DNA of 64,000 nt from a virus. Below the pieces are notes generated by a model. That model ran no database searches. It saw only the letters and a list, made by a program, of their open reading frames with translations, and was not told where the DNA came from. The translations under genes and the position numbers were made by a program. The stretch lies in the IMG/VR virus record IMGVR_UViG_3300017989_000002; one strand, given 5' to 3'. Positions 1 through 64,000 of this stretch are shown here, piece by piece; the first letter of the stretch is position 1, and each line of letters begins with the position of its first letter.

Positions 1-26
1 TGGCTCCAGCTCTTCAAGGACTCCCA

Positions 27-1337
27 GTGAAGAACTACTCCAAGCACATCTACGATGCCGCGGTCGGGCACGCTCCGGCCCCGACCGTCCACGAGCTGAT
101 GACCCGAGATCCTCGAGACCTCGGAGCCGAGCTCGCGGACACGATCCTGCCCACCACCGCGTTCCGCCGCCTCTGCCATGCCGAAATGCGGCCCGTCCTC
201 GCCACGTGGCTGCGTGCCCACTTCGGGCTGAAGATGACCGACGCGCCGACGATGGTGATGCACGGCCTGGACATGACGGGCCACGGGATCCTCGAGACCG
301 AGCACGGCCGCTACCTGGTCGACTCCGTGATGATCCCGCTCAAGGGCTGGAACGACGGCATCCTGCAGCAGGCCGTGGCAAGCGCGGCGCTGGTGAAGGC
401 CCACGCCACCGGCTGCTGCGACGGGGCGTACGTCCTGGTCGTCAACCAGAACAGCCTCAAGTGGGCGCTGTGGGAGGTCGAGGTCCCTCGGCCCAGCTAC
501 CTCGAGAAGCTGTTCGCCCAGTTCCGGGAGCGTGCGGCGGCCTACGAGGAGGCCTACGAGGGTCACCGCAGGGACCGGGCTCCTGGCGTGGAAGGCTACC
601 CGGTGGTCTCCACGCGGCACGTGACCGACGAGCAGCGCATGGCGTCCATCGTCAAGGAGCTCGCCCTCGTGGAGAGCGCGAAGCGCCGGGGAGGAGTCAT
701 CAGCCCCTCCGAGGTCAGCATCACATCATGCGACCGACGCATCGCCTACGCGCTGAAGAAGACGCCCAAGGTGGACCGGTTCCCGACCCACCTGTACCGG
801 GTGTTCGCCTACGGCACCGCCATCCACAACCTCACCCAGAGGCTCCTGCTCGACGCTCTGCCCGACCTGGTCGACGAGATGACGGTCGAGAACAAGAGCC
901 TGCGCATCTACGGCAGCGCCGACGTCGGGGACCTAGCCGACATGGTGATGCTCGAGATCAAGAGCATGTCCACCCACCAGCACAAGAAGCTCCGCTCGCC
1001 GAAGAGCGACCACTGCGTCCAGGCCACCATCTACGCCCGGGCCGGGTCGCTCATCTTCAAGGTGGTCATCTACCTGTACGTGGACAAGGAGCTCTACACC
1101 ATCAAGGAGCTCCCCACGAAGGCTGACAGCTCGGAGTGGCACCGCATCGCCTCGCGCTGCAAGGGCATCAACGAGACGCTCAAGGCCGGCGACATGCCGC
1201 CTCGAACAGACAAGACGAGCGAGTGCGACAACTGCCCCGTCGCCTACGTCTGCAAGCCCGATGAGTTCGGCCACCTCGCCCCGGTGTCCCGAGTCATCAC
1301 CGCATCCCAGAAACGCCGCATGAGGAGGCCCGCATGA
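27..1337 (+). CDS. Cas4-like PD-(D/E)XK exonuclease with Fe-S cysteines and an extra N-terminal domain
   Basis: C-terminal half has SPSEVSITSC..GTAIH..GSAD..LEIK..Q..IY..CDNCPVAYVC (1+3 Cys, Cas4/AddB-like arrangement). Confidence 0.8.
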   Translation: MKNYSKHIYDAAVGHAPAPTVHELMTRDPRDLGAELADTILPTTAFRRLCHAEMRPVLATWLRAHFGLKMTDAPTMVMHGLDMTGHGILETEHGRYLVDSVMIPLKGWNDGILQQAVASAALVKAHATGCCDGAYVLVVNQNSLKWALWEVEVPRPSYLEKLFAQFRERAAAYEEAYEGHRRDRAPGVEGYPVVSTRHVTDEQRMASIVKELALVESAKRRGGVISPSEVSITSCDRRIAYALKKTPKVDRFPTHLYRVFAYGTAIHNLTQRLLLDALPDLVDEMTVENKSLRIYGSADVGDLADMVMLEIKSMSTHQHKKLRSPKSDHCVQATIYARAGSLIFKVVIYLYVDKELYTIKELPTKADSSEWHRIASRCKGINETLKAGDMPPRTDKTSECDNCPVAYVCKPDEFGHLAPVSRVITASQKRRMRRPA

Positions 1338-1960
1338 GCGAGATCCCCAAGGGAACGAGCCTCGACGTCGACGAGATCCTGGACCGCTACTCCAACATCA
1401 TGGAGATGGTCGAGCAGGAGCTCCATGACGCCGGAGTCCAGACCACCCCAGTACCTCCGAGCCTGTCGGGCGACCTGGAGGGGTACGTCACCTACGACGA
1501 CTCCTCCGGAGCGCCGCTGACGCCCAACGACCTGACCGAGTTCAGCCCGGTCATCCTGGGCAAGTTGGCGTCGTACTGGGGCGCCTGGACCAACTACTAC
1601 GAGACCCTGCTGTCTGCGGGCGAGGCGCGGGTCGACATCCTCGACGAGAAGACCAAGGTCATCAAGTCGGCGCTCACGCTCTACTACCGGGAGGACCACA
1701 ACCTCCCTGTCGACCTCATCAGCGACAAGGTCACCACCGACAACCGCTACGCCGAGTGGGTGAAGGAGCTCAACAAGGCGAAGCAGTTCAAGCGTGGGGT
1801 GATGCGCCAGCACGCCGCCTTCAAGCGCACCGGCAACCAGCTCAGCCGGGAGCAGACGCGCCGGAAGGACGAGATGGAGCGACACGGTGTCGGAGGGGGC
1901 TACAACCCCGGCAAGGGACCGCGCCCAGGGCCCAAGGCCGGCAGCTGGGGGAGGGACTGA
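1334..1960 (+). CDS. UvsY-like coiled-coil recombination mediator
   Basis: Long helical protein between a nuclease and a resolvase; 4-nt ATGA overlap with the upstream gene; fold call is inferred. Confidence 0.5.
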   Translation: MSEIPKGTSLDVDEILDRYSNIMEMVEQELHDAGVQTTPVPPSLSGDLEGYVTYDDSSGAPLTPNDLTEFSPVILGKLASYWGAWTNYYETLLSAGEARVDILDEKTKVIKSALTLYYREDHNLPVDLISDKVTTDNRYAEWVKELNKAKQFKRGVMRQHAAFKRTGNQLSREQTRRKDEMERHGVGGGYNPGKGPRPGPKAGSWGRD

Positions 1961-2475
1961 TGATCGTGCTGTGGACCACCGAGTTCCCTCCCTCGGTCAA
2001 CAACCTGTACTTCTTCCAGGGAGGCCGCTTCCGTCTCAAGACGGCGGGGAAGCGCTGGAAGAACAGGTTCAAGGAGAGCCGCGGCAACCTACGGCCCGCG
2101 CGCTTCGCCAAGATCCGCTGCGACCCCCACAAGGACTGGGCCATCATCATGTGCTTCTTCAAGCGCTTCGATGAGGTCTACAACGAGCGCCACGAGAGCA
2201 TCGTCGGGTACGAGAAGCGGGACAAGCGGGTGAAGCACCGCCACAAGGGCTGGGACGAGGACGGCCTCATCAAGGTCACGAAGGACGCGACCGCAGAGCT
2301 CCTGGGCTTCAACGACCGCAGCTTCATGACCACCCAGGCCAGCAAGCGACCCATCCAACCTGGCGGAGAGCGGGGTGTCGTGATCGCCGTCATGGAGCTC
2401 AACCTCCAGGGCGGCTTCGACCCCTTCGAGTTCGACCCCGAGCTCCTCTACGCCGCCATCCACGGGGAGGCCTGA
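1960..2475 (+). CDS. rusA: RusA-like Holliday junction resolvase
   Basis: FPPSVNNLY N-terminus and DEDGLIK..D....GFND acidic catalytic motif; ATG at 1960 overlaps the upstream TGA. Confidence 0.75.
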   Translation: MIVLWTTEFPPSVNNLYFFQGGRFRLKTAGKRWKNRFKESRGNLRPARFAKIRCDPHKDWAIIMCFFKRFDEVYNERHESIVGYEKRDKRVKHRHKGWDEDGLIKVTKDATAELLGFNDRSFMTTQASKRPIQPGGERGVVIAVMELNLQGGFDPFEFDPELLYAAIHGEA

Positions 2476-2834
2476 TGGCCACCGCCAGACGCTACCGCAG
2501 GCTCCGCAAGGACCCTGAACTGGACCCCACCCGACTGGGCGAGTGCTCGGACAGCGAGCTCGTCGCCATCTGCCGGAAGCTGGGGTTCCTCACCGCATCG
2601 CGGGCCATGCACCGTGACGACCTCATCAGCCTCGCTCGCATGGAAATCGAGGCCCCACCGGATCTGCTGCACGAGATCCGACTGAAGACGCACAAGAAGG
2701 TGCGGGGCAAGCAGCTGCTCCGCACCGTCATGAACTGCGACCTGCACTGCCCCACTTGTCCGCACGACAAGGTGGTCCAGTGCTACGCCATCAACCACGA
2801 CAGAGTCGACCCGATCCAGCTGGAGGAACCGTGA
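2475..2834 (+). CDS. Hypothetical protein with Rho-N/HeH-like helices and a Cys cluster
   Basis: SDSELVAICRKLG..RDDLI; CDLHCPTCPH..C; translationally coupled. Confidence 0.6.
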   Translation: MATARRYRRLRKDPELDPTRLGECSDSELVAICRKLGFLTASRAMHRDDLISLARMEIEAPPDLLHEIRLKTHKKVRGKQLLRTVMNCDLHCPTCPHDKVVQCYAINHDRVDPIQLEEP

Positions 2835-4069
2835 AGAAGAAGGAAGTCCTGGACATCATCGAGGGGGTCACCCCCGAGAGCACCACCGAGGAGGCCCAGG
2901 AGGCCTACAAGACCCTCACCGAGACGAAGGGGGTGAACAAGGTCTACGTCGTCAACGCGGCGCAGAAGGTGTTCGACCTCGGGACGGTGAGCGGCATGAA
3001 GGTGCTGTCCTCGTTCGATCGCGCGGACCTGGTGCGCGTCACCGTTGCGGCACGCCATGGCGTGTTCGACTTCGGCGCGCTCGTGTTCCCGCGCAAGACG
3101 CCCGACGGCAAGGAGGAGGGCACCTACACCTACCCCAAGCCCGAGAAGATCATGGCCGCCATCGAGGCCGCCTACGACGAGGAGTACGAGAAGATCGACA
3201 TCGATGACCTCCTCCCCCCGGCCAACGAGGTCGGAGGGAAGGTGCCGAAGGTGTCGTTCAAGAAGGTCGTGCCGAAGGGCAAGGCCCCCCGCAAGTCCTC
3301 GTCCTCGAAGAAGGAGGACAAGCCCAAGCCCGCCGCTGCCGAGACCCCCACCCCACAGGAGGAGCCCGTGGCCGACAAGCCCGCGCCCGACAAGGACACC
3401 CGTCCGCACCCCACCGCCCACGTCGACCTCGACCTCGAGGGCCTGTCCGACGACGTGGCGACCAAGGTCGCGCATCTCCTCGCCCCCGGCATCCAGCGCT
3501 CGTTCGCGGTCGTCGGCAAGGGCCAGCACGCCGCGGCGCACGTCTTCACCTCCATCCTGCAGCGTCAGGACGCGCTCGCCGAGACGCTCGAAGTCCTCGG
3601 CTGCTACCTCGACCCCGAGTTCGAGGGCGCGGAGTTCCCCGAGGCCCCCGTGAACGCGCTGCAGAGCCTCATCGCCTCCGCGCGCACGCTGGTCGGCGAG
3701 GAGAACGTGGTCGACGCCGAGGTTCCGGACGAGAAGCCGGTGAAGGCCCCGCCGAAGGAGGAGGTCGAGGAGAAGCCGGTGAAGGCCCCGCCGAAGGAGG
3801 AGGCCTCGACGAAGGAGGAGGCCCCCGAGAAGAAGAAGGCCGAGCCCTCCGGCGACCTCTACTCCTCGGCGGACCTCGAGGACATCGACGCCGGCGACAT
3901 CGACCTGCGCCGCGTGAACTTCAGCGAGGACATGCTGCGCGCCGAGTACGGCGTGCCGGTGCTCAAGAAGATCATCGAGGCCTTCGGCGAGGTTCCGGGC
4001 GCTCCGACCCGCGGCCTGCTCGTCAACCGGGTGCTGTCGCTCGCGAAGCGCGACCAGCTGCTCGACTGA
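2831..4069 (+). CDS. Hypothetical protein, Lys/Glu/Pro-rich linkers, C-terminal HeH-like domain
   Basis: GGAGG RBS then GTG at 2831; typical codon usage. Confidence 0.7.
   Translation: MKKKEVLDIIEGVTPESTTEEAQEAYKTLTETKGVNKVYVVNAAQKVFDLGTVSGMKVLSSFDRADLVRVTVAARHGVFDFGALVFPRKTPDGKEEGTYTYPKPEKIMAAIEAAYDEEYEKIDIDDLLPPANEVGGKVPKVSFKKVVPKGKAPRKSSSSKKEDKPKPAAAETPTPQEEPVADKPAPDKDTRPHPTAHVDLDLEGLSDDVATKVAHLLAPGIQRSFAVVGKGQHAAAHVFTSILQRQDALAETLEVLGCYLDPEFEGAEFPEAPVNALQSLIASARTLVGEENVVDAEVPDEKPVKAPPKEEVEEKPVKAPPKEEASTKEEAPEKKKAEPSGDLYSSADLEDIDAGDIDLRRVNFSEDMLRAEYGVPVLKKIIEAFGEVPGAPTRGLLVNRVLSLAKRDQLLD
3731..3803 (+). repeat. 34-bp exact direct repeat (3731-3764, 3770-3803) encoding EKPVKAPPKEE twice
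   Basis: gagaagccggtgaaggccccgccgaaggaggagg occurs twice. Confidence 0.9.
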
Positions 4070-4084
4070 CGTCGCCTGCCCACC

Positions 4085-4117
4085 CGACCCCGTCTCCCGT
4101 TCAGGGGGGCGGGGTCG
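4085..4117. terminator. GC-rich hairpin between convergent gene blocks
   Basis: cgaccccgtctccc-gttca-ggggggcggggtcg, 14-bp stem with GU pairs. Confidence 0.6.
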
Positions 4118-4439
4118 TCCCGGCCGGCCCTTCTTCGCTCAGACCCACCTGTCGCACCAAGATCTGGAGCAAGGCCTTCACGGCAGGGTCCTGCACCATT
4201 CCGAGGTGGTGCTTCACGGCGGCGATGTCCTGCTGGTGCTGCGTCTCGTGGGGAGCCGGAGCCGTGTCAGAAGACCGCGGACGGTAGCGGAGGAACGCGC
4301 CGTCCACGTAGCGCCACTCCCGGAGAGCGAGGTCTCGGTCACTCTCGACCACGAGGGAGCGCTTGTAGACGGAGTCGCGAGGCTTCGCGGTCAGCTTCTG
4401 CCGGATCAGGCCGTTGGAGTTGATGACGTAGTAGAACAC
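4101..4439 (-). CDS. Small protein, possible tail-fibre assembly chaperone
   Basis: Follows fibre-like genes; W.Y.DG.F motif followed by a helix. Confidence 0.5.
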   Translation of the reverse strand: MFYYVINSNGLIRQKLTAKPRDSVYKRSLVVESDRDLALREWRYVDGAFLRYRPRSSDTAPAPHETQHQQDIAAVKHHLGMVQDPAVKALLQILVRQVGLSEEGPAGTTPPP

Positions 4440-4446
4440 GGAGACC

Positions 4447-5742
4447 TCAGTAGAAGACCACGACGCGCGCTTCCTGGTTCTGCAGACTTGAGCCCACGGC
4501 GGCGGCCCCGCTGTAGTCCCCGGAGATGATCACGTCCTTGGCCGTCGGGTCGAAGAGGAGGAAGAAGTCTCCGCCGGCGTTCTGACCGGCGGCGAGCTCG
4601 GCGCTGTACCACTTCGTCTGGGCACCGTTGTAGGCAGAGCAGAGAGCACCCTTGAAGTTGTCGGCCACCTCGTCGGCCAAGGCGATCTCCGTGGGACCCG
4701 AGTTGTCGAGGATGACCGTGTAGTAGGCGGCGCGCAGGGGGCCATCACTGGCCACGTCGTCCGGTGTGAAGGTGGCGCCGTCGGAGGTGCCGAACCGGAC
4801 GCCGTTGACGGGGTCCAGGAGGATGGCGCGGTCCGTCGCGGTCTCCCGGACGACCACCGTGGCGCCCTCGTAGTGGATGTAGGTGTCGGCCCCCATCTGC
4901 AGAGCCTGCATGAGGAAGGCGCCTGCCGCAGAGACCCGGGCGTTGTCCGGCGTACCGGGGGTGCCCCACGTCTGGACGACCTCGCTGCCTGTCGCGTGGA
5001 CGACCTCCAGGGGCATCCCCGTGTCGACGACGATGCGCCGGTCGACCCCGAGGCCGAACTCGGTGTAGGACTCCTGCAGGTTGTTGCCCACGCCAGAAGG
5101 CCCCTGCGACCCGTTCAGGTTCATGAAGACGATGCGCTCGCCCGAGCTCGGGGTGTACAGCGGATCGAATGCGACCTCTCCTGGACTCCCTGCCGTCTCG
5201 GAGTAGTGCCGGCCCAACTCTTGGACGATGCCGCCGACCACGACGAGGAGCTGGCCCGTGCCCACCACATAGTCGAACCCGACGAGCACATCCTCGACTC
5301 CGGCAGAGACGACGACGTTGCGACTCACGCCCGGGCTGGAGGTACCCAGCCGGACCGTCTGCCCGTCGTCGATCACGGTGCCGTCGCGCCAATGCAGACG
5401 GTCGTCGGAGCCGCGGACGCAGAGCACGAAGATGTTGTCCTCGAGCAGGTCCGCGTCGTTCATGTTGGCGATGACGGGGGTCGCGGCGCCGCCGACCAGT
5501 CGGTTGATGTCGACGTAGACGCACTGATCGGACGAGACCGTGGCTACGCCTCCACCGTCGTTGACCGTCGCGATCCCGACACCAGGCAGGTAGAGCACCA
5601 GGTTGGAGGACCACGTGATGGTGCCTCCGGCCACCGAGGTGTCCCAGCCGATGAGGCCGCCGGCGGAGAGGGTGGCGTTGCGGTCCTGCCTCGTGTGGAA
5701 GCTGGCCTCGATGCCGTTGAGCTGGTCGCGGTTGATGCCCAT
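4447..5742 (-). CDS. Virion structural protein (tail fibre/baseplate appendage)
   Basis: Beta-rich, Gly/Thr/Asp-rich; L.V.VGG..Q..G.HY.E module; N-terminus resembles modules of the 861-aa neighbour. Confidence 0.65.
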   Translation of the reverse strand: MGINRDQLNGIEASFHTRQDRNATLSAGGLIGWDTSVAGGTITWSSNLVLYLPGVGIATVNDGGGVATVSSDQCVYVDINRLVGGAATPVIANMNDADLLEDNIFVLCVRGSDDRLHWRDGTVIDDGQTVRLGTSSPGVSRNVVVSAGVEDVLVGFDYVVGTGQLLVVVGGIVQELGRHYSETAGSPGEVAFDPLYTPSSGERIVFMNLNGSQGPSGVGNNLQESYTEFGLGVDRRIVVDTGMPLEVVHATGSEVVQTWGTPGTPDNARVSAAGAFLMQALQMGADTYIHYEGATVVVRETATDRAILLDPVNGVRFGTSDGATFTPDDVASDGPLRAAYYTVILDNSGPTEIALADEVADNFKGALCSAYNGAQTKWYSAELAAGQNAGGDFFLLFDPTAKDVIISGDYSGAAAVGSSLQNQEARVVVFY

Positions 5743-8327
5743 CAGGCGCTCCTGGCGGCGGCCGCAGCCGACGCGGTGGGCTCGTCGTAGCCGACCAGGT
5801 AGACGTCGGGGGACCCTGTGTACAAGGTGTCCGGTACGCTGATCTCGAAGGCCCCGTTACCGTCGAGGACAGCCTCGAACTCGAACTCGACGAAGTCCTC
5901 GTCGACGCGAGAACCGTCCTCGGTGCGCTGGGAGCCCATGACGGACGTGAAGCGCCGGTACCCCGGAGCCCCGGTGGCCCGCACGTACAGAGGCATCAAG
6001 TTCCCCCGGTCTGCCACGGGGTCGTTGGCTTCGATGCGCATCCGGAGTCGGACGACGGCTCCGGCCGTGAGAGGCAGGGATGGAGTGACGGGCTGCCAGG
6101 CGAACCCTGCGCTGGGCGTCCCGATGGCGGCCGAGAAGTTTGGCGAGACGTCCAGCTCCCGGCCCAGCGTGACCGTGCCTCTCTGCTTGGCGAATGGGTA
6201 GAGGTTCCCCGTCCCGTCGAACCAGGCGCTCGCCAGGAAGGCGTGCTGCGAGCTCGAGGGGTGGTGACCGTAGCCCACCGACCGGTCAGGAGCGTCGGCG
6301 GACCACAAGATCTCGGGCTCAGCCCCGTCGTGCGCGGCGTAGGCGTAGATCCAGTTGTTGACGACCGGAGGACCTCCGTAGTGCGGGTCTGCGGTGGAGC
6401 CCTCGAGCACGTTGTTGGTCGCGGTGGTCGCGTGCTGGGACGTGAGGCCTGCGCGGTTGAGGGAGCCTCCCGCCGCCCGGACCAGAGTGGAGCCGGGGCT
6501 CCAGACCACGTCGAAGCCCTGGAGCGCCTCCACGGCGTTCGCGGTCAGCGCCGCGTTCGTGCTCGACGGGTCGTGCAGCGCCTCCACCGAGTTCTCGATG
6601 TTCTCGGACAGGCCGACGATGTCGCGGAGACGCGCCGTGAGGTTGAAGAGCAGCTCGCCCGCAGTCGAGTCGTCCACCTCGAGGCCAGCGCCCGTCTTGA
6701 GGACGAGCGACCCTCCCTGAGCGCCCGCGCCACCTCCGTCCACCTCGAGGGAGACGACGTGTCCGCCCGAGACGGATGTGCGGATGCGGATGCGTCCGGA
6801 GTCGTACTCCACGACGATGCCGGTTCCGCCCTCCAGCTCCACGTGCCCGTCCAGGCGGTCGGCCGGGTCGCCGCCCATGACGCCGATGCTTTCGACCGGG
6901 CTCGGGCCGTCGCCTTGGACACCGATGAACGCCTCTACCCAGTCCCCATCTCCAGGCCAGGACCGCTCGGGGTCGTTGGCGTTGCCGTCGGTGGTGCCGT
7001 CGAGGGGGTCCGTGTCGCCGGACCACCGGGTCACCAGGCTCGTGTTCTCGTCGCCGTCGCGGTCTCCTGGGAGGATGTCGCGTACCCACAAGATCTGCGT
7101 ACCGGAGCCCGTGCCGTCGTCGTACTCGAGGTAGTCGTCGTCGACGGCGATGGTGCCCGTCAGGGAGCCGCCAGGCCACGCGCCGGACCACACGGCCGAG
7201 CTAGCCTTCTGCTTGACGCCGTTCCTGAACACCATCAGGGCGCCGGAGCCGACCGGGTAGGTGTTGCCCAGGTCCAGGAGCTGCTCTGCAGGGTTGGGTC
7301 CGTGATCGGCGTACCTCCACTGCAGGCCGGTGGCGGCGCCACCGAGGACGGCAGTGTCGCCGTCGCCCAGGGACTGGCCGTTCATCAGGTAGAGGCGGCT
7401 GTCCGTCGAGTGGTAGTAGGCGATGACGAGCTTGTCGCGGAGGCTGCCAACGGCAGCAAAGGCCGTCGCGTAGGCCACGACGGGTCGGAGGACCGTCGGA
7501 CCCGTTCCCACACCTCCAGTCCCGGGGTCTCGAGTGGAGAGGTCGACGTACAGGACCTCTCCAGGCTCCAGGTCCTCGTTCCCGGCCGCGATCACGTAGT
7601 CCGCGCTCTGGTCCGTGCCTGCAGCAGGCTCCGGCCCGGAGACCATGACGTGCAGGTCTGCGTCCCACGTCCACGTGCCTGTCGGAGCTCCAACACTCCA
7701 CTGCAGGGTGCCTCCTCCGATGAGCCGGAGGTTGTGGTTCTGGCCCTGCCGGCGCTGGACCTCCGTGAACTCCGACTGGAGGGCGTACTGGCTGTCGCGC
7801 CCGCGCTCCAGGGTGAGGCTGTGGTTCTGCTGGAGTCGGAGGCCGTCCGCGAAGATGACGGTGGAGCCGGAGCGGAAGGCCAAGAGGAAGATGTCGGCCC
7901 GGGTCTGCGCCCCCACCATGACGGTCCTGAGCGCCGTCATCGAGGCTGCGTAGGAGACCGTGACCGTCGCGCCGTCCGAGGTCTTGTCCAATACCAGGTA
8001 GGCCACGCCGCCGTCGTCAGGGAACGCCTGGCTGCCTCCTGCGACGACATTGGAGACGACCGCCGTCCCCATCTCCGCCCACCTCACCTGGAACTGGCCC
8101 GACCACGTGAGGGTGTTGCCTGCGTAGGACCACGTGGTGCCGCCCGTCAGGAACGAGTTGGCCGTGGCCTGCACGGCCCCGAAGAGCGCGTCGTCGTTGA
8201 CGGCGAGCCGCTCGAGCAGCCTGTTGATGCCCTCGCCGGCACCCAACGACCCGGACTTCAGCTCCTCGAGGAGCTGAACCCAGGTGTCTTCCGAGCCGAT
8301 CTCGGTCTTGAGCTTGAACGTGGTCAT
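5742..8327 (-). CDS. Virion structural protein (tail fibre-like, 861 aa)
   Basis: Two tandem GG...W....LTW modules, LMVFRNGVKQ module, GxV.L.GGTGI.V fibre repeats. Confidence 0.65.
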   Translation of the reverse strand: MTTFKLKTEIGSEDTWVQLLEELKSGSLGAGEGINRLLERLAVNDDALFGAVQATANSFLTGGTTWSYAGNTLTWSGQFQVRWAEMGTAVVSNVVAGGSQAFPDDGGVAYLVLDKTSDGATVTVSYAASMTALRTVMVGAQTRADIFLLAFRSGSTVIFADGLRLQQNHSLTLERGRDSQYALQSEFTEVQRRQGQNHNLRLIGGGTLQWSVGAPTGTWTWDADLHVMVSGPEPAAGTDQSADYVIAAGNEDLEPGEVLYVDLSTRDPGTGGVGTGPTVLRPVVAYATAFAAVGSLRDKLVIAYYHSTDSRLYLMNGQSLGDGDTAVLGGAATGLQWRYADHGPNPAEQLLDLGNTYPVGSGALMVFRNGVKQKASSAVWSGAWPGGSLTGTIAVDDDYLEYDDGTGSGTQILWVRDILPGDRDGDENTSLVTRWSGDTDPLDGTTDGNANDPERSWPGDGDWVEAFIGVQGDGPSPVESIGVMGGDPADRLDGHVELEGGTGIVVEYDSGRIRIRTSVSGGHVVSLEVDGGGAGAQGGSLVLKTGAGLEVDDSTAGELLFNLTARLRDIVGLSENIENSVEALHDPSSTNAALTANAVEALQGFDVVWSPGSTLVRAAGGSLNRAGLTSQHATTATNNVLEGSTADPHYGGPPVVNNWIYAYAAHDGAEPEILWSADAPDRSVGYGHHPSSSQHAFLASAWFDGTGNLYPFAKQRGTVTLGRELDVSPNFSAAIGTPSAGFAWQPVTPSLPLTAGAVVRLRMRIEANDPVADRGNLMPLYVRATGAPGYRRFTSVMGSQRTEDGSRVDEDFVEFEFEAVLDGNGAFEISVPDTLYTGSPDVYLVGYDEPTASAAAAARSA

Positions 8328-8347
8328 GGAGTCCTACAGCGAGACGC

Positions 8348-8800
8348 TCAGAGGGAGTAGACCTGGCCGGTGCTGGGGTTGCGGATGAACTTGCCGCCCT
8401 TGGCGCGCAGGGCCGCGGCGTGGCGCTGCAGGGCGGGGGGCGCGTCCGAGATGGGCTTGGCCTTGGCCTTCATGAGCTTGACGCGGACGTCGGCAGGCAG
8501 GGCGGCGAACTGCTGCGCGCGTCCGGCCGTGTGTGCGCGACGCGCGACGCTGGCCGTGAAGCGGGCCTCCTTGGGCGACAGCCGGTTCTGCTCGAGCTTG
8601 TAGCCTCCGACCGCGCCGGCGCCGGCGCCGACAGCCAGACCGCCGGCCAGGCCCACCTTGCCGCGGTGGCGAGAGGCGAAGGACTTGCCGCCCTTCCAGG
8701 CCGCACCGATCCGGTCCTTGACGCCGGCGAGCTTCTGCAGCTCATCGACCTGGGCTCGGGCCATGATGCGGCTGTACATGTCTTCACGGGTGGGGTTCAT
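8348..8800 (-). CDS. Ala/Gly/Lys-rich putative internal virion protein (ELQKLA tag)
   Basis: VDELQKLAG; glycine-zipper-like GLAGGLAVGAGAGAVGG; GGAG RBS. Confidence 0.6.
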   Translation of the reverse strand: MNPTREDMYSRIMARAQVDELQKLAGVKDRIGAAWKGGKSFASRHRGKVGLAGGLAVGAGAGAVGGYKLEQNRLSPKEARFTASVARRAHTAGRAQQFAALPADVRVKLMKAKAKPISDAPPALQRHAAALRAKGGKFIRNPSTGQVYSL

Positions 8801-8817
8801 GGGGGTCTCCCTGGAGG

Positions 8818-9420
8818 TCAGAGGCGAAGTGTGTAGCGGACCTGCAAGGCGAAGTCCGAGGTCTTGGTGAATGCACCGAAGGTCTTGCGAGCGAACACGT
8901 CCTTGTCCGGGCTTCGGTCAGACAGGATGACGAGCTCGCGGAAGGTCGTGTTCACCTCGGTCTGGTCGTAGACGAAGACGAAGGTGACGTAGGGGTTCGT
9001 GGGATCGAACTCGACCTCTGAGACCTGCTTCAGCGACGACGGAACAAGGGCGGCTCCCAGGCCAGTGTCGGCGGCGCTCTCAGTCGTGCCGTCCGTGCCG
9101 AGCTCGCACCACTGGATGACCACGTCGTTGTCGTCCGCCAGAGAGCCCGTGATGCCCGTGATGTCGGCGGGCACGAGCTTGCGCCGGATCATGTCTCGCC
9201 CGCCCGTGGGAGCGCTACCGCTGCCGTTCAGCAGAGACGTGACCACGTTGCGGCCGACGAAGGCGCGCTTGGCGACCTGCCCCTTCTTCGGGCCCGTGGC
9301 GTGGATGAGCCGGAACTCGACGTACGCGCGCGGCTTGAAGATGTCGACGAAGTCGCCGCCGACCTTCAGGAGCCCGCGCCACCACCTCACCATCGCGTTG
9401 TAGCGGTCTCGCAGGGTCAC
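8818..9420 (-). CDS. Baseplate/tail-collar structural protein
   Basis: RNVVT..LGTDGT....DTGL..FRELV..FARKTFGAFTKTSDF.L.V.Y pattern typical of myophage fibre-attachment proteins. Confidence 0.7.
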   Translation of the reverse strand: MTLRDRYNAMVRWWRGLLKVGGDFVDIFKPRAYVEFRLIHATGPKKGQVAKRAFVGRNVVTSLLNGSGSAPTGGRDMIRRKLVPADITGITGSLADDNDVVIQWCELGTDGTTESAADTGLGAALVPSSLKQVSEVEFDPTNPYVTFVFVYDQTEVNTTFRELVILSDRSPDKDVFARKTFGAFTKTSDFALQVRYTLRL

Positions 9421-9602
9421 GGCTTCGGCTCCTGTACTGGAGATCGTACCTCCCCGCGGGGGGAGGAGTAGAGGGCAGGCCCTCGCTGGTCTCCCTTCAC
9501 GGGAATGAGACGAAGGTGGAGCGCCTCGGTTGAGGGGAGGTCGTCGACGAGTCCCTTCGTACCACGGAGGGATCGAATCAGCCTTCGGAGCTTGCGGATC
9601 AT
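9417..9602 (-). CDS. Small hypothetical protein
   Basis: Fills the gap with 4-nt overlaps on both sides. Confidence 0.5.
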   Translation of the reverse strand: MIRKLRRLIRSLRGTKGLVDDLPSTEALHLRLIPVKGDQRGPALYSSPRGEVRSPVQEPKP

Positions 9603-12600
9603 GGCTCTGGCTCCTCGACGGTGCTGCTCATGCTGGAGCCCGTGGCAGGGAAGAAGTCGGTGAAGTCCTGGCTAACCACGTCAGCCTCCTCTCTCCCGTC
9701 TGGGAGGTCCTGGGACATGGGGAACTGCGTCGTGTCACCCCGGTTGATGACCTTCGTGCCGGCGTTGGTCAACCCCGGGTAGTTCGCAGCGAGGGTGATG
9801 GTCAGGCCGTCTCCTGCATCGATGGCCAGGACCTCGACGGGCGGGTTGTCGTCCACGGGCGTCGTGCCCAAGGCAGGAACCGCCTGGATGTAGTCCCCGA
9901 CCTCGATGACGCCGCGCATGTCGTTGGTGCAGGGGACCGAGGCGGAGCCGTTCGTGAAGTCGAAGGTGCCATCGTACGCCTTGGCCGAGAGGTAGAGCAC
10001 GCACCCGTCGTACTCCTCCTCGATGGGCTGGATGAGGCTCACCTCGATCGTGTCCACGACCTCGTCGATCTGGTACCAGCGCCCGCGAGGGTCGCACAGG
10101 TACCTCTCCGTGACGGGGCCCACGGGACCGATGTCCGATACCGCATCGTCGAACTGCTGGATGAAGCTGTTGCCGAGGCCAAGCTCGTGGAAGTTGTCCG
10201 GCAGCAACGTCGTCCCGAACAGGCCGGCGCCGAGCGTGGCCACGAACTCCAGCTCCTCCTCGGGGCAGTTCTCGTCCTGCCAGTCGTAGTAGACGTTCAT
10301 GACTGCCAGGTCGATGAGCGAGAGGCAGTAGGTCCCAGGATCCCCCGTGAAGGTCTCGGCGAAGCGGAGGGAGTTGTCGTCCACGACGGTCGCGATCTGC
10401 CCACGTAGGAAGGCGTCGTTGACCGCCGCCCAGGGGTACCCGGTCCCGCTGAAGTCGAACGGGGTCTTCAGCGTGAGCGTGCTGCCCGAGACACCCGTCA
10501 CGAGACGCGTCTGACCACCGCACTGAACTCGCGCGCCGACCTGGACGTCGTCCATCGCGCCCGGCGTGGCGTCGACGAAGGAGAGGGAGCCGTCGACGAC
10601 CTCGCCCTCCGTCCCGGTGATGTACCGAGAAGCGGCCACGTACTTGCGCGACACCGCGCCTGGGCCGCCCACTTGGGACAAGAGGGCTCCGTCTACGCCC
10701 TCGACCAGAGGGAGCTGGGTGAAGCTGCCCGCCGGCTCCCCCCGCTCCTCGGAGACCCTGTAGTGGAAGCGGACGTGGAAGCCCTCGGCCCACACGCCCG
10801 TGGGGTCCCGGAGGGCGTCCGTGCCCAGCTGCACGGCCAGGTACCCGCCAGACGCCGGGGACGTGTTGGAGTCCGACGTCGTGCCTGCCTCAGGGCCCTC
10901 GTGGGAGTCGTAGCCGATGGCGTGTGTCTCGATGGCGGAGGCGGACGCTGCATCCACGTAGCCGTAGGCAGAGGCTCCGTCAGGCACGGCGAAGCTGGTC
11001 TTGTTGGCGGCGTTGTTCCAGACGTGCACCTTGGGAGAGGTCCCGAGCTCCACCCCAATCATGGAGTGCTTGCCCGCGCCGTTGGGAAGGCCGTTGGACT
11101 CCACGACGCCTATCCACGCATGGTAGCGGGTTGCGGGGTCGGGGCACGTCTCCACGACCTCGATGTACCACTCGATGCGGTTGTTGGAGCCCCAGAAGTC
11201 CGCCACAACGACGCCGTCGGAGTCCAAGATCTCGAGGATCCAGGTGTGCAACTGCTGGGTGTCGTCCGGGTACTTGCGGGTGAAGAACTTCGAGGCCGCC
11301 AGCCGCACGTAGTAGACGTCGTCGCCCTCATCCGCGATGTCGTCGCTCTGGCCAGAAAGGTCGGTGTCGAACTCGGTGATGGCGTCGGCCAGGTCCACGG
11401 TTCGCCAGTCCGACTCGGCAGACGGGTCGAGGTCCCACTTCCCGTCAAGGTCGGTGAGCCAGTCCCGGACCCCCGGGTTCTGGGGGTGGCGCTGGGTGCC
11501 CGCCGTGGTTGCCCAGGAAGGACCCTCCACCTGGTCGTAGCGCCAGTCCGTGACGTGCTGCTGGTAGTCGTAGCTGTCGTACCGAGGGATGGTGACGTCG
11601 CAGGGGAGGTCCCACAGCTCCAATTGGGCCACGAACTCCAGGGCATCGGAGATGTCGAGGTCATCGAAGTGGCGGCTCACCGCCAGGAAGTAGGCCTGCT
11701 TCCAGGTGGGCTTGATCCTCGAGAGGAACGATAGGGCGAAGGGCAGGGCTTCGAGGTCGGGGCTGTCTGCCTCTGCTGCGATCTCGAAGGAGTGGTACTT
11801 CTGGAGCTCGTGCACGTTCGCGTGGCGCTCGAACCAGAATGGGTCCGTGGTCCAGTCCACGACGTCGACGCCGTAGCAGAGGGGCTGGAACGTCGAGACG
11901 GCGTCGCCCACGGACAAGGGCGTGCCGATGGTCCGCGGGAAGGTGTAGTCGACGCCGGCGACGCGGATACGGGACAGCGCGCCCGTGTAGGTCAGCTCCA
12001 GCTCCTCCACGACGCCGTCCTGCCCGCTCACGGGAAGGCCCAGCAGCAGGTGAACTCCCGTGCGGATGGCGCCGCGCGCCGGCCCGCGGAAGTACGCGTA
12101 GTAGAGGCCTTGGAGCCGGAGCTTGTACGTCTCCGTGGAGTCCCCGTCGAGGCCGATGTTCCGTCCGTAGATGGAGGCGAGCAGGTGCTCGTCGTAGGCC
12201 ACGTGCTCGGCCCACACTCGGTCTGGAGGAAGCGTCTGGAACTCCAGGACCGTGCCGGTTCCGGGGTAGTGCAGGTGCACGTCCAGACCCCCCACCCAGG
12301 TCTGCGTCGCGTTCTTCACCTTGTCGACGAGGCTCGGAACCTCCCTGATGCGGTAGGGGGAGCTCGGGTCGAAGTAGGCCCACGCCGACGTCGAGCCTCT
12401 CATCTGCTGGTCCCACGCGGTGACGACGACGCCGAGCCCAGTCGTGTACTGCAGGGGGTACAGGTCGTCGACGAGGTCGCCTGACCGGACGTTCGAGGTC
12501 CCGAAGTACGCGAGACGATGGGCTGTGTCCCCCGTCCGTGCCTCTACGTCCAGGGTCACGCTGGCGACGAGGACCTCGCCACGAACGTCGAACTCGAGGG

Positions 12601-13561
12601 CCGCTGCGTCCGCCGGGAAGATGTAAGCCTGCACCGTGAGCTGATCGCCCGCGATGGAGGTGACGGGCGTCTCCTTGCCCTCGTAGACGACGAGGTCCCC
12701 CTCCACCACCCCGGCGCCCGCCCAGTCGAAGCCAGGGACCTCGACGCGGTTGACGTAGGGCAGGGACCCCGTCGAGGCGTCTGTCTGTCCTACAGACGTC
12801 GTGTACTTGAGCGCGCGGAGCTCCCACGCATCGCAGGACAGCGTGGCCGTGACCGCCTCGTATTCGTTGTCGATGCGGTAGCGAACACCGGGCAGCAGGA
12901 CGCCACCGCCCTGCTCGAGCACCACGGTCCCGCCGGTCCCTTCGTGGCCTGCGTACAGGACGGCCTGGTCGGTGTCTTCGTCGATGCGGCGCGTGATCCC
13001 GGAGTACAGACCGCCGTCGCCCTCCTCACCGAAGTAGCCGACGCGACACGCACCAGCCCTGTCCGAGCTCGTGTACAGGACCTCGTAGCTCCACCGCAAG
13101 GATGCCCTCTCGGACACCTCGGAGGAGAGGGCGAACCAGTGCGGTGTGGCGTCGACGCTCGTCCTCCACAGAGCCGTCAGGTCGCCGCTTGCGTACGAGT
13201 AGCGATCGGACGTGAGGCTCCGCCCGCCCGCTTCGGCAGGAGCCGGAGACTTGCTGAAGTCCAGGCGCTTCGTGAGGTCGAAAGCCACCCACCTCCGCGG
13301 CGAGAGGAGCGGGGTCTCGTCGAGACTCGTGGTCGCGTCCTGGATGTACGCCTGCAGGAGATCTCCAGCCCCGAGCTCGATCATCGCAGTCCAGAACTCC
13401 TCGATGATGTCGCGGTCCTCCATGTAGGCGTACGCGTCGTCGAGGAGCTGCCAGAAGATGGGCGTGTCTACGCGGTCCTGCTGTACAGGGTCGAAGTCCG
13501 AGGCGGCGGGCTGGACTTCGTAGACGAGGGCGCCGTCCACGGTCCCGAACAAGAGAGGCAT
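9599..13561 (-). CDS. Large baseplate wedge subunit (1320 aa)
   Basis: YKLRLQGLYYAYFRGP....IRTG..LLLG and FLSRIKPTW motifs (tail protein I/gp7-like); baseplate operon context. Confidence 0.65.
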   Translation of the reverse strand: MPLLFGTVDGALVYEVQPAASDFDPVQQDRVDTPIFWQLLDDAYAYMEDRDIIEEFWTAMIELGAGDLLQAYIQDATTSLDETPLLSPRRWVAFDLTKRLDFSKSPAPAEAGGRSLTSDRYSYASGDLTALWRTSVDATPHWFALSSEVSERASLRWSYEVLYTSSDRAGACRVGYFGEEGDGGLYSGITRRIDEDTDQAVLYAGHEGTGGTVVLEQGGGVLLPGVRYRIDNEYEAVTATLSCDAWELRALKYTTSVGQTDASTGSLPYVNRVEVPGFDWAGAGVVEGDLVVYEGKETPVTSIAGDQLTVQAYIFPADAAALEFDVRGEVLVASVTLDVEARTGDTAHRLAYFGTSNVRSGDLVDDLYPLQYTTGLGVVVTAWDQQMRGSTSAWAYFDPSSPYRIREVPSLVDKVKNATQTWVGGLDVHLHYPGTGTVLEFQTLPPDRVWAEHVAYDEHLLASIYGRNIGLDGDSTETYKLRLQGLYYAYFRGPARGAIRTGVHLLLGLPVSGQDGVVEELELTYTGALSRIRVAGVDYTFPRTIGTPLSVGDAVSTFQPLCYGVDVVDWTTDPFWFERHANVHELQKYHSFEIAAEADSPDLEALPFALSFLSRIKPTWKQAYFLAVSRHFDDLDISDALEFVAQLELWDLPCDVTIPRYDSYDYQQHVTDWRYDQVEGPSWATTAGTQRHPQNPGVRDWLTDLDGKWDLDPSAESDWRTVDLADAITEFDTDLSGQSDDIADEGDDVYYVRLAASKFFTRKYPDDTQQLHTWILEILDSDGVVVADFWGSNNRIEWYIEVVETCPDPATRYHAWIGVVESNGLPNGAGKHSMIGVELGTSPKVHVWNNAANKTSFAVPDGASAYGYVDAASASAIETHAIGYDSHEGPEAGTTSDSNTSPASGGYLAVQLGTDALRDPTGVWAEGFHVRFHYRVSEERGEPAGSFTQLPLVEGVDGALLSQVGGPGAVSRKYVAASRYITGTEGEVVDGSLSFVDATPGAMDDVQVGARVQCGGQTRLVTGVSGSTLTLKTPFDFSGTGYPWAAVNDAFLRGQIATVVDDNSLRFAETFTGDPGTYCLSLIDLAVMNVYYDWQDENCPEEELEFVATLGAGLFGTTLLPDNFHELGLGNSFIQQFDDAVSDIGPVGPVTERYLCDPRGRWYQIDEVVDTIEVSLIQPIEEEYDGCVLYLSAKAYDGTFDFTNGSASVPCTNDMRGVIEVGDYIQAVPALGTTPVDDNPPVEVLAIDAGDGLTITLAANYPGLTNAGTKVINRGDTTQFPMSQDLPDGREEADVVSQDFTDFFPATGSSMSSTVEEPEP

Positions 13562-15171
13562 CAGACCTCCCGCGGGGTGGTGGCGAGCCGAGTCACGTGC
13601 CCTCGGACCCTCGTGGTCTTGAGGACCGTCTTCCGCGCGAGATCGACCTCGACGATGTTGGTGAAGTCGCCGTCGCGCACGGCCACGCCCAAGGTACGTG
13701 CCGACGCATCCCAGGCCAAGGCCATCACGTCGTTACCCGGCAAGATCGGGTACAGGTACGACTCGCCCGCCCCGTAGGCAGCCTCGCCGACGGCACCCTC
13801 CTCGATGCGGAACTGCATCACCCCGCCGTCCGTGGCCACGAACACCGTGTTCTCTTCGGGCCAGTGAACCATGTCTCGCACGTTCGTGACCATGCCAGCA
13901 GGCCAGGCTCGGACCGTGACCTCATTCAGAGCAGCGGCGGGGTCTTCCAGCCAGGAGGGGTCCTGCGTCCAGGCGAACCCTAGGGCCGATGAGAGGGCGA
14001 GGCCACTCGTAGGGAATCCGATGCCCATCAGCGGCTCGTGCACCTCGTAGTCATCGGAGAAGCCGAAGGGCGCGGCGTTGTGGACCTCGAGGTAGGTCTC
14101 CTGCACCGCAACCACCCGCTGTGTCCAGAGGTCCTGGGTCACGATCTTGTCGCCGACATTGAAGTGGTCTCGGAGGTCCACCGGAACTTGGTCTCCTTGC
14201 ACGGGCTGGTACAGGAACTCCATCCAAGGGACTCCAGGAGGAGGGAAGTAGTCCTCTCCCCGGTCCTCGAAGCCGGTCTGAAGGCCGAAGGGAGGCTGCC
14301 TCGCCTCCGTGTTCGAGTGCAGGTAGTTGGGCTGCCCGTCCGTCTTGGAGCGCGCGCGAAGAACGACGATCCCGTTGGATGACGAGAGGATGAACGTGGG
14401 CTCGTACGCATCCTCCCCGTAGTTGCGCGCCACCCGCATCGCGCTGACCTTGTAGGTCCGCAGCCAGAGGTATCCCTTGTTCTCTCCGGTGAGAGGGGTG
14501 CCCGTGCCTTGGAAGTCGGGCACCGGCCCGTCGTAGACGACCGAGCCCCGGTAGGTGGGGTCGTTGCGGTTCGTCATCCCCTGCCAGTAGAGCAGACCGC
14601 CCGGCAAGGTCCAGTAGACGACGTCGAAGCCGAAGTCGAGGGTCAGCACGCCGCGCGGCGTGCCCAGGACCAAGATCCCGTCGATGAAGTCGAAGTCCTG
14701 CACGGTCGAGGTCCAGCCCACCGGCCCGAGGGCGGTGCCGAGGCTGCCTCCCGCCAAGAACCTCATCCACACCTCGTAGTTCGAGGCGTTGATGATGCAG
14801 AGCTCTTCTCGCGTCGCAACGACGATGATGCGGCGGGGGAAGGACGCTGCGTCTCCCCGGTGGGGCCCCGCGGCCTCGAGGGCCCAGCTCGCTTCCGGGC
14901 GGGGGTGGCCGGGGTCCAGCTCGCCGTCGGTGTACCAGAACCCGTCGGCCCCGTACCCGCTGTAGTGCCTGTCCGGCCGACGGAATCGACTGGAGCCGGT
15001 GTCGTACGCCTTCACGAGCTGGATGCGGTCAGACACCAGCCTGGGGTTGCCTGCCGCATCGACCTTGGAGGAGTGCAGAGGCGTCTCCGGCGCGGGACCG
15101 ACGTCCTCGACGAGGGGCCTCGGGCTCAACGCGAACGGCGCGACATTGGTCATCCACGTCGAGATCATCAC
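13561..15171 (-). CDS. Beta-propeller virion protein
   Basis: Repeated blades (LVLGTPRGV, VFVATDGGV, LPGNDVMALAWD). Confidence 0.6.
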   Translation of the reverse strand: MMISTWMTNVAPFALSPRPLVEDVGPAPETPLHSSKVDAAGNPRLVSDRIQLVKAYDTGSSRFRRPDRHYSGYGADGFWYTDGELDPGHPRPEASWALEAAGPHRGDAASFPRRIIVVATREELCIINASNYEVWMRFLAGGSLGTALGPVGWTSTVQDFDFIDGILVLGTPRGVLTLDFGFDVVYWTLPGGLLYWQGMTNRNDPTYRGSVVYDGPVPDFQGTGTPLTGENKGYLWLRTYKVSAMRVARNYGEDAYEPTFILSSSNGIVVLRARSKTDGQPNYLHSNTEARQPPFGLQTGFEDRGEDYFPPPGVPWMEFLYQPVQGDQVPVDLRDHFNVGDKIVTQDLWTQRVVAVQETYLEVHNAAPFGFSDDYEVHEPLMGIGFPTSGLALSSALGFAWTQDPSWLEDPAAALNEVTVRAWPAGMVTNVRDMVHWPEENTVFVATDGGVMQFRIEEGAVGEAAYGAGESYLYPILPGNDVMALAWDASARTLGVAVRDGDFTNIVEVDLARKTVLKTTRVRGHVTRLATTPREV

Positions 15172-17174
15172 TCACCGAAGGTCTGGGGCCCGTACACGCC
15201 GAGGAGATCCGAACCCCCACCGAGGGTGGCCTTGGTCCAGCCATCGCCCACGGAGAGGGGCAGGCTCTGACGCGCCGTCAGGCTGGCGTCGCCCACGACC
15301 AGGAACTGCGAGAGCGGAGTGTCGCCGCCCGTCTCGCCCCACTTGATGCGACGAGCCACCTGACCTGGCGTCGGGGCACCGGTGTCGCTCCAGTTCGCTC
15401 CGTCGTCACCAGAAGCACGCGACCAGGAAGCCAGGGTGTCGCCTCCGACGGCGCACAGCGTCCCGTCAGGAGCAACATCGACGTCGCGGCAGTGCGTGGG
15501 CAGGCCGGTGCCCCGTGCCCCGAACGCGGTGGGTGTCGTTCCGGTGCTCTGCGCCTCGACGACACCAGCCTGGGAGATGATGATCCACTCGCCGCCCCCA
15601 CCGAGGTTGGCGTCGTGCGTGACCGCCCACACAGGAGCGACGGCAGAGTTCATCGTGCACTGGGCCCAAGAGGACAGATCTCCGGTGTTCGCCCAGTAGG
15701 GCCCGTCCGAACCCGTGGCGATGAACGCCTCGACGCCGTCTGTGTCGATCGAGGTGAAGTCGGGGTTGCCGGCCACCGTGGTGCTGTTCCACGACGCTGC
15801 GTTGGCGACCTCGTTGACGGCACACCACGCGACGAGGCCGTTGTCGCCCACGGCCACGACGTAGCCGGAGCCCATCCCGTCATCGAGGACGGCGATGTCG
15901 TTGAACGTGTCTGTCTCACCCAGGAGACCGGACACCACGGACCAGGAGGACAGGTCTCCGCCGGCCGCGGTCTGGGCCACGACACCGTTGATGCCTGCCA
16001 TGACGTAGAGGCCGTAGTCCCCGCCCCCGCTGGGGACGTGGTCGGCGGCGCGCATGCTGTCTATGCCTATGCCGGACGCCGAGAAGGCGACTCCGTCCTC
16101 GGAGAAGAACGTCTCGGTCACGTCGGAGCGTGGGACGAGCCACACAGTACCCGCGATGCCACCGCCGCCATCGCCCCCGTCGCCGCCATCACCGCCTCCG
16201 GCGAACTGCGACAAGTAGGCGAACAGCGCGGCCTGGTTCGTCTCGTCCAAGGTGCGCGACTGCGAAGAGAGTCTCCCCATGCCGTCATACTCGAAGGACA
16301 CGTCCGTCGAGTAGATGAGGCGTTCGGCGTCGCGGTCGTCAGCCGCTGTCGCGTCCATGTACGTGTCCAGGCGGCCCGACGTGGGGTTGCCGTCGGCGGC
16401 GAAGGAGGTGTACTCGTAGACGCCGTTGGTCCCGGAGAACAGCTGGAGCATGAGGGCGAAGACCCCGATGAAGTCACCATCATCACCGCCTCCGCCGCTG
16501 CTGCTGCTGCTGCCGTCTCCGTTCATCGACCAGACGTGGGTGAGGCCCGTGTCGGCCGTGAGGCGGATCGAGACGTAGTGGTGGCGTGCTCCGCCCAGAT
16601 CTCCTGCGCCGCCGTTGTTGTTGTCCAGCCGGAAGCTGTACATGCCGGGGAAGGCGGCCCCGATCTCACCCCAGCTGACTGCGGTGGGGTCGATGGACCT
16701 GGTGATCTGGGCCGACATCTCGCCCAGACCGAGCCACTCGAGGGTCTCCAAGTCTCCGTCTGTGACTCCGGTCAGGGGCTCGCCGTCGCGGCCCTCGAGG
16801 TAGACGTAGCAGGTGTAGTGCCCCTCCGCGCTACCCGCGTCGAAGATGCCCCGAGGCTCTCCACGGGGATGCGCCCAGCGCACCATCGGTCCGAGGTTGT
16901 GGTCCGTGAGCAAGATCTGGAACGTGGTGTACCGCTCGGCAGCCGGGATGCCCGTCGACCCGCCCGGATCGTTGTCGATGACGTAGACGGCGTCGGCATC
17001 GAGGTCGGCGGGGACCTCGAACGTGTAGATGCCGTTCCCGACCTCGGCGACGACGGGAGCGGAGGGCGCGGGCGGGTTGCCGTCCGACTTGACCCACAGG
17101 TAGGACCCAGGAGACTGGCCCGTGGCGGGGGTCCCTGCGTTGGTCACCATGTAGAACTTGCGGCGTGAGCTCAC
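15168..17174 (-). CDS. Modular receptor-binding/fibre protein with C-terminal beta-propeller
   Basis: Ser/Gly linkers separate domains; blades VAVGDNG, S.W repeats; GCAGGAGG RBS. Confidence 0.6.
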   Translation of the reverse strand: MSSRRKFYMVTNAGTPATGQSPGSYLWVKSDGNPPAPSAPVVAEVGNGIYTFEVPADLDADAVYVIDNDPGGSTGIPAAERYTTFQILLTDHNLGPMVRWAHPRGEPRGIFDAGSAEGHYTCYVYLEGRDGEPLTGVTDGDLETLEWLGLGEMSAQITRSIDPTAVSWGEIGAAFPGMYSFRLDNNNGGAGDLGGARHHYVSIRLTADTGLTHVWSMNGDGSSSSSGGGGDDGDFIGVFALMLQLFSGTNGVYEYTSFAADGNPTSGRLDTYMDATAADDRDAERLIYSTDVSFEYDGMGRLSSQSRTLDETNQAALFAYLSQFAGGGDGGDGGDGGGGIAGTVWLVPRSDVTETFFSEDGVAFSASGIGIDSMRAADHVPSGGGDYGLYVMAGINGVVAQTAAGGDLSSWSVVSGLLGETDTFNDIAVLDDGMGSGYVVAVGDNGLVAWCAVNEVANAASWNSTTVAGNPDFTSIDTDGVEAFIATGSDGPYWANTGDLSSWAQCTMNSAVAPVWAVTHDANLGGGGEWIIISQAGVVEAQSTGTTPTAFGARGTGLPTHCRDVDVAPDGTLCAVGGDTLASWSRASGDDGANWSDTGAPTPGQVARRIKWGETGGDTPLSQFLVVGDASLTARQSLPLSVGDGWTKATLGGGSDLLGVYGPQTFGE

Positions 17175-17205
17175 GAGACGACCCTCCTGCGCGTTAGGCT
17201 ACCGC

Positions 17206-17427
17206 ATGAACGATAACCGCCCGAGGGGTACCGGCGCCCGCCTACTGGACGTCGGCACTGTACTGAAGCTGGTGGAAGGACGCCAGGGCTTCACCGAAGC
17301 GCGCACCTGTCCTTCCTGCGAGAGGCACCTGTCCCCCCACCCCACCGTGCGTCAGGGAGTGAAGTGGCGGTGCCCGTGGTGCGATGAGGAGACTCCCTCC
17401 GAGGGTCACTCCGAGACCGAGATGTAG
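17206..17427 (+). CDS. Small zinc-ribbon protein, antisense to the structural block
   Basis: CPSC...CPWC; ATG 5 nt after TAGGCT (leaderless-like). Confidence 0.5.
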   Translation: MNDNRPRGTGARLLDVGTVLKLVEGRQGFTEARTCPSCERHLSPHPTVRQGVKWRCPWCDEETPSEGHSETEM

Positions 17428-20006
17428 TCCGCGTCGGGCAGGAAGTTGTGCGCCTCGTCGGAACCTACCTCCGTCTCACTGGCCTGCAGGGAGATCGACC
17501 TGTCGTCGTTGTGGCGAAGGACGAGGAGGGGGAGGGGCAGCACGGTGTACGTGGCTCCGGAGGCCGACAAGACGTCCACCAGGTCGCTGCCCTGGAGGGG
17601 GTCGCCCGACGACAGGCCGAGAAGATGCTGCTCGAGGTCGCTCTGCCCCTGCTCCGGAGCGTCCGACACGATGTCCAGCCGGACGTAGGAGGGCAGGAAG
17701 TGGCGTAGGAGGAGGTCTTCGCCTACGGGCGCGTTCTCGTCGTCCTCCACGAACTCCTGCGCCTCAGCGATGTAGGCCGCCGAGGCGTAGGTGATGCGGA
17801 CCGCGAACGACGCCTCGTCGTCGATCAGGTACGTGTCGTCGTCGGGCCATGCCGAGAACGACAGGTAGGGCGTGTCCCTCGACGAGAAGGACTCGTGCTG
17901 CGAGGGCGACCGAAGCTGCCACCCATCAGCCGAGATACCTTCCAAGTCGAGGTAGACCCCCCGGTCGAGGTTGCCTCCGGCGCCGACGGCTGTCGCCTCG
18001 ACGTGGAGGTCGATGTAGGCCAGGCCGTTCGAGTCCACGAGGGCGTCCCCGCTGAGGACCCCCGGGCAGATGACCACGTCCTCGAAGGCGGGCGTCGCGG
18101 CAGCGAACCAGTCGCCCCCCTCCTCACGCACGGTGAGGTGGGTGTTGCCTCCGGTCTCGGCGACGTTGGTGATGGCGTAGGTGCCCAGGAACGCGCTACC
18201 CAAGAGCCTGTCGCCTGCCTGGATGCGGTCGGCGTACTCGCCGGACACCACGATGCGGAGGGTCCCGCCTCCGACGTCCTGCACCTGGGCTGTCACGTTG
18301 ACGTAGCCGCGCGTCTCCTCGACCGCGTCGTAGTCCTTGACGGCGTAGGACCAGGAGCCCAGGGTGAAGCGCGCGTCCGGCGTCGCGTAGGCCGAGCACG
18401 GGTCCAAGAAGTAGACGCGCACCACACCCGCTGCCTTGGAGGCGGCGCCTCCCCCCTCGAGGTCTTCCACGACACGGCAACCCACCGCCCGGGCGTGAGG
18501 GAACACGATGCCGGTCGGTGCGAGGGTCGTCGAGTTGAGCAGCTCGATCTGCCGGATGCGCAGAAGCGGGAGCGGCACGTTCGAGCGGGCGATGTTGGAG
18601 GAGGCGAGGACCGAGACCCCGCCCTCGACCAGAGGCTCCTTGCTCGAAGACCCGGGGAGTGCGGCGAGCGGCTCGTCGTCGCTCGAGAAGGCGGCCTCCC
18701 CCTCGACCTCACCGACCAGGTCGTAGAGGGGGATGGACATGCGCTCGCTGTCGCGTCGCGTGATCTCGTAGGTGCGCGAGTACATGCCGCCGGGCAGGGG
18801 GTCCCCGGAGAGGTCGAGGGAGTAGGCGCCGACCGTGGAGATCTGCCGCTCCTCGCTGCCCACCCGCAGCCAGTCTCCTGCCTTCACGCCGTTGACGACG
18901 TAGTTGCCGGTGGCGTCCTCCCACAGGCTGGTGTCGGGGCCGCCGGCGGTGAACCCGCGGTCCGACCGCCACACGCGGTACCCCACGTCACGGAGGTCCT
19001 TGATGTCCAGCGAAGACAGGACGGGCTCCCCGCGGCGCAGGTAGACGTCGGTGTGGCCTCCGAGGTGCAGGGACTGCCCTCCCGTGAGGTCTGGGCTCGT
19101 CTTCCCCCGCACACCCCCCGGGATGCCGGACAAGGAGGTGGGTCCCCGCAGAAGGTCGCGCTGCATGAGGGGGTGCCCGGAGTCGACGACCCGGAGGTCG
19201 TCGTAGGTGCCCAGGGACTCGGGCAACGTCACTCGGACGCCTCGCGTCGTCGTCAGGGTGCGCTGCGTGATGGAGTCCTGCGCGCGCTCGACGCCCTCGG
19301 CCTTCGTCTCGTCGTCCTGCACGACCTCGGCCGAGACGAGGTTGGTGACGCGCACCACGCCCGCGATGCCGTCGACGCCGATGATGGCGCCCGCCTCGAC
19401 GACGTACTCGCTGCCTGCTCCGTCGGCACGCACGGTCACGTCGACGAAGTACTGCCCGTTCTCGACCTGGAAGGACATCTCGGCCTGAGAGATGGACTGC
19501 GTGGTCGTCGGGTAGAAGCTCAGCCCGCCTCCGGTGAAGAAGCGCGTCGAGGGCGTGAAGGTCCGGGACTGCGCGGCGGAGAAGTAGACGCGGACGGGGA
19601 GCTGCACCGTCCCACCGTCCCGCAGCGTGATGAAGAAGTCCGAGAGGCGGGCACTCAGCTCGGCCCTCGTCATCAACTCGTAGTCCTCGAGCGCGCGCGT
19701 TGCGCGATTCTCGCTCGCCTCCCTGCGCCACGCCTTCACCACCACGGCCAGGGGCCGGATGAGGAGCTGCCGAAGGTCGGAGACAGGGCTGGTGTCGAGC
19801 TCGTCCCCGAACTCCGCATCCAGGACCGCGGCCACGAACTCCTCGGCATCCCCCGACAGGGGGTCCGGCCCGACGCGTGTCAGGAGCGGCCTCATGACCG
19901 AGGAGTAGAAGGCCGAGTCGCGCCCGGTGTCGATGTCGGGGTCGTAGGACGCCATGAGCTCACGGAACAGCGTGAGCAGCGTGTCGTCGATGAGGTTGAT
20001 CGCCAT
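17406..20006 (-). CDS. Baseplate J/gp6-like wedge protein
   Basis: V.VRADGAGSEY.V.AG.I..RVTN..DDET..RAQDSITQR baseplate-J signature; second ATAVGAGGN motif. Confidence 0.8.
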   Translation of the reverse strand: MAINLIDDTLLTLFRELMASYDPDIDTGRDSAFYSSVMRPLLTRVGPDPLSGDAEEFVAAVLDAEFGDELDTSPVSDLRQLLIRPLAVVVKAWRREASENRATRALEDYELMTRAELSARLSDFFITLRDGGTVQLPVRVYFSAAQSRTFTPSTRFFTGGGLSFYPTTTQSISQAEMSFQVENGQYFVDVTVRADGAGSEYVVEAGAIIGVDGIAGVVRVTNLVSAEVVQDDETKAEGVERAQDSITQRTLTTTRGVRVTLPESLGTYDDLRVVDSGHPLMQRDLLRGPTSLSGIPGGVRGKTSPDLTGGQSLHLGGHTDVYLRRGEPVLSSLDIKDLRDVGYRVWRSDRGFTAGGPDTSLWEDATGNYVVNGVKAGDWLRVGSEERQISTVGAYSLDLSGDPLPGGMYSRTYEITRRDSERMSIPLYDLVGEVEGEAAFSSDDEPLAALPGSSSKEPLVEGGVSVLASSNIARSNVPLPLLRIRQIELLNSTTLAPTGIVFPHARAVGCRVVEDLEGGGAASKAAGVVRVYFLDPCSAYATPDARFTLGSWSYAVKDYDAVEETRGYVNVTAQVQDVGGGTLRIVVSGEYADRIQAGDRLLGSAFLGTYAITNVAETGGNTHLTVREEGGDWFAAATPAFEDVVICPGVLSGDALVDSNGLAYIDLHVEATAVGAGGNLDRGVYLDLEGISADGWQLRSPSQHESFSSRDTPYLSFSAWPDDDTYLIDDEASFAVRITYASAAYIAEAQEFVEDDENAPVGEDLLLRHFLPSYVRLDIVSDAPEQGQSDLEQHLLGLSSGDPLQGSDLVDVLSASGATYTVLPLPLLVLRHNDDRSISLQASETEVGSDEAHNFLPDADYISVSE

Positions 20007-20662
20007 CAGAGCACCACGGGAACTTGGTAGGAGCCGCCGGAGTAGTCCTTGAGTCGGACCAGCGCGACGGCCTGATTGTCTTCGTAGAGGATGCCCTCGA
20101 AGGAGAAGGAGCGCAGCCTCTCGTTGGCCGGGATCTTCTGTCCGCGCTGCCTGGAGGTGAAGTACGCCTGCGTGGCGTCCACGGCCTGGGCGACCGCCGC
20201 CGCGGGGTCTGTGCCGTTGGAGATGCTGTTCGTGATCTCCTCACCGAGCCCGCCTCCGCTCGACCGGTCGAACTTGTTGGACCTCGGCCCAGACAGCATC
20301 ACCCGAACAACCTGCTGGATGAGCTTCTGGAGCCCGCTCTGTGCCCGGGGGCGGCGGGTGATGGCGTGGATGAGCCGGACCCGGTGCCTGCCCGTGGCGA
20401 ACGAGCCGTAGACCACGAAGACCATGTTCGTGAGCGGCGCATCGTCCAGCGTGGACGGGAGGCGCAGCAAGACCTCGTAGTCGTTGACGATGGTGAAGTC
20501 GTCGATCCCGAGGTCGTTGACGAGGACGCGCGTTGCTGCTCCGAGGCCTCCACCGCTGGCCTCGAGCAGCAACGTCCGGGGCTCGCCGGAGAAGGTCTCC
20601 ACCTCGGAAGCACCGGTGACCGTGAAGTCGTCCACCAGTTGCATGGTCTGCAAGTCCCTCAT
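20006..20662 (-). CDS. gp25-like baseplate wedge protein with N-terminal Ig/IPT-like domain
   Basis: GLQKLIQQV.RVML..P.SN...GGG..ERL motif; directly upstream of baseplate J. Confidence 0.65.
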   Translation of the reverse strand: MRDLQTMQLVDDFTVTGASEVETFSGEPRTLLLEASGGGLGAATRVLVNDLGIDDFTIVNDYEVLLRLPSTLDDAPLTNMVFVVYGSFATGRHRVRLIHAITRRPRAQSGLQKLIQQVVRVMLSGPRSNKFDRSSGGGLGEEITNSISNGTDPAAAVAQAVDATQAYFTSRQRGQKIPANERLRSFSFEGILYEDNQAVALVRLKDYSGGSYQVPVVL

Positions 20663-23600
20663 CCCACCTCCGTGAACTCGTCAGGGTGGTCGATGATGTA
20701 CTGCAGAGCTGCCTTGGCGCCCTCGATGTCTCTGTTGATGCGGTCCACCTTCGACCCGGTCTGTGCCAGCCAAGGCAGCGTGTCGTCTTGCTCCGACACC
20801 GCGTCCGTGACCGGCGTGCCCACCAACTCGTACACCGCCCGGTTCCTCTCGTCTTCCGGACTCACCTCGGACACCCTCTTGGCGTGCTCGTCTGCGCCCA
20901 GCCGGAGAGCGGCCTGGCCCATGCCCGCATGCGCGCCCCCCAGGGCCCCCAGCGCGGCCGCTCCGTCGCCGCGGGCCAGGTTCCCGTCTCCAGGACGCCC
21001 CCGGCCGGCGCTGTCGACGGAGCCGCCTGCCGAGCGGAGGGCGGAGGCTGCGTTGCCCAAGTACGAGGCTGCCTCTCTCGACAGCGAAGACAGGCCCGGG
21101 AGGTTGCCGCTGCGGAGGGTGTCGGAGGCCCGGTCGAGCCCGGACTCCACCAAGAGAGCAAGAGCCGCGCGTACGGACTCCGACGGCGCTACCTCGTACT
21201 GGTCCAGGAGAGCCGCGATCTCCCGAAGCCGGGAGTCGATGACGCTCGTGCGGTACAGGGCCTCGCTGATGGAGGTCCGCTCCATCGCCCAGGATGCCAC
21301 GACCAGAGCGACGTCCACCTCGGGGGTGATGGAGACGCGGTCGCTGTCCACCTGCGTGATGTAGTGGCGGCTGCGCGCGCCGCCGGCGTGCGTGAGGGTG
21401 ATGAGCTCGCCGTACCGCGCACCAGCGAGCTCGACGTCGACGTCGAGCTCCAGTAGGGGCGTGAGGTCGTCGTCGTCGCCGTCGTTGCGCACAACGACAG
21501 GACCGCCAGAGGCCACGGAGTCCCCTTCCTCTCCTCCGTCCTGGAAGGCGCGCGCCAAGAAGGCGGAGAGCTGGGTGAGGTCGCTGCCCGGGACAGGCAG
21601 GGCCTCAAGCTGGTGGTCGAAGAGAAGCCAGCGACCGTACTCGTTGCTACCGCCCCGGGTCACAACGGCCAGGGCGCCTGCCACGCCGGCGGGGATGACT
21701 TCCGTGAGGCTCACCTCGGTGTAGCCACCTGTGGGGTCCTCGGACACGACTGCGCGGGTTGCCGGAACAGTCCAGAGCGTCAGGAGGTCCCCCTCCTCGG
21801 CCCCTACCGCAGCCCCGGGAAGCCGCAGTTCCGTCGTGCGGCCCTCCACCTCGGCCCACACCTCGTAGGGCACCCGTGACCGCCCCACGTTGAACTTGGT
21901 CCGGACCGTCAAGGTGTCGTTCACGCCGTCGCCGTCCAGGTCGATGACCTCAAGGACAGGGACCTTGTAGGTCGGCGTGGAGTTGATCTTGAGCAGCGTC
22001 CCCACGAGCTCCTGCCCGAAGCCTCCGACGGCGTCGTACTCGAGAGCACCGTCTTCGTCGGTCAGGCGGTCCGACACGTCGGAGCTTGTCGGCTCCACGA
22101 TGAAGTAGTCGAGGTCGATGCCGACGGCGGGCGGGACCGGGCGGGACAGGCGCAGCCTGCCGTCCACGATCTGGTCGATGGGGTACCGGACGCCCTCGTA
22201 GAGGAGCTCGTGCCGGGGGTAGACCGGGTCGTACAGGGCGTAGGGGATGCCGGACACTCCCTGGGGGATGCGCCCGGATACGCGCACCTCGCTCGCCCCG
22301 TAGATCTCGAGGACCTGCACCCTCTGCTCGTTGGCCTCCCCCGGCCAGAGCGCCAAGGTCGTGCCGAGGGGTAGGCCATCGAACGGGCTGTTGGCGAAGT
22401 CGGAGAACCTGTCCGTCCAGTCCCCGGCGCGCACGCTCCACTCCAGCAGAGGCGCGTCATCGTAGGGGACGCCTGCACGCAGGTCGAGGGCAGTGCTGCG
22501 GCCCGGCGTGGGCCTCGACCATGGCACGTCCGACCCCGCCACGCGGAGGGCCACGGGGTAGCCGTTGACCACCGGAGGGAGGAGGGACAGGTCGATGCCG
22601 TCGTCCTGGTCGAAGGACTGGGACACTGCATCGTCCCGGTAGGTGAGCCACTCGTGTCCCGAGACGAAGTCCGTCTGGACCCAGGATGAGGTGAGGCGCA
22701 GCCTGGTCTGGCTCAAGACCTCGTCCACCGCGTGAGGGGAGCCGTCGAGGTACACGACGTCACCCGCGGTGATGCCATCCGACAAGAACGCGGCGTCCGT
22801 GTCTACGACCTCGTCGTCGGGCAGAAGGACTCGCCACCCCATCCCTGTCTCGTGCAGCAGCGTAGAGTCCAGCCGGACTGCATCGTCCGACAGAACCTCC
22901 ACCACCGAGTAGAGCCCGTCGTTGGATGCTGTCCCGTAGATCTCGACGACAGACCCCACCTGCACATTCGCCGTGAGGAAGCCCGCGCCGGGCTGCGAGA
23001 GAACCCTGTCGTTCGACGGCCACCGCACGATGCGCCAGTTGGGGTACACGTCCACCGTGAACGGGGGGTCCACGACAAGGTAGTCCTCCGAGAGGGCGTA
23101 CTGGATGGTGAGGACGGTCGACGCCCCGTCCCCAAGCTCCAGGTCCCATCCCGGAGCAACGCCATCGGTGATGAAGGACGCTCCGAGGTAGGTGAAGTAG
23201 TAGCCGGGGATGATCAGAGCGCCGTCCGGCGGTCCCGACAAGAACCACGGGTCACCCTCCCCTGCGGCGCCGGCAAGCAGCACACGCGTCGCGCCGCTGC
23301 CCGAGGCCTCGACGGTGCGGGGGTAGAAGCCCTTCGTGCCTGACGAGATGACCGACGAGGCCGTCTGCCCATCCTCGTACTTGACCCAGAAGTCGACGTT
23401 GGGGTCCTCGAAGTACGTCCCGGCGGGCTCCCTCGTCACGAACCACTTCGTGTCGGCGATGTTCTTCGAGATCTCGGGCACCACGCGCAGGTGGTCGACC
23501 GTGGTCGCAGGGTCCGAGACGACGCGGTGCGTGACGCCTGTGGCGTAGAGGAACAGGCTGTCGCCCACGCTCAGCCCGAGCACAGACCAGTCCGGCGTGG

Positions 23601-24558
23601 ACGTGTCCTGGAACTTGGGGGTGGTCAGGTCGCCGTCGAGGTCGTCTTGAGCAAAGCCCTGCGTACCCAAGACGAGCGGGTCCACGTAGACCCGACCGTT
23701 GAATCCTGCCAGGACTGCCGCAGGAGGCGCTACGGCGGCAAGGCCCGTCGCCGCCTTGAAGGCCCGCTCCGTGTAGGCGTCGTCGCGAGGACCAGTCACG
23801 ACCTCGCCCAGAGGTGTCTGCGCGGTCCCGACGGCGCCCATCGCGGCGTAGGCCGCTGCGAGCTCGGTCGCGATGCTCTCCATCCGGGCTGCTTGATCTT
23901 CGTCGTTGAGGAGAGGGACCTCCTGCTCGAGGGCCCGCAGCAAGGTCGCACACGCAGTGCTCACGCGCGCCGAGATGAGCGTCCGGAGGTCGAGGGCAGC
24001 TCCCTCATCCACGCTGGCCCTGACCGATGCCTTCCCGCCCTCCAGGCGGGCGAGGCCGCGCTCCAGGGAGGGGAGAACTCCTCGCAGGAGTGCGCGAGCC
24101 CCCGTGCGAGATCCGCCACTGCGCAGGTTCGGAGCCACAGCGTCTTGCAGGTACTCCTTCACCTGCTGCCTGAAGGCCGACACCTGCTCGTCGGCGTAGG
24201 CCCCCGTCACCAGGTGGGCGTCCAGGCGGCCGAGCGACGCCCTGGCCGAGGACAGGCCCTCGGTGGTCACGATGCGCGTGAGCTCCGGGTTCTCCAGCGC
24301 TCGGATGCCGCCGTCCGACAGCATCGTCTCCGTGAGCGCCAGGACAGACTCGATGTCGGTCCTGAAGCGCGTCGCAGCGAGGTAGGCGAGGTAGAACACG
24401 GCGCGGTCATCGGCGTGCATGGCCGCCAGGACCGTGTTCGACAGCTGGCTGTAGTAGCGGTCGGGCGCCTCGGATGCGTCCGGTCTGCGCGCGAAGTTCG
24501 TGGTCGTCGGGATGACCTTCCCGACTGCATCCACAACATCGTCGCGCTCAATCGCCAA
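20659..24558 (-). CDS. Large virion protein: helical ends flanking tandem beta-modules (1299 aa)
   Basis: Many F...GV..GD repeats; TTG start after GCAGGAGG RBS. Confidence 0.65.
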   Translation of the reverse strand: MAIERDDVVDAVGKVIPTTTNFARRPDASEAPDRYYSQLSNTVLAAMHADDRAVFYLAYLAATRFRTDIESVLALTETMLSDGGIRALENPELTRIVTTEGLSSARASLGRLDAHLVTGAYADEQVSAFRQQVKEYLQDAVAPNLRSGGSRTGARALLRGVLPSLERGLARLEGGKASVRASVDEGAALDLRTLISARVSTACATLLRALEQEVPLLNDEDQAARMESIATELAAAYAAMGAVGTAQTPLGEVVTGPRDDAYTERAFKAATGLAAVAPPAAVLAGFNGRVYVDPLVLGTQGFAQDDLDGDLTTPKFQDTSTPDWSVLGLSVGDSLFLYATGVTHRVVSDPATTVDHLRVVPEISKNIADTKWFVTREPAGTYFEDPNVDFWVKYEDGQTASSVISSGTKGFYPRTVEASGSGATRVLLAGAAGEGDPWFLSGPPDGALIIPGYYFTYLGASFITDGVAPGWDLELGDGASTVLTIQYALSEDYLVVDPPFTVDVYPNWRIVRWPSNDRVLSQPGAGFLTANVQVGSVVEIYGTASNDGLYSVVEVLSDDAVRLDSTLLHETGMGWRVLLPDDEVVDTDAAFLSDGITAGDVVYLDGSPHAVDEVLSQTRLRLTSSWVQTDFVSGHEWLTYRDDAVSQSFDQDDGIDLSLLPPVVNGYPVALRVAGSDVPWSRPTPGRSTALDLRAGVPYDDAPLLEWSVRAGDWTDRFSDFANSPFDGLPLGTTLALWPGEANEQRVQVLEIYGASEVRVSGRIPQGVSGIPYALYDPVYPRHELLYEGVRYPIDQIVDGRLRLSRPVPPAVGIDLDYFIVEPTSSDVSDRLTDEDGALEYDAVGGFGQELVGTLLKINSTPTYKVPVLEVIDLDGDGVNDTLTVRTKFNVGRSRVPYEVWAEVEGRTTELRLPGAAVGAEEGDLLTLWTVPATRAVVSEDPTGGYTEVSLTEVIPAGVAGALAVVTRGGSNEYGRWLLFDHQLEALPVPGSDLTQLSAFLARAFQDGGEEGDSVASGGPVVVRNDGDDDDLTPLLELDVDVELAGARYGELITLTHAGGARSRHYITQVDSDRVSITPEVDVALVVASWAMERTSISEALYRTSVIDSRLREIAALLDQYEVAPSESVRAALALLVESGLDRASDTLRSGNLPGLSSLSREAASYLGNAASALRSAGGSVDSAGRGRPGDGNLARGDGAAALGALGGAHAGMGQAALRLGADEHAKRVSEVSPEDERNRAVYELVGTPVTDAVSEQDDTLPWLAQTGSKVDRINRDIEGAKAALQYIIDHPDEFTEVG

Positions 24559-24613
24559 GGGCCCCTCCTGCCGGATCTACCCTATCGCACGCCGTGAAAC
24601 CGTGCCCTGCGGC

Positions 24614-24623
24614 GTCGCATAAG
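24614..24623 (+). promoter_or_regulatory. GTCGCATAAG motif, copy 1
   Basis: Exact 10-mer found 4 times, always intergenic. Confidence 0.65.
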
Positions 24624-24628
24624 GGCTT

Positions 24629-24750
24629 GGTGGAGAGGGCCCCTCGGCGTCCCCCACCGAGCGGCAGGAGGTTGGTCTCTCTGCCCTCCGAGGTTCTCCA
24701 TTGACCGCGGCCCTGGAGGCCCGAGCGCGCAGCTCGGGCCTCCAGGTGTC
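24629..24750 (+). ncRNA. Candidate structured small RNA
   Basis: Multi-branch pairing begins 6 nt after the promoter-like motif and ends at a 15-bp hairpin; no credible ORF. Confidence 0.35.
24712..24746. terminator. 15-bp perfect hairpin
   Basis: cctggaggcccgagc-gcgca-gctcgggcctccagg, just downstream of the 24769 stop. Confidence 0.7.
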
Positions 24751-24768
24751 GCACCTCGTGCTTCTTCG

Positions 24769-25407
24769 CTACGAGACGACGACGCCGAAGGCCGCGGGAA
24801 GCGTGGGGTCCGGCAGGCTGATGTGCTCCAGGACCTCCCCCTCGCTGGTCTGGTTCGTCCCGACGAAGCCCTGGTCGATGGCCGTGACCTCGAGGGACGC
24901 CGCACCCACGCTCTCGGCACACAGGCCGGAGGTCCCGTGCAGAGCCACCGCCTCGTCGTCAGAGGCCACGGTCGCGTACTGTGGAGGGATCTCCGCCTCC
25001 GTCCCATCCGACATCTCGGCCACCAGGTCGAGAACGGCGACCTCGCCGACGTCCAGGAGGAGGGGGTCGTCCCCGTCGTACCGCACCACCTTGACGTAGG
25101 GGAACAGCCAGTCGATGAGGACGGCCTCGTCCTGGGCCGGGACCGTACGACGGAGCGTGATGTCCGAGCGGAACGGGTGGTCGATCTGCACCGTCGCGCC
25201 TTGGATGAGCTGGAAGGCCACGAGGCCGCTCCCGTCGCTCGTCGCCTCGACTCCCTGTCCCGTGACCCAGTTCATGGCGTCCGTCGTCATCGGAACCTCG
25301 AGGTTCCGGATGCGGAGAGGGATCCCCACGCGCGGGCGGCCGCTCACGTCCAGCAGGTAGCCGGCGATGGTGCAGAGGGCGGGAGGTACGGGGTCGGGAA
25401 GGGGCAT
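24769..25407 (-). CDS. Structural protein with prealbumin-like and Ig-like domains
   Basis: CTIAG.L.D.SGRP..G..SDGSGLV.F.L.QG; ASDDEAVA Ig-like motif. Confidence 0.6.
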   Translation of the reverse strand: MPLPDPVPPALCTIAGYLLDVSGRPRVGIPLRIRNLEVPMTTDAMNWVTGQGVEATSDGSGLVAFQLIQGATVQIDHPFRSDITLRRTVPAQDEAVLIDWLFPYVKVVRYDGDDPLLLDVGEVAVLDLVAEMSDGTEAEIPPQYATVASDDEAVALHGTSGLCAESVGAASLEVTAIDQGFVGTNQTSEGEVLEHISLPDPTLPAAFGVVVS

Positions 25408-26129
25408 CAGGTCTTGACCTTGGCGAGAGCCCCCGAGGGCGAGGAAGACACGAGCTTTGGCGGCTTCGGGGCCTTGATCTTCGTGGTCCCGAAGCTGCCC
25501 ACGGACGCCTTGGGTAGAGTGGGCGGCTTCATCTTGACCTTGAAGGAGGGCGTCTTCGGCTTCGCCAGGGGCTTGAGCAGCTTCAGGGCCATCTTCGCGG
25601 CACCCGCCTGCTTGGACATGCCCTGCCGGCGGTAGAACTGGCCTCTGGCGGTGTTGTCCGGGTGAGGGCCCAGCACCCGACGGGTCTGACGGTCCACCAT
25701 CGCGCTCTGGCCGCCGAAGACGTGCCTCGCGCGGGACGCCCGGGCGGCCTCGATGGCGTCCACGAGGTGCTGCGACGGGACGTGGGTCACGCCGGCAGCG
25801 ACCTCGGGCTTGCCCAGCCCGAACATGCGAGACAGGACCTTCGCGTCAGCAAGGTCCGCTCGGCGAGCCATGACCTCTCGGCCCCGGCCTCCCCCCACCG
25901 CGGCAGTGCCGCCGAGCGCCGCCCCCAGCGCAGCGCCCCGGAGCATGCGCCCGATGCGCTCACGAACTTCGGGGCGCGTGAGGTTCCGGCCCTGGACCTG
26001 CCCTGTGTGGTCGCGCCAGAACTGCTCCTCCGAGGGCTCGTAGGTGGCGGCGCCCGTAGCGGCCCCGGCGGCCGCCCCTGGGGCAGCACCGAGAAGGAAC
26101 TCGAGGGCTCGGGCAGCCGCTGGCTTCAT
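25407..26129 (-). CDS. Ala/Gly/Lys-rich putative internal virion protein (MSKQA tag)
   Basis: Gly-zipper helices; MSKQA followed by a Lys/Pro-rich basic tail. Confidence 0.6.
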   Translation of the reverse strand: MKPAAARALEFLLGAAPGAAAGAATGAATYEPSEEQFWRDHTGQVQGRNLTRPEVRERIGRMLRGAALGAALGGTAAVGGGRGREVMARRADLADAKVLSRMFGLGKPEVAAGVTHVPSQHLVDAIEAARASRARHVFGGQSAMVDRQTRRVLGPHPDNTARGQFYRRQGMSKQAGAAKMALKLLKPLAKPKTPSFKVKMKPPTLPKASVGSFGTTKIKAPKPPKLVSSSPSGALAKVKT

Positions 26130-26216
26130 GGGCAGACCTCCGTCGGGATACTAGCGTGGGAGGATGAAATCCGCGAGACGAGCGGCGCACAAGAGCTTGA
26201 GACCCAAGGAGGTTCC

Positions 26217-26915
26217 ATGCGTACCCTGACCATCATCATCCCGGCCGTCCTGCTCACCGGGTGCCTCGCCTCTCGAGGTACCGTCACCGTCGAGGACACC
26301 GGCCCCGAGGCCGCGGACACCTCGGAGGACATCGTCGACACCGGAGGGGCGGACACAGGCCTGCCTGAGGACAGCGACGAGGTCGAGCCGTGGATCATCA
26401 CGGGCGACCTGACCATCGAGAACAGCCGCGACCTCGAAGGCCTGGAGGGGCTCGCCGCAATCAACGGAGACCTGACCGTCCGCAACGTGGACTCCCTCCC
26501 CACGTTGGCAGATCTCCGTCAGGTCCGTGGCATGGTCGCGTTCGAGTTCACGCGCCTGCGGGACCTCGACGACCTGTCCAGCCTCGAGGACGTCGAAGGA
26601 CTGCGCTTCCGCTCGAACGATGACCTGGAGGACATCAGCGGCCTCGACGGCCTGCTGTCCCTCGGCCGCGTCGAGATGACGGACAACGACTCGCTCGAGG
26701 CGTTCTCCGCGGCAGTGCCGGGCCACCTGGACGTCCTCTTGGTGGTCGACAACGATGCTCTACGAGACCTCGGGACGCTGGAGGGCCTCGTCTCCGCCAC
26801 CGACATCCTGGTGACGGACAACGTCGGCCTCTGCCAGACCTACGCGTTCACCGCGTTGGCGGGACTCGCCGACGGCTTCTACGTCATCGAGGACAACGAG
26901 GGCGCCTGCCCTTGA
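26217..26915 (+). CDS. Lipoprotein with receptor L-domain/LRR-like repeats
   Basis: AAGGAGG RBS; lipobox LLTGC; DTG linker; repeats L.I.N...L..L.GL..L. Confidence 0.8.
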   Translation: MRTLTIIIPAVLLTGCLASRGTVTVEDTGPEAADTSEDIVDTGGADTGLPEDSDEVEPWIITGDLTIENSRDLEGLEGLAAINGDLTVRNVDSLPTLADLRQVRGMVAFEFTRLRDLDDLSSLEDVEGLRFRSNDDLEDISGLDGLLSLGRVEMTDNDSLEAFSAAVPGHLDVLLVVDNDALRDLGTLEGLVSATDILVTDNVGLCQTYAFTALAGLADGFYVIEDNEGACP

Positions 26916-26921
26916 GGACGA

Positions 26922-26948
26922 GCGCCGGCAGCAACGTGCTGCCGGCGC
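26922..26948. terminator. 12-bp hairpin between convergent genes
   Basis: gcgccggcagca-acg-tgctgccggcgc. Confidence 0.7.
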
Positions 26949-26971
26949 CTGAGCCTACGTCGCCTTCTTCG

Positions 26972-27949
26972 CTACGCGCCGGCGTACTGACGCAAGACCA
27001 GGCGCACCGCGTCCAGGGACGCCGGGGTCTGGTACCCCGCAGGTCCCGCCCCGATGTCCTCGAGGTCGCCCGTGGCGCAGAACAGCTCGAGGACGTACGC
27101 GTACGCGTACGGAATCAGATCCTGCAGAGGCGAGAAGGTGTGCGAGCTCCCTGCAGAATCGATCTCCAGTAGAACGTCCCGGCTCCCACTCGAAGACACC
27201 CGCACCAAGCGCAGCTTGAGACCTGTGGCCGAGTCGCCCCACTGCGGGTCGATCTCGACGAACTTCCAGTGCGCCGTCGCGTTGTTGAATCCGTCCAGCT
27301 TGTAGAGGATGTGACTCAGGTCGAGGCGAGCATACAGGTCCGTCTTCACCCCCGTGGTGTTCCACTGGATGACCCTCAGAGCACCAGAGGGCACCCAGTC
27401 TGCGGCCATCTGCACGACGATGGGCAAGCCTTCCAGGATGATGGGAAGGATGGGCTGGAAGGCCGACGCTGCGAACATCATCTCCACGTTGACGCCAGGC
27501 GTCGCGCTGCGCCAAGTACCGGACCCGGCGCGGTCGACGCTGACGTTGGTGCTGAGGATGAGGTTCTCGTCGTCCGTCTTCGTGCTCACCGTGAACGGAG
27601 TCTCGTCCCCTTGGATGTAGAAGTAGTCGCCTTCCTCCACATTGGCGAACTGCCCGGAAGGTCCACTGACGTTCGGAGAACCCGACGTGCAGGTCAGGGA
27701 GGAGCCGTCATCCGAGGCCGTCGAGTACTCCGTCCCGAACAGGTCACTGCCCGTGTCGGTTTCCGTGCGCACACCCAGGTGGGGCTGCAGGACTCCTCCT
27801 GAGCGGATGGCGACGTCAGGGAAGCCCTCCCAGGCGTATGCCCCTCGCGCGAACTCCAGAACGCCCAAGCCCTGGACCCGGGTCAGGCGGCTGGAGAATG
27901 CCTTGAAAGACCCGTCCATGAACCTGGAGATGGTGTCGCGAATGCTCAT
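26972..27949 (-). CDS. Virion structural protein
   Basis: Contains the shared beta-module (FANVEEGDYFYI); structural context. Confidence 0.55.
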   Translation of the reverse strand: MSIRDTISRFMDGSFKAFSSRLTRVQGLGVLEFARGAYAWEGFPDVAIRSGGVLQPHLGVRTETDTGSDLFGTEYSTASDDGSSLTCTSGSPNVSGPSGQFANVEEGDYFYIQGDETPFTVSTKTDDENLILSTNVSVDRAGSGTWRSATPGVNVEMMFAASAFQPILPIILEGLPIVVQMAADWVPSGALRVIQWNTTGVKTDLYARLDLSHILYKLDGFNNATAHWKFVEIDPQWGDSATGLKLRLVRVSSSGSRDVLLEIDSAGSSHTFSPLQDLIPYAYAYVLELFCATGDLEDIGAGPAGYQTPASLDAVRLVLRQYAGA

Positions 27950-28245
27950 GTTGCCGCCACGGTGAAGGGATCGGGTACGTCGGACAGTAACGTGAAGAGG
28001 TCAGCCGTGTCCTCCGCAGGAACGTCGAACTCCCGCGACAGTCCGCGCTGCAGGATGGAGACTCGGACACGGATGCCCTGCACCAGGTCGAAGGACACCA
28101 GGCCGGCGTCATCGGACTCGTAGGTCCGCTCCTGGGCAGCGACGGACGTCACCGGCGTCGGAGGCACGTAGACCGAGACACGGACACCCTCGAGGGGTGC
28201 CTCCGCCTGGTCCGTGAACGTGCCGGTGATCGTGCAGGTGGCCAT
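27946..28245 (-). CDS. Small prealbumin-like structural protein, paralogous to the N-terminus of 24769..25407
   Basis: CTITG.F.D....P..GV..SDDAGLV.F.LVQG. Confidence 0.6.
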   Translation of the reverse strand: MATCTITGTFTDQAEAPLEGVRVSVYVPPTPVTSVAAQERTYESDDAGLVSFDLVQGIRVRVSILQRGLSREFDVPAEDTADLFTLLSDVPDPFTVAAT

Positions 28246-28451
28246 CAGGAGCTCAAGACCTCGTTGAGGAGGGCAGACGCATCATCTGCTGCTACCTCTA
28301 CCACGTCTGGAACGACCTGCTGGGTGCCCAGCTTGATGCGGCGCAGCGCGTCCGCATCGGCCTCCACCTCCGCGACCCGGGCCACGCGGTACTCCTCCAG
28401 GGCAGCGACGGTGTCCTGCATCTGCGCGGTGGTCTCGGGAGACAGCGGCAT
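28245..28451 (-). CDS. Small helical hypothetical protein (68 aa)
   Basis: ATG overlaps the sigma-factor stop codon. Confidence 0.55.
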   Translation of the reverse strand: MPLSPETTAQMQDTVAALEEYRVARVAEVEADADALRRIKLGTQQVVPDVVEVAADDASALLNEVLSS

Positions 28452-29236
28452 CACATCCCCCGGCGCTTCATGCGCTCGTCGATCTTGCCCTGGATGCTGT
28501 TCCGGATGCGCGACACCGTGGGCGCGCTCACGCCCATCTTCTTCGCCGTCTGCGTGCCGTTGAGCTGGGGGCGCCCGTACATGCCGTGCTGGTACTCGAA
28601 GACGGTGCGCTCCCGCGGAGAGAGGTCCTGGTAGATGTACCGCATGATCTCGCGCTGGGTTCCGGAGCGCATGTCCTCGAGCTTGTCCGGCTCGGTGGCC
28701 GCCAAGGACTCGATGTGGTCGGCCCGGTTCACGTCGATGCGCATCTTGTCCACGTGAGAGGGGGTCCACTGGTTGGTGGCTCGAAGCCTGCCGGCCTCCG
28801 CGAGGCTGGTGTTCATCCTCTCGGCGATGGTCTGCGTGTCGGGCTCGTGGCCGAGCTCCTCCTCGAGCCCGGAGACGACCTCTCGGAACAGGCCGATCTG
28901 CCTGCTGCGCCGGTAGGGGATGCGCCCGATGTTGGCGTGCTTCGACACGTCGGAGTGCACGCCCTGGAGGTACTTGTAGACCCACGACTTCAGCTGGGTG
29001 TTGTGTCCAGGCTTGTAGGTCTGCAGGCCCTTCATGGCGTGGTGGTGCGCCGCCGCCAGAACCGCGGGCTCCGGGACCGGGCTGGTGCTGTACTTCGACA
29101 CCCGCTGATGGATGAGAGGCCTGATCTGCTCCATGAGCGGGATCAGCTTCTCCTCCGTGGGATCTTCTTTCCACGCCTGCCAGAGCTCGAGGTCTCGCTG
29201 GGCCTGCTGGAGCTTCTCCTTGCGGGACCACGCCAT
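28451..29236 (-). CDS. Phage-encoded sigma-70 family RNA polymerase sigma factor
   Basis: Region 2 (KGLQTYKPGHNTQLKSWV), region 3 (ELGHEPD...IAERM), region 4 HTH (LSPRERTV..AKKMGVSAPTVSRI). Confidence 0.88.
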   Translation of the reverse strand: MAWSRKEKLQQAQRDLELWQAWKEDPTEEKLIPLMEQIRPLIHQRVSKYSTSPVPEPAVLAAAHHHAMKGLQTYKPGHNTQLKSWVYKYLQGVHSDVSKHANIGRIPYRRSRQIGLFREVVSGLEEELGHEPDTQTIAERMNTSLAEAGRLRATNQWTPSHVDKMRIDVNRADHIESLAATEPDKLEDMRSGTQREIMRYIYQDLSPRERTVFEYQHGMYGRPQLNGTQTAKKMGVSAPTVSRIRNSIQGKIDERMKRRGM

Positions 29237-29239
29237 GCG

Positions 29240-29791
29240 TCAGTACCCCATCGACTGCGTCTTCTTGGGACGGGTGCCGAGGTAGAGCGCCCCGAGGCCG
29301 GCTGCGCCGAGACCTACGCCAGCCTTCGTGCGGAACTTGGAGGCCGACGCCTGCTGGGCCTTGGCCTGGGCCTCCTCCTCGGCCTTCTTCTTGGCCGCCT
29401 CGGCGGCCGCCTTGGCCTGGGCCTTCTCGGCGGGCGACTTCATGGCCGAGACGTCCCCGCCTCGACGAGCCCACCGGGCGGCGCCCACGGTGGCAGCAGC
29501 CTCGGCGTTGTCGCCCAGGTTGGCCGCCTGCCGGCGCGCATCGGCCTCGATTCCTCCGACCTCGCTCTTGAACTTCGCGCGCGCGCCCTTGAGCTTCGTC
29601 TTGGCGTTCTTGGCGTCGGTCCACGCCTGGGAGAAGGGGTTCCACCGGCTCATGCCGGCCCCCGCCTTGAACCGGCTGTGCGCAGCCTCCGCTCCCCGGA
29701 GCGCGGCCTGGGCGGAGCGCACCTTGGCGAACGAGGCGCACTTCTCCATCTCTGCGAGGAAGAACGGGGCAGCGTCGGGCGGGACGATCAT
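29240..29791 (-). CDS. Ala/Lys-rich putative internal virion protein (EMEKCA tag)
   Basis: FFLAEMEKCAS; C-terminal hydrophobic Gly-rich helix. Confidence 0.6.
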   Translation of the reverse strand: MIVPPDAAPFFLAEMEKCASFAKVRSAQAALRGAEAAHSRFKAGAGMSRWNPFSQAWTDAKNAKTKLKGARAKFKSEVGGIEADARRQAANLGDNAEAAATVGAARWARRGGDVSAMKSPAEKAQAKAAAEAAKKKAEEEAQAKAQQASASKFRTKAGVGLGAAGLGALYLGTRPKKTQSMGY

Positions 29792-31386
29792 CGGGACCTC
29801 TCTCGGGCCTCCCGCGCCTTGGCGCGGAGCTGGCCTGCAGCAACGAAGGGGAGCGCCAGAGGCGCGGCGTAGGTGGCGAACGCGGGGATCTGCCGGGCCA
29901 GGGAGTGCATGAGCACTTTGCGTCCCGCGCCGGCGACGTCGCCGCCCACACGCTGAAGGTACTGCGCGGCCTTGTAGGAGGCCATCGCCTCCTCCGCGAG
30001 CTTCGGGCTGGCCACCAGGGCCGAGATCTTGCCCATGCTCTCCAGCCACGCCGCGCGCGCCTCAACGTCCTCGGGCGTCGCGAAGTCCTTCTCCGTGGTC
30101 GAGAGGAAGACCGCCAGCGGCAGCAGAGTCGAGGTGAGGGCGGCTGCGCGGTGGGCCTTGAGGGCGGTCTGGCTGCCGATGGTCGCCTGACGTACCCGCC
30201 CTGCCGTCGCGTGCCCGAGCTCGTGAGCGGCTACGCCGGCCGGGGAGTCGGGGGCCAGGAACATCTGCCCGGGCAGCGCCGCCTCGGATCCCTTCTCGCC
30301 CAGGTGGAGCGACACGGCCTTGGAGACCGCCAGCCGGTCGATGCCTTCCCGGAGGAGGATGTCTCGCTTGTCGACGGGCAAGCCTTCCAGGGCCTCGAGC
30401 GCGAGGTGGGGAGCGCCGAGCACCATGCCGAGGACGGCGACGTCCGCGATGCCCGGGCGCTGGGGCGCTACGGGAGGAGCTCCTTGAGCTCCGTCGACGA
30501 TGCCTCGGTACGTCGCCCGACGCATCGGCCCCATGCGCGCCTCCGACGACAGCGTCATCGCCTTCTTCGCTGCGACGTGAGTGGGCTGGGAGCCAGCCCA
30601 CTCGTAGGCGGCCAGATAGGCCCCGTAGGAGTCGCCCATCTGCTCGGCGGCCTTCTTCTCCATGCCCTTCTTCCGGGTGCCCGCCTTGGCGATCTCCTTC
30701 AGGAGCGCCGTGCCGACCACGCCGCCGGCGGCACGTCCGAGGCCCTTGGACATGGCCGCCCGACGTGCTCCCTTGGAGCGCAGGCCCTTGGCCAGCGCGG
30801 ACTCGCCCGCGCCCTCCGCAAGGCCGATGGCGCCGCCCACCGCGTAGGGCTTGACGGCGTCCTTCTTCCGCTGGGACTCGCTCTTGGGCTTGCGGTCCAG
30901 GGACTTGGCGATGGCCTTGGCGGTGAGGAGACCCCCTGCCGCCCCGGTGACCATGCGCGCACCGAACGCGCCCTTCACGGCCTTCCCGACCTGGGGCGAC
31001 CTGATGCCCTTGTCGATCGCCGCCTCGAGGCCGCCCTTGGTGGCGCTGAACGCGGTTCCGGCGCCCACCACCTTGGCTGCGCCTTCCCGCTTCTTCTTCT
31101 TGTCCTTGCTCTGCAGGTCCTCGATGCCCGAGAGGAACATCGGGGTCGTGACGGCCCCTACGCCGAGCCGGCTGATCGACTTCGCCTTCCCGAGACGGAG
31201 AGCGTCCTTGAGGCGGGGCTTCTTGCCCATCGCCGCCTGCTCTGTTCCCCTCTCGATGGCGCCCTTGGGGATGTCGCCGATCGCCTGCGCCGCCGCAAGA
31301 GGCAACGCAGCCACGGCCTTGTGGGCGTAGCTACGCTGCTTCTCTTCAGCGACCTTGACCATCGCTTCCGCTACCGGAAGGGCCAT
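29788..31386 (-). CDS. Virion protein with Gly-zipper helices and a neutral Zn-metallopeptidase domain
   Basis: AAHELGHA..EEAMAS..AFATY (Zn_peptidase_2-like); tags MVKVA and MEKKAA. Confidence 0.7.
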   Translation of the reverse strand: MALPVAEAMVKVAEEKQRSYAHKAVAALPLAAAQAIGDIPKGAIERGTEQAAMGKKPRLKDALRLGKAKSISRLGVGAVTTPMFLSGIEDLQSKDKKKKREGAAKVVGAGTAFSATKGGLEAAIDKGIRSPQVGKAVKGAFGARMVTGAAGGLLTAKAIAKSLDRKPKSESQRKKDAVKPYAVGGAIGLAEGAGESALAKGLRSKGARRAAMSKGLGRAAGGVVGTALLKEIAKAGTRKKGMEKKAAEQMGDSYGAYLAAYEWAGSQPTHVAAKKAMTLSSEARMGPMRRATYRGIVDGAQGAPPVAPQRPGIADVAVLGMVLGAPHLALEALEGLPVDKRDILLREGIDRLAVSKAVSLHLGEKGSEAALPGQMFLAPDSPAGVAAHELGHATAGRVRQATIGSQTALKAHRAAALTSTLLPLAVFLSTTEKDFATPEDVEARAAWLESMGKISALVASPKLAEEAMASYKAAQYLQRVGGDVAGAGRKVLMHSLARQIPAFATYAAPLALPFVAAGQLRAKAREARERSR

Positions 31387-31401
31387 GCGACCCTCCAGGC
31401 A

Positions 31402-32043
31402 TCAGACGCCGAGGCGGTTGTCGACGTTCGGGACGATGGTGAGGGCGGGAGCGTCCGTCCACTCGAAGGCGGCCGCCCACATCCACGCGGTCCAGCCGTC
31501 GTGCACGCCGGTCGAGGCGTCGAGGGCGTTCTGGATCTGCCGGGAGGTGATGGGGGTGGTGTCGCCCGTGGTCGGGGTGCCCAGGACGAGCAGCGCCTTG
31601 TGGGAGATGTTGGCGCCGACGGCGTCGCCCGACCCGTCGCTGTTGGTGTAGATCAGCGCACCAGCCACCTTCTCGCCAGCACCCAGCGTGACGCCACTGG
31701 CATCGGAGCCGTCGAGGTTGATCGGCTGGGACACCTCGCCGCCGGCGGTCAGCATGTCGATGTCGGCGTCGTCGTCGGGAGCCAGGAGGACCCCGACGCC
31801 CTCGACGCGGGCCTGGCCGAGCGAGGAGCTGCTGAAGTCGAAGTGCAGAGCATCGGCGGCGAGGGAGGCACCGGCGGTGAGGCCGGCCACTCCGCCCAGG
31901 ATCTCGGTGCGCGCCGCGTAGGCACGCAGCGTCGCGTCGCGCAGCGCGGCGTCGTTCTTCTTCCAGAAGCCATGAGCGTCGGGATCGAAGCCGACGAGGC
32001 CTCGGAGGGGGTGGTAGCCGTAGGGCGGGGTCGGGCGCGTCAT
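31402..32043 (-). CDS. Hypothetical (possibly structural) protein
   Basis: GAGGAG RBS; own promoter-like motif and structured leader. Confidence 0.6.
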   Translation of the reverse strand: MTRPTPPYGYHPLRGLVGFDPDAHGFWKKNDAALRDATLRAYAARTEILGGVAGLTAGASLAADALHFDFSSSSLGQARVEGVGVLLAPDDDADIDMLTAGGEVSQPINLDGSDASGVTLGAGEKVAGALIYTNSDGSGDAVGANISHKALLVLGTPTTGDTTPITSRQIQNALDASTGVHDGWTAWMWAAAFEWTDAPALTIVPNVDNRLGV

Positions 32044-32130
32044 GAGAATCTCCTCGACGGGAATTGCTGTCCCGCGACCGGGGTGGTCGCGTCGAGACGC
32101 AGGAAGCCTAACGTGAGGAGAGCCCTCGTG

Positions 32131-32496
32131 TCACCTACCGAGGAGCTTGTCCTTCCTCAGGGAGTTAGGCCGCCTGCGTTGCGCTTCGGCCAGGAGAGCT
32201 TCCAGCGACTTGCCGCGCAGACGCATCTTCTCCCTGCCCCGCAGGTTGAAGACGGGGTTGATGCCTCTCGGACGCCGGCCCGCACGCTTCTCCATCCGGT
32301 AGGCGGCGGCCTTCCTCTTCTGCAGCTCGGGAGGCTTCATGATCTGCCCGAGCTTGCCGACCCCGTACGCGGCAGCAGCGGCCGTGCCCAGGCCCGCCCA
32401 CCAGCGAGGCGAGAACTTGGCTGCGGCCGGGATGCGAGGCTTCACCGGCTCCTTGGCCGCGAGCTTCTCCAGCTCCTGGATGTAGGCGTCGTTCAT
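32131..32496 (-). CDS. Basic putative internal virion protein (ELEKLAA and MEKRA tags)
   Basis: MNDAYIQELEKLAA; central hydrophobic helix; YRMEKRAG. Confidence 0.6.
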   Translation of the reverse strand: MNDAYIQELEKLAAKEPVKPRIPAAAKFSPRWWAGLGTAAAAAYGVGKLGQIMKPPELQKRKAAAYRMEKRAGRRPRGINPVFNLRGREKMRLRGKSLEALLAEAQRRRPNSLRKDKLLGR

Positions 32497-34184
32497 GCGG
32501 GCTCCCGGGCGAACATGCGGTGCATGACGCTGTCTCTGTCCTTGGACTCGTGACGCGACCTGCGCTCAAGGACGGCGCGGAGGTCGGTGTTGGCGGACGC
32601 CTTCCGCGCCGCCGTGTTGTAGACGAACTGGTCCGCGCTCTGCGGCGCCTTCTGGAAGGTGATGGTCCGCCAGAAGCCTCGAGGGACCGTGGACACGTAG
32701 CGCCGCACCTTCACGTGCCGCTCGCCGACGGGACGATGAGACTGGCCCCCGGCCCGGATGCCTCGGGCCTGGGCCTGGCTGTTGCGCTCGGGGTTATAGC
32801 TGCCGTCGAGCATGTGCACGGCGGTCGTGTCGCCGAGGGACAGGCCCTCGGCGCCTGCGCCTGTGATGATGATCACCTTCTTCCGGCCTGCCTGGTAGTC
32901 GGTGACGGCCTGCTGCCGGGCCGACTCGGTCATGCCCGGGACGCTCTTGCCGGCGAAGATGCCGAACGGGATGCCCCGAGCACGCAGGCCCGCGCTCACG
33001 ACGTCGACGCCCCCCTTCACGAAGTTCGTGTAGATGATCACCTTGCCGTCCGGCGTGTCCGACAGGTGCTTCACGGTGTCGTCGAGCAGACGCTTCACCT
33101 TGGGCGTCCTCTCCGCCGCCTCCTCGAGGGGCATGGGCATGACGGTGTGGAGGCTGTTGCTCGCCTTCCGGGCCAGCATGAGCCGCGTCAAGACGTTGGT
33201 CTTCTCCTCCCCGGGCAGCAGGCCGGACATCGCACGCTGCTGGGTGCGTGGGTCGATGCCCTTCATCGTGCGTCGGTAGACCTTGAGCTGCTCCCCCGCC
33301 ATCGGGACCTCGACGGTCTCGATGCTCGAGCTGGGCTTGCTGTCCGCGTCCAGGTCCTCGACGTAGTGCACCGACCGGCCGACCAGGGCGGAGAGCTCGC
33401 CCTCCTTCTTGAGCTCGGGGCGCGTGATCTTGCCACCGAAGATGCCCTTCTGGTCCGTCTTCACGTCGCGCACGTGCCGCCGACGGAACTTCTGCCGGTC
33501 GATGGGCTCGCCTCTGGCCAGGGAGAGGAGCGGCGCGATGTCGGCAGGGTCGTTCTGCGAGATGGAGGCGGTGAGGCCCACGAAGCGCGGGATCTGCGAC
33601 CGCACGGCCTCGAACGCCTTGAACCCCTTGCTCTCCGGGTTCGCGACCCGGTGGAACTCGTCGGCCACCACGATGGTCGGCTTCACCGCGTCGATGAAGC
33701 CCTGCGGGTTCTCTCGGAACGCGGCGTAGGAGACTACGGTGTAGTCCACTCCCGGCTTGACCTGCTCGGGGCGGGCCACGATCTGCGAGCTCGATGTCGT
33801 GAACTTCTGGACGCCGCTCGCGTGGAAGTTCTCCCGGAGGCCGGCGGGGGCCACGATGAGGGCACGGGAGCGGTCCTGCGTGCTGCTGCGCTGCTGCTCC
33901 ACCGCCATGACCGCCGAGGGCGTCTTCCCCGTGCCGGTGCCGTGGGCGAGGATGATGCCCCTCCCGGGCTTCAGCGTCTTGATGGTCTTGAGCGCGTCTG
34001 CCTGGTGCTCGTAGGGCTTGATGTTGGGCTTGAGGTTCCCGTCCACCCAGGTCTTGCCCCGGACCTTGTTGCCGGTCTGGTCGTGTCCGGTCTCTCCAGG
34101 CTCCAGCTGACGCCAGTGGCCGGCACGGGCGACCTTCGTGAGGTCCCCGTCGGTGCTGTACGAGCCGGCTGGCGTGACGATCAT
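32493..34184 (-). CDS. SF2 (SNF2-like) helicase
   Basis: YEHQ, HGTGTGKT, DEFH, TAS, GAEGLSL, QAQARGIR motifs; ATG at 34184 overlaps the hub stop codon. Confidence 0.88.
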   Translation of the reverse strand: MIVTPAGSYSTDGDLTKVARAGHWRQLEPGETGHDQTGNKVRGKTWVDGNLKPNIKPYEHQADALKTIKTLKPGRGIILAHGTGTGKTPSAVMAVEQQRSSTQDRSRALIVAPAGLRENFHASGVQKFTTSSSQIVARPEQVKPGVDYTVVSYAAFRENPQGFIDAVKPTIVVADEFHRVANPESKGFKAFEAVRSQIPRFVGLTASISQNDPADIAPLLSLARGEPIDRQKFRRRHVRDVKTDQKGIFGGKITRPELKKEGELSALVGRSVHYVEDLDADSKPSSSIETVEVPMAGEQLKVYRRTMKGIDPRTQQRAMSGLLPGEEKTNVLTRLMLARKASNSLHTVMPMPLEEAAERTPKVKRLLDDTVKHLSDTPDGKVIIYTNFVKGGVDVVSAGLRARGIPFGIFAGKSVPGMTESARQQAVTDYQAGRKKVIIITGAGAEGLSLGDTTAVHMLDGSYNPERNSQAQARGIRAGGQSHRPVGERHVKVRRYVSTVPRGFWRTITFQKAPQSADQFVYNTAARKASANTDLRAVLERRSRHESKDRDSVMHRMFAREPA

Positions 34185-36526
34185 CCCAACCCCCGGAGCT
34201 CCAGGCTCTTCACGTAGTCCTGCACGCACTGACGCCGGATCAGCCCGCTCTCCTGCAGATTGTAACTGGCATCGACCTCGTGCTCGACCGCAGTCTCCGT
34301 GGTGGACTGGGCGTCGTACTGCAGGTCCCGGTCCGAGGGGCCGATGGTCTTCCCGTTCGCGTCCACGATGGTCTCGCCGGCGGGGAGGGTGCGCCGGACC
34401 TTCACCGTCTTCCTCGTCCGGGTGGTGAAGTCGACGCCCTTGTACCCGTCCCCGCCGCCGTCGGCCGCGGGCTTGGCCGCGAAGGAGCCGGGGTCGAAGG
34501 CAGAGGACAGGAACCCTTCCGCCGGGATCCCCTCCTCGTCGTAGACGTCGGTCAGGTCGAGGTCGGTGTCGTTGGCGGAGTCGGTGGCGTCCGGGTGACC
34601 CAGGACCTCCACGAGGGATGCCTTGGGCCTCCAGGTGACCTCCTGGGCCATGCTGCGCAGGTCCCCGCCCTCGGCGTTCTGGAGACGCCAGGCGATCTCC
34701 AGAGCCCAGATGGCGCGGCGAAGCGGGTGCTTGTCGCCGTCGATGTCCTTCCAGAACTTGTCGCCTCCCACGACGAGAGGAACGTTGGCCTCCGCGGCCT
34801 CGGTGTCGACCTGGTCCGCAAGGCGCTCCCCGAGGTCGTACAGGCTCTCGCACCCGAGCAGCAGGTCGTAGACCTCGGCACCTACGCGCTTGACGTCGTA
34901 CCGGTCGTCCAGGAACCCGTCGGTGCCTCTGTCGACCAGGGTCGACAGCGATCGGTAGTCCGCCCCCGTCCCGTCGTCCGACAGCGTGGAAGCATCGGAG
35001 TCGAAGTCGAGGACCTCCGTGTGGTGCCTGGCGTGGGTGATGGTCCCCTGCGTGATGCCCCCGCGCTGGTCGATCATGTGCACCACGGTGTGCATGTGCC
35101 CGAAGATGTGCTTGGCCATGTGCAGGGGCGAGTAGACGTCAGACATCAGGACGGCCGGGAAGCCCGGCACGAGGTTGAGGTTCAGCGGCCCCGTGAAGCT
35201 CATGGTGCGGCGAGCGAAGCGGCCCAGCCAGAAGCTGTAGTCCGCCAGCTTCGACAGGTAGTCGCGGCGAGGGCCCTTCGCGACGTAGGCGCTGAGGTCG
35301 TCCTGCCAGTGCTCCACCGGGTTGAGCCCGGTCCACCGCTCGTGAGGGAGTACGGTCGTCGCCATGCGCTCGAGGAAGGACCCGTTCTTCGCGTTGACGG
35401 TCATGCCGTCGAGGGAGTCGAAGTCCGGGGCGTAGAAGCGCTCGGTGAGCCACTTGTTGGGTGCCCCGTTCAGCAGCAAGCTGGTGCGGACGAACATCCG
35501 GGTGGGCTCGTTCAGGAAGTCCCGGTTGTGCGAGACGATGTTGTACTGGTTCGGGAAGACGATGTTGCAGACCGGAGGCGCCATGAAGGGCGCGTGCGGC
35601 ACGATCGCCGTGTAGTTGAGGGTGGCGTCGGCCCACCCGTCGTCGCGCTTGATGAGACGACGCGACAGCGCGGAGCCGTCGTCCGGGTCGTAGCCCCGGG
35701 CACGGCCCTCCTTGTCCAGGTAGGGGAACGGGATCCCAACGGTGTCGTGGAACACCGTGCCCAGCATCATGCGCATCATCTGGGCCAGCGTGTAGGCTCC
35801 GCCGCCTCCGCCGACCCGGTTGGACAGGTACTTCTGGAAGAAGTCGAGCTTGAACAGCTTGGCCGCGGTCTCGTCCTGCGGCACGCCCACGACCAGGTCG
35901 CCGTAGCGCCAACGGTTGAAGGCTCCGCCGTACCAGTCGTTGGCGGCGAACCACATCTCCCGGAGCGTCCGATGGACGCCCAGGTAGAGGTTGTCGTTGC
36001 CCTCCGCGTTCTCGCTCTTCGAGAGCCAGTTGAACAGGTTGGAGTGCAGGTCCTTGCCGGCGACGTCGAAGGACTTGGCCTTGTCGGGCGAGACGCCTCG
36101 GAAGGCCAGCTCGATGAGCTCGATGCCGCCGTTGCGGAAGTTGACGTAGTGCTGCTTGATGAAGTCCCAGTAGTTGTCCGGGGCCAGGAACACGAGGGTC
36201 ACGTCCCGCTGACCGGGCTGCTTCTGGAAGTTGACGCCGGCGAGCTCGCCCAGGAACCCGCACTTGTAGTTGCGGAGGTCCGCCAGCGTGAGGTTCGCGC
36301 GCTCCTTCTGGGTGCCTCCCTCGTAAGAGTGCCCCCTCCTGTCGTCATCGAAGACGCAGACGGCGACAGCGGTGCGCGGCTTCAGGTCGAAGATGGGGTC
36401 CGTCGCGACCAGGCGCACCTCGCAGGCGATGGGGACGCCCGCGGTGGCGACGATCCGGGCACCGATGGCCGGCACCTCGACGCCCTCGAGGAAGACGCGC
36501 AGGTTCAGGTAGGCGGCAGAGCTCAC
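34181..36526 (-). CDS. Baseplate hub-like protein (gp27/gp44 class)
   Basis: LRVFLEGVEVP N-terminus, GPLNLNLVPGFP..V.H motif; lies two genes after the tape measure. Confidence 0.6.
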   Translation of the reverse strand: MSSAAYLNLRVFLEGVEVPAIGARIVATAGVPIACEVRLVATDPIFDLKPRTAVAVCVFDDDRRGHSYEGGTQKERANLTLADLRNYKCGFLGELAGVNFQKQPGQRDVTLVFLAPDNYWDFIKQHYVNFRNGGIELIELAFRGVSPDKAKSFDVAGKDLHSNLFNWLSKSENAEGNDNLYLGVHRTLREMWFAANDWYGGAFNRWRYGDLVVGVPQDETAAKLFKLDFFQKYLSNRVGGGGGAYTLAQMMRMMLGTVFHDTVGIPFPYLDKEGRARGYDPDDGSALSRRLIKRDDGWADATLNYTAIVPHAPFMAPPVCNIVFPNQYNIVSHNRDFLNEPTRMFVRTSLLLNGAPNKWLTERFYAPDFDSLDGMTVNAKNGSFLERMATTVLPHERWTGLNPVEHWQDDLSAYVAKGPRRDYLSKLADYSFWLGRFARRTMSFTGPLNLNLVPGFPAVLMSDVYSPLHMAKHIFGHMHTVVHMIDQRGGITQGTITHARHHTEVLDFDSDASTLSDDGTGADYRSLSTLVDRGTDGFLDDRYDVKRVGAEVYDLLLGCESLYDLGERLADQVDTEAAEANVPLVVGGDKFWKDIDGDKHPLRRAIWALEIAWRLQNAEGGDLRSMAQEVTWRPKASLVEVLGHPDATDSANDTDLDLTDVYDEEGIPAEGFLSSAFDPGSFAAKPAADGGGDGYKGVDFTTRTRKTVKVRRTLPAGETIVDANGKTIGPSDRDLQYDAQSTTETAVEHEVDASYNLQESGLIRRQCVQDYVKSLELRGLG

Positions 36527-37437
36527 TGGTCACTTCGCAGGAGGGCGCCGCCCGGGACGCGCGCGCTTCCTCCGTAGAACGCCTGCCGCCGGTACAGGAG
36601 AGACTCCCGCATGAGGCGCTCCTCGCCGAGCTCCTCGAACCACGCCTGGACGCGCTGCATGGCGTCGGAGGCGGTCAAGGCGAAGGGGGTGCCGGTGAGC
36701 CGCTGGGGGTCGAAGGGACTCGACTGCCCGGTGATCGGGTCGATGAAGTACAGCTTCTCGACCTCGAGAGGGGCCTCGATGTAGTCCACGTACAAGGAAT
36801 CGCCCACGAGCCTCGTGTTCTCGACGGAGCGGACGACAGCGTTTCCGACGTCCACGTGGCTGAAGACCAGCATCTTGAAGCTGAACTGGCAGACGTGAGG
36901 GAGCTTGGAGTCGTCCGCCACGCTCGTGCCGAAGACGTACCCGGAGTACAGCTGGTCATCGACGCTGAGGTAGACCCTCGTGCGGTTCTGAACGCACCGG
37001 GTGCCGCGCAGGTAGTTCCGGTAGTTCGAGAGCCACTCCTGCTTCCAGGAGAAGTCCGCGGTGTTCATCAGGAGGCCCTGAACCTGCAGGACCAGCGGGC
37101 GCTCACCGAAGAAGAACACGAAGTCCTCGCCGAAGGTCTCGACGATCTGCATCTTCTCGGACTCGACGTGGCTCACCTGGGTGAGGAGGAAGTTGTGGTT
37201 GTGGTTGGACCACCCCTTCCCTTCGACCGCAGGTCCGGCCTGATCTGGCATGGAGACGGGGACGAGGTTCCCCTCCGCACCGGACTGGCGCAGGGACAGG
37301 GAGGCGAACCTGTCGGCCTTCGGCACGTAGCCGTACAGCGGACGGCGCACGCCACGCGAGTCCTTCTTCTTGAAGAGGCTGACGACCTCCGGAAGGCTCT
37401 GCTCGAACGGGTCAGTGCGGTACAGGATGGTGCTCAC
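36523..37437 (-). CDS. Tail tube initiator-like protein
   Basis: EKMQIVETFGEDFVFFFGERP..L.VQG.L..FSF tube-like fold pattern; position after the tape measure. Confidence 0.55.
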   Translation of the reverse strand: MSTILYRTDPFEQSLPEVVSLFKKKDSRGVRRPLYGYVPKADRFASLSLRQSGAEGNLVPVSMPDQAGPAVEGKGWSNHNHNFLLTQVSHVESEKMQIVETFGEDFVFFFGERPLVLQVQGLLMNTADFSWKQEWLSNYRNYLRGTRCVQNRTRVYLSVDDQLYSGYVFGTSVADDSKLPHVCQFSFKMLVFSHVDVGNAVVRSVENTRLVGDSLYVDYIEAPLEVEKLYFIDPITGQSSPFDPQRLTGTPFALTASDAMQRVQAWFEELGEERLMRESLLYRRQAFYGGSARVPGGALLRSDQ

Positions 37438-37637
37438 TTGGGCTCCACGACGGTCCGACGGAGGTCAGTGGGGACCGGGTCGGGGGCGATGTCTCGGCCG
37501 AACCAGACGTTCGCAGCCTCGATGCGGACCAGGTGGTCCATGAGGCGCAGCTCGCCCACGCGGTCGTACTCCGCCACCCGGAGGATGCCCTCCTCGTTGA
37601 CGACGCCCCGATCGCTGATCTTGTTGGACTCTGCCAT
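37434..37637 (-). CDS. Small hypothetical protein
   Basis: GAGGAGG RBS; coupled to the next gene. Confidence 0.55.
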   Translation of the reverse strand: MAESNKISDRGVVNEEGILRVAEYDRVGELRLMDHLVRIEAANVWFGRDIAPDPVPTDLRRTVVEPK

Positions 37638-37652
37638 GCCACCCTCCTCGGA

Positions 37653-40600
37653 CTACTTGAGCACCGTGTTCGCTCCGACGACCTCGTCGCCGTAGGTGTC
37701 CATCTGCATCTCCTTGCCCACTCCGGTCGACTTGAACGCGGTGAGGAAGGCGTCGACGGCAACCACGAACTCGGTCTGGCGCTTCCAGACGTCGGACTCC
37801 ATGCCCTCCACGGTGGTTCGGCCGCCCTTCCCCGTCCCCGTGCCGTTGTCGTACATGGCGGGCGAGAAGTCGCCGCGTGCCATGAGGTCGCCGACCACCT
37901 GGTCTGCGCTCTTTCCCATCGCCGCCGCGATGTCCTGATCGCTGTACCCGAACTCCTTGAGCTTCGCTGCACGCGTCTTCTCGTCGATGACGCTGTTGAT
38001 GTCGCTGGCCATGCCGAGAGTCCCCAGCTGACCGCCCGAGATGTCGAAGAGGCTCTTCTTCTCCTCCGCGCTGATCCCGCCGGCGGCTACCTGCTTGAGC
38101 ACTCCCTCCCAGGCCGCGACGTACTCCTCGCGCGTGCCCCCGCTCGATGCCTTGCCGAGTGCCCGCACCGCGTCGCCGGCGGCGCCGAACTCGCGGTCGA
38201 TCATCGGGTCGCCGCTGCCCTCCACCCACCTCTGGTAGGCGTTCTTGGTGATGGACTTGCTCTGGTCGGTGAGCCGCTGGTACTCGAGCGACGCGCCGAC
38301 ATCGAACAGGCGTGCGGCGCCGGCCCTGGCCTTCGTGCGGGCATCCCCGGTGAGGGACGAGTAGTGCCCCACCAGCTGCTGGGCCTGGGTCAGGGCCTGC
38401 CCTGTCATCCCGGAGGCCCCGAGGCCCTTCAGCGCCTTCTCCATCGCGTCCTGGTCCAGGTTCTCGGAGAGCGCGACTTCCATCGCCTTCCCGAAGGCTT
38501 CCCTCTGCACGCCGCTCTTCTCGGTGGCGAGCTTGAGCTCGTCAGCGGTGTTCCCGTAGAAATTCCCCGCGACAGGGCTGCCCCAGGCGGAGGCGAGCTT
38601 GTCGAACTCCTCGCCGTAGGCCTTCCTCGCCGCAGCAGAGTCCGTCCGGTAGGCGGTCTTCCTCCCGACCCCGAGCTTGTCGTACTCCTTGCCGTGTGCA
38701 GTTCCGCGCAGCGCGCGCGAGATCGCCCCCTCGTACTGCGCCTTCTCCTCTCCGGGGAGGCGGGAGTAGGCCTCGGGCGTGCTGGGCAGCCCGGCCTTCA
38801 GAGGGTCGTCCTCGAGCGCGTTCACGTAGTCCCACGTCGCGGTGTCCCGCGCGCTGGGCCCTCCGAACCCGAACATCGTCCCGAGGCCGAACGGTCCGGA
38901 CATGCTCATGTCGGTGGTGCGGCTCCGGGCCACCACGTCGTCCAGGCGGTGCGTCGTGGACAGGTTCCGCAGCCCTGCCGCCGCCTGACCGGACACGTCC
39001 CGGCTGTTGCGCCCGAAGCGCGCCTGGAAGTCGAGGTCGGCGACGTTCTTCGGGGCGAACTGGTTGCCCGAGACCTGGGAGTACTCCCTGCCCGACTTGT
39101 CGTAGACGCGTCCCTGGACCGACATCAGGTCCGAGTTCTGCGAGAAGTAGGAGCCTCCGCCCATCACCGAGTCGACCATCGCCTGGTTGCCTGTCACGGC
39201 GTAGTCGCTGTACTCGTCCAGGAACCTCTCGTTCATGCTGGGGGCCGCGAAGAGAGCACGGCTGCGAGCCGTCCCGGCACCTCGAGGGCCCTCGAACATC
39301 GCACCGCGTCGCAGGTAGCCCTGCGACGTGCCGCCCATGCTGACCTCGTTCCTTCCGCTCCACCAGGATCCCCAGGAGGCTGCCTGCTGGTCCATCTCTT
39401 CGCCGACCCGGGCACCCATGTACCGGGCGGGGTCCGAGATGTTGTCCTTCCACGCGCCCTTCGTCCTGGCGATGATGCTGTACTGCTTGGCGACCCGGTC
39501 GAACTCCGCTTCCTGCTGCATGCGCATGGACTCGTTGCGCTGCTCGCGCAGCACGTTGCCCATGTTCAGGCTCTGGTCGAGCAGGAGGCCCGCCTCCTCT
39601 CGGCCGAGGCCCTGGTGCATCAGGCCGCGGATGAGGCCCTTCCGGTCCGTCGACATGCCGAGCTGTCCGCGCTCTGCGCGCGCCGAGTTCACCATCGCCA
39701 TGCCGGCGTACTGCATGAAGTTCTCTTGGGCCTCGCGTCCCCCCGTGGCCTGCAGCGTTCCGAGCCCGCGGTTGACGGCCCGGGTCACGAGCTGCTCTAG
39801 GCTGGAGTTGCCTCCGACGACGCTCGTCAGGCGTCCGACGTCCATCTCCGAGCCCGACCCCATCGCGTTGGCCATCATCATCCGGCCGCGCGCGCCCTTG
39901 AGGAAGCGCATCTGGGCCTGCCCGAGGCGTGCTGCCACTGCCTCGGGGCCTCCGGCCTCCATGACGGCCTCTTCCGAGATGCTGCCGTTCCGCATGCCGA
40001 GGTCGACAGATGCCTGGACGTTCTGCATGAACTCGGCGCCGAAGCGGCCGCGCATGCCGTAGCGTCGTGCGGTCTGGGCACCGTAGGCCCCCATCGCCGC
40101 CACCTGGGAGGGATCGCGTCCGGTCGCCGCCGCCAACGCGCCCTGCTTGAGGGCCTGGGCGCCCACGTCGGCGGCCTGGTAGAAGCCCTGCTGGCGGATC
40201 TGGCTGAAGGTCTGCGTCGCGTCCTCGATGGACGTCTGCATCTCCTTCGCGATGGTCTTGATGGTCGACAGCGCCTTGTCGAACTTCTCCTTGAACTCCT
40301 TCGTGCCCGAGACCGACTTGAAGTAGCCCTGGTCGTCCAGGTAGCGGGTGATCTCGCGCACGGTCCCGCTGTCGGTCCCGAGGCTACGTGCCGCGGACCG
40401 GAACTGCTGCTGCATTCCCACAGCCATACCGTTGGTCGGGTCCACCTGACGTCCGAACATCGAGCCGCTGCGCTGGGCCAGCAGCATCTTCGTGTCCTGG
40501 TACGCCTGCTGACCGTCCCGCATGTTGGACAGATACGAGCTGGCGGCGAAGGCCCCCGCCCCCATGATCGCGCCGACGCCGGTGACGCCCATGGCGCCGC

Positions 40601-41054
40601 CCACCAAGCCACCCATGACGCCGCGCGCGCCCGCGCTTAGCATCCCGGCCCCGACCTGCCTCCCTGCAGCCCACGAGCCTGCCCGGAACCCCGCGCCGCC
40701 CGCCTTCATGACGTACGTGAAGGGGTCGATCGCATCGAGGGCTCGCGCGAACCCGACCATGCCGGGGCGGCCCATCGAGGTGCCGATCCCGCGGAACAGG
40801 GGTGCCGCAGCACCGCCCAGCATGACGCCCGTCCCGATGGCGCCCGGGGCTGTGCTGGTCAAGAAGTTGGCTGCGGCACCGCCGCCTAGCGCGCCGAGCT
40901 GGGCCTGCGACGACCTCTGGTCCGCAGACCGCTGGTTGTTCGGGGCGAAGAAGCCGGCCGAGCCAAGTCCCGCCTGGAAGAAGCCAGGCGTGCTGAAGCC
41001 CATGCCCGGCGCGGGCATGGTAGATCCTGGAGTCGCGTAGCCGCCGTTGTTCAT
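37653..41054 (-). CDS. Tape measure protein
   Basis: 1133 aa, helical, Ala/Gly/Met/Gln-rich with Gly-rich hydrophobic segments; precedes tube initiator and hub. Confidence 0.75.
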   Translation of the reverse strand: MNNGGYATPGSTMPAPGMGFSTPGFFQAGLGSAGFFAPNNQRSADQRSSQAQLGALGGGAAANFLTSTAPGAIGTGVMLGGAAAPLFRGIGTSMGRPGMVGFARALDAIDPFTYVMKAGGAGFRAGSWAAGRQVGAGMLSAGARGVMGGLVGGAMGVTGVGAIMGAGAFAASSYLSNMRDGQQAYQDTKMLLAQRSGSMFGRQVDPTNGMAVGMQQQFRSAARSLGTDSGTVREITRYLDDQGYFKSVSGTKEFKEKFDKALSTIKTIAKEMQTSIEDATQTFSQIRQQGFYQAADVGAQALKQGALAAATGRDPSQVAAMGAYGAQTARRYGMRGRFGAEFMQNVQASVDLGMRNGSISEEAVMEAGGPEAVAARLGQAQMRFLKGARGRMMMANAMGSGSEMDVGRLTSVVGGNSSLEQLVTRAVNRGLGTLQATGGREAQENFMQYAGMAMVNSARAERGQLGMSTDRKGLIRGLMHQGLGREEAGLLLDQSLNMGNVLREQRNESMRMQQEAEFDRVAKQYSIIARTKGAWKDNISDPARYMGARVGEEMDQQAASWGSWWSGRNEVSMGGTSQGYLRRGAMFEGPRGAGTARSRALFAAPSMNERFLDEYSDYAVTGNQAMVDSVMGGGSYFSQNSDLMSVQGRVYDKSGREYSQVSGNQFAPKNVADLDFQARFGRNSRDVSGQAAAGLRNLSTTHRLDDVVARSRTTDMSMSGPFGLGTMFGFGGPSARDTATWDYVNALEDDPLKAGLPSTPEAYSRLPGEEKAQYEGAISRALRGTAHGKEYDKLGVGRKTAYRTDSAAARKAYGEEFDKLASAWGSPVAGNFYGNTADELKLATEKSGVQREAFGKAMEVALSENLDQDAMEKALKGLGASGMTGQALTQAQQLVGHYSSLTGDARTKARAGAARLFDVGASLEYQRLTDQSKSITKNAYQRWVEGSGDPMIDREFGAAGDAVRALGKASSGGTREEYVAAWEGVLKQVAAGGISAEEKKSLFDISGGQLGTLGMASDINSVIDEKTRAAKLKEFGYSDQDIAAAMGKSADQVVGDLMARGDFSPAMYDNGTGTGKGGRTTVEGMESDVWKRQTEFVVAVDAFLTAFKSTGVGKEMQMDTYGDEVVGANTVLK

Positions 41055-41071
41055 GGACGACTACTACCACG

Positions 41072-41284
41072 TCAAGAGGATGGCGGTCCCTTCAGGTCCC
41101 AGTAGAGGAACCCACGCAGCATCTCACGCTCGAAGGGAGCGAGACCTTCCCCGTCCTGGGTCCGCAGGAAGGCGCTGTACGCGTCGAGGTGCGGGTCGAT
41201 GACATCCTTGAGGATCTGCTCAGGGGTCAGGCCTGCGATGTCCGTCGAGGACAACGAGCTTCCCTTGCTTGGGCTCTCCGACAT
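41072..41284 (-). CDS. Small hypothetical protein
   Basis: ORF directly upstream of the tape measure. Confidence 0.5.
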   Translation of the reverse strand: MSESPSKGSSLSSTDIAGLTPEQILKDVIDPHLDAYSAFLRTQDGEGLAPFEREMLRGFLYWDLKGPPSS

Positions 41285-41495
41285 TCAGCTCCTCCAGGTC
41301 GCGTACTTCGGCCTCGCAGGCCCGCTGCTCCTTCTCGAGGAGCGACCGAACGTACCGCGTGTGCTCGTCCGGCACCATCCCATCGCCGACGGGAGAGGGG
41401 ATGGGTTTGCCGTCGAGGTGGGCCAGCAGGTCCTCGATCACCGCCAGACGGTGGATCTGGGTCTCGATGGCGTACTGGGCCTCTCGGACGTTCAC
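41220..41495 (-). CDS. Small helical hypothetical protein
   Basis: GTG overlaps the upstream TGA. Confidence 0.5.
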   Translation of the reverse strand: MNVREAQYAIETQIHRLAVIEDLLAHLDGKPIPSPVGDGMVPDEHTRYVRSLLEKEQRACEAEVRDLEELNVGEPKQGKLVVLDGHRRPDP

Positions 41496-42094
41496 GGCTT
41501 GTCCTTGCGGTTGAAGCGGTACTGCTTGCCCAGCTGACTCCCGAAGGCCTTCTTGTGCTCCGCGGCCCCGACCTTGCCCTTGCGAGCTCCGCCCAGCCAG
41601 GGATCCCACTTGAAGCCCTCGTGCAGCGCCTCGTGCATCTCCTTGATCTTCGCGGCGAAGGTGCCGTCGTTCAGGATCTGGACGACCTTGTCCTTGGGGA
41701 TGACCCACTGGATGCGGAGCAAGGGGACCTTGACCCGGACCTCGCAGTTGTAGTTGTACTTGGTCAGCAGGTGCCGCAGCGCCGACTCGGAGTTGGCCAG
41801 GTAGTTCCCGTTCGTCGAGATGCGGATGGGGTCGCCCTGCTGCTCCTCTGCCACCGCGCCGGACTCGCGCATGCGGTCGTAGTAGGCGCGCATGCGCGCA
41901 TCATCGAATGAGAGGAGGTCCTCGTCTCCGCCGGCCTTGGTTTGGTAGACCCAGATGCCTGCGGCTGGGTTGCCCGTCTCGGGCCCTCGGCCGATCATGA
42001 GGTCGAGGGTGTACAGGGGAGCCAGCGAGTCCGCGGCGGCCTTGTCGATCTCGTCCATGAGCTTGGACTTGTAGGTGGTGATGCCGAACGCCAT
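41492..42094 (-). CDS. Hypothetical protein
   Basis: Typical codon usage. Confidence 0.65.
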   Translation of the reverse strand: MAFGITTYKSKLMDEIDKAAADSLAPLYTLDLMIGRGPETGNPAAGIWVYQTKAGGDEDLLSFDDARMRAYYDRMRESGAVAEEQQGDPIRISTNGNYLANSESALRHLLTKYNYNCEVRVKVPLLRIQWVIPKDKVVQILNDGTFAAKIKEMHEALHEGFKWDPWLGGARKGKVGAAEHKKAFGSQLGKQYRFNRKDKP

Positions 42095-42108
42095 CAGGAG
42101 ATCCTCCG

Positions 42109-42519
42109 CTACTCACGTAGCGTGCATGTGGGGAAGGTGCAGAGCGTGCAGAACTTCTCGCTGAAGTCCTCGATGTCCATGCCGGTGCGGTTGCACTGTG
42201 CCAGGTACACGTCTGGCTCGGGCCACTTCCGCTGCTCCAGGAGGCGCAGCATCAAGGCGAGCTCGTGAGCGACCGCCTTCCGGACGAGAGGGATGTCTCG
42301 GCCATCAGGCCACCGGATGAGGCGCTTGTGCTGCGTGACGGGGCCGAAGCAGTCGTCGCGCGGCTTGCGCAGCGAGACCGTGAGAACGAGCTTGCGGCTC
42401 CTCCTCACGTACTCGGCCTTCGCCTCGAGGAGGCGGAATCCGTGCCGTGGGTGAAGCGCTATCGTCTGCACGTCCCACTGACGCCTCCAAGACGCCCGCC
42501 CGCGCCCGGTGCTCCGCAT
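42109..42519 (-). CDS. Hypothetical protein with C-terminal Cys cluster
   Basis: C..CTLCTFPTC; ATG overlaps the upstream stop. Confidence 0.55.
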   Translation of the reverse strand: MRSTGRGRASWRRQWDVQTIALHPRHGFRLLEAKAEYVRRSRKLVLTVSLRKPRDDCFGPVTQHKRLIRWPDGRDIPLVRKAVAHELALMLRLLEQRKWPEPDVYLAQCNRTGMDIEDFSEKFCTLCTFPTCTLRE

Positions 42520-42764
42520 CAGTGGGTCTCGCCGCACCTCGTGCAGTACCGCGCGACGCCGTCCGTGAGCACTCGCTCCGGACCAGCGCCGCAGGGACAC
42601 CCGCACCTGGCGCGCGCGACACCAGGGCGAGGTCCGCCCTGGTCGTGCAGACGAAGCGCAGACACACGCTCCTGGAGCCGAGCCCACCACGCCTCCACCG
42701 GACGGAGGTCCAGGAGAACGCTACCCCCTACGGGGCCGCCGGCGATGGTGAGCTGGACGTCCAT
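42519..42764 (-). CDS. Small Zn-ribbon protein
   Basis: CPCG..CTRCG. Confidence 0.55.
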   Translation of the reverse strand: MDVQLTIAGGPVGGSVLLDLRPVEAWWARLQERVSALRLHDQGGPRPGVARARCGCPCGAGPERVLTDGVARYCTRCGETH

Positions 42765-43807
42765 CAGTCCTCGACCTCCGGATCGCCGTAGCCCGCGGGG
42801 TCGATGGGCTGGCCGTCATCCACGTCGGCGCTGTCGTCGCCGACGTTGAAGCCGAGCTGCCGAAGCCGCTCCGGGCCGAGAGAGGCCAGGGCCGCCTCGA
42901 ACTGCGCGGGATCGATGTCCGCAAGCGTGGCCTTGAGCTGGTCCACGGGGTGGACCTCGGGAGCGACGGTGTCGGCGTAGGGTCCCAGGTGCTCGTCGTC
43001 GTAGTTGTCGAAGCCGGCGGCGAAGCCCGCCTCGGCGTCGCCAACATCAGAGAACTCCTCACCGAACGGGACCTCCTCGACGGGAGCGCCGAAGTCGGCC
43101 GTGACGCCGTGGTCGAGCTGGTCCCCGAACGCCTCCTCCTCGGGCTCCGGCTCGGCGACGTACTCGTACTGCGGACGGACGCCGCGGAGCTCCGGGGGGA
43201 TGGGGAACAGGGACTGGCCGTGCATGTCCTTGAGGGCGACGCCGCACTGGTCGAAGACTGCGATGGGGTCCCCACCGACGCCGATCTCGCGGAGGGCGAG
43301 CATGAGGACGTTCACCGAGTTGGTGATGCCAGCACGCCACATGGACTCCTTGTCCTTCGGGTTGCCCATGCTCTTCGGCAGCGAGTAGGACGCGCCGTCG
43401 GACGAGACGAAGACGAAGGCGTCGGGGGTCGGGCCCTGGCGATGACTCAGGGGACCTGCGACGACGCGGGGCACAGGCGAGCCGGGAGCGATGGGCTGTC
43501 CAGTGTCGACCGAGCGAGCCTGCCCGGTGTCGACCAGGTGCTGCGCATCGTCCGTGCGGCGGCTGCGCCGGGCGGCCGGGTGGGCTCCCCGCATGAGCGC
43601 GCGCGCCTCCTCCGGCCGGTCCTGGCTCATGAGCATCTCGTACTGGACCTTGCGCTGATCCGACCGAAGCAGGCGCTTGGACTTCTTCGGCGGAGCAGGA
43701 GTCGGGCCCCGCCGCCCCCGGCTACCGTCGAGGACCAGAGGGTTGCCTCCGCCGATCAGCGAGACTCCGGCCTGCCGGGGCAGACCTCCGAACTTCTTCT
43801 CCGCCAT
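42764..43807 (-). CDS. Hypothetical protein, basic N-terminus and acidic disordered C-terminus
   Basis: GGGAGAG RBS before ATG 43807. Confidence 0.6.
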   Translation of the reverse strand: MAEKKFGGLPRQAGVSLIGGGNPLVLDGSRGRRGPTPAPPKKSKRLLRSDQRKVQYEMLMSQDRPEEARALMRGAHPAARRSRRTDDAQHLVDTGQARSVDTGQPIAPGSPVPRVVAGPLSHRQGPTPDAFVFVSSDGASYSLPKSMGNPKDKESMWRAGITNSVNVLMLALREIGVGGDPIAVFDQCGVALKDMHGQSLFPIPPELRGVRPQYEYVAEPEPEEEAFGDQLDHGVTADFGAPVEEVPFGEEFSDVGDAEAGFAAGFDNYDDEHLGPYADTVAPEVHPVDQLKATLADIDPAQFEAALASLGPERLRQLGFNVGDDSADVDDGQPIDPAGYGDPEVED

Positions 43808-43817
43808 TGCGCTCTCC

Positions 43818-44045
43818 CTACGTGAACTGGATGCCGAGCGCGGGAACCGAGCTCGTGGGTGGGTCGACCCGGCTCTTGCGGTAGGCCTCCACGGCCTCCG
43901 CATCGAACCGACGGTGACCGGCACCTCTGCCGCCGGGCGTGCGCATCACCGGCCCCAGCTCACCCGCGTCGGCCAAGCGGCGGACGGTGGTCGGGCTGAG
44001 CTCGAGGATGCTGCTCACGTCTTTGACGGAAAGGTGGTCGGCCAT
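43818..44045 (-). CDS. Excisionase/BldC-like MerR-type HTH DNA-binding protein
   Basis: LSVKDVSSILELSPTTVRRLADAGEL..RTPGG..HRRF. Confidence 0.85.
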   Translation of the reverse strand: MADHLSVKDVSSILELSPTTVRRLADAGELGPVMRTPGGRGAGHRRFDAEAVEAYRKSRVDPPTSSVPALGIQFT

Positions 44046-44075
44046 GGAGCCTGTATGCCCCACTCCTACCGAGGC

Positions 44076-44081
44076 TGTCAA
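44076..44081 (-). promoter_or_regulatory. Consensus sigma-70 -35 box (TTGACA) upstream of the HTH gene
   Basis: TTGACA, 18 nt, CATACA, then ATG 44045; the -10 is weak. Confidence 0.45.
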
Positions 44082-44115
44082 GCCGTTGGTAGGTTTGGTA
44101 AGGCTGGAAAGTTCA

Positions 44116-44125
44116 GTCGCATAAG
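44116..44125 (+). promoter_or_regulatory. GTCGCATAAG motif, copy 2
   Basis: 42 nt upstream of ATG 44168, at the strand switch. Confidence 0.65.
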
Positions 44126-44167
44126 GAGTTGGAGCGGAGAACCTCCGACAGAATCCTGGAGAAACCC

Positions 44168-45223
44168 ATGTTTTCGATTGAGCCGACCGACCCACAGTAC
44201 GCTGACGGACGAGATCCTCGCTGGCCCGACCCTGGTACCTGGCACTTCGTGAAGGACCTCATGGCCGCGGTGTGGGACATCAACGTGGAGGAGTTCCCGA
44301 ACCACGTCGTCCCCATCACCATCGTCTCCACCCTGGAGTGGGTCCAGCTGAACGCGGTCTGGATCTTGCGCAACACCGGCATCTACCAGACGGACGAGCC
44401 CTACTCGTTCGTCTTCGAGTACGACCAGTCCGAGCTGAGCCCCGACGACATCGAGCTGTTCCGGGACGCGCCGGAACGCAACCAGTTCGACGCGCGCATC
44501 AACGACCCGGGCCTCTCCGCGCGCGAGCAGGAGGAGGCCCTCGGCTACGTCCGGGAGTCGGGCTTCTACATGTGGGAGAAGGGGATGACGCGCGAGCAGG
44601 CGTCTTCCCAGTCCTTCACGCCACCCGGCTGGGTCATCGAGCGGGTGCTGTGGTGCACGCTCATGTGGGTGCTGTCCAAGAACGGGCGGGACTGGCTGTA
44701 CTGCCTCCACCCCATCGTCTCGTCCACCTACGACTACGGCGTGGCGTACCTGTACACGGAGTCCAACGAGCTGCTGGAGCCCTCGCGGGTGACCGTCATC
44801 GACCGCAAGCCGCACTCCTGCCGCGTCTGCGAGGAGACCCTCTGGTGCGTCCGAGGCGCGCTGCTCGACAACAGGTGGCTGTACGTGTGCGTGAACTGCC
44901 TCATCGGCCTCTGGGAGCAAGACCCGGACAAGACGCAGGACTACCGGGACAAGCGCATCCTCAAGCCGCCGTGCACGCACCTGACGGGCATCAACAAGAA
45001 CCACGTCGGCACCTGCACGGCGACGTGCCCTCACTCCGGCCTCAACCCCGAGATCGTGTGGGAACTCATGGAGGAGGACGCCAACAAGCGCGTCCAAGCG
45101 CGCGTGGCCGAGACCAAGCGCATGGGGCGGAACCCCGCACAGCGAGGCGGCGTCACCCTGGACAACCTCATCGACTACTTCGAGGGCACCGCCCTCCCCG
45201 ACCATGAAGGAGGGACATCGTGA
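44168..45223 (+). CDS. Hypothetical protein with multiple Zn-binding motifs
   Basis: CRVC, CVNC, CTH, CTATCPH; GGAG RBS. Confidence 0.65.
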   Translation: MFSIEPTDPQYADGRDPRWPDPGTWHFVKDLMAAVWDINVEEFPNHVVPITIVSTLEWVQLNAVWILRNTGIYQTDEPYSFVFEYDQSELSPDDIELFRDAPERNQFDARINDPGLSAREQEEALGYVRESGFYMWEKGMTREQASSQSFTPPGWVIERVLWCTLMWVLSKNGRDWLYCLHPIVSSTYDYGVAYLYTESNELLEPSRVTVIDRKPHSCRVCEETLWCVRGALLDNRWLYVCVNCLIGLWEQDPDKTQDYRDKRILKPPCTHLTGINKNHVGTCTATCPHSGLNPEIVWELMEEDANKRVQARVAETKRMGRNPAQRGGVTLDNLIDYFEGTALPDHEGGTS

Positions 45224-45558
45224 GCTGGATCAACGACCTGAAGGAGCGTCTCGACGAGGCGCTCCCCGGTCTCGCCGTCGGGCGGGACGTGGACACCATC
45301 TACGTCGAGTACGTGAAGAAGCCAGCGCTCGAGGAGAGGCGCATCCTCTCCATCGACGTCGGGGGGCCGACCGTCGTCGTGCGCGGCCCCCCACGGCAGC
45401 AGTCGTTCATGAGGACGCCGGGCGAGATCGAGGAGGCGTTCGCCTACGCGCTGCGGTCGGTTCTGGACCGTCTCCACGAGAGGCGGCGCATGCACCACCA
45501 GGCGTCGGTCGAGCTCCGGCGGCTCATCGTCCTGCAGGAGCCTACCGAGGAGGCTTGA
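45220..45558 (+). CDS. Hypothetical protein
   Basis: GTGA coupling; GGAGG RBS. Confidence 0.6.
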   Translation: MSWINDLKERLDEALPGLAVGRDVDTIYVEYVKKPALEERRILSIDVGGPTVVVRGPPRQQSFMRTPGEIEEAFAYALRSVLDRLHERRRMHHQASVELRRLIVLQEPTEEA

Positions 45559-46468
45559 AGCCCGGCACCTTGCGGAGGGCGTTGCAGATCTCCCACGTGG
45601 GGTCCGTGGTGTCGAGGCTGGGCAGGCCGTACGTCGAGGCGTACTTCTCGAGCGCAGCATCGAGTCCCTTCCGCGTCCCGTCACCGAGGACGCCGTCGAT
45701 GCGGAGGCGGTACAGGCCCATCCGCTTGAGGTGGGACTGGACGCACTTCCATCGCCGCTCGGTCTCGAACTCCATATCCAGGAGGTCGGGGCTGACGTGG
45801 GGAGCGAACGCCTTGTAGTCCGCGGCGAGCGCATCCCACATCGGCTGGAACGCCGGACCAGGGTCGGACTTCCGTCCAGGAGCCGAGTGCTCGTGTCCGA
45901 TGATGCACTCGGGCAAGATCTGGTGCGCGGCCACGTCGGCGCGCTGCAGCTGCATCAGCGTGGTGAGCTGGTGCGGCGTGTACCCTGCCCACAGGTACTT
46001 CCGGTGACTCGACCGGTGGTCTGGGTAGCGGCCCATCGGCTCCGAGATGCCGACGTAGACCTTCCGCCTGTCTCCGGTCTTCCGGTCCTTGTAGGACTCC
46101 ACCCGGTAGGCGGTGAGGGGCCTCCCCTTCTGCGACTTGTCGACGTACCACCCCTTGGTGTCGGTGCCTTCGGGGATGGGCAGGCCGTAGCCGACGTTGA
46201 CGACCTCGTACCCGATGGAGTCGTCGTTGATGTCGACCGACCCAGCAAAGGTCCCGTCCCCCGCGTGCCAGGCCGTGTGCTCGTCCCCGACGTGACGCCA
46301 GAGGTCGCCGTTGAGGTCGATGGTCCCGTGCGCACTGACCCCGCGCCTCTGGAGGACGTTGTAGGTCTTCGAGGCCGTGAAGGTCGCGCCGTAGTGGAAG
46401 ACGATCAACCAAGGCTTGCCGTTCCTGTTCCGCCGGAAGTGCGTGCAGGGCTTGTCCAAGACATTCAC
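45542..46468 (-). CDS. Endolysin: N-acetylmuramoyl-L-alanine amidase (Amidase_2) with C-terminal peptidoglycan-binding domain
   Basis: IVFHY, VSAH, AWHAG-like TAWHAG, N..SIGYE, GHEH..RKSDPG; C-terminal VQSHL..IDGVLG.GT; GTG start chosen from RBS. Confidence 0.88.
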   Translation of the reverse strand: MNVLDKPCTHFRRNRNGKPWLIVFHYGATFTASKTYNVLQRRGVSAHGTIDLNGDLWRHVGDEHTAWHAGDGTFAGSVDINDDSIGYEVVNVGYGLPIPEGTDTKGWYVDKSQKGRPLTAYRVESYKDRKTGDRRKVYVGISEPMGRYPDHRSSHRKYLWAGYTPHQLTTLMQLQRADVAAHQILPECIIGHEHSAPGRKSDPGPAFQPMWDALAADYKAFAPHVSPDLLDMEFETERRWKCVQSHLKRMGLYRLRIDGVLGDGTRKGLDAALEKYASTYGLPSLDTTDPTWEICNALRKVPGFKPPR

Positions 46469-46480
46469 GAGGAGCTCCAG

Positions 46481-46804
46481 ATGCCACGAGATACCCACGT
46501 ACTACCACAGCAGGGAGTCGAGCGCCTTGTGCTCGAAGCGCTGCTTGCGGCGGGCCTTCGCGACGATGCCGCCGCCCTGCTGGCCCACGCCCTGTCGAAC
46601 GGGGAGCGCGTCCAGAAGCTCCTGGCGTCCTGGACGGACTGGGCGACCACCAACTGCCTGTCCTGCGCGCACTCGCCCATCTCGTGCCCGTACTTCGGTG
46701 CGGCGTCGAACCTGGGCGAGTTCCACGCCGTCAGTGCCAGCATCGAGACGCAGGTCTTCAGGTGCCCGTCATACCAGCCGGAGGACGGAACTCCGCCTTC
46801 GTGA
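46481..46804 (+). CDS. Small Cys-rich hypothetical protein
   Basis: GAGGAG RBS; CLSC..CP..CP. Confidence 0.5.
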   Translation: MPRDTHVLPQQGVERLVLEALLAAGLRDDAAALLAHALSNGERVQKLLASWTDWATTNCLSCAHSPISCPYFGAASNLGEFHAVSASIETQVFRCPSYQPEDGTPPS

Positions 46805-47210
46805 CCCTGCCGGTCGCCGGCGTGATCTCGCGGTCCTGTGCCGTGAACACGCCCTTCACGATGACGAGCGGAACGGTGCGGACCCACCCGTCCTCCCCTC
46901 GGTCGACGGACTCGGGGAACAGGACCAGCGTGTACGCCTGGTCCGCCAGCCCGCCTTGGTCCACCAGGGCGTTCTCCTTCAGGGCGAGCGACCGCGCTGC
47001 CGCTGCGGGAGTCTTGCTCGTGACCTGGAGGGCGGTGACCGGCAGCACCTTCTTGGCCTTGCCGGCCCACGCCGCCGTCGACAGGTCGAGCCCCCGGGCT
47101 GACCCCCTCAGCTGGAGGACCGGCTTGCCGTCCTTCAGGTCCGGCACCGACATGTAGATGACGTGCGCCGAGAGCGCGCGCAGCTTGCTGCAGACCGACA
47201 CGAACACCAC
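46758..47210 (-). CDS. Hypothetical protein
   Basis: GGAGG RBS then GTG; start uncertain (alternative ATG 47153). Confidence 0.5.
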   Translation of the reverse strand: MVFVSVCSKLRALSAHVIYMSVPDLKDGKPVLQLRGSARGLDLSTAAWAGKAKKVLPVTALQVTSKTPAAAARSLALKENALVDQGGLADQAYTLVLFPESVDRGEDGWVRTVPLVIVKGVFTAQDREITPATGRVTKAEFRPPAGMTGT

Positions 47211-47229
47211 GAACCACCTCCCGGAACCC

Positions 47230-47239
47230 GTCGCATAAG
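47230..47239 (+). promoter_or_regulatory. GTCGCATAAG motif, copy 3
   Basis: 20 nt upstream of ATG 47260 with GAGGAG RBS between. Confidence 0.7.
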
Positions 47240-47259
47240 AGCCTGACGAGGAGACCTTC

Positions 47260-47991
47260 ATGTATGTACCCCACCAGCCGCACCCCGAGGGACGGCGCGA
47301 GCTGACGAACGCCATCAGGGAGTCCCTGGCGGACGACAGCGTAGACCTGCCCTACGGGAGCCAGCTCCCCCGCGTCGGGTTTCTTCCCCATGACGACGAG
47401 GGGATCCTGATGGACATCTTCTGCGAGATGACCGACGCCGGTCCGGTGTCGAACCTCATCGCCGAGCCGCTCATCAACGAGGCCCACAACATCTTGGAGG
47501 GCCTCGACGAGGGCATCTACACCGAGGCCGTAGCCAGGTCGATGCACCGGGAGTGGACTGCCAAGATCGAAGAGTGGCTGTGGGGCATGACCCCCGAGCA
47601 CAAGAAGTTCGACGCCCTCGTGGACCACTCCGTGTGTGAGTGGCTGTGGGACACGGTCTACTCGATGGACGGCGGAGGGGCCTGGATGTACATCCGGTCG
47701 AAGCGCTTCGACCACGTGGTGGCGGAGCTGCCCGTCGAGAAGACCATCGACGAGATCGCTGCCATCGTGGCCGTCCTCGAGCCCGACGCCTTCATCTGCG
47801 TCTGGGACTACGACGGCGTCTACATCTACTGCTCCCCCAACATCCAGAACTGCGGGGAGACGAAGAACCACACCGACTGCGTGGGCGGCGTCAACACCGA
47901 CGGACCCCACCCCACCTACGTCCTCCCGAAGGACATCCTCAAAGGCGCCCTCGAGATCGCCGATGCTGCGGGACTGCTCCATGACCGATGA
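47260..47991 (+). CDS. Hypothetical protein
   Basis: RBS, codon usage. Confidence 0.65.
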   Translation: MYVPHQPHPEGRRELTNAIRESLADDSVDLPYGSQLPRVGFLPHDDEGILMDIFCEMTDAGPVSNLIAEPLINEAHNILEGLDEGIYTEAVARSMHREWTAKIEEWLWGMTPEHKKFDALVDHSVCEWLWDTVYSMDGGGAWMYIRSKRFDHVVAELPVEKTIDEIAAIVAVLEPDAFICVWDYDGVYIYCSPNIQNCGETKNHTDCVGGVNTDGPHPTYVLPKDILKGALEIADAAGLLHDR

Positions 47992-48562
47992 ACCGCCCTA
48001 CGTAGCCGTCTACCCCTGCACCGAAGGCGTGCTGGACTGGGCGGCCCACACCCTCATCCCCATCGACCGCGCGACGTTCGATCACCACCAGAAGCTCAAG
48101 CCCATCTACGACGTCGCCCAGAAGTGGGAGATCGACGAGGTCAGCGGGGTGGCCCTCCGCTCCGCCCTCCGGGACTTCAACGCCGAGCACAAGATGGACT
48201 TGCGCCTGCAGGACCTCGGCTGCTTTCCGGTCGACCCGACCCACCTGTTCGTCGACGCCGGCGACTGGATCCTGTGGACGGACTCCCCCGAGGAGATCTT
48301 GGCGTCGGACTCCATGAACATCGAGCTCGCCGCCTACGGGGCGGAGGAGCGCGTGCGATGGGCCGCCCTCTACCTGCCGGAGACCTCGACGCTGACGGTC
48401 TACCGATCGAGCCGCCTGGACGGGAGGTCTCCTCTTCCTGACCACATCCGTGACCTCACCGACCTGCCGGCATGCACCGGCCGCGTCCGAGGTCCTCACC
48501 AAGCCTTCGTCCTGCCGCCCGGCATCGAAGGCCTCATCACCCAGGAGCGTGGACGTGGCTGA
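47981..48562 (+). CDS. Hypothetical protein
   Basis: Overlapping-start operon gene. Confidence 0.6.
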   Translation: MTDEPPYVAVYPCTEGVLDWAAHTLIPIDRATFDHHQKLKPIYDVAQKWEIDEVSGVALRSALRDFNAEHKMDLRLQDLGCFPVDPTHLFVDAGDWILWTDSPEEILASDSMNIELAAYGAEERVRWAALYLPETSTLTVYRSSRLDGRSPLPDHIRDLTDLPACTGRVRGPHQAFVLPPGIEGLITQERGRG

Positions 48563-48887
48563 CACCTACCTGCTCGAGTGGAAGAAGTTCACAGCGGAAC
48601 CCGTGTTCCACCCGGTGCGCGTCGTCAACGTGACGCCGGTGGACAACGACGGTCCGTGGGTCGAGTTCGAGTTCATCGGGGGGCCCATGCACGGGCAGCG
48701 CAGCGGGTCCCCCTTCGTTCACATCATCTCCGAGAAGGAGAAGGGGATCATCACCGCTGCCAGCGACGACATCTACCTCAAGTCCGAGCAGATCAAGCAG
48801 ATCCGCGCGGGCTGCCGCAAGTCCTACCAGGACATCAACACCAGCCTCGCCTCATTCGAGCGCGACCTCTCTCACCTCGTGGAGTGA
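48555..48887 (+). CDS. Hypothetical protein
   Basis: AGGAG RBS then GTG. Confidence 0.55.
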   Translation: MADTYLLEWKKFTAEPVFHPVRVVNVTPVDNDGPWVEFEFIGGPMHGQRSGSPFVHIISEKEKGIITAASDDIYLKSEQIKQIRAGCRKSYQDINTSLASFERDLSHLVE

Positions 48888-48889
48888 CC

Positions 48890-50041
48890 ATGACCGACCC
48901 GATGCCCCGTACGATGACCCACCACACCCCCGGCGTCAGCTACGAAGACCAGGCCCGTGAGGCCGCCAAGTACGCCGAGGACAAGATGCAGGCCCTCTTC
49001 GCCAAGGGCCGCGCCGACCTCCCCGGCTTCCTCGATGCGCTCGACCACGAGGCCGCCGGCCGCGAGGACAGCGTGCTCGCCGCCCGAGGCCTCCGCTTCG
49101 ACGTCGGGGAGAACGACGAGGTGCGCATGCACTTCGGCAACGACGACGTCGCCCGCGACTACGGGCTGCACGACCACGCGGTCGGGCAGCTGATGACCCG
49201 CGGAGCCATCAACGTCCCCAGCCGCTTCGGCCGCGACCTGGCCCAGGGTCCGCGCTGGCAGCGCGACCTCCTCGCCCACAACCTCAACGAGATCTACGAG
49301 CGCTCCGACGGCAAGGTGCTCGTCCGCGCCGTCCACGGCAAGGCCAAGGGCGTGCTCTCCGACCGCTACGCCATCATGGACACCCGTCCGCTGATGGCCG
49401 CCTTCGCCGAGGAGACGACGAAGCTGGGGGCCGTGCCGATCATGACGCACCGGATGGAGGTCCGGAACGCCATCAAGGTGATGCTCCCCCGCATCTTCTC
49501 GCCCGTCGGCTTCGAGCGCATCGCGCTGGGCCTCATGTTCCGCAACAGCGACTACGGCTCGGGCGCCCTCGACATCCGCGTGTTCGCCCTGCGCCTGTGG
49601 TGCACGAACTTCGCGACGATGGAGTCGGAGCTCCGCAAGGTCCACCTCGGCTCGCGCATGATCGAGGGCATCGCCCTGTCGCACGAGACGCACGGGAAGG
49701 TCCAGGACGCACTGATGTCGGCCATCCGCGACATCGTGTCCCAGACCCTCAACGAGGACGCCCTCGAGGCCATGATGGGCCGCATCACCGCCTCGCACGA
49801 GAAGGAGCTCGGCTCGACCGAGTCCGTGGTGAACCTGCTCCGGGGCCAGTTCGGCGTGAAGAAGGCCAAGGAGATCGCCGAGGTGTTCAACGGCGGCGAC
49901 GTGCCCGTCGAGGCCCTGCCGCCCGGGCGGACGCAGTACCGCCTGTCCCAGGCCGTGGGCTGGTGGGCGCAGAACCAGGAGAAGCAGGAGGACCGTCTCG
50001 ACGCCGAGATGGCCGCCGGCAAGCTCCTGGCGGTCGCGTGA
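48890..50041 (+). CDS. DUF932-family protein
   Basis: HAVGQL..VLSDRY..GL.FRNSDYGSGAL..RLWCTN..KVHLG. Confidence 0.75.
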   Translation: MTDPMPRTMTHHTPGVSYEDQAREAAKYAEDKMQALFAKGRADLPGFLDALDHEAAGREDSVLAARGLRFDVGENDEVRMHFGNDDVARDYGLHDHAVGQLMTRGAINVPSRFGRDLAQGPRWQRDLLAHNLNEIYERSDGKVLVRAVHGKAKGVLSDRYAIMDTRPLMAAFAEETTKLGAVPIMTHRMEVRNAIKVMLPRIFSPVGFERIALGLMFRNSDYGSGALDIRVFALRLWCTNFATMESELRKVHLGSRMIEGIALSHETHGKVQDALMSAIRDIVSQTLNEDALEAMMGRITASHEKELGSTESVVNLLRGQFGVKKAKEIAEVFNGGDVPVEALPPGRTQYRLSQAVGWWAQNQEKQEDRLDAEMAAGKLLAVA

Positions 50042-50319
50042 GCGCCGGCGAGACGGCCGAGAAGGTCCTCGACGAGCTGACTCAGCTCGTCGGGGGCGAC
50101 CGGGCCAAGGCCGCCCACATGCTCAACACGCGCCTGCGCGCCAACGTCAACCCGCTGGAGGTCATCGAGCTCAAGGCCAAGGTCGACGTCCTGCTGCAGT
50201 ACCTCGAGGACGGCTCCCGTGTGAAGAAGAAGGAGATCGCCACCCTCGCGGAGCGGCAGACCAGCCAGACGCTGTACGCCCACCTGAACGCCATCAAGAA
50301 GGACCTGGGAATCACATGA
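50038..50319 (+). CDS. Hypothetical protein
   Basis: GTGA coupling. Confidence 0.55.
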   Translation: MSAGETAEKVLDELTQLVGGDRAKAAHMLNTRLRANVNPLEVIELKAKVDVLLQYLEDGSRVKKKEIATLAERQTSQTLYAHLNAIKKDLGIT

Positions 50320-50606
50320 AGACCACCATCACGCTGAAGCTCGGGGACGCCGAGCACACCATCGAGGCCGCCAACTTCATGCTGCTCGTCGAGGATGAGG
50401 ACGGCAGCCTGACGACCTCGGGCATGGTCGGCGGCACCGAAGCCGTCGGCTGGGCCAAGGCCGACATGTTCCGCAAGTTCGCGACGACGCTGGCGGAGGA
50501 CCCGATCGTGGAGCTCAAGCTCCTCGGGCAGCAGATCCTCGGCGTCTACCAGGGCTGGAAGCGCGGCGTCCACGAGGCGTCGGACGCGAGACGGAAGAAG
50601 CGGTGA
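50316..50606 (+). CDS. Hypothetical protein
   Basis: ATGA coupling. Confidence 0.6.
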   Translation: MKTTITLKLGDAEHTIEAANFMLLVEDEDGSLTTSGMVGGTEAVGWAKADMFRKFATTLAEDPIVELKLLGQQILGVYQGWKRGVHEASDARRKKR

Positions 50607-50875
50607 CGACCTTCTACGTCTGGGGCGGATCGCTCCGCGGTGTCGAGGTCGAGGCCTCGGATGCTCGAGGGGCCTTCATCCAGGCCGTCGTGGACCAGGC
50701 GTTCTGCCTGGTCCACGGCACGGTCCGGGTGAGCATGTTCCAGGGCACGCCAGACCCCTCCGACACCTTCTACACCTTCGTCGACGAGGCCGACTTCGCC
50801 CGGCAGTTCCCGGAGCTCGCGAACCACCCGGACCTCGACCTGGTGGCCGAGCGGGTCATGGCGTCGAGAGACTGA
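50603..50875 (+). CDS. Hypothetical protein
   Basis: GTGA coupling. Confidence 0.55.
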   Translation: MTTFYVWGGSLRGVEVEASDARGAFIQAVVDQAFCLVHGTVRVSMFQGTPDPSDTFYTFVDEADFARQFPELANHPDLDLVAERVMASRD

Positions 50876-51365
50876 CTCCGAGGCCGACGCCGGTGCCGAC
50901 CAGGACCGCCGCAGCGATGCCGCCGACGACGATGTAGGCGACGTTCCGCTGCCGTCGGAAGCGGTCTCGGTCGGCCTCGGCGACCCGGAGGTCGACCGTG
51001 AGCGTGGCGGTCTGCTGCAGGAGAGAGTCCATCTGCACCGTGTCGGTGTCGAACTGCTCCTTCATCGTGGCCCAGGCCGTCGCCGAGGAGACCCCGCACT
51101 CGATGGCCGCGTCCCGGCACTCGGTGAGGGCCCGCTCCAGCTGGGGGACGGCGCGCGCGTTCGCGAGGGCGGTGCGGAGCGCGTCGTCCCGGATGAGCCA
51201 GTACCTGCGCTCGACCCGGAAGGTCCAGCGGTCGTCGCCGTCTACGACCTCGATGGCCTGCCCCTCGACCACAGGACCAACGACCTTGGCGTCGTCGACG
51301 ACCGGCTCATCGAGGGCCGTGTCTTGGGCGTGAGAGAGGGACAGGCAGAGCAGTAGGGCGAGCAT
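50856..51365 (-). CDS. Secreted coiled-coil protein with C-terminal TM (spanin-like)
   Basis: Signal-like MLALLLCLSLSHAQ, coiled coil, TM IVVGGIAAAVLVGTGVGLGV. Confidence 0.5.
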   Translation of the reverse strand: MLALLLCLSLSHAQDTALDEPVVDDAKVVGPVVEGQAIEVVDGDDRWTFRVERRYWLIRDDALRTALANARAVPQLERALTECRDAAIECGVSSATAWATMKEQFDTDTVQMDSLLQQTATLTVDLRVAEADRDRFRRQRNVAYIVVGGIAAAVLVGTGVGLGVSLSTP

Positions 51366-51721
51366 CACAGGAGCCTGTTCGCGTCGTCACGCACGGCGTC
51401 GTCACTGGCTTGGTCCATGCGGTCTTGCTCTCGTCCCACAGCACCCAAGCCACCGTCCGCGGCCCGCTTGCCCGCATCCGCGGCGTCCTGCGCGTCCTGC
51501 GCCTGCCGCTGGGCCTCGGCCAAGTTCTTCGCTCGACGGCGCACGCCCTCGAGCACTGCAGCCCCGCCGCCCGTCACGATCACCGCCTCACGAGGCGAAG
51601 CGAAGGCGGAGACGAGGAGGAACGTGCCCAGCAGCAGGATGATCGCCGCGAGAACGACGATGATCTTGGTCTGGGTCGACAGACCCGACCACCACTTCCC
51701 GAGCGCCTTGAGCACGGCCAT
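51365..51721 (-). CDS. Membrane-anchored coiled-coil protein (i-spanin-like)
   Basis: N-terminal TM then Ala/Gln/Asp coiled coil; follows the holin-like gene. Confidence 0.5.
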   Translation of the reverse strand: MAVLKALGKWWSGLSTQTKIIVVLAAIILLLGTFLLVSAFASPREAVIVTGGGAAVLEGVRRRAKNLAEAQRQAQDAQDAADAGKRAADGGLGAVGREQDRMDQASDDAVRDDANRLL

Positions 51722-51723
51722 GC

Positions 51724-52098
51724 CTACTCCATCAGGATGGCCGGGGTCTCCGGGTCATCCAGGTCTGGTTCCGCGTCGTCCCAGTCGATGAGGACGCCCT
51801 CGAGGGCCTCGACTGCCGAGGCAGCCAGACTGGATCCGGTTTCCAGCGGCGCCGAGGCGGCAGAGGCGAGGGACCCCGGCATCTTCGCGTACACGTCGAC
51901 AGCCGACTGCCCGAAGATGTGAGACACCTGCACGAAGCCCAGCGTCATGACCATCGCCGTCAGGGGCACGTAGTGCACCTGCATCATCGCTCCGAAGATG
52001 ATGAGCACGGGCCACGTCACCACGGCCAGGAGGAGGTTGAGGAACTTCCTGCTGGTGAGGGGAGACGGCTTCGTGACGGCGGCAACCTGAGACACCAC
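51724..52098 (-). CDS. Holin-like membrane protein
   Basis: SRKF + 2 TM helices + GQSAVD, a common small phage holin pattern; acidic tail. Confidence 0.6.
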   Translation of the reverse strand: MVSQVAAVTKPSPLTSRKFLNLLLAVVTWPVLIIFGAMMQVHYVPLTAMVMTLGFVQVSHIFGQSAVDVYAKMPGSLASAASAPLETGSSLAASAVEALEGVLIDWDDAEPDLDDPETPAILME

Positions 52099-52136
52099 TG
52101 ACCTCCTGCCCGGAGGCTAACGCACGGAGGCCTGCT

Positions 52137-52520
52137 ATGGCCAGACGAAGAAGCCCTGGCGGCACCGTGGGGATCCCCTACATGGTGTTCGCCTACGACG
52201 AAGAGGCCGGCCTCGCCTACGTCGGGAGGTCCCGCGCGCTGGGGGCCGACACCAAGGAACTGCAGCACCTCCAGCGCATCCACCAGCTCTCTCCCGGCGA
52301 CATGGTCTACCTGGACAAGTCCTGGTGGTACCTCGGGCCAGAAGGCTGGAGGCCTGCCGACCCTGGCGGCCTCGACGCTCCCGTCTACGGCGGCCGAGCC
52401 TGGGACCAGACGTTCGCCAGCGAGCTCCTGGCCGACGATGACATCTACGACCGAACCACCATCCCACGAGCTGACGCGGTGCGCCGCAAGCTCCCCGACC
52501 TGAAGAGGACCTCCGAATGA
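52137..52520 (+). CDS. Hypothetical protein
   Basis: GGAGG RBS. Confidence 0.6.
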   Translation: MARRRSPGGTVGIPYMVFAYDEEAGLAYVGRSRALGADTKELQHLQRIHQLSPGDMVYLDKSWWYLGPEGWRPADPGGLDAPVYGGRAWDQTFASELLADDDIYDRTTIPRADAVRRKLPDLKRTSE

Positions 52521-53734
52521 CCATGACCATCACGCTCTCGGCAGACCAGGAGGTCGCCCAGGAGACCATCCTGGACCTACTCCGCAACCCCGTCGGCTCC
52601 GACATCGTCCTCGTGGGCGCCGCCGGCTGCGGCAAGACCACCCTGATGCGCTCGACCATCCAGATCGTCGAGGAGGAGCTCGGGCGCGCATGCACCCTGC
52701 TCGCACCGACGGGGAAGGCCGCCTTCCGCCTGTCCGAGGTCACCGGGCGTGCGTGCTCGACTGTCCACAAGGCCCTCTACCCGCGGGTCTCCCGGGACAA
52801 GGCGACCGGCGAACTCCACTTCCACAGCCCCCAGGGCGTGTGCGGCCCGGGACAGCTCGCGGTCATCGACGAGGCCTCGATGGTGGGTCCCAAGCTCTAC
52901 AACGACATCCACCAGAGCCTGCCGGCGCGCGCGCAGGTCCTCTACGTCGGCGACAAGGAGCAGCTCATGCCCGTCGACCCCAAGGCCAAGCCGGGCTCCC
53001 CCACGTGGGGGCCGTCGATGGAGGAGCCCGACGCCGAGCTCACGAAGGTCCACCGCCAGCAGGACGGCAACCCCATCCTGGCCTACGCCACCGCCATCCG
53101 GGAGGGGTGGGGCAACGACTGGAGCCAGACCTACGAGCACGACAGCGACCAGCTGCAGGTCTACCGGGGGTACCAGTCGGCGATGAAGTGGACCCTCGAC
53201 CAGTACAAGGCTGGCCTGGACGCCACGGTCCTGACCTACACGAACCGCATGCGGCACAAGCTCAACCGCGACATCCGCCAAGGGCTCGGCCTGTACCGGG
53301 AGGGCCCGGTCGTGCCCGGCGACCGTCTGCTGGTTCGCGTCAACAACCACGACCTCCAGCTCATGAACGGCGAGGTCGTGACCGTCGAGGCGGTCGAGCA
53401 CGCCGTGTCCGACATCTGCGCCAACGCCGTGGTCGTCCACACCGAGCGAGGATCCTTCCTCCTCAACCTGGACTACTTCAACGGCAGCAAGAACCACTAC
53501 ATCGAGTGGAAGCAGAAGCGGGCGAAGCGAGACCCGGTGTGGGTTCACTGCGACCACGGGTTCGCTCTGACCATCCACGCCTCGCAGGGCTCGGAGTGGG
53601 AGCGGGTGTGCGTCGTCGTCGACGGGGCCGTGCTTCGCCGGACCCGAGAGAGCCCGGACGAGGGTCGTCGGATGATCTACACCGCCGTCACCAGAGCGCG
53701 GGACCAGCTCGCAATGGTGTGGGGCGTGTCGTAG
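52517..53734 (+). CDS. dda: Dda/RecD-like SF1B DNA helicase
   Basis: GAAGCGKTT, APTGKAA, DEASM, GDKEQL.PV, HRQ, ALTIHASQGSEW, YTAVTRA. Confidence 0.9.
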   Translation: MTMTITLSADQEVAQETILDLLRNPVGSDIVLVGAAGCGKTTLMRSTIQIVEEELGRACTLLAPTGKAAFRLSEVTGRACSTVHKALYPRVSRDKATGELHFHSPQGVCGPGQLAVIDEASMVGPKLYNDIHQSLPARAQVLYVGDKEQLMPVDPKAKPGSPTWGPSMEEPDAELTKVHRQQDGNPILAYATAIREGWGNDWSQTYEHDSDQLQVYRGYQSAMKWTLDQYKAGLDATVLTYTNRMRHKLNRDIRQGLGLYREGPVVPGDRLLVRVNNHDLQLMNGEVVTVEAVEHAVSDICANAVVVHTERGSFLLNLDYFNGSKNHYIEWKQKRAKRDPVWVHCDHGFALTIHASQGSEWERVCVVVDGAVLRRTRESPDEGRRMIYTAVTRARDQLAMVWGVS

Positions 53735-53798
53735 CCTACGTGTCCCGCAGGCTCTGCAGGGTATACACGTAGACGAAGACCCCTGGAGGCTGCTCCAC

Positions 53799-54491
53799 AT
53801 GGACACCCGACGCGTCGTCCTGCTCCCCGGACTCACCCACGCCTGCGCGTGGGGGTCCGTCGCCATCATGCTCGCCGGTGCCGTGCTCCTCGCCGCCCTG
53901 CCCGGAGGGACCCGCGCCATCAAGAAGAGCGTCGCGGGCTTCCATATCGAGGACACCGCAGAGCCTCTGTCCTCGGACGATCACGATGACCTGGCTGTGG
54001 ACCCCCAGGTCATCGTGGACAACTCCTACGTGGGCTACACCGTGTGGAGGCTGCACGGAGACAGCTTGTCCGACTGGCGGGTGGGGTTCAGCAATCCAGC
54101 AGCGGATGCCGTGATCGGGCACGCGGTCAGCGAGTGCGAGGGCTCTCCCGTGCTCGAGTGCTTTCCTGCCCTGAACAGCGAGGGCGGCGAGAAGTACGCA
54201 GATCTCGTGCGGTTCGCCCGAGACTCCGGGTCTCCGGTCTCGGTTGGCGTCACCGCGCTCAAGACCAAGGACGGCGCCCAGAGGTACTTCTACAGCACCA
54301 TCACGCCCGTGGACGATGGTCATGTGGTCCTGAACTACCACAACCTCTTCGACAACGCCTCGGAGGGCCTCCCCGCCGACTACATGATCGGCATGGAGAT
54401 GTCGGATCTCCAGGTGTTGCGTGCACAGCTCCGGTCCATGGAGACTGCCCTGGACCGGGTCTCGAAGGAGGTCGTGGAGCATGGCAGATGA
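53799..54491 (+). CDS. Membrane-anchored PAS-domain protein
   Basis: N-terminal TM; NPAADAVIG...CEGSPVLECFP..KDGAQRYF..TITPV PAS signature; C-terminal coiled coil. Confidence 0.65.
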   Translation: MDTRRVVLLPGLTHACAWGSVAIMLAGAVLLAALPGGTRAIKKSVAGFHIEDTAEPLSSDDHDDLAVDPQVIVDNSYVGYTVWRLHGDSLSDWRVGFSNPAADAVIGHAVSECEGSPVLECFPALNSEGGEKYADLVRFARDSGSPVSVGVTALKTKDGAQRYFYSTITPVDDGHVVLNYHNLFDNASEGLPADYMIGMEMSDLQVLRAQLRSMETALDRVSKEVVEHGR

Positions 54492-54762
54492 GAAGAAGCC
54501 AGACACGATCACCGTGCCCGCCTGGGTCCGTACCATCGTCATCGCGCTGTTCATCGCGTCGGTGCCGAGCCTGACGTTGTGGCAGGTGAACCTCGAGTAC
54601 CGCATGCGGTTGTCCGAGGAGAAGGATGACCAGGCCGAGCGTGATTCCGAGACGCTGCGGCGTATCGAGAACGACGTCGCCGTGGTGAAGACCCAGATGA
54701 AGTACGTCCACGCCACCCTCCTGCGACTGGAGGGGCGTGTCGAGACCTCTGCATCCCCGTAG
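54481..54762 (+). CDS. Single-TM coiled-coil protein
   Basis: TM IVIALFIASVPSL followed by heptad repeats. Confidence 0.6.
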   Translation: MADEKKPDTITVPAWVRTIVIALFIASVPSLTLWQVNLEYRMRLSEEKDDQAERDSETLRRIENDVAVVKTQMKYVHATLLRLEGRVETSASP

Positions 54763-54769
54763 GTCCCGG

Positions 54770-54779
54770 GTCGCATAAG
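54770..54779 (+). promoter_or_regulatory. GTCGCATAAG motif, copy 4
   Basis: 17 nt upstream of ATG 54797 with GGAGG RBS between. Confidence 0.7.
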
Positions 54780-54796
54780 GGCCTGGGAGGCCCTAC

Positions 54797-55165
54797 ATGT
54801 ACATGAACGTCCCGCACGAGATGCACGCTGCGGTGAATGTGGTGTGCGCCGACGGTACGATAGACCTCACCACGCCCTACGAGTACATCCGTGAGTGGCT
54901 GTGGCTCAACGAGACCCAGGACGCGATGATCGCTCGCATCGTCGCGTACGAGCTCGCTGACCGCCCGGACCTGTCCGACACCGTCCGTGAGCACATGGGC
55001 CGTGACCGCTACAGCGACCTCATGCACCAAGACCGCGAGCAGCTCCTCGAGACAGTGATGGACAACCTCATTGAGGTCGGCATCAGCAAGGAGCTGCGCA
55101 ACGGATTCTACACCGACCTTGCGGGCCAGTACGCCGTCTGGCTGCCCGCGCCCCTACCATACTGA
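54797..55165 (+). CDS. Hypothetical protein
   Basis: RBS and promoter-like motif. Confidence 0.6.
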   Translation: MYMNVPHEMHAAVNVVCADGTIDLTTPYEYIREWLWLNETQDAMIARIVAYELADRPDLSDTVREHMGRDRYSDLMHQDREQLLETVMDNLIEVGISKELRNGFYTDLAGQYAVWLPAPLPY

Positions 55166-55173
55166 GGTGACCT

Positions 55174-55653
55174 GTGTCCGATGACACACCCATCTCCCAG
55201 CACACGGCCGCCGAAGGGTGGCCGTTCGACGCTGGGACTCTCGTCTACTGGTTCGACGCCCATTCCCGCCGCCGCGAGGGCTACTACCTGCGGCTCAACC
55301 TCGACGACCTCGAGGAGTGCTGGGGCGACGAAGAAGCCCGCCACGAGTTCACGAGCCGCATGAGCGGCAGCGACAGCTCCTGCCTGGAGTGCGGAGCCGG
55401 CCTCGACGACGAGACCGGCGAGTGCGTGGCGGGCTGCATCCCGTTCGACGGGCACCCGCAGGAGGACAGCATCCGGTTCGAGACCGCGTACGGCATCCAC
55501 GCGCGCGTCATCGACCGGGGCCTGTTCGAGAAGCGGAAGGACCCCGACACCGGGCAGTTCCTTCCGGCCTGGCCTCCCGACCCCGACGACCCCGTCCTCG
55601 AGTTCCCTACCGAAGTTCCCCTCTCTCAGCTGACCGCCCTGGAGCCCTCATGA
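55174..55653 (+). CDS. Hypothetical protein with Cys insert
   Basis: GAGG RBS; CLEC..CVAGC. Confidence 0.55.
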   Translation: MSDDTPISQHTAAEGWPFDAGTLVYWFDAHSRRREGYYLRLNLDDLEECWGDEEARHEFTSRMSGSDSSCLECGAGLDDETGECVAGCIPFDGHPQEDSIRFETAYGIHARVIDRGLFEKRKDPDTGQFLPAWPPDPDDPVLEFPTEVPLSQLTALEPS

Positions 55654-57116
55654 CCGACCTGCTGCACACCCACCACGACGACGGCTTCTCCGTCCTGTCC
55701 CTCGACCACCGCATGCGCCCCGAGACCCGCGCCATGCTGGCCGCGATGAGCTCGCGCATGCCCAAGGGCGGTGTCCGCCTGCGCTACGACGAGATCCTCG
55801 AGGGGATGCTCCCCGGCCTGCACCGCGAGGCATCGGCCCGCGAGCGCGGCCGCGACGCCGCCTACTGGCGCACGAAGGCCGAGAAGGTCCTGACGGTGCA
55901 CGTCCCGCCGTACGTCCAGACCTTCATGGACAAGTTCGTGGGCAACTACGGGCACAGCTCCATCATGGAGCTCACGGGCTCGCCGACGGTGTTCGTCGAG
56001 GGCGTGTCCTGGTACACAGCCTGGCTGTCCTTCGACGGCCCGCTCGTGAAGGGCCAGGAGTTCAGCACGCGCGCCAAGGCGTACAAGGACTGGCCGATGT
56101 GCTTCGAGGCCGACGACGTGGAGCCCCTGGCGGAGCTGCACGAGCGGTGGCTCCAGGTGTTCGCGGCCGAGGTCGACTGGTGGAAGGACCACCTGACGAA
56201 CGCGAAGAACCGGGAAGCCCTGGGCATCGCGGACAAGGAGCCCTTCCGTCCGGCCTACGACCGCGCGCGCTGGGCTCTGCCTGGAACCATCGCGACGGGC
56301 TTCGCCCACGCCGCCAACGTCCGGGACATGGGCCGCGTGATCAGCAACGCCCAGGCACTCGCCTACAACTGCTGGCGGGCCTCCGAGGGCAACAGCGAGC
56401 GGCCCTACGCCGTGTGGGAGGCCATCGAGGCCGCCTACAACGACGCGCTGCCAGCGCTGCGCGGCTACAGCCTCCGGACGGCGCTGACCTCGCCCGACGA
56501 CCAGAGCGAGAACTGGCGGCGGGTCCCGGGCCACATGCTGTTCTGGGAGCAGGGCACGAACCACCGAGAGGTCCTGCGCGAGCTGCGCAAGCTCGACGCC
56601 ATGACCTACTGCGGCCTGACGACCGACGGCGAGCACGACCACCGGCTGGCCTACGTGCGTGGCGACCAGGGCGGCTACATCGACCCGAGCCACAACCGCG
56701 CGCGCGCGCGGTTCACGACGGTCTGCTCCCTGGCGGTCGCGCGCGACTGGCACCGGCACCGGACGATGATGCCCTGGAACCTGACGCCCCTCCTCGCGCC
56801 CATCTACGGCGGCACGCCGGTCGTTCACCACGACTACGAGCCGAAGTCGGCCTACGCGCAGGAGCACACCGAAGGCCTGATGAAGCGCGCGGGCGAGGTC
56901 TACCGCGAGCTCCGCAAGGCGGGCGAGCACTACCTGTCCATGCTGGCGCTGCCCCTGGGGGCGGCCAGCCTGCTGGAAGGCGAGGGAGGCCTCCGCGACA
57001 TGGTCTACATGCTGGAGCTGCGGTCCAAGGCCCACGGCACCAACTTCGAGTACCGGGCGCAGGCGCAGTCGGCGCTGGCCCAGCTCACCAACGACATCGA
57101 CCTGGAGAGCCTGTGA
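55650..57116 (+). CDS. thyX: FAD-dependent thymidylate synthase, two-domain Thy1 type
   Basis: YGHSSIME, QEFSTR, DRARWALP, RDWHRHR, Y.LELRS. Confidence 0.85.
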   Translation: MTDLLHTHHDDGFSVLSLDHRMRPETRAMLAAMSSRMPKGGVRLRYDEILEGMLPGLHREASARERGRDAAYWRTKAEKVLTVHVPPYVQTFMDKFVGNYGHSSIMELTGSPTVFVEGVSWYTAWLSFDGPLVKGQEFSTRAKAYKDWPMCFEADDVEPLAELHERWLQVFAAEVDWWKDHLTNAKNREALGIADKEPFRPAYDRARWALPGTIATGFAHAANVRDMGRVISNAQALAYNCWRASEGNSERPYAVWEAIEAAYNDALPALRGYSLRTALTSPDDQSENWRRVPGHMLFWEQGTNHREVLRELRKLDAMTYCGLTTDGEHDHRLAYVRGDQGGYIDPSHNRARARFTTVCSLAVARDWHRHRTMMPWNLTPLLAPIYGGTPVVHHDYEPKSAYAQEHTEGLMKRAGEVYRELRKAGEHYLSMLALPLGAASLLEGEGGLRDMVYMLELRSKAHGTNFEYRAQAQSALAQLTNDIDLESL

Positions 57117-57361
57117 GCGGCGAACGCCTCAACACCGTGTACCCGGTCAACACCCACGACCGGCTCCTCACCCTGGTCGCGCTCGGGCTCCTCCTGGGCG
57201 CGACCGTGGGCCCAGGAGTCTACTGCCACCGCAGCAGCGTGGCGCAGGTCGAGGCCTGCTTCGACCGCTGCGGGGGCTCTGCCTACTCCCCCAGCGGAGG
57301 ATGCGTCCGCGACCGATGCTTCTGCATCCAGGAAGCCCCCAACCCCACGGAGAACCCATGA
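57113..57361 (+). CDS. Small TM protein with Cys-rich domain
   Basis: TM then CFDRC..C..CFC. Confidence 0.5.
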   Translation: MSGERLNTVYPVNTHDRLLTLVALGLLLGATVGPGVYCHRSSVAQVEACFDRCGGSAYSPSGGCVRDRCFCIQEAPNPTENP

Positions 57362-57780
57362 CCGACGTCAAGCCCGTGATCAAGCAGTCCGAGGAGGCAC
57401 AGCGGCTCCTCCAGTTCGCCGTCGAGAACCGCCTGCCCTTCGCGATGATGCTCAACACCGAGATCCTGAACGTCATCCCGTGGGGTGGACCCATGTTCCC
57501 GTCGCGCGAGCGGAACATGGTGGTCATCGCGCTGGACGCCGGCACGTACGAGGCGCTGGATGGGCGCGGAGAGCCGCCCTCCGCCGGGCCCGAGCAGCTC
57601 CACGTCGTCCTCTCCTTCGGCGACCGGCTGCTGCGCTGCTCCATCCCCTTCATCGCGATCTACCAGATCGTCTTCGTGTTCGAGACCTCCGAGCAGGTCC
57701 TCACCCAGCCCACGCAAGGGGCTCAGGGAGGTCTGCGCCTGGTGGTGGACAACACCCTGCCGGGAGGCATCGATGCGTAG
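57358..57780 (+). CDS. sspB: SspB-like ClpXP adaptor
   Basis: LSFG....C.IPF.AI..I core and LRLVVDN ClpX-binding-like tail. Confidence 0.6.
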   Translation: MTDVKPVIKQSEEAQRLLQFAVENRLPFAMMLNTEILNVIPWGGPMFPSRERNMVVIALDAGTYEALDGRGEPPSAGPEQLHVVLSFGDRLLRCSIPFIAIYQIVFVFETSEQVLTQPTQGAQGGLRLVVDNTLPGGIDA

Positions 57781-58222
57781 CCTGATCTGCCTGCTCCTGA
57801 CCGGGTGCATCATCGACGGGGACGGCTTCCTGCGGTTCACGACCGACGGCCCGCCGCCGGGCTGCGACATCTACACCCCCGACGACTGGGTGGCGGTGGC
57901 GCGGGACCCGGACGGGAACGACGTCTGGATGTCCCTCGAGGTCCAGCAGTGGCGGTGGGAGACCGATGCGTGCGCCTGGGTCGGGGAAGCCCGCCTCGGG
58001 CTCACCCACGAGGGCGTCACCGCAGAGGCCGCCGGCACCATCTACTCGGGGCCGACGTCCGACATGGGCGAGTTCCACGGAGTGGCCAGCTATCTCGAGG
58101 TCGAGAACTGCCCGAGCTGCTACCGCGGCGACGTCTACACCGACTTCGGCACGGCCTTCGACTTCGGGCCGCGCACCGGCGGCTGGGTCGCCGTCGGTGA
58201 CCGCCTGGTTCTCGAGTGGTGA
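57773..58222 (+). CDS. Lipoprotein
   Basis: GGAGG RBS; MRSLICLLLTGC lipobox. Confidence 0.7.
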   Translation: MRSLICLLLTGCIIDGDGFLRFTTDGPPPGCDIYTPDDWVAVARDPDGNDVWMSLEVQQWRWETDACAWVGEARLGLTHEGVTAEAAGTIYSGPTSDMGEFHGVASYLEVENCPSCYRGDVYTDFGTAFDFGPRTGGWVAVGDRLVLEW

Positions 58223-58228
58223 ACGCAA

Positions 58229-58258
58229 GACGCCCGCCCCGTCGCTGGGGCGGGCGTC
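58229..58258. terminator. 12-bp hairpin between convergent blocks
   Basis: gacgcccgcccc-gtcgct-ggggcgggcgtc. Confidence 0.7.
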
Positions 58259-58282
58259 CAGGGCGTCAGCCCTTCTTCGCCG

Positions 58283-59299
58283 TCAGTCCTGGGGAGGGGG
58301 CGAGCAGGGCGTCCACGGCATCGGGTGCGGGACGTTCTCGAAGTCGAAGTCGTGCGGCACCGTGCAGCCGTTGCCCGTCGGACCGTCGGGCGCCGTCCCG
58401 CGCTCGTTCTCGAACCACAGGCTGGTCGGATCCGGCCACGGCCAGCCCTGCCCGGTGCGGTGCTCGTAGGCGTTCCGGCCCTCGCCGTGGATGGCGGGCG
58501 GGGAGCCGGAGTCGCTGCCGCCCTCGGGCGGGCCCCAGCCCCAGAACTCCCCGTCGGGGCCGCTGTCGACCACCTGCCAGGTGTACTCGGGCGGGATGGG
58601 CGCCTGCGGGTCGGTGCCCGGAGAGCCCTCGGGCCGTGGCTCGAGGGGCCAGCAGGGGTCCTCGAGGTTGCCGTTGAGCCACTCCAGGACGGTGAGGGGG
58701 TTCCCGTCCGCGCCCTCGTCGCCGGGCTCGGGGTTGGAGCAGCCCTGCTCGGAGTTCATCTCCCACACAGCCGCGCAGGCCGCGAACTTCGCGTCCTCGG
58801 GGCTGTCGCCGTCCGCGATGCGCGCCTCGTAGATGTCCACGATGAAGTTCACGTAGACGGCGTACTCGTCGGGGTTCTCGTCCTCGTCGTCGCTTCCGTC
58901 GCGGAGGTCGATGACCTGGCCGTGAGCCACGGCAGCGGCGACAGCGGCGGCGAGGGCGTCCTCCCGGCTGTCCCCCGCCTGGATGCCAGCGTTGAAGGCG
59001 TCGACGGAGATGGACGTCACCTCGCACACGTCGTCGTAGCTGAAGCCCTCGTCGCCGTGGTCCGGCTGCGGGGACCACGACCAGAAGCCGACGCCGTCTC
59101 CGTACGCCACGGTGCCCTTCCAGCACATGCCCTGCGCCGCGTCGTCGAGGGAGAATCCGTGCTGCACGGCGTTCGGTCCGTCGAGGATGACCTGCAGGTT
59201 GAGGTTGGGGTGCCCGTCTGGACCGTCGAAGACGGCTGTGACGATGGCGGGGTAGGCGACGTCGGGGGCGACGTGGAAGAGGACGGTGGTTCCGAGCAT
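58283..59299 (-). CDS. Acidic multi-domain hypothetical protein
   Basis: GGAG RBS; YPAIVTAV..NLQV N-terminal domain; Pro/Gly/Trp-rich tail. Confidence 0.6.
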   Translation of the reverse strand: MLGTTVLFHVAPDVAYPAIVTAVFDGPDGHPNLNLQVILDGPNAVQHGFSLDDAAQGMCWKGTVAYGDGVGFWSWSPQPDHGDEGFSYDDVCEVTSISVDAFNAGIQAGDSREDALAAAVAAAVAHGQVIDLRDGSDDEDENPDEYAVYVNFIVDIYEARIADGDSPEDAKFAACAAVWEMNSEQGCSNPEPGDEGADGNPLTVLEWLNGNLEDPCWPLEPRPEGSPGTDPQAPIPPEYTWQVVDSGPDGEFWGWGPPEGGSDSGSPPAIHGEGRNAYEHRTGQGWPWPDPTSLWFENERGTAPDGPTGNGCTVPHDFDFENVPHPMPWTPCSPPPQD

Positions 59300-59310
59300 G
59301 ATGTCTCCGG

Positions 59311-59763
59311 TCAGGGTGCGGGTACGACGATGACGCCACGCTCCAAGAGCGTGCGTGCAACCTCTACCATGAGGTCCCTGTTCTGGGCAGGTACATCCTC
59401 CCAAGGGACGCGACTGTCCTCCCGGGTCTCGTACCCGTGCTTCGGCGCGAGCTCCTCGTAGACCTCGTGAAACTGCTGCGCGACCTCGTGCGACCGCTCC
59501 AAGTCCTCGTCGGGCACGATGATCGAGAGGTCGGCAAGGTCCTTCACACCGAAGAAGTCGGCGAGGGCACTCACCCGCTCCTTCGGCGTGAACGGCAAGA
59601 TCCGAAGGACCTTGCCCATCACCGCGGAGCGGGGGTGGTGGCTGCTGCGGAGCCAGGTGGAGAGCGTGTTGTTTGGCACCTTGAGCTTCCGAGACAGCCC
59701 GATGGCGGTGCCGGTCGTCCTCTGGATGACAGCGCGGAGCGCCTTGGAGAAGCCGTTCTTCAT
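59311..59763 (-). CDS. XRE-type HTH protein fused to an RyR-like domain
   Basis: LSRKLKVPNNTLSTW....HP; FHEVYEE..VPWEDVP..NRDLM. Confidence 0.6.
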   Translation of the reverse strand: MKNGFSKALRAVIQRTTGTAIGLSRKLKVPNNTLSTWLRSSHHPRSAVMGKVLRILPFTPKERVSALADFFGVKDLADLSIIVPDEDLERSHEVAQQFHEVYEELAPKHGYETREDSRVPWEDVPAQNRDLMVEVARTLLERGVIVVPAP

Positions 59764-60176
59764 CGGAACACCTCGTCTTCCTCGTCGCGTTCGGAGTCGA
59801 AGTGCCGCTTGTCCCTGACCGCATCACGCAACCATCGGGCGAGCTTCTCGGACTTGTCGGGGTGGAGCACAGCGTCGACGGTGACCTTGATGCCCGCGTC
59901 GACGACGGAGACGAAGAGGTCCCCCTCTTCGCGAGGCCATCCAGCGTCGATGGACGTGGCCCACTGCGCGAAGGAGACCAGGGTGTCCCACGACACGGTC
60001 CCGTCCGCGGTGCTGTACTTGACGAACCGCTGGTCGAGCTTCAAGAACCTCTGGTGCTCGGGCGGCACTTCGCAGTCGTCGGCGGTCCCAACGAGCAGGA
60101 CGGTTCTTGTCGTCCGGTCGTTGCCTCGTCCGACGTAGCTCTGTCCGGGCACGATGTCCTTGTGCTTCACGCTCAT
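59760..60176 (-). CDS. Hypothetical protein
   Basis: Start at MSVKHKD; ATGA coupling. Confidence 0.55.
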   Translation of the reverse strand: MSVKHKDIVPGQSYVGRGNDRTTRTVLLVGTADDCEVPPEHQRFLKLDQRFVKYSTADGTVSWDTLVSFAQWATSIDAGWPREEGDLFVSVVDAGIKVTVDAVLHPDKSEKLARWLRDAVRDKRHFDSERDEEDEVFR

Positions 60177-60205
60177 TCCCCAGGGCGAAAGAAGGCCGAA
60201 CACGG

Positions 60206-60238
60206 CTGCGGCGGGGACCGTGAGGCCCCCCGCCGCAG
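60206..60238 (-). terminator. 11-bp hairpin after the 60247 stop
   Basis: ctgcggcgggg...ccccgccgcag. Confidence 0.55.
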
Positions 60239-60246
60239 GCGGTTCA

Positions 60247-60729
60247 TCAGTTGAGCGGCGTCTCCCAGTGGAACGCCTGGAAGATGAGCCGGGCCAGTCC
60301 GGGAAGGAACGGCTTGGCCACATGCTTCTGCTTGAGGTCGATCTCGGTCAGCTGCACGCCCCCGGGCCCGACGCCCTTGGGGTTGATGCGGCCGACGACG
60401 ATGGGCTTCGCATCGGGATCGAGGCCCTTCACCGTCTCGATGGACTGCGGCCAGCCCTTGGGCGGCACCAGCAGCTGCGGGATGGCCTCCCACACGTTCG
60501 ACGTGTCGGTGGGGAGCGGGTGCGCCCGGTACCCGACGTCCGCCTTGGCGATGCCGATGACGGGCCGCGACTCGTCCGTCGGGCACAGCGAGAGCTTCTC
60601 CACGCGGAGGAAGTTGCTCGTCTCCTCGACGAGCTTCCCGACGAAGGCGCTGTCGATGCGCTGGTCGTCCGGGTCCGTGGTGTAGAAGACGTAGAGGGCG
60701 TTGACCTGCAGGTCCTTGAGGCCGCTCAT
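60247..60729 (-). CDS. Hypothetical protein
   Basis: Codon usage, coupling. Confidence 0.6.
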   Translation of the reverse strand: MSGLKDLQVNALYVFYTTDPDDQRIDSAFVGKLVEETSNFLRVEKLSLCPTDESRPVIGIAKADVGYRAHPLPTDTSNVWEAIPQLLVPPKGWPQSIETVKGLDPDAKPIVVGRINPKGVGPGGVQLTEIDLKQKHVAKPFLPGLARLIFQAFHWETPLN

Positions 60730-61025
60730 GCTCGTCCCGCCCGGTAGTCCCGCGCGGGGTCCCGGCCGACGTTGCGGAGCTCCCGCTGCGCCTCCGCGAG
60801 CTGCTGGTTGGCACTGTCGATGTACGACTGGCCGGTCTCGTTCGGGACGGAGCGAAGCTGTCCGTCGACGCGCTTGAGCATCATCATGCCGCTGGTGCGC
60901 CGCACCTGGTCCAGCGTCGACTGGCGCGCGGCGAACGCGTAGCTGACATCGGCGGCGGCGTCGCGCCGGCGCTGACCTCCCAGACCGCTGGTCCCGCGGC
61001 GGGCCTTCTTCATCGAACTCATCAT
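60726..61025 (-). CDS. Basic hypothetical protein
   Basis: GGAGG RBS, coupling. Confidence 0.55.
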   Translation of the reverse strand: MMSSMKKARRGTSGLGGQRRRDAAADVSYAFAARQSTLDQVRRTSGMMMLKRVDGQLRSVPNETGQSYIDSANQQLAEAQRELRNVGRDPARDYRAGRA

Positions 61026-61279
61026 GCCTCCAGGTCTCGGGAGCAGTATCCCAAGATGTTGGAACGTGCCTCTTCCAAGGAGTCTAGCGCCTCTTGGAGT
61101 TCGGTACGCAACTTGTTGGTGGTGTCCTTCCACCCTTCCAAGAACTCGGAAGGGCTCGTGCCGGGATTCTGGACGGGGGACCGGACTTCTCGTGCGTAGG
61201 CGTGAAGGATCTCCTCCACTCGGCGCTCTTCGACACGCACCTTCTCGAAGAGCTGCAGGCGTTCCATGTTCTTGTTCAT
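61022..61279 (-). CDS. Helical hypothetical protein with atypical codon usage
   Basis: Coupled ORF; many A/T-ending codons. Confidence 0.5.
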   Translation of the reverse strand: MNKNMERLQLFEKVRVEERRVEEILHAYAREVRSPVQNPGTSPSEFLEGWKDTTNKLRTELQEALDSLEEARSNILGYCSRDLEA

Positions 61280-61557
61280 GTGACCCTCGAGTCGTTCGGG
61301 TGGGAGACACCTTGCCGGCGCAGCACTTCCCGGTTCCACAGGGTCGCCTCGGTCCACTCCTCTCCGCTCTCGTCGCGGAACCTCCACTGTCCGCGGAGGG
61401 AAGGGGACGAGGCTCCGGCGAGCAGAGGCACTGAGGGCGGGGGCGGCGCGGAGTAGTCCCAGGACACGCAGCACTCGGGAGGCGCTTCGAGGTTGATCGT
61501 TGCGACTCCGGGCAGAGCGCCTGCGCTGGTCAAGATCTTGAGGTTGTTCAGCGTCAT
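61276..61557 (-). CDS. Hypothetical protein
   Basis: GGAGG RBS, coupling. Confidence 0.5.
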   Translation of the reverse strand: MTLNNLKILTSAGALPGVATINLEAPPECCVSWDYSAPPPPSVPLLAGASSPSLRGQWRFRDESGEEWTEATLWNREVLRRQGVSHPNDSRVT

Positions 61558-61946
61558 GTGCCCAGGTCCTCCTGCACGTCCGACGCCTCCTCGGCGCGCG
61601 CGAGCGAGACCATCTCGTCGAAGACGCGGTCGCCGTAGAGGTGTCGCACGGAACGGAGGAGCGGCACCAGGCCGTGCACCTCCGTGGCGACGTTCGGGGT
61701 GGTGCCGACGCACCGACCGTCGAGGGGGAGCTGGTACTGCACGTCCTTGCCGATCTGCACGACGACTGGGCCGTCGCACCGGTACAGGCTGACGAGCAGG
61801 GACCCGTCGTCGACGCGGCGCAGGTTGATGAGGCCGCCGGCGTCTTCGTCGCCTCCCTTGCCTCGGTGGATGAACTCGACGGTCCGCTCGACGTGGGAGT
61901 GGTGGACGTCGGCGGGGCACTTCAATCGAACTGTGGGTCTGGGCAC
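61554..61946 (-). CDS. Hypothetical protein
   Basis: GGAGG RBS then GTG. Confidence 0.55.
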   Translation of the reverse strand: MPRPTVRLKCPADVHHSHVERTVEFIHRGKGGDEDAGGLINLRRVDDGSLLVSLYRCDGPVVVQIGKDVQYQLPLDGRCVGTTPNVATEVHGLVPLLRSVRHLYGDRVFDEMVSLARAEEASDVQEDLGT

Positions 61947-61979
61947 GTAGGCCTCCAGGTAGGTGTGATGGGTGTGGGG

Positions 61980-62783
61980 CTAGGCCCCGAGGAGGAAGCG
62001 GGCATCGACGAGAGCTCGCTCCGGGCGGGCGTCGAACGCGTCGCGCCACTTCTGGAAGCCGTCGGCCGTGACGGTGACCTTCTTGTTCGCGTGCACGAAG
62101 AAGATCACGGTTCCCGGCCCGTACTTCGCCACGAGCTTCAGGAGCTCGGCCACGTACCGCTTCGGCCGCCACAGCTTCGGGTCGTGGTGCACGACGGCCT
62201 CCCGCTCCGAGTCCGCGCCGTAGACGAAGGCGAGCTTGGTCTGCGCGCCGACGTTGCCGCTCCAGTAGACCTCGTGCACGGACGGCGCGTTCTCGGCCAG
62301 GAAGGCCGAGGGAGAGCGGGCTGAGCACAGGTGGTGGCGCAGGTCACAGACCAGGAAGGTGGCGTGCGGCACGTTCTTGAGCGGCCCGTAGAAGGTGCGA
62401 ATCAGGACCGGCTCCTCCCTCGCCTCGGAGAACTCTCCGATGAGGACCTCGGGCTGCGGCTCGGTGCGCGCGAGCTCGACGAGGTGCTCCTCGATCTCGC
62501 GGTCTCGACGGAGGTGACGCGCGCGGGCGTAGCGGTAGTCGCCCAGGCCGCGATGCCACTCCTTCCAGCCGTTGGGCGGGTCCTCGTAGACGAGGAACTC
62601 CGTGCCGTAGACGGTGAACTGGATGGCGATCTCCACCAGCTCCAGGTCCTTCACGGGGTAGCGCTTCACGCCGTCGCCGTTGAACTCGACGTCCGCGAGG
62701 AGGCTCTCGATGTGGGTCACGATCCCGTACCGGCCGTCGGCCTGGACGCGGTCGTGCTTGCGGATCTCGCTGCTCATGGTCAC
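61980..62783 (-). CDS. Hypothetical protein with N-terminal SH3/KOW-like beta domain
   Basis: DRVQADGRYGIVTHI..DVEF. Confidence 0.6.
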   Translation of the reverse strand: MTMSSEIRKHDRVQADGRYGIVTHIESLLADVEFNGDGVKRYPVKDLELVEIAIQFTVYGTEFLVYEDPPNGWKEWHRGLGDYRYARARHLRRDREIEEHLVELARTEPQPEVLIGEFSEAREEPVLIRTFYGPLKNVPHATFLVCDLRHHLCSARSPSAFLAENAPSVHEVYWSGNVGAQTKLAFVYGADSEREAVVHHDPKLWRPKRYVAELLKLVAKYGPGTVIFFVHANKKVTVTADGFQKWRDAFDARPERALVDARFLLGA

Positions 62784-62784
62784 C

Positions 62785-63669
62785 TCACAGGGGGTAGCGG
62801 TCGCGGTTGCGCTGCACCGCGTTCACGTAGTGGAGGACGGCCTGGTCGGGCGCCGATGCCAGGGAGTCCACCTTGATGTTGTGGATGGCGTAGATGGCGT
62901 CGTCGTCGATGTTGTGGGCGCAGGTGCCCTTGCCGGGGTGGCCCGGCGGCTCCTCGATCTCGATCGCGGCCGTGAGCCACTCCTCGTCCGCCCACGGCAT
63001 CCAGGGGCAGTGCAGGTGGAGGTGCTCGACGGTGACCTTGCCCTCGTAGGTGGTGGGCCGCGGGTCCTCCCCGTAGGAGGCCATCACGAAGGACACCGGG
63101 TAGTCGGTGACCGTGGTCGCGAGGCGCTGCTGCGTCACGGGTCCGAACGTCTTGGACAGCAGGGAGCCGCAGGCCTCGGCCCACCACGGGTCGGTCTCGT
63201 AGTTCGACTCGTCCGGGTCGGTGAGCATGCGCCAGGACCACCACAGGTCGAAGTACAGACCGTCGGTCACGTACTGCTCGTTCTGGATGCTGAAGGCGAG
63301 GACGGTGAACGAGCTGTACTTGGTGCGGGTGAAGCCCTTGTCGTGCGCCCACTGGAGCACGGAGTAGACGCCGCGCCACTCCATCCCGCCGTACAGGGCC
63401 AGGAAGGGGAAGGTGAGGCTCCAGGACAGGCCGCCGTCGTCGTCGAAGCCCAGGCTGATGCCCGCCTGGCACCACTGCTTCTTCGCGCACCAGGAGAAGC
63501 GGAACGTGCGGTCCCCGCTCGTGTGCAGGAAGAACCGGTAGTACCAGGGGAAGTGGAACTCGTCCTTGGGCTTGTTGCGCGCGCTCTCGTTGATGCCGTG
63601 CCAGTGGATGCCCTTGGCCTCGAGCCAGTGACGGAAGGAGCGCCAGGGGCGCGGGAAGGTGATCTGCAT
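62785..63669 (-). CDS. Trp-rich hypothetical protein
   Basis: GAGG RBS, codon usage. Confidence 0.65.
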   Translation of the reverse strand: MQITFPRPWRSFRHWLEAKGIHWHGINESARNKPKDEFHFPWYYRFFLHTSGDRTFRFSWCAKKQWCQAGISLGFDDDGGLSWSLTFPFLALYGGMEWRGVYSVLQWAHDKGFTRTKYSSFTVLAFSIQNEQYVTDGLYFDLWWSWRMLTDPDESNYETDPWWAEACGSLLSKTFGPVTQQRLATTVTDYPVSFVMASYGEDPRPTTYEGKVTVEHLHLHCPWMPWADEEWLTAAIEIEEPPGHPGKGTCAHNIDDDAIYAIHNIKVDSLASAPDQAVLHYVNAVQRNRDRYPL

Positions 63670-63676
63670 GAGGACC

Positions 63677-63958
63677 TCAGTGGTAGATGTCGCCGACGGC
63701 CTGGTCGACGCGGAGGAGGTTGGAGAGGTTGCCCATCGAGGGGACAGGCTCGTCGACGAGCTCGCCCTTCACCTGGACCTCGGACATGTCGGACTCGCTG
63801 CTCCGAACGGACAGGTAGGTGGCGTCGCCGTCGCCCGTGAGGAGGACGCCCATGAGGGCATCGACCGGGTCGCCGGCGGCGTCGCCGAACGTGATGCCCT
63901 CGTCCGTGGGGATGACGGGACGGAGCTCCATGGTCACCTCGAGCACGAGGAACGCCAC
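63677..63958 (-). CDS. Acidic hypothetical protein
   Basis: ORF near the window edge; start uncertain. Confidence 0.5.
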   Translation of the reverse strand: MAFLVLEVTMELRPVIPTDEGITFGDAAGDPVDALMGVLLTGDGDATYLSVRSSESDMSEVQVKGELVDEPVPSMGNLSNLLRVDQAVGDIYH

Positions 63959-64000
63959 GGTGGCCTTGTGGGCCTTCGCCAGCGCCTTGACCGCGCTGGG

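Follow-up and report, generated by a model that had tools for sequence, protein, structure and literature searches.

Amid the tail-baseplate genes of a large uncultured marine phage lie those for a sigma factor and an SNF2-type motor protein, and we think it probable, at roughly 60%, that both products belong to a virion-delivered RNA polymerase–sigma set with accessory cargo, the polymerase being seen in relatives of the phage. The sigma would be the subunit that gives promoter specificity to the phage's own RNA polymerase, an enzyme of bacterial type, and the SNF2 ATPase would be a companion of that polymerase. Both would be made late, because both genes lie in virion structural operons, and would be packaged in the particle and pass with the DNA into the next host. 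There the pre-made set would start at phage-specific promoters of the CGCATAAG class on plus-strand non-structural units, and the start of transcription would need neither host polymerase nor new protein synthesis. The window referred to below is the whole 64,000-nucleotide stretch of DNA that was analysed.

The minus-strand array and its products

Gene calls from GC3 and translation gave a single minus-strand array (Table 1) of hub, helicase, small proteins, HExxH protein, sigma and tail genes, which bears out the observation made in an earlier, sequence-only reading of the window. The array is tight, with overlapping starts and stops and a single sizeable gap of 87 nt, and no terminator-like site was found on the minus strand between 26000 and 45000. 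The start codon of the helicase gene shares bases with the stop codon of the hub gene (ATGA), bearing out the translational coupling to the baseplate hub gene that had been claimed, and the sigma ATG lies 3 nt past the end of the co-oriented 183-aa gene, whose product carries a KxA motif (MEKCA), again as claimed. Sigma is also coupled to the downstream structural genes, as had been stated, through a 68-codon gene absent from the earlier listing: sigma and this gene overlap at GTGATG, its stop overlaps the start codon of the 99-aa gene, and the 99-aa and 325-aa genes are coupled in turn by overlapping starts and stops. The placing of sigma and helicase inside a late-type structural operon is supported.

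Table 1 Features of the array in the window, with the evidence for each
Feature	Positions	Strand	Basis
Tape-measure-like 1133-aa, 67-aa and 304-aa proteins	36523-41054	-	Order and sizes as Arash gp4-gp5-gp6
Baseplate hub, 781 aa	34181-36526	-	AF2 model fold and family
SNF2-family ATPase/helicase, 563 aa	32493-34184	-	Pfam and phrog_62
Helicase N-terminal leader, KxA and GHWR...GKTWV module	34041-34142	-	Likeness to sigma-family N-termini
121-aa basic protein, coupled to helicase	32131-32496	-	Composition and N-terminal LEKLA
ACGTTAGGCT, extended -10-like box, candidate internal promoter	32105-32114	-	Motif match in 87-nt gap
213-aa protein	31402-32043	-	Weak DUF4232 match
Two-domain HExxH protein, 532 aa	29788-31386	-	HE[LI]GH and weak Zn_peptidase_2 match
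183-aa basic Gly/Ala-rich protein	29240-29791	-	Composition and leader MIVPP...MEKCA
Sigma-70-family factor, 261 aa	28451-29236	-	phrog_351, profile, AlphaFold model
68-codon acidic gene	28245-28454	-	Overlaps sigma stop
99-aa beta-sandwich-like protein and 325-aa protein	26972-28245	-	Weak CarboxypepD_reg match, coupling

The sigma matches phrog_351 (6e-11), its family profile aligns with the solved RpoS, SigA, RpoD and FliA (E 1e-9, residues 68–257) and its AlphaFold model matches full-length sigma chains with a probability of 1.0. It consists of domains sigma2, sigma3 and sigma4, without region 1.1, leader or cysteine. The profile covers regions 2.2–2.4 of RpoS and RpoD, with GRIP facing IRLP at the 2.4/3.0 border (a RIP-type motif), and the alignment extends to region 4.2. 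Among the Pfam models, Sigma70_r2 gave no match to the family, Sigma70_r3 matches eight of nine members (best E 4e-7) and Sigma70_r4 three of the nine. The window sigma belongs to a separate phage family, of 151 representatives at E ≤ 1e-30, with the architecture of the group 3 sigmas (SigB/F/G, FliA/WhiG). Membership of SigB/F/G or of FliA/WhiG themselves was rejected at 38.8 bits (TIGR02980) and 34.2 bits (TIGR02479) against NCBIfam cut-offs of 234 and 190. The sigma gp10 of Salmonella phage Arash (OQ632216.1) is a homologue, found at E 8e-16 with the single sequence and at 3e-26 with the family profile. The product of the 68-codon gene is acidic (13 Asp+Glu, 5 Lys+Arg), and small genes overlapping the sigma stop are found at the equivalent position in two close relatives, L004 (61 aa) and L006 (68 aa).

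The 87-nt gap lies ahead of the unit containing sigma, for which ACGTTAGGCT is a candidate internal promoter. Motifs of this type show no overall enrichment in the window (8 found, 8.1 expected); at least five of the eight are on the minus strand, in the gap immediately ahead of a gene that starts on that strand, and L004 and L006 have TGCTACnnT at the equivalent spot. The promoter-like motif of the CGCATAAG class, which heads plus-strand non-structural units, differs from this -10-like box of the sigma operon.

The helicase exceeds the Pfam cut-offs for both SNF2-rel_dom (PF00176, 39.2 against 24.9 bits) and Helicase_C (PF00271, 44.1 against 23.5 bits), matches phrog_62 at 2.8e-49 and keeps motifs I, II, III and VI (GTGKT, DEFH, TAS and ARGIR). 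Arash gp217 is its homologue (28% identity, E 2e-40), and the closest solved structure is the Sulfolobus Rad54-like SNF2 protein 1z63. RapA/HepA, the bacterial RNA polymerase-associated SNF2 ATPase, offers a plausible working analogy, each being an SNF2-family ATPase genetically tied to RNA polymerase, but the RapA-specific domains and best matches are absent from the phage protein. Identity with RapA/HepA was rejected, there being no RapA chain among the PDB matches and no RapA model among the NCBIfam matches. A Dda-like helicase, distinct from the SNF2 protein, is encoded in the non-structural region.

The predicted fold of the 781-aa protein (AF2 model, pLDDT 77, pTM 0.80) marks it as the baseplate hub, or central spike base. 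Foldseek matched the model to Mu gp44, T4 gp27, the MuSo2 tail protein and the VgrG hubs of eCIS and T6SS (probability 1.0, E 1.6e-10), with target-normalised TM values of 0.63 for Mu gp44 and 0.52 for T4 gp27. Its N-terminus is homologous to Arash gp8 (hhalign probability 95%, E 2e-8) and the family has 54 homologues. The 304-aa protein is related to Arash gp6, and relatives of gp4 and gp6 occur in matching order in a further contig (L093). On the other side of sigma, the 99-aa protein, which has relatives in L004–L006, and the 325-aa protein are probably tail or baseplate parts.

The Zn-peptidase is the weakest identity among the genes of the array. The 532-aa protein has an N-terminal KxA (MVKVA), a Gly/Lys-rich module (~19–230) and a C-terminal HExxH domain (~300–532), in which HE[LI]GH and an LAEE ~73 residues downstream, a putative source of the Glu ligand of gluzincin metallopeptidases, are invariant across five orthologues. 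This motif, and an Atlas model resembling the Zn_peptidase_2 family at a TM of only 0.58, favour the peptidase label given earlier; a Pfam score of 15.9 bits (PF04298), below the cut-off of 27, and the lack of any match to PDB sequences count against it. The 121-aa protein is basic (25% Lys+Arg, 24% Gly+Ala), and the L004 gene in its slot, compared by position and N-terminus, begins ...ELEKIA; the 213-aa protein has orthologues in the same slot of L004–L006.

N-terminal leaders and cysteine content

The helicase does carry the KxA tag ascribed to it (LTKVA, residues 15–19), with a GHWR...GKTWV module at residues 21–48. KxA is enriched 3.3-fold in the first 30 residues of window proteins (p = 0.011) and 5.8-fold in those of the sigma family, where 41 of 157 proteins have it (26%, p = 6e-19), although these statistics, like those for cysteine below, count related sequences, which are non-independent events, and the database start-codon calls are uncertain. 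We read KxA as a real N-terminal leader. Over 40 residues the helicase N-terminus is 58% identical to that of a sigma-family protein (P0069, E 4e-13), and the GHWR module is also found on the sigmas P0077, P0079 and P0164 and on the helicases of L004–L006; this 35-residue module is thus carried by the helicase in the window and by the sigma in four sister lineages. The Gly/Lys-rich domain, fused to the peptidase in the window, is homologous to extensions fused to the helicase in other genomes (L015, E 1e-9; L023, E 4e-13).

These leaders, in which hydrophobic-x-K-x-A is often followed by the GHWR module or the Gly/Lys-rich domain, are probable sorting or cleavage signals for incorporation into the particle. 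The window sigma has no leader and Arash gp217 is without the N-terminal extension, and the leader therefore cannot be the sole route into particles. T4 internal proteins bear a capsid-targeting sequence. The head proteins of phiKZ are cut by a prohead protease (PMC7598289, PMC13282480). The likeness would lie in a short N-terminal leader common to unrelated ejected particle cargo; the T4 and phiKZ leaders are LxE or S/A/G-x-E, whereas the window motif, a putative targeting or cleavage signal, is hydrophobic-x-K-x-A.

From helicase to sigma, 1873 residues include a single cysteine, located in the leader of the 183-aa protein, against ~13 expected from the window mean of 0.70% (Poisson P ~3e-5). 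The sigma, the helicase, the 532-aa HExxH protein, the 213-aa protein and the 1133-aa protein of the window are all cysteine-free. So are 135 of 149 sigma-family representatives (family content 0.041%), each of the five helicases in the alignment and 12 of the 14 remaining ones; hubs carry 2–11 cysteines, with six in the 781-aa hub. In the families as sampled here, sigma, helicase and peptidase appear to be cysteine-free family-wide, a newly described feature.

Relatives, the Arash particle and rival readings

Synteny was compared in Arash, Vibrio phage D69, the three close relatives L004–L006 and another six, distant, contigs. The order of tape-measure-like, gp6-like, hub, sigma and gp13–gp14 baseplate wedge genes is kept, whole or in part, across these relatives, and the sigma slot between hub and wedge genes, newly described here, is kept over very distant ones. 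A fused beta-beta' frame of 2040–2065 aa is present in all three close relatives, and RNA polymerase beta/beta' in every genome found with the window sigma family, including Arash and D69. Of 17 helicase-bearing contigs, 13 have a polymerase and 8 this sigma, the four without polymerase being fragments of 14–54%; polymerase and sigma are both present in all four contigs with a completeness of 90% or more. From this co-occurrence we infer that the sigma would pair with the phage rather than the host core. In Arash, L018 and L032 the helicase is a direct neighbour of beta' or of the fused polymerase, and in L019 and L028 it lies within ~4 kb of it. In one relative the polymerase gene comes after a portal-like gene (so labelled from its position, its size and an N-terminal likeness seen in just two relatives, a family search giving no match) and is followed immediately, with an overlap at its end, by a gp5-like spike gene.

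Arash is the sole relative with virion mass spectrometry (PMC10585845), and only there have transcription proteins been shown in particles; for the window phage, known from its sequence, their presence is suggested by analogy. Sucrose-gradient virions of Arash gave 3516 spectra for beta (gp206), 1210 for beta' (gp216), 1148 for the helicase gp217 (38 unique peptides) and 467 for the 234-aa sigma gp10 (24 unique peptides, 100% coverage), with gp4 and gp6 also found (PMC10585845). Per residue, the values for gp206, gp216, gp217 and gp10 are about equal, at 2.3, 2.0, 2.4 and 2.0. Obvious contaminants (ribonucleotide reductase, ligase, primase) gave 2–11 unique peptides; the preparation lists 116 of 252 proteins, and its authors, who offer no mechanism, allow for carry-over of abundant enzymes (PMC10585845). 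Packaging and injection of sigma and helicase, as the sequence-only reading had suggested, are plausible and fit the Arash virions, the cysteine-free composition and the common leaders, though not as a substitute for a virion polymerase. A positive-feedback late activator, the other branch of that reading, is a possible role of the sigma.

The helicase, the HExxH protein and the small basic proteins might instead be injected effectors or DNA-handling cargo independent of transcription, with possible roles in anti-restriction, nucleoid remodelling, DNA pulling or envelope digestion, and linked to sigma by common packaging only. We regard this as rather unlikely. In cyanophage PA-SR01 the helicase lies inside the head module and no polymerase or sigma was found, D69 has polymerase and sigma with no helicase detected, the helicase is without RapA-like features, the HExxH domain is restricted to the window sub-lineage (3 of 23 genomes), and phiKZ particles hold a predicted helicase, together with a protease (PMC7598289, PMC13282480). 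Set against these are the helicase gene's overlap with the beta' stop in Arash and its position after the fused polymerase in L018, a spectral density in Arash near that of the polymerase subunits and sigma, and the exchange of the GHWR module between helicase and sigma.

It is unlikely, too, that the sigma is a late or auto-regulatory factor left out of the particle, sustaining late transcription with phage or host core and detected in Arash by carry-over. Its gene does belong to an operon of late type, preceded by a -10-like box unlike the CGCATAAG class, the window sigma is leaderless, and the Arash proteome takes in many proteins, with carry-over raised by its authors (PMC10585845). An operon dependent on its own sigma, however, cannot be started by that sigma, and the peptide count and full coverage of Arash gp10 are far over those of known contaminants. 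The family is nearly all cysteine-free, and a quarter of it bears the leader of the virion-block proteins, two features that would be unexpected in a purely cytoplasmic regulator. The proposal of the sequence-only reading that an injected sigma redirects the host enzyme and so stands in for a virion RNA polymerase has a precedent in jumbo phages without a polymerase, whose sigma homologues work with host core (PMC7598289, PMC13282480), and the window sigma may be able to bind host core. The proposal is very improbable when every genome found with this sigma family encodes beta/beta' and these subunits are among the most heavily detected proteins of the Arash particle.

A wider form of the polymerase–sigma reading is possible, though we hold it at somewhat less than even odds: a clade of 150–190-kb phages may deliver a ready-made holoenzyme (beta-beta', sigma-70-family factor and usually an SNF2 motor) loaded via a transferable leader. 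That leader would comprise the hydrophobic-x-K-x-A boundary and then a GHWR docking module or Gly/Lys-rich carrier domain, and evolution would have moved it between sigma, helicase and metallopeptidase. If true, a virion RNA polymerase that uses a canonical sigma would be on record for the first time, and the leaders would be a new protein-sorting code for phage particles.

Comparison with known systems

Arash shares with the window phage a homologous sigma and helicase, and gp6-, gp8-, gp13- and gp14-like proteins in the same order around sigma. It differs in its split polymerase, in a helicase coupled to beta' and in having neither KxA or GHWR leaders nor HExxH or Gly/Lys cargo proteins. Its hub–sigma interval is one 96-aa gene; in the window sub-lineage that interval would have gained a cargo cluster of helicase, small basic proteins and HExxH enzyme.

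The virion RNA polymerase of N4 is a late product that travels in the capsid and, once ejected, transcribes the early genes. The proposed set would resemble it as a late-made, particle-carried polymerase, and here too late genes may fall to another polymerase. The N4 enzyme is, however, a single-subunit T7-like domain in a 3500-aa protein that uses hairpin promoters and no sigma, unlike the bacterial-type polymerase with sigma proposed here. Phage sigmas that work with host core include T4 gp55/gp33, SPO1 gp28 and gp33/34 and phiEco32 gp36. Like the window protein these are phage-encoded sigma-70-family proteins altering promoter choice; unlike it they have early or middle timing and act on host core, and to our knowledge they are neither particle components nor encoded among baseplate genes.

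The phiKZ-like and AR9-like jumbo phages package and inject a beta/beta'-type enzyme for host-independent early transcription, and according to reviews sigma homologues are absent from the jumbo phages that encode a polymerase and present in those that do not (PMC7598289, PMC13282480). Of their proteins, phiKZ gp68 and AR9 gp226 are unrelated in sequence and belong to the non-virion enzymes. Their virion polymerases are without a sigma-70 homologue, unlike the set proposed here, in which a sigma-70-family factor would travel with the polymerase.

Position and identity of the sigma factor and its neighbours

The sequence-only reading placed a sigma factor and an SNF2-like helicase inside the virion morphogenesis block, and this observation is confirmed: both genes belong to a single minus-strand array (26972-43924) that also encodes a hub and a tape-measure-like protein, and an 866-aa protein downstream matches the baseplate wedge family phrog_6. 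Reading frames were picked by third-position G+C because the window has a G+C content of ~67%. Nearly all genes of the array overlap or are spaced by 3-17 nt; the only gaps of more than 20 nt are one of 87 nt (32044-32130) and, further upstream, those of 207 nt and 73 nt. No terminator-like sites were found on the minus strand in 26000-45000. Two genes, when begun at the longest-ORF start, have Arg-rich, Cys-rich N-termini (8 Cys in 193 aa) that resemble out-of-gene extensions, the true starts probably being further downstream. The flanking non-structural units include an endolysin/amidase-like protein, a Cas4-like exonuclease and, among the window's replication genes, a Dda-like helicase separate from the SNF2 one. 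The DNA datasets matching the window are marine sediment and seawater metagenomes, with no RNA dataset among those listed.

Features of the window, with the genes of the array in their order on the minus strand, and features of related viral contigs (L numbers)
Feature	Location	Strand	Length (aa)
Tape-measure-like protein		-	1133
67-aa protein		-	67
304-aa protein		-	304
Baseplate hub	34181-36526	-	781
SNF2 ATPase (helicase)	32493-34184	-	563
121-aa protein		-	121
213-aa protein		-	213
HExxH protein	29788-31386	-	532
183-aa protein	29240-29791	-	183
Sigma factor	28451-29236	-	261
Acidic protein	28245-28454	-	68
99-aa protein		-	99
325-aa protein		-	325
Longest ORF, Arg-rich N-terminus	42109-42690	-	
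Longest ORF, Arg-rich N-terminus	42764-43924	-	
Endolysin/amidase-like protein	45542-46498	-	
Dda-like helicase	52517-53734	+	
Cas4-like exonuclease	27-1337	+	
Back-to-back boxes	24579-24623		
Back-to-back boxes	L010:8230-8280		
Back-to-back boxes	L011:7560-7610		
T4 gp5-like spike	L010:14388-15959	+	
Helicase with insert	L028:4651-7584	+	
Helicase with N-terminal extension	L015:4690-7890		

The Pfam match of the window sigma is weak. A profile of nine sigma relatives aligns from region 2.2 to 4.2 with the solved RpoS, SigA, RpoD and FliA (E 1e-9), eight of the nine members match Sigma70_r3, and an AlphaFold model (pLDDT 76) matches whole sigma chains. Since it falls far short of the SigB/F/G and FliA/WhiG subfamily cut-offs, it belongs to a separate phage family, which has 151 representatives at E<=1e-30. 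A scan of viral contigs with the single window sequence found nothing; the profile found three loci (L004-L006). The sigma stop is overlapped by a gene of 68 codons with a strongly acidic product (13 Asp+Glu against 5 Lys+Arg); genes of 61 and 68 aa occupy this position in L004 and L006. The product may be a partner of sigma, for example an anti-sigma factor, a chaperone or a replacement for region 1.1. On the other side the 183-aa gene is in frame with sigma, with only TGA-CGC between them (29234-29242, minus strand). A read-through fusion of the two, resembling the 436-aa sigma P0175 with its tagged Gly-rich N-terminus, was rejected: the N-terminal part is unlike that of P0175, and L004 does not share the layout.

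The helicase scores above the Pfam cut-offs for SNF2-rel_dom and Helicase_C, also matches phrog_62 and retains motifs I, II, III and VI. Among solved structures it is closest to a Sulfolobus Rad54-like SNF2 enzyme; its matches to PDB chains and NCBIfam models do not include RapA. The homologue in the related contig L028 has a long intein/homing-endonuclease-like insert directly after ATPase motif I. The 781-aa protein has no family match, but a model built from 29 homologues matches the hubs of Mu gp44, T4 gp27 and VgrG type, so the label of baseplate hub is correct. The label of Zn-peptidase stands at the level of the motif: HE[LI]GH is conserved, as is LAEE downstream of it, and a sub-threshold Pfam match and a structural lead add to this. 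Sequence matches are absent from PDB, PHROG and NCBIfam. A word-based search with this protein gave only two close relatives.

Of the records in the cultured-phage collection, Salmonella phage Arash (OQ632216.1) is nearest, as recognised through its sigma gp10 and helicase gp217. Its genes run gp4 (1097 aa), gp5 (69 aa), gp6, gp7, gp8 (hub with hydrolase), gp9, gp10 (sigma), gp11, gp12, and gp13 and gp14 (baseplate wedge), and window proteins directly match gp6, gp10, gp13 and gp14. With tblastn the hub finds no counterpart in cultured phages, and it is tied to gp8 only via profile comparison; Arash gp218 and the HExxH protein are unrelated. The exact window order, helicase and HExxH protein included, recurs in L004-L006; sigma also lies between hub-side and wedge-side genes in Vibrio phage D69 and in six contigs that are more distant. 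The D69 record (OZ195729.1; stretches L101 and L102) is a 186.7-kb isolate with the hub-sigma-wedge order and an RNA polymerase; in the stretches examined the products of these genes, sigma and polymerase among them, carry the label of hypothetical proteins. Phages D181 and D148 are matched by sigma in the same way as D69.

Co-occurrence with an RNA polymerase

The sequence-only reading had proposed, as one of two options beside a positive-feedback late activator, that the sigma factor and helicase are packaged and redirect host RNA polymerase after injection, as an alternative to a virion RNA polymerase. The last part of this proposal is not supported, because relatives with the sigma, and most of those with the helicase, encode a polymerase of their own. 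L004-L006 each have one open frame of 2040-2065 aa with beta and beta' domains; a portal-like gene precedes this frame, and a gp5-like spike gene begins before the frame ends. Arash and D69 encode a polymerase too. Among 17 contigs chosen only for the helicase, 13 have a polymerase and 8 a sigma; both are present in each of the four contigs of 90% completeness or more, and the four helicase contigs lacking a polymerase are fragments. In the contig L010, from a close relative, a T4 gp5-like spike gene (Gp5_C repeats) overlaps the end of a fused polymerase gene, and the portal-like gene upstream, with no family match, is called on position and size only.

The helicase gene adjoins a beta' or fused polymerase gene in Arash, L018 and L032 and is within ~4 kb of it in L019 and L028. 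Counting against a strict link between the two, no helicase was found in D69, and cyanophage PA-SR01 has the helicase in its head module without polymerase or sigma. The PA-SR01 paper contains no virion mass spectrometry.

Plus-strand units of the window are headed by four exact copies of GTCGCATAAG and one variant, and a (C/T)GNTAGNNT box stands ahead of several minus-strand units, for example at 32105-32114 before the sigma-containing unit. RYGNTAGNNT is not enriched in the whole window (8 found, 8.1 expected) and is suggestive by position alone. A search of 26000-45000 gave no consensus sigma-70 promoter. At three places a TAGNNT-type or other -10-like box is back to back with a reverse-complement CGCATAAG box; in L010 and L011 the pair is just upstream of the polymerase gene.

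Evidence for packaging

The packaging part of the proposal gains support from the Arash virion proteome, obtained by mass spectrometry of sucrose-gradient particles (PMC10585845). Spectra numbered 3516 for beta, 1210 for beta', 1148 for the helicase and 467 for sigma (PMC10585845); divided by gene-derived lengths, these correspond to 2.3, 2.0, 2.4 and 2.0 per residue, respectively. The particle list of 116 proteins includes metabolic enzymes, but these have 2-11 unique peptides compared with 24-128 for the four transcription proteins (PMC10585845).

The six window proteins from helicase to sigma contain one Cys in 1873 residues, and that one is in a leader, against a window mean of 0.70% and six Cys in the hub. 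Cysteine is likewise absent from 135 of 149 sigma-family representatives and from nearly all helicase relatives, those of Arash and PA-SR01 among them. An absence so widely kept suggests that these proteins are exposed outside the cytoplasm or travel through the tail.

The N-terminal leader motif KxA is modestly enriched at N-termini in the window and is seen in orthologues as ELTKIA, ELMKSA and FQKLA; ELEKIA occurs in an L004 gene equated by position with that of the 121-aa protein. In the sigma family, 41 of 157 representatives have it within residues 1-30, a 5.8-fold enrichment (p = 6e-19, a value that counts related sequences and overstates their independence). KxA on the window helicase is followed by a GHWR...GKTWV module, and this stretch is 58% identical over 40 residues to the N-terminus of the sigma P0069. 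Three more sigmas start only 3-5 residues ahead of GHWR; a cut after K-x-A in the helicase would leave 2 residues there, near those starts. Residues 1-200 of the HExxH protein form a Gly/Lys-rich module of which the window contains no paralogue; L015 and L023 have a homologous extension on their helicases, and in L015 MAKVA follows this extension shortly ahead of the helicase core. The same N-terminal modules are thus exchanged among sigma, helicase and peptidase, an argument for a shared destination; exceptions are the window sigma and the Arash proteins, which have no leader. A ~90-residue domain (...WVG[HY]S.G..RLRFAP...) is present in the N-terminal extensions of both the sigma P0171 and the L015 helicase, and other sigmas have further, unrelated extensions of 40-200 residues. 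The HExxH enzyme was rejected as the protease cutting KxA leaders: its domain is confined to 3 of 23 genomes, and the 94%-complete contig G014, whose helicase has a KxA-like FKIA, lacks it.

A probable polymerase-sigma set in the virion

Taken together, we favour a polymerase-sigma set delivered by the virion with accessory cargo as the most likely reading, at a probability of about 0.6. The position of sigma among baseplate genes is stable across deep divergence. If sigma travels in the particle, promoter recognition by an injected enzyme could be approached with the well-understood sigma-70 framework, and exchangeable leaders would offer a handle on the sorting of non-structural enzymes into virions. 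The question is directly testable because cultured members exist, namely Arash and the Vibrio phages D69, D181 and D148, the latter three being experimental models for the clade. We found no paper describing a virion polymerase with a sigma-70-family factor. According to two reviews, jumbo phages that encode a multisubunit polymerase of their own have no sigma homologue, and a second group of large phages has no polymerase and uses sigma with the host core (PMC7598289, PMC13282480); unlike both groups, the clade described here combines its own polymerase with a sigma factor.
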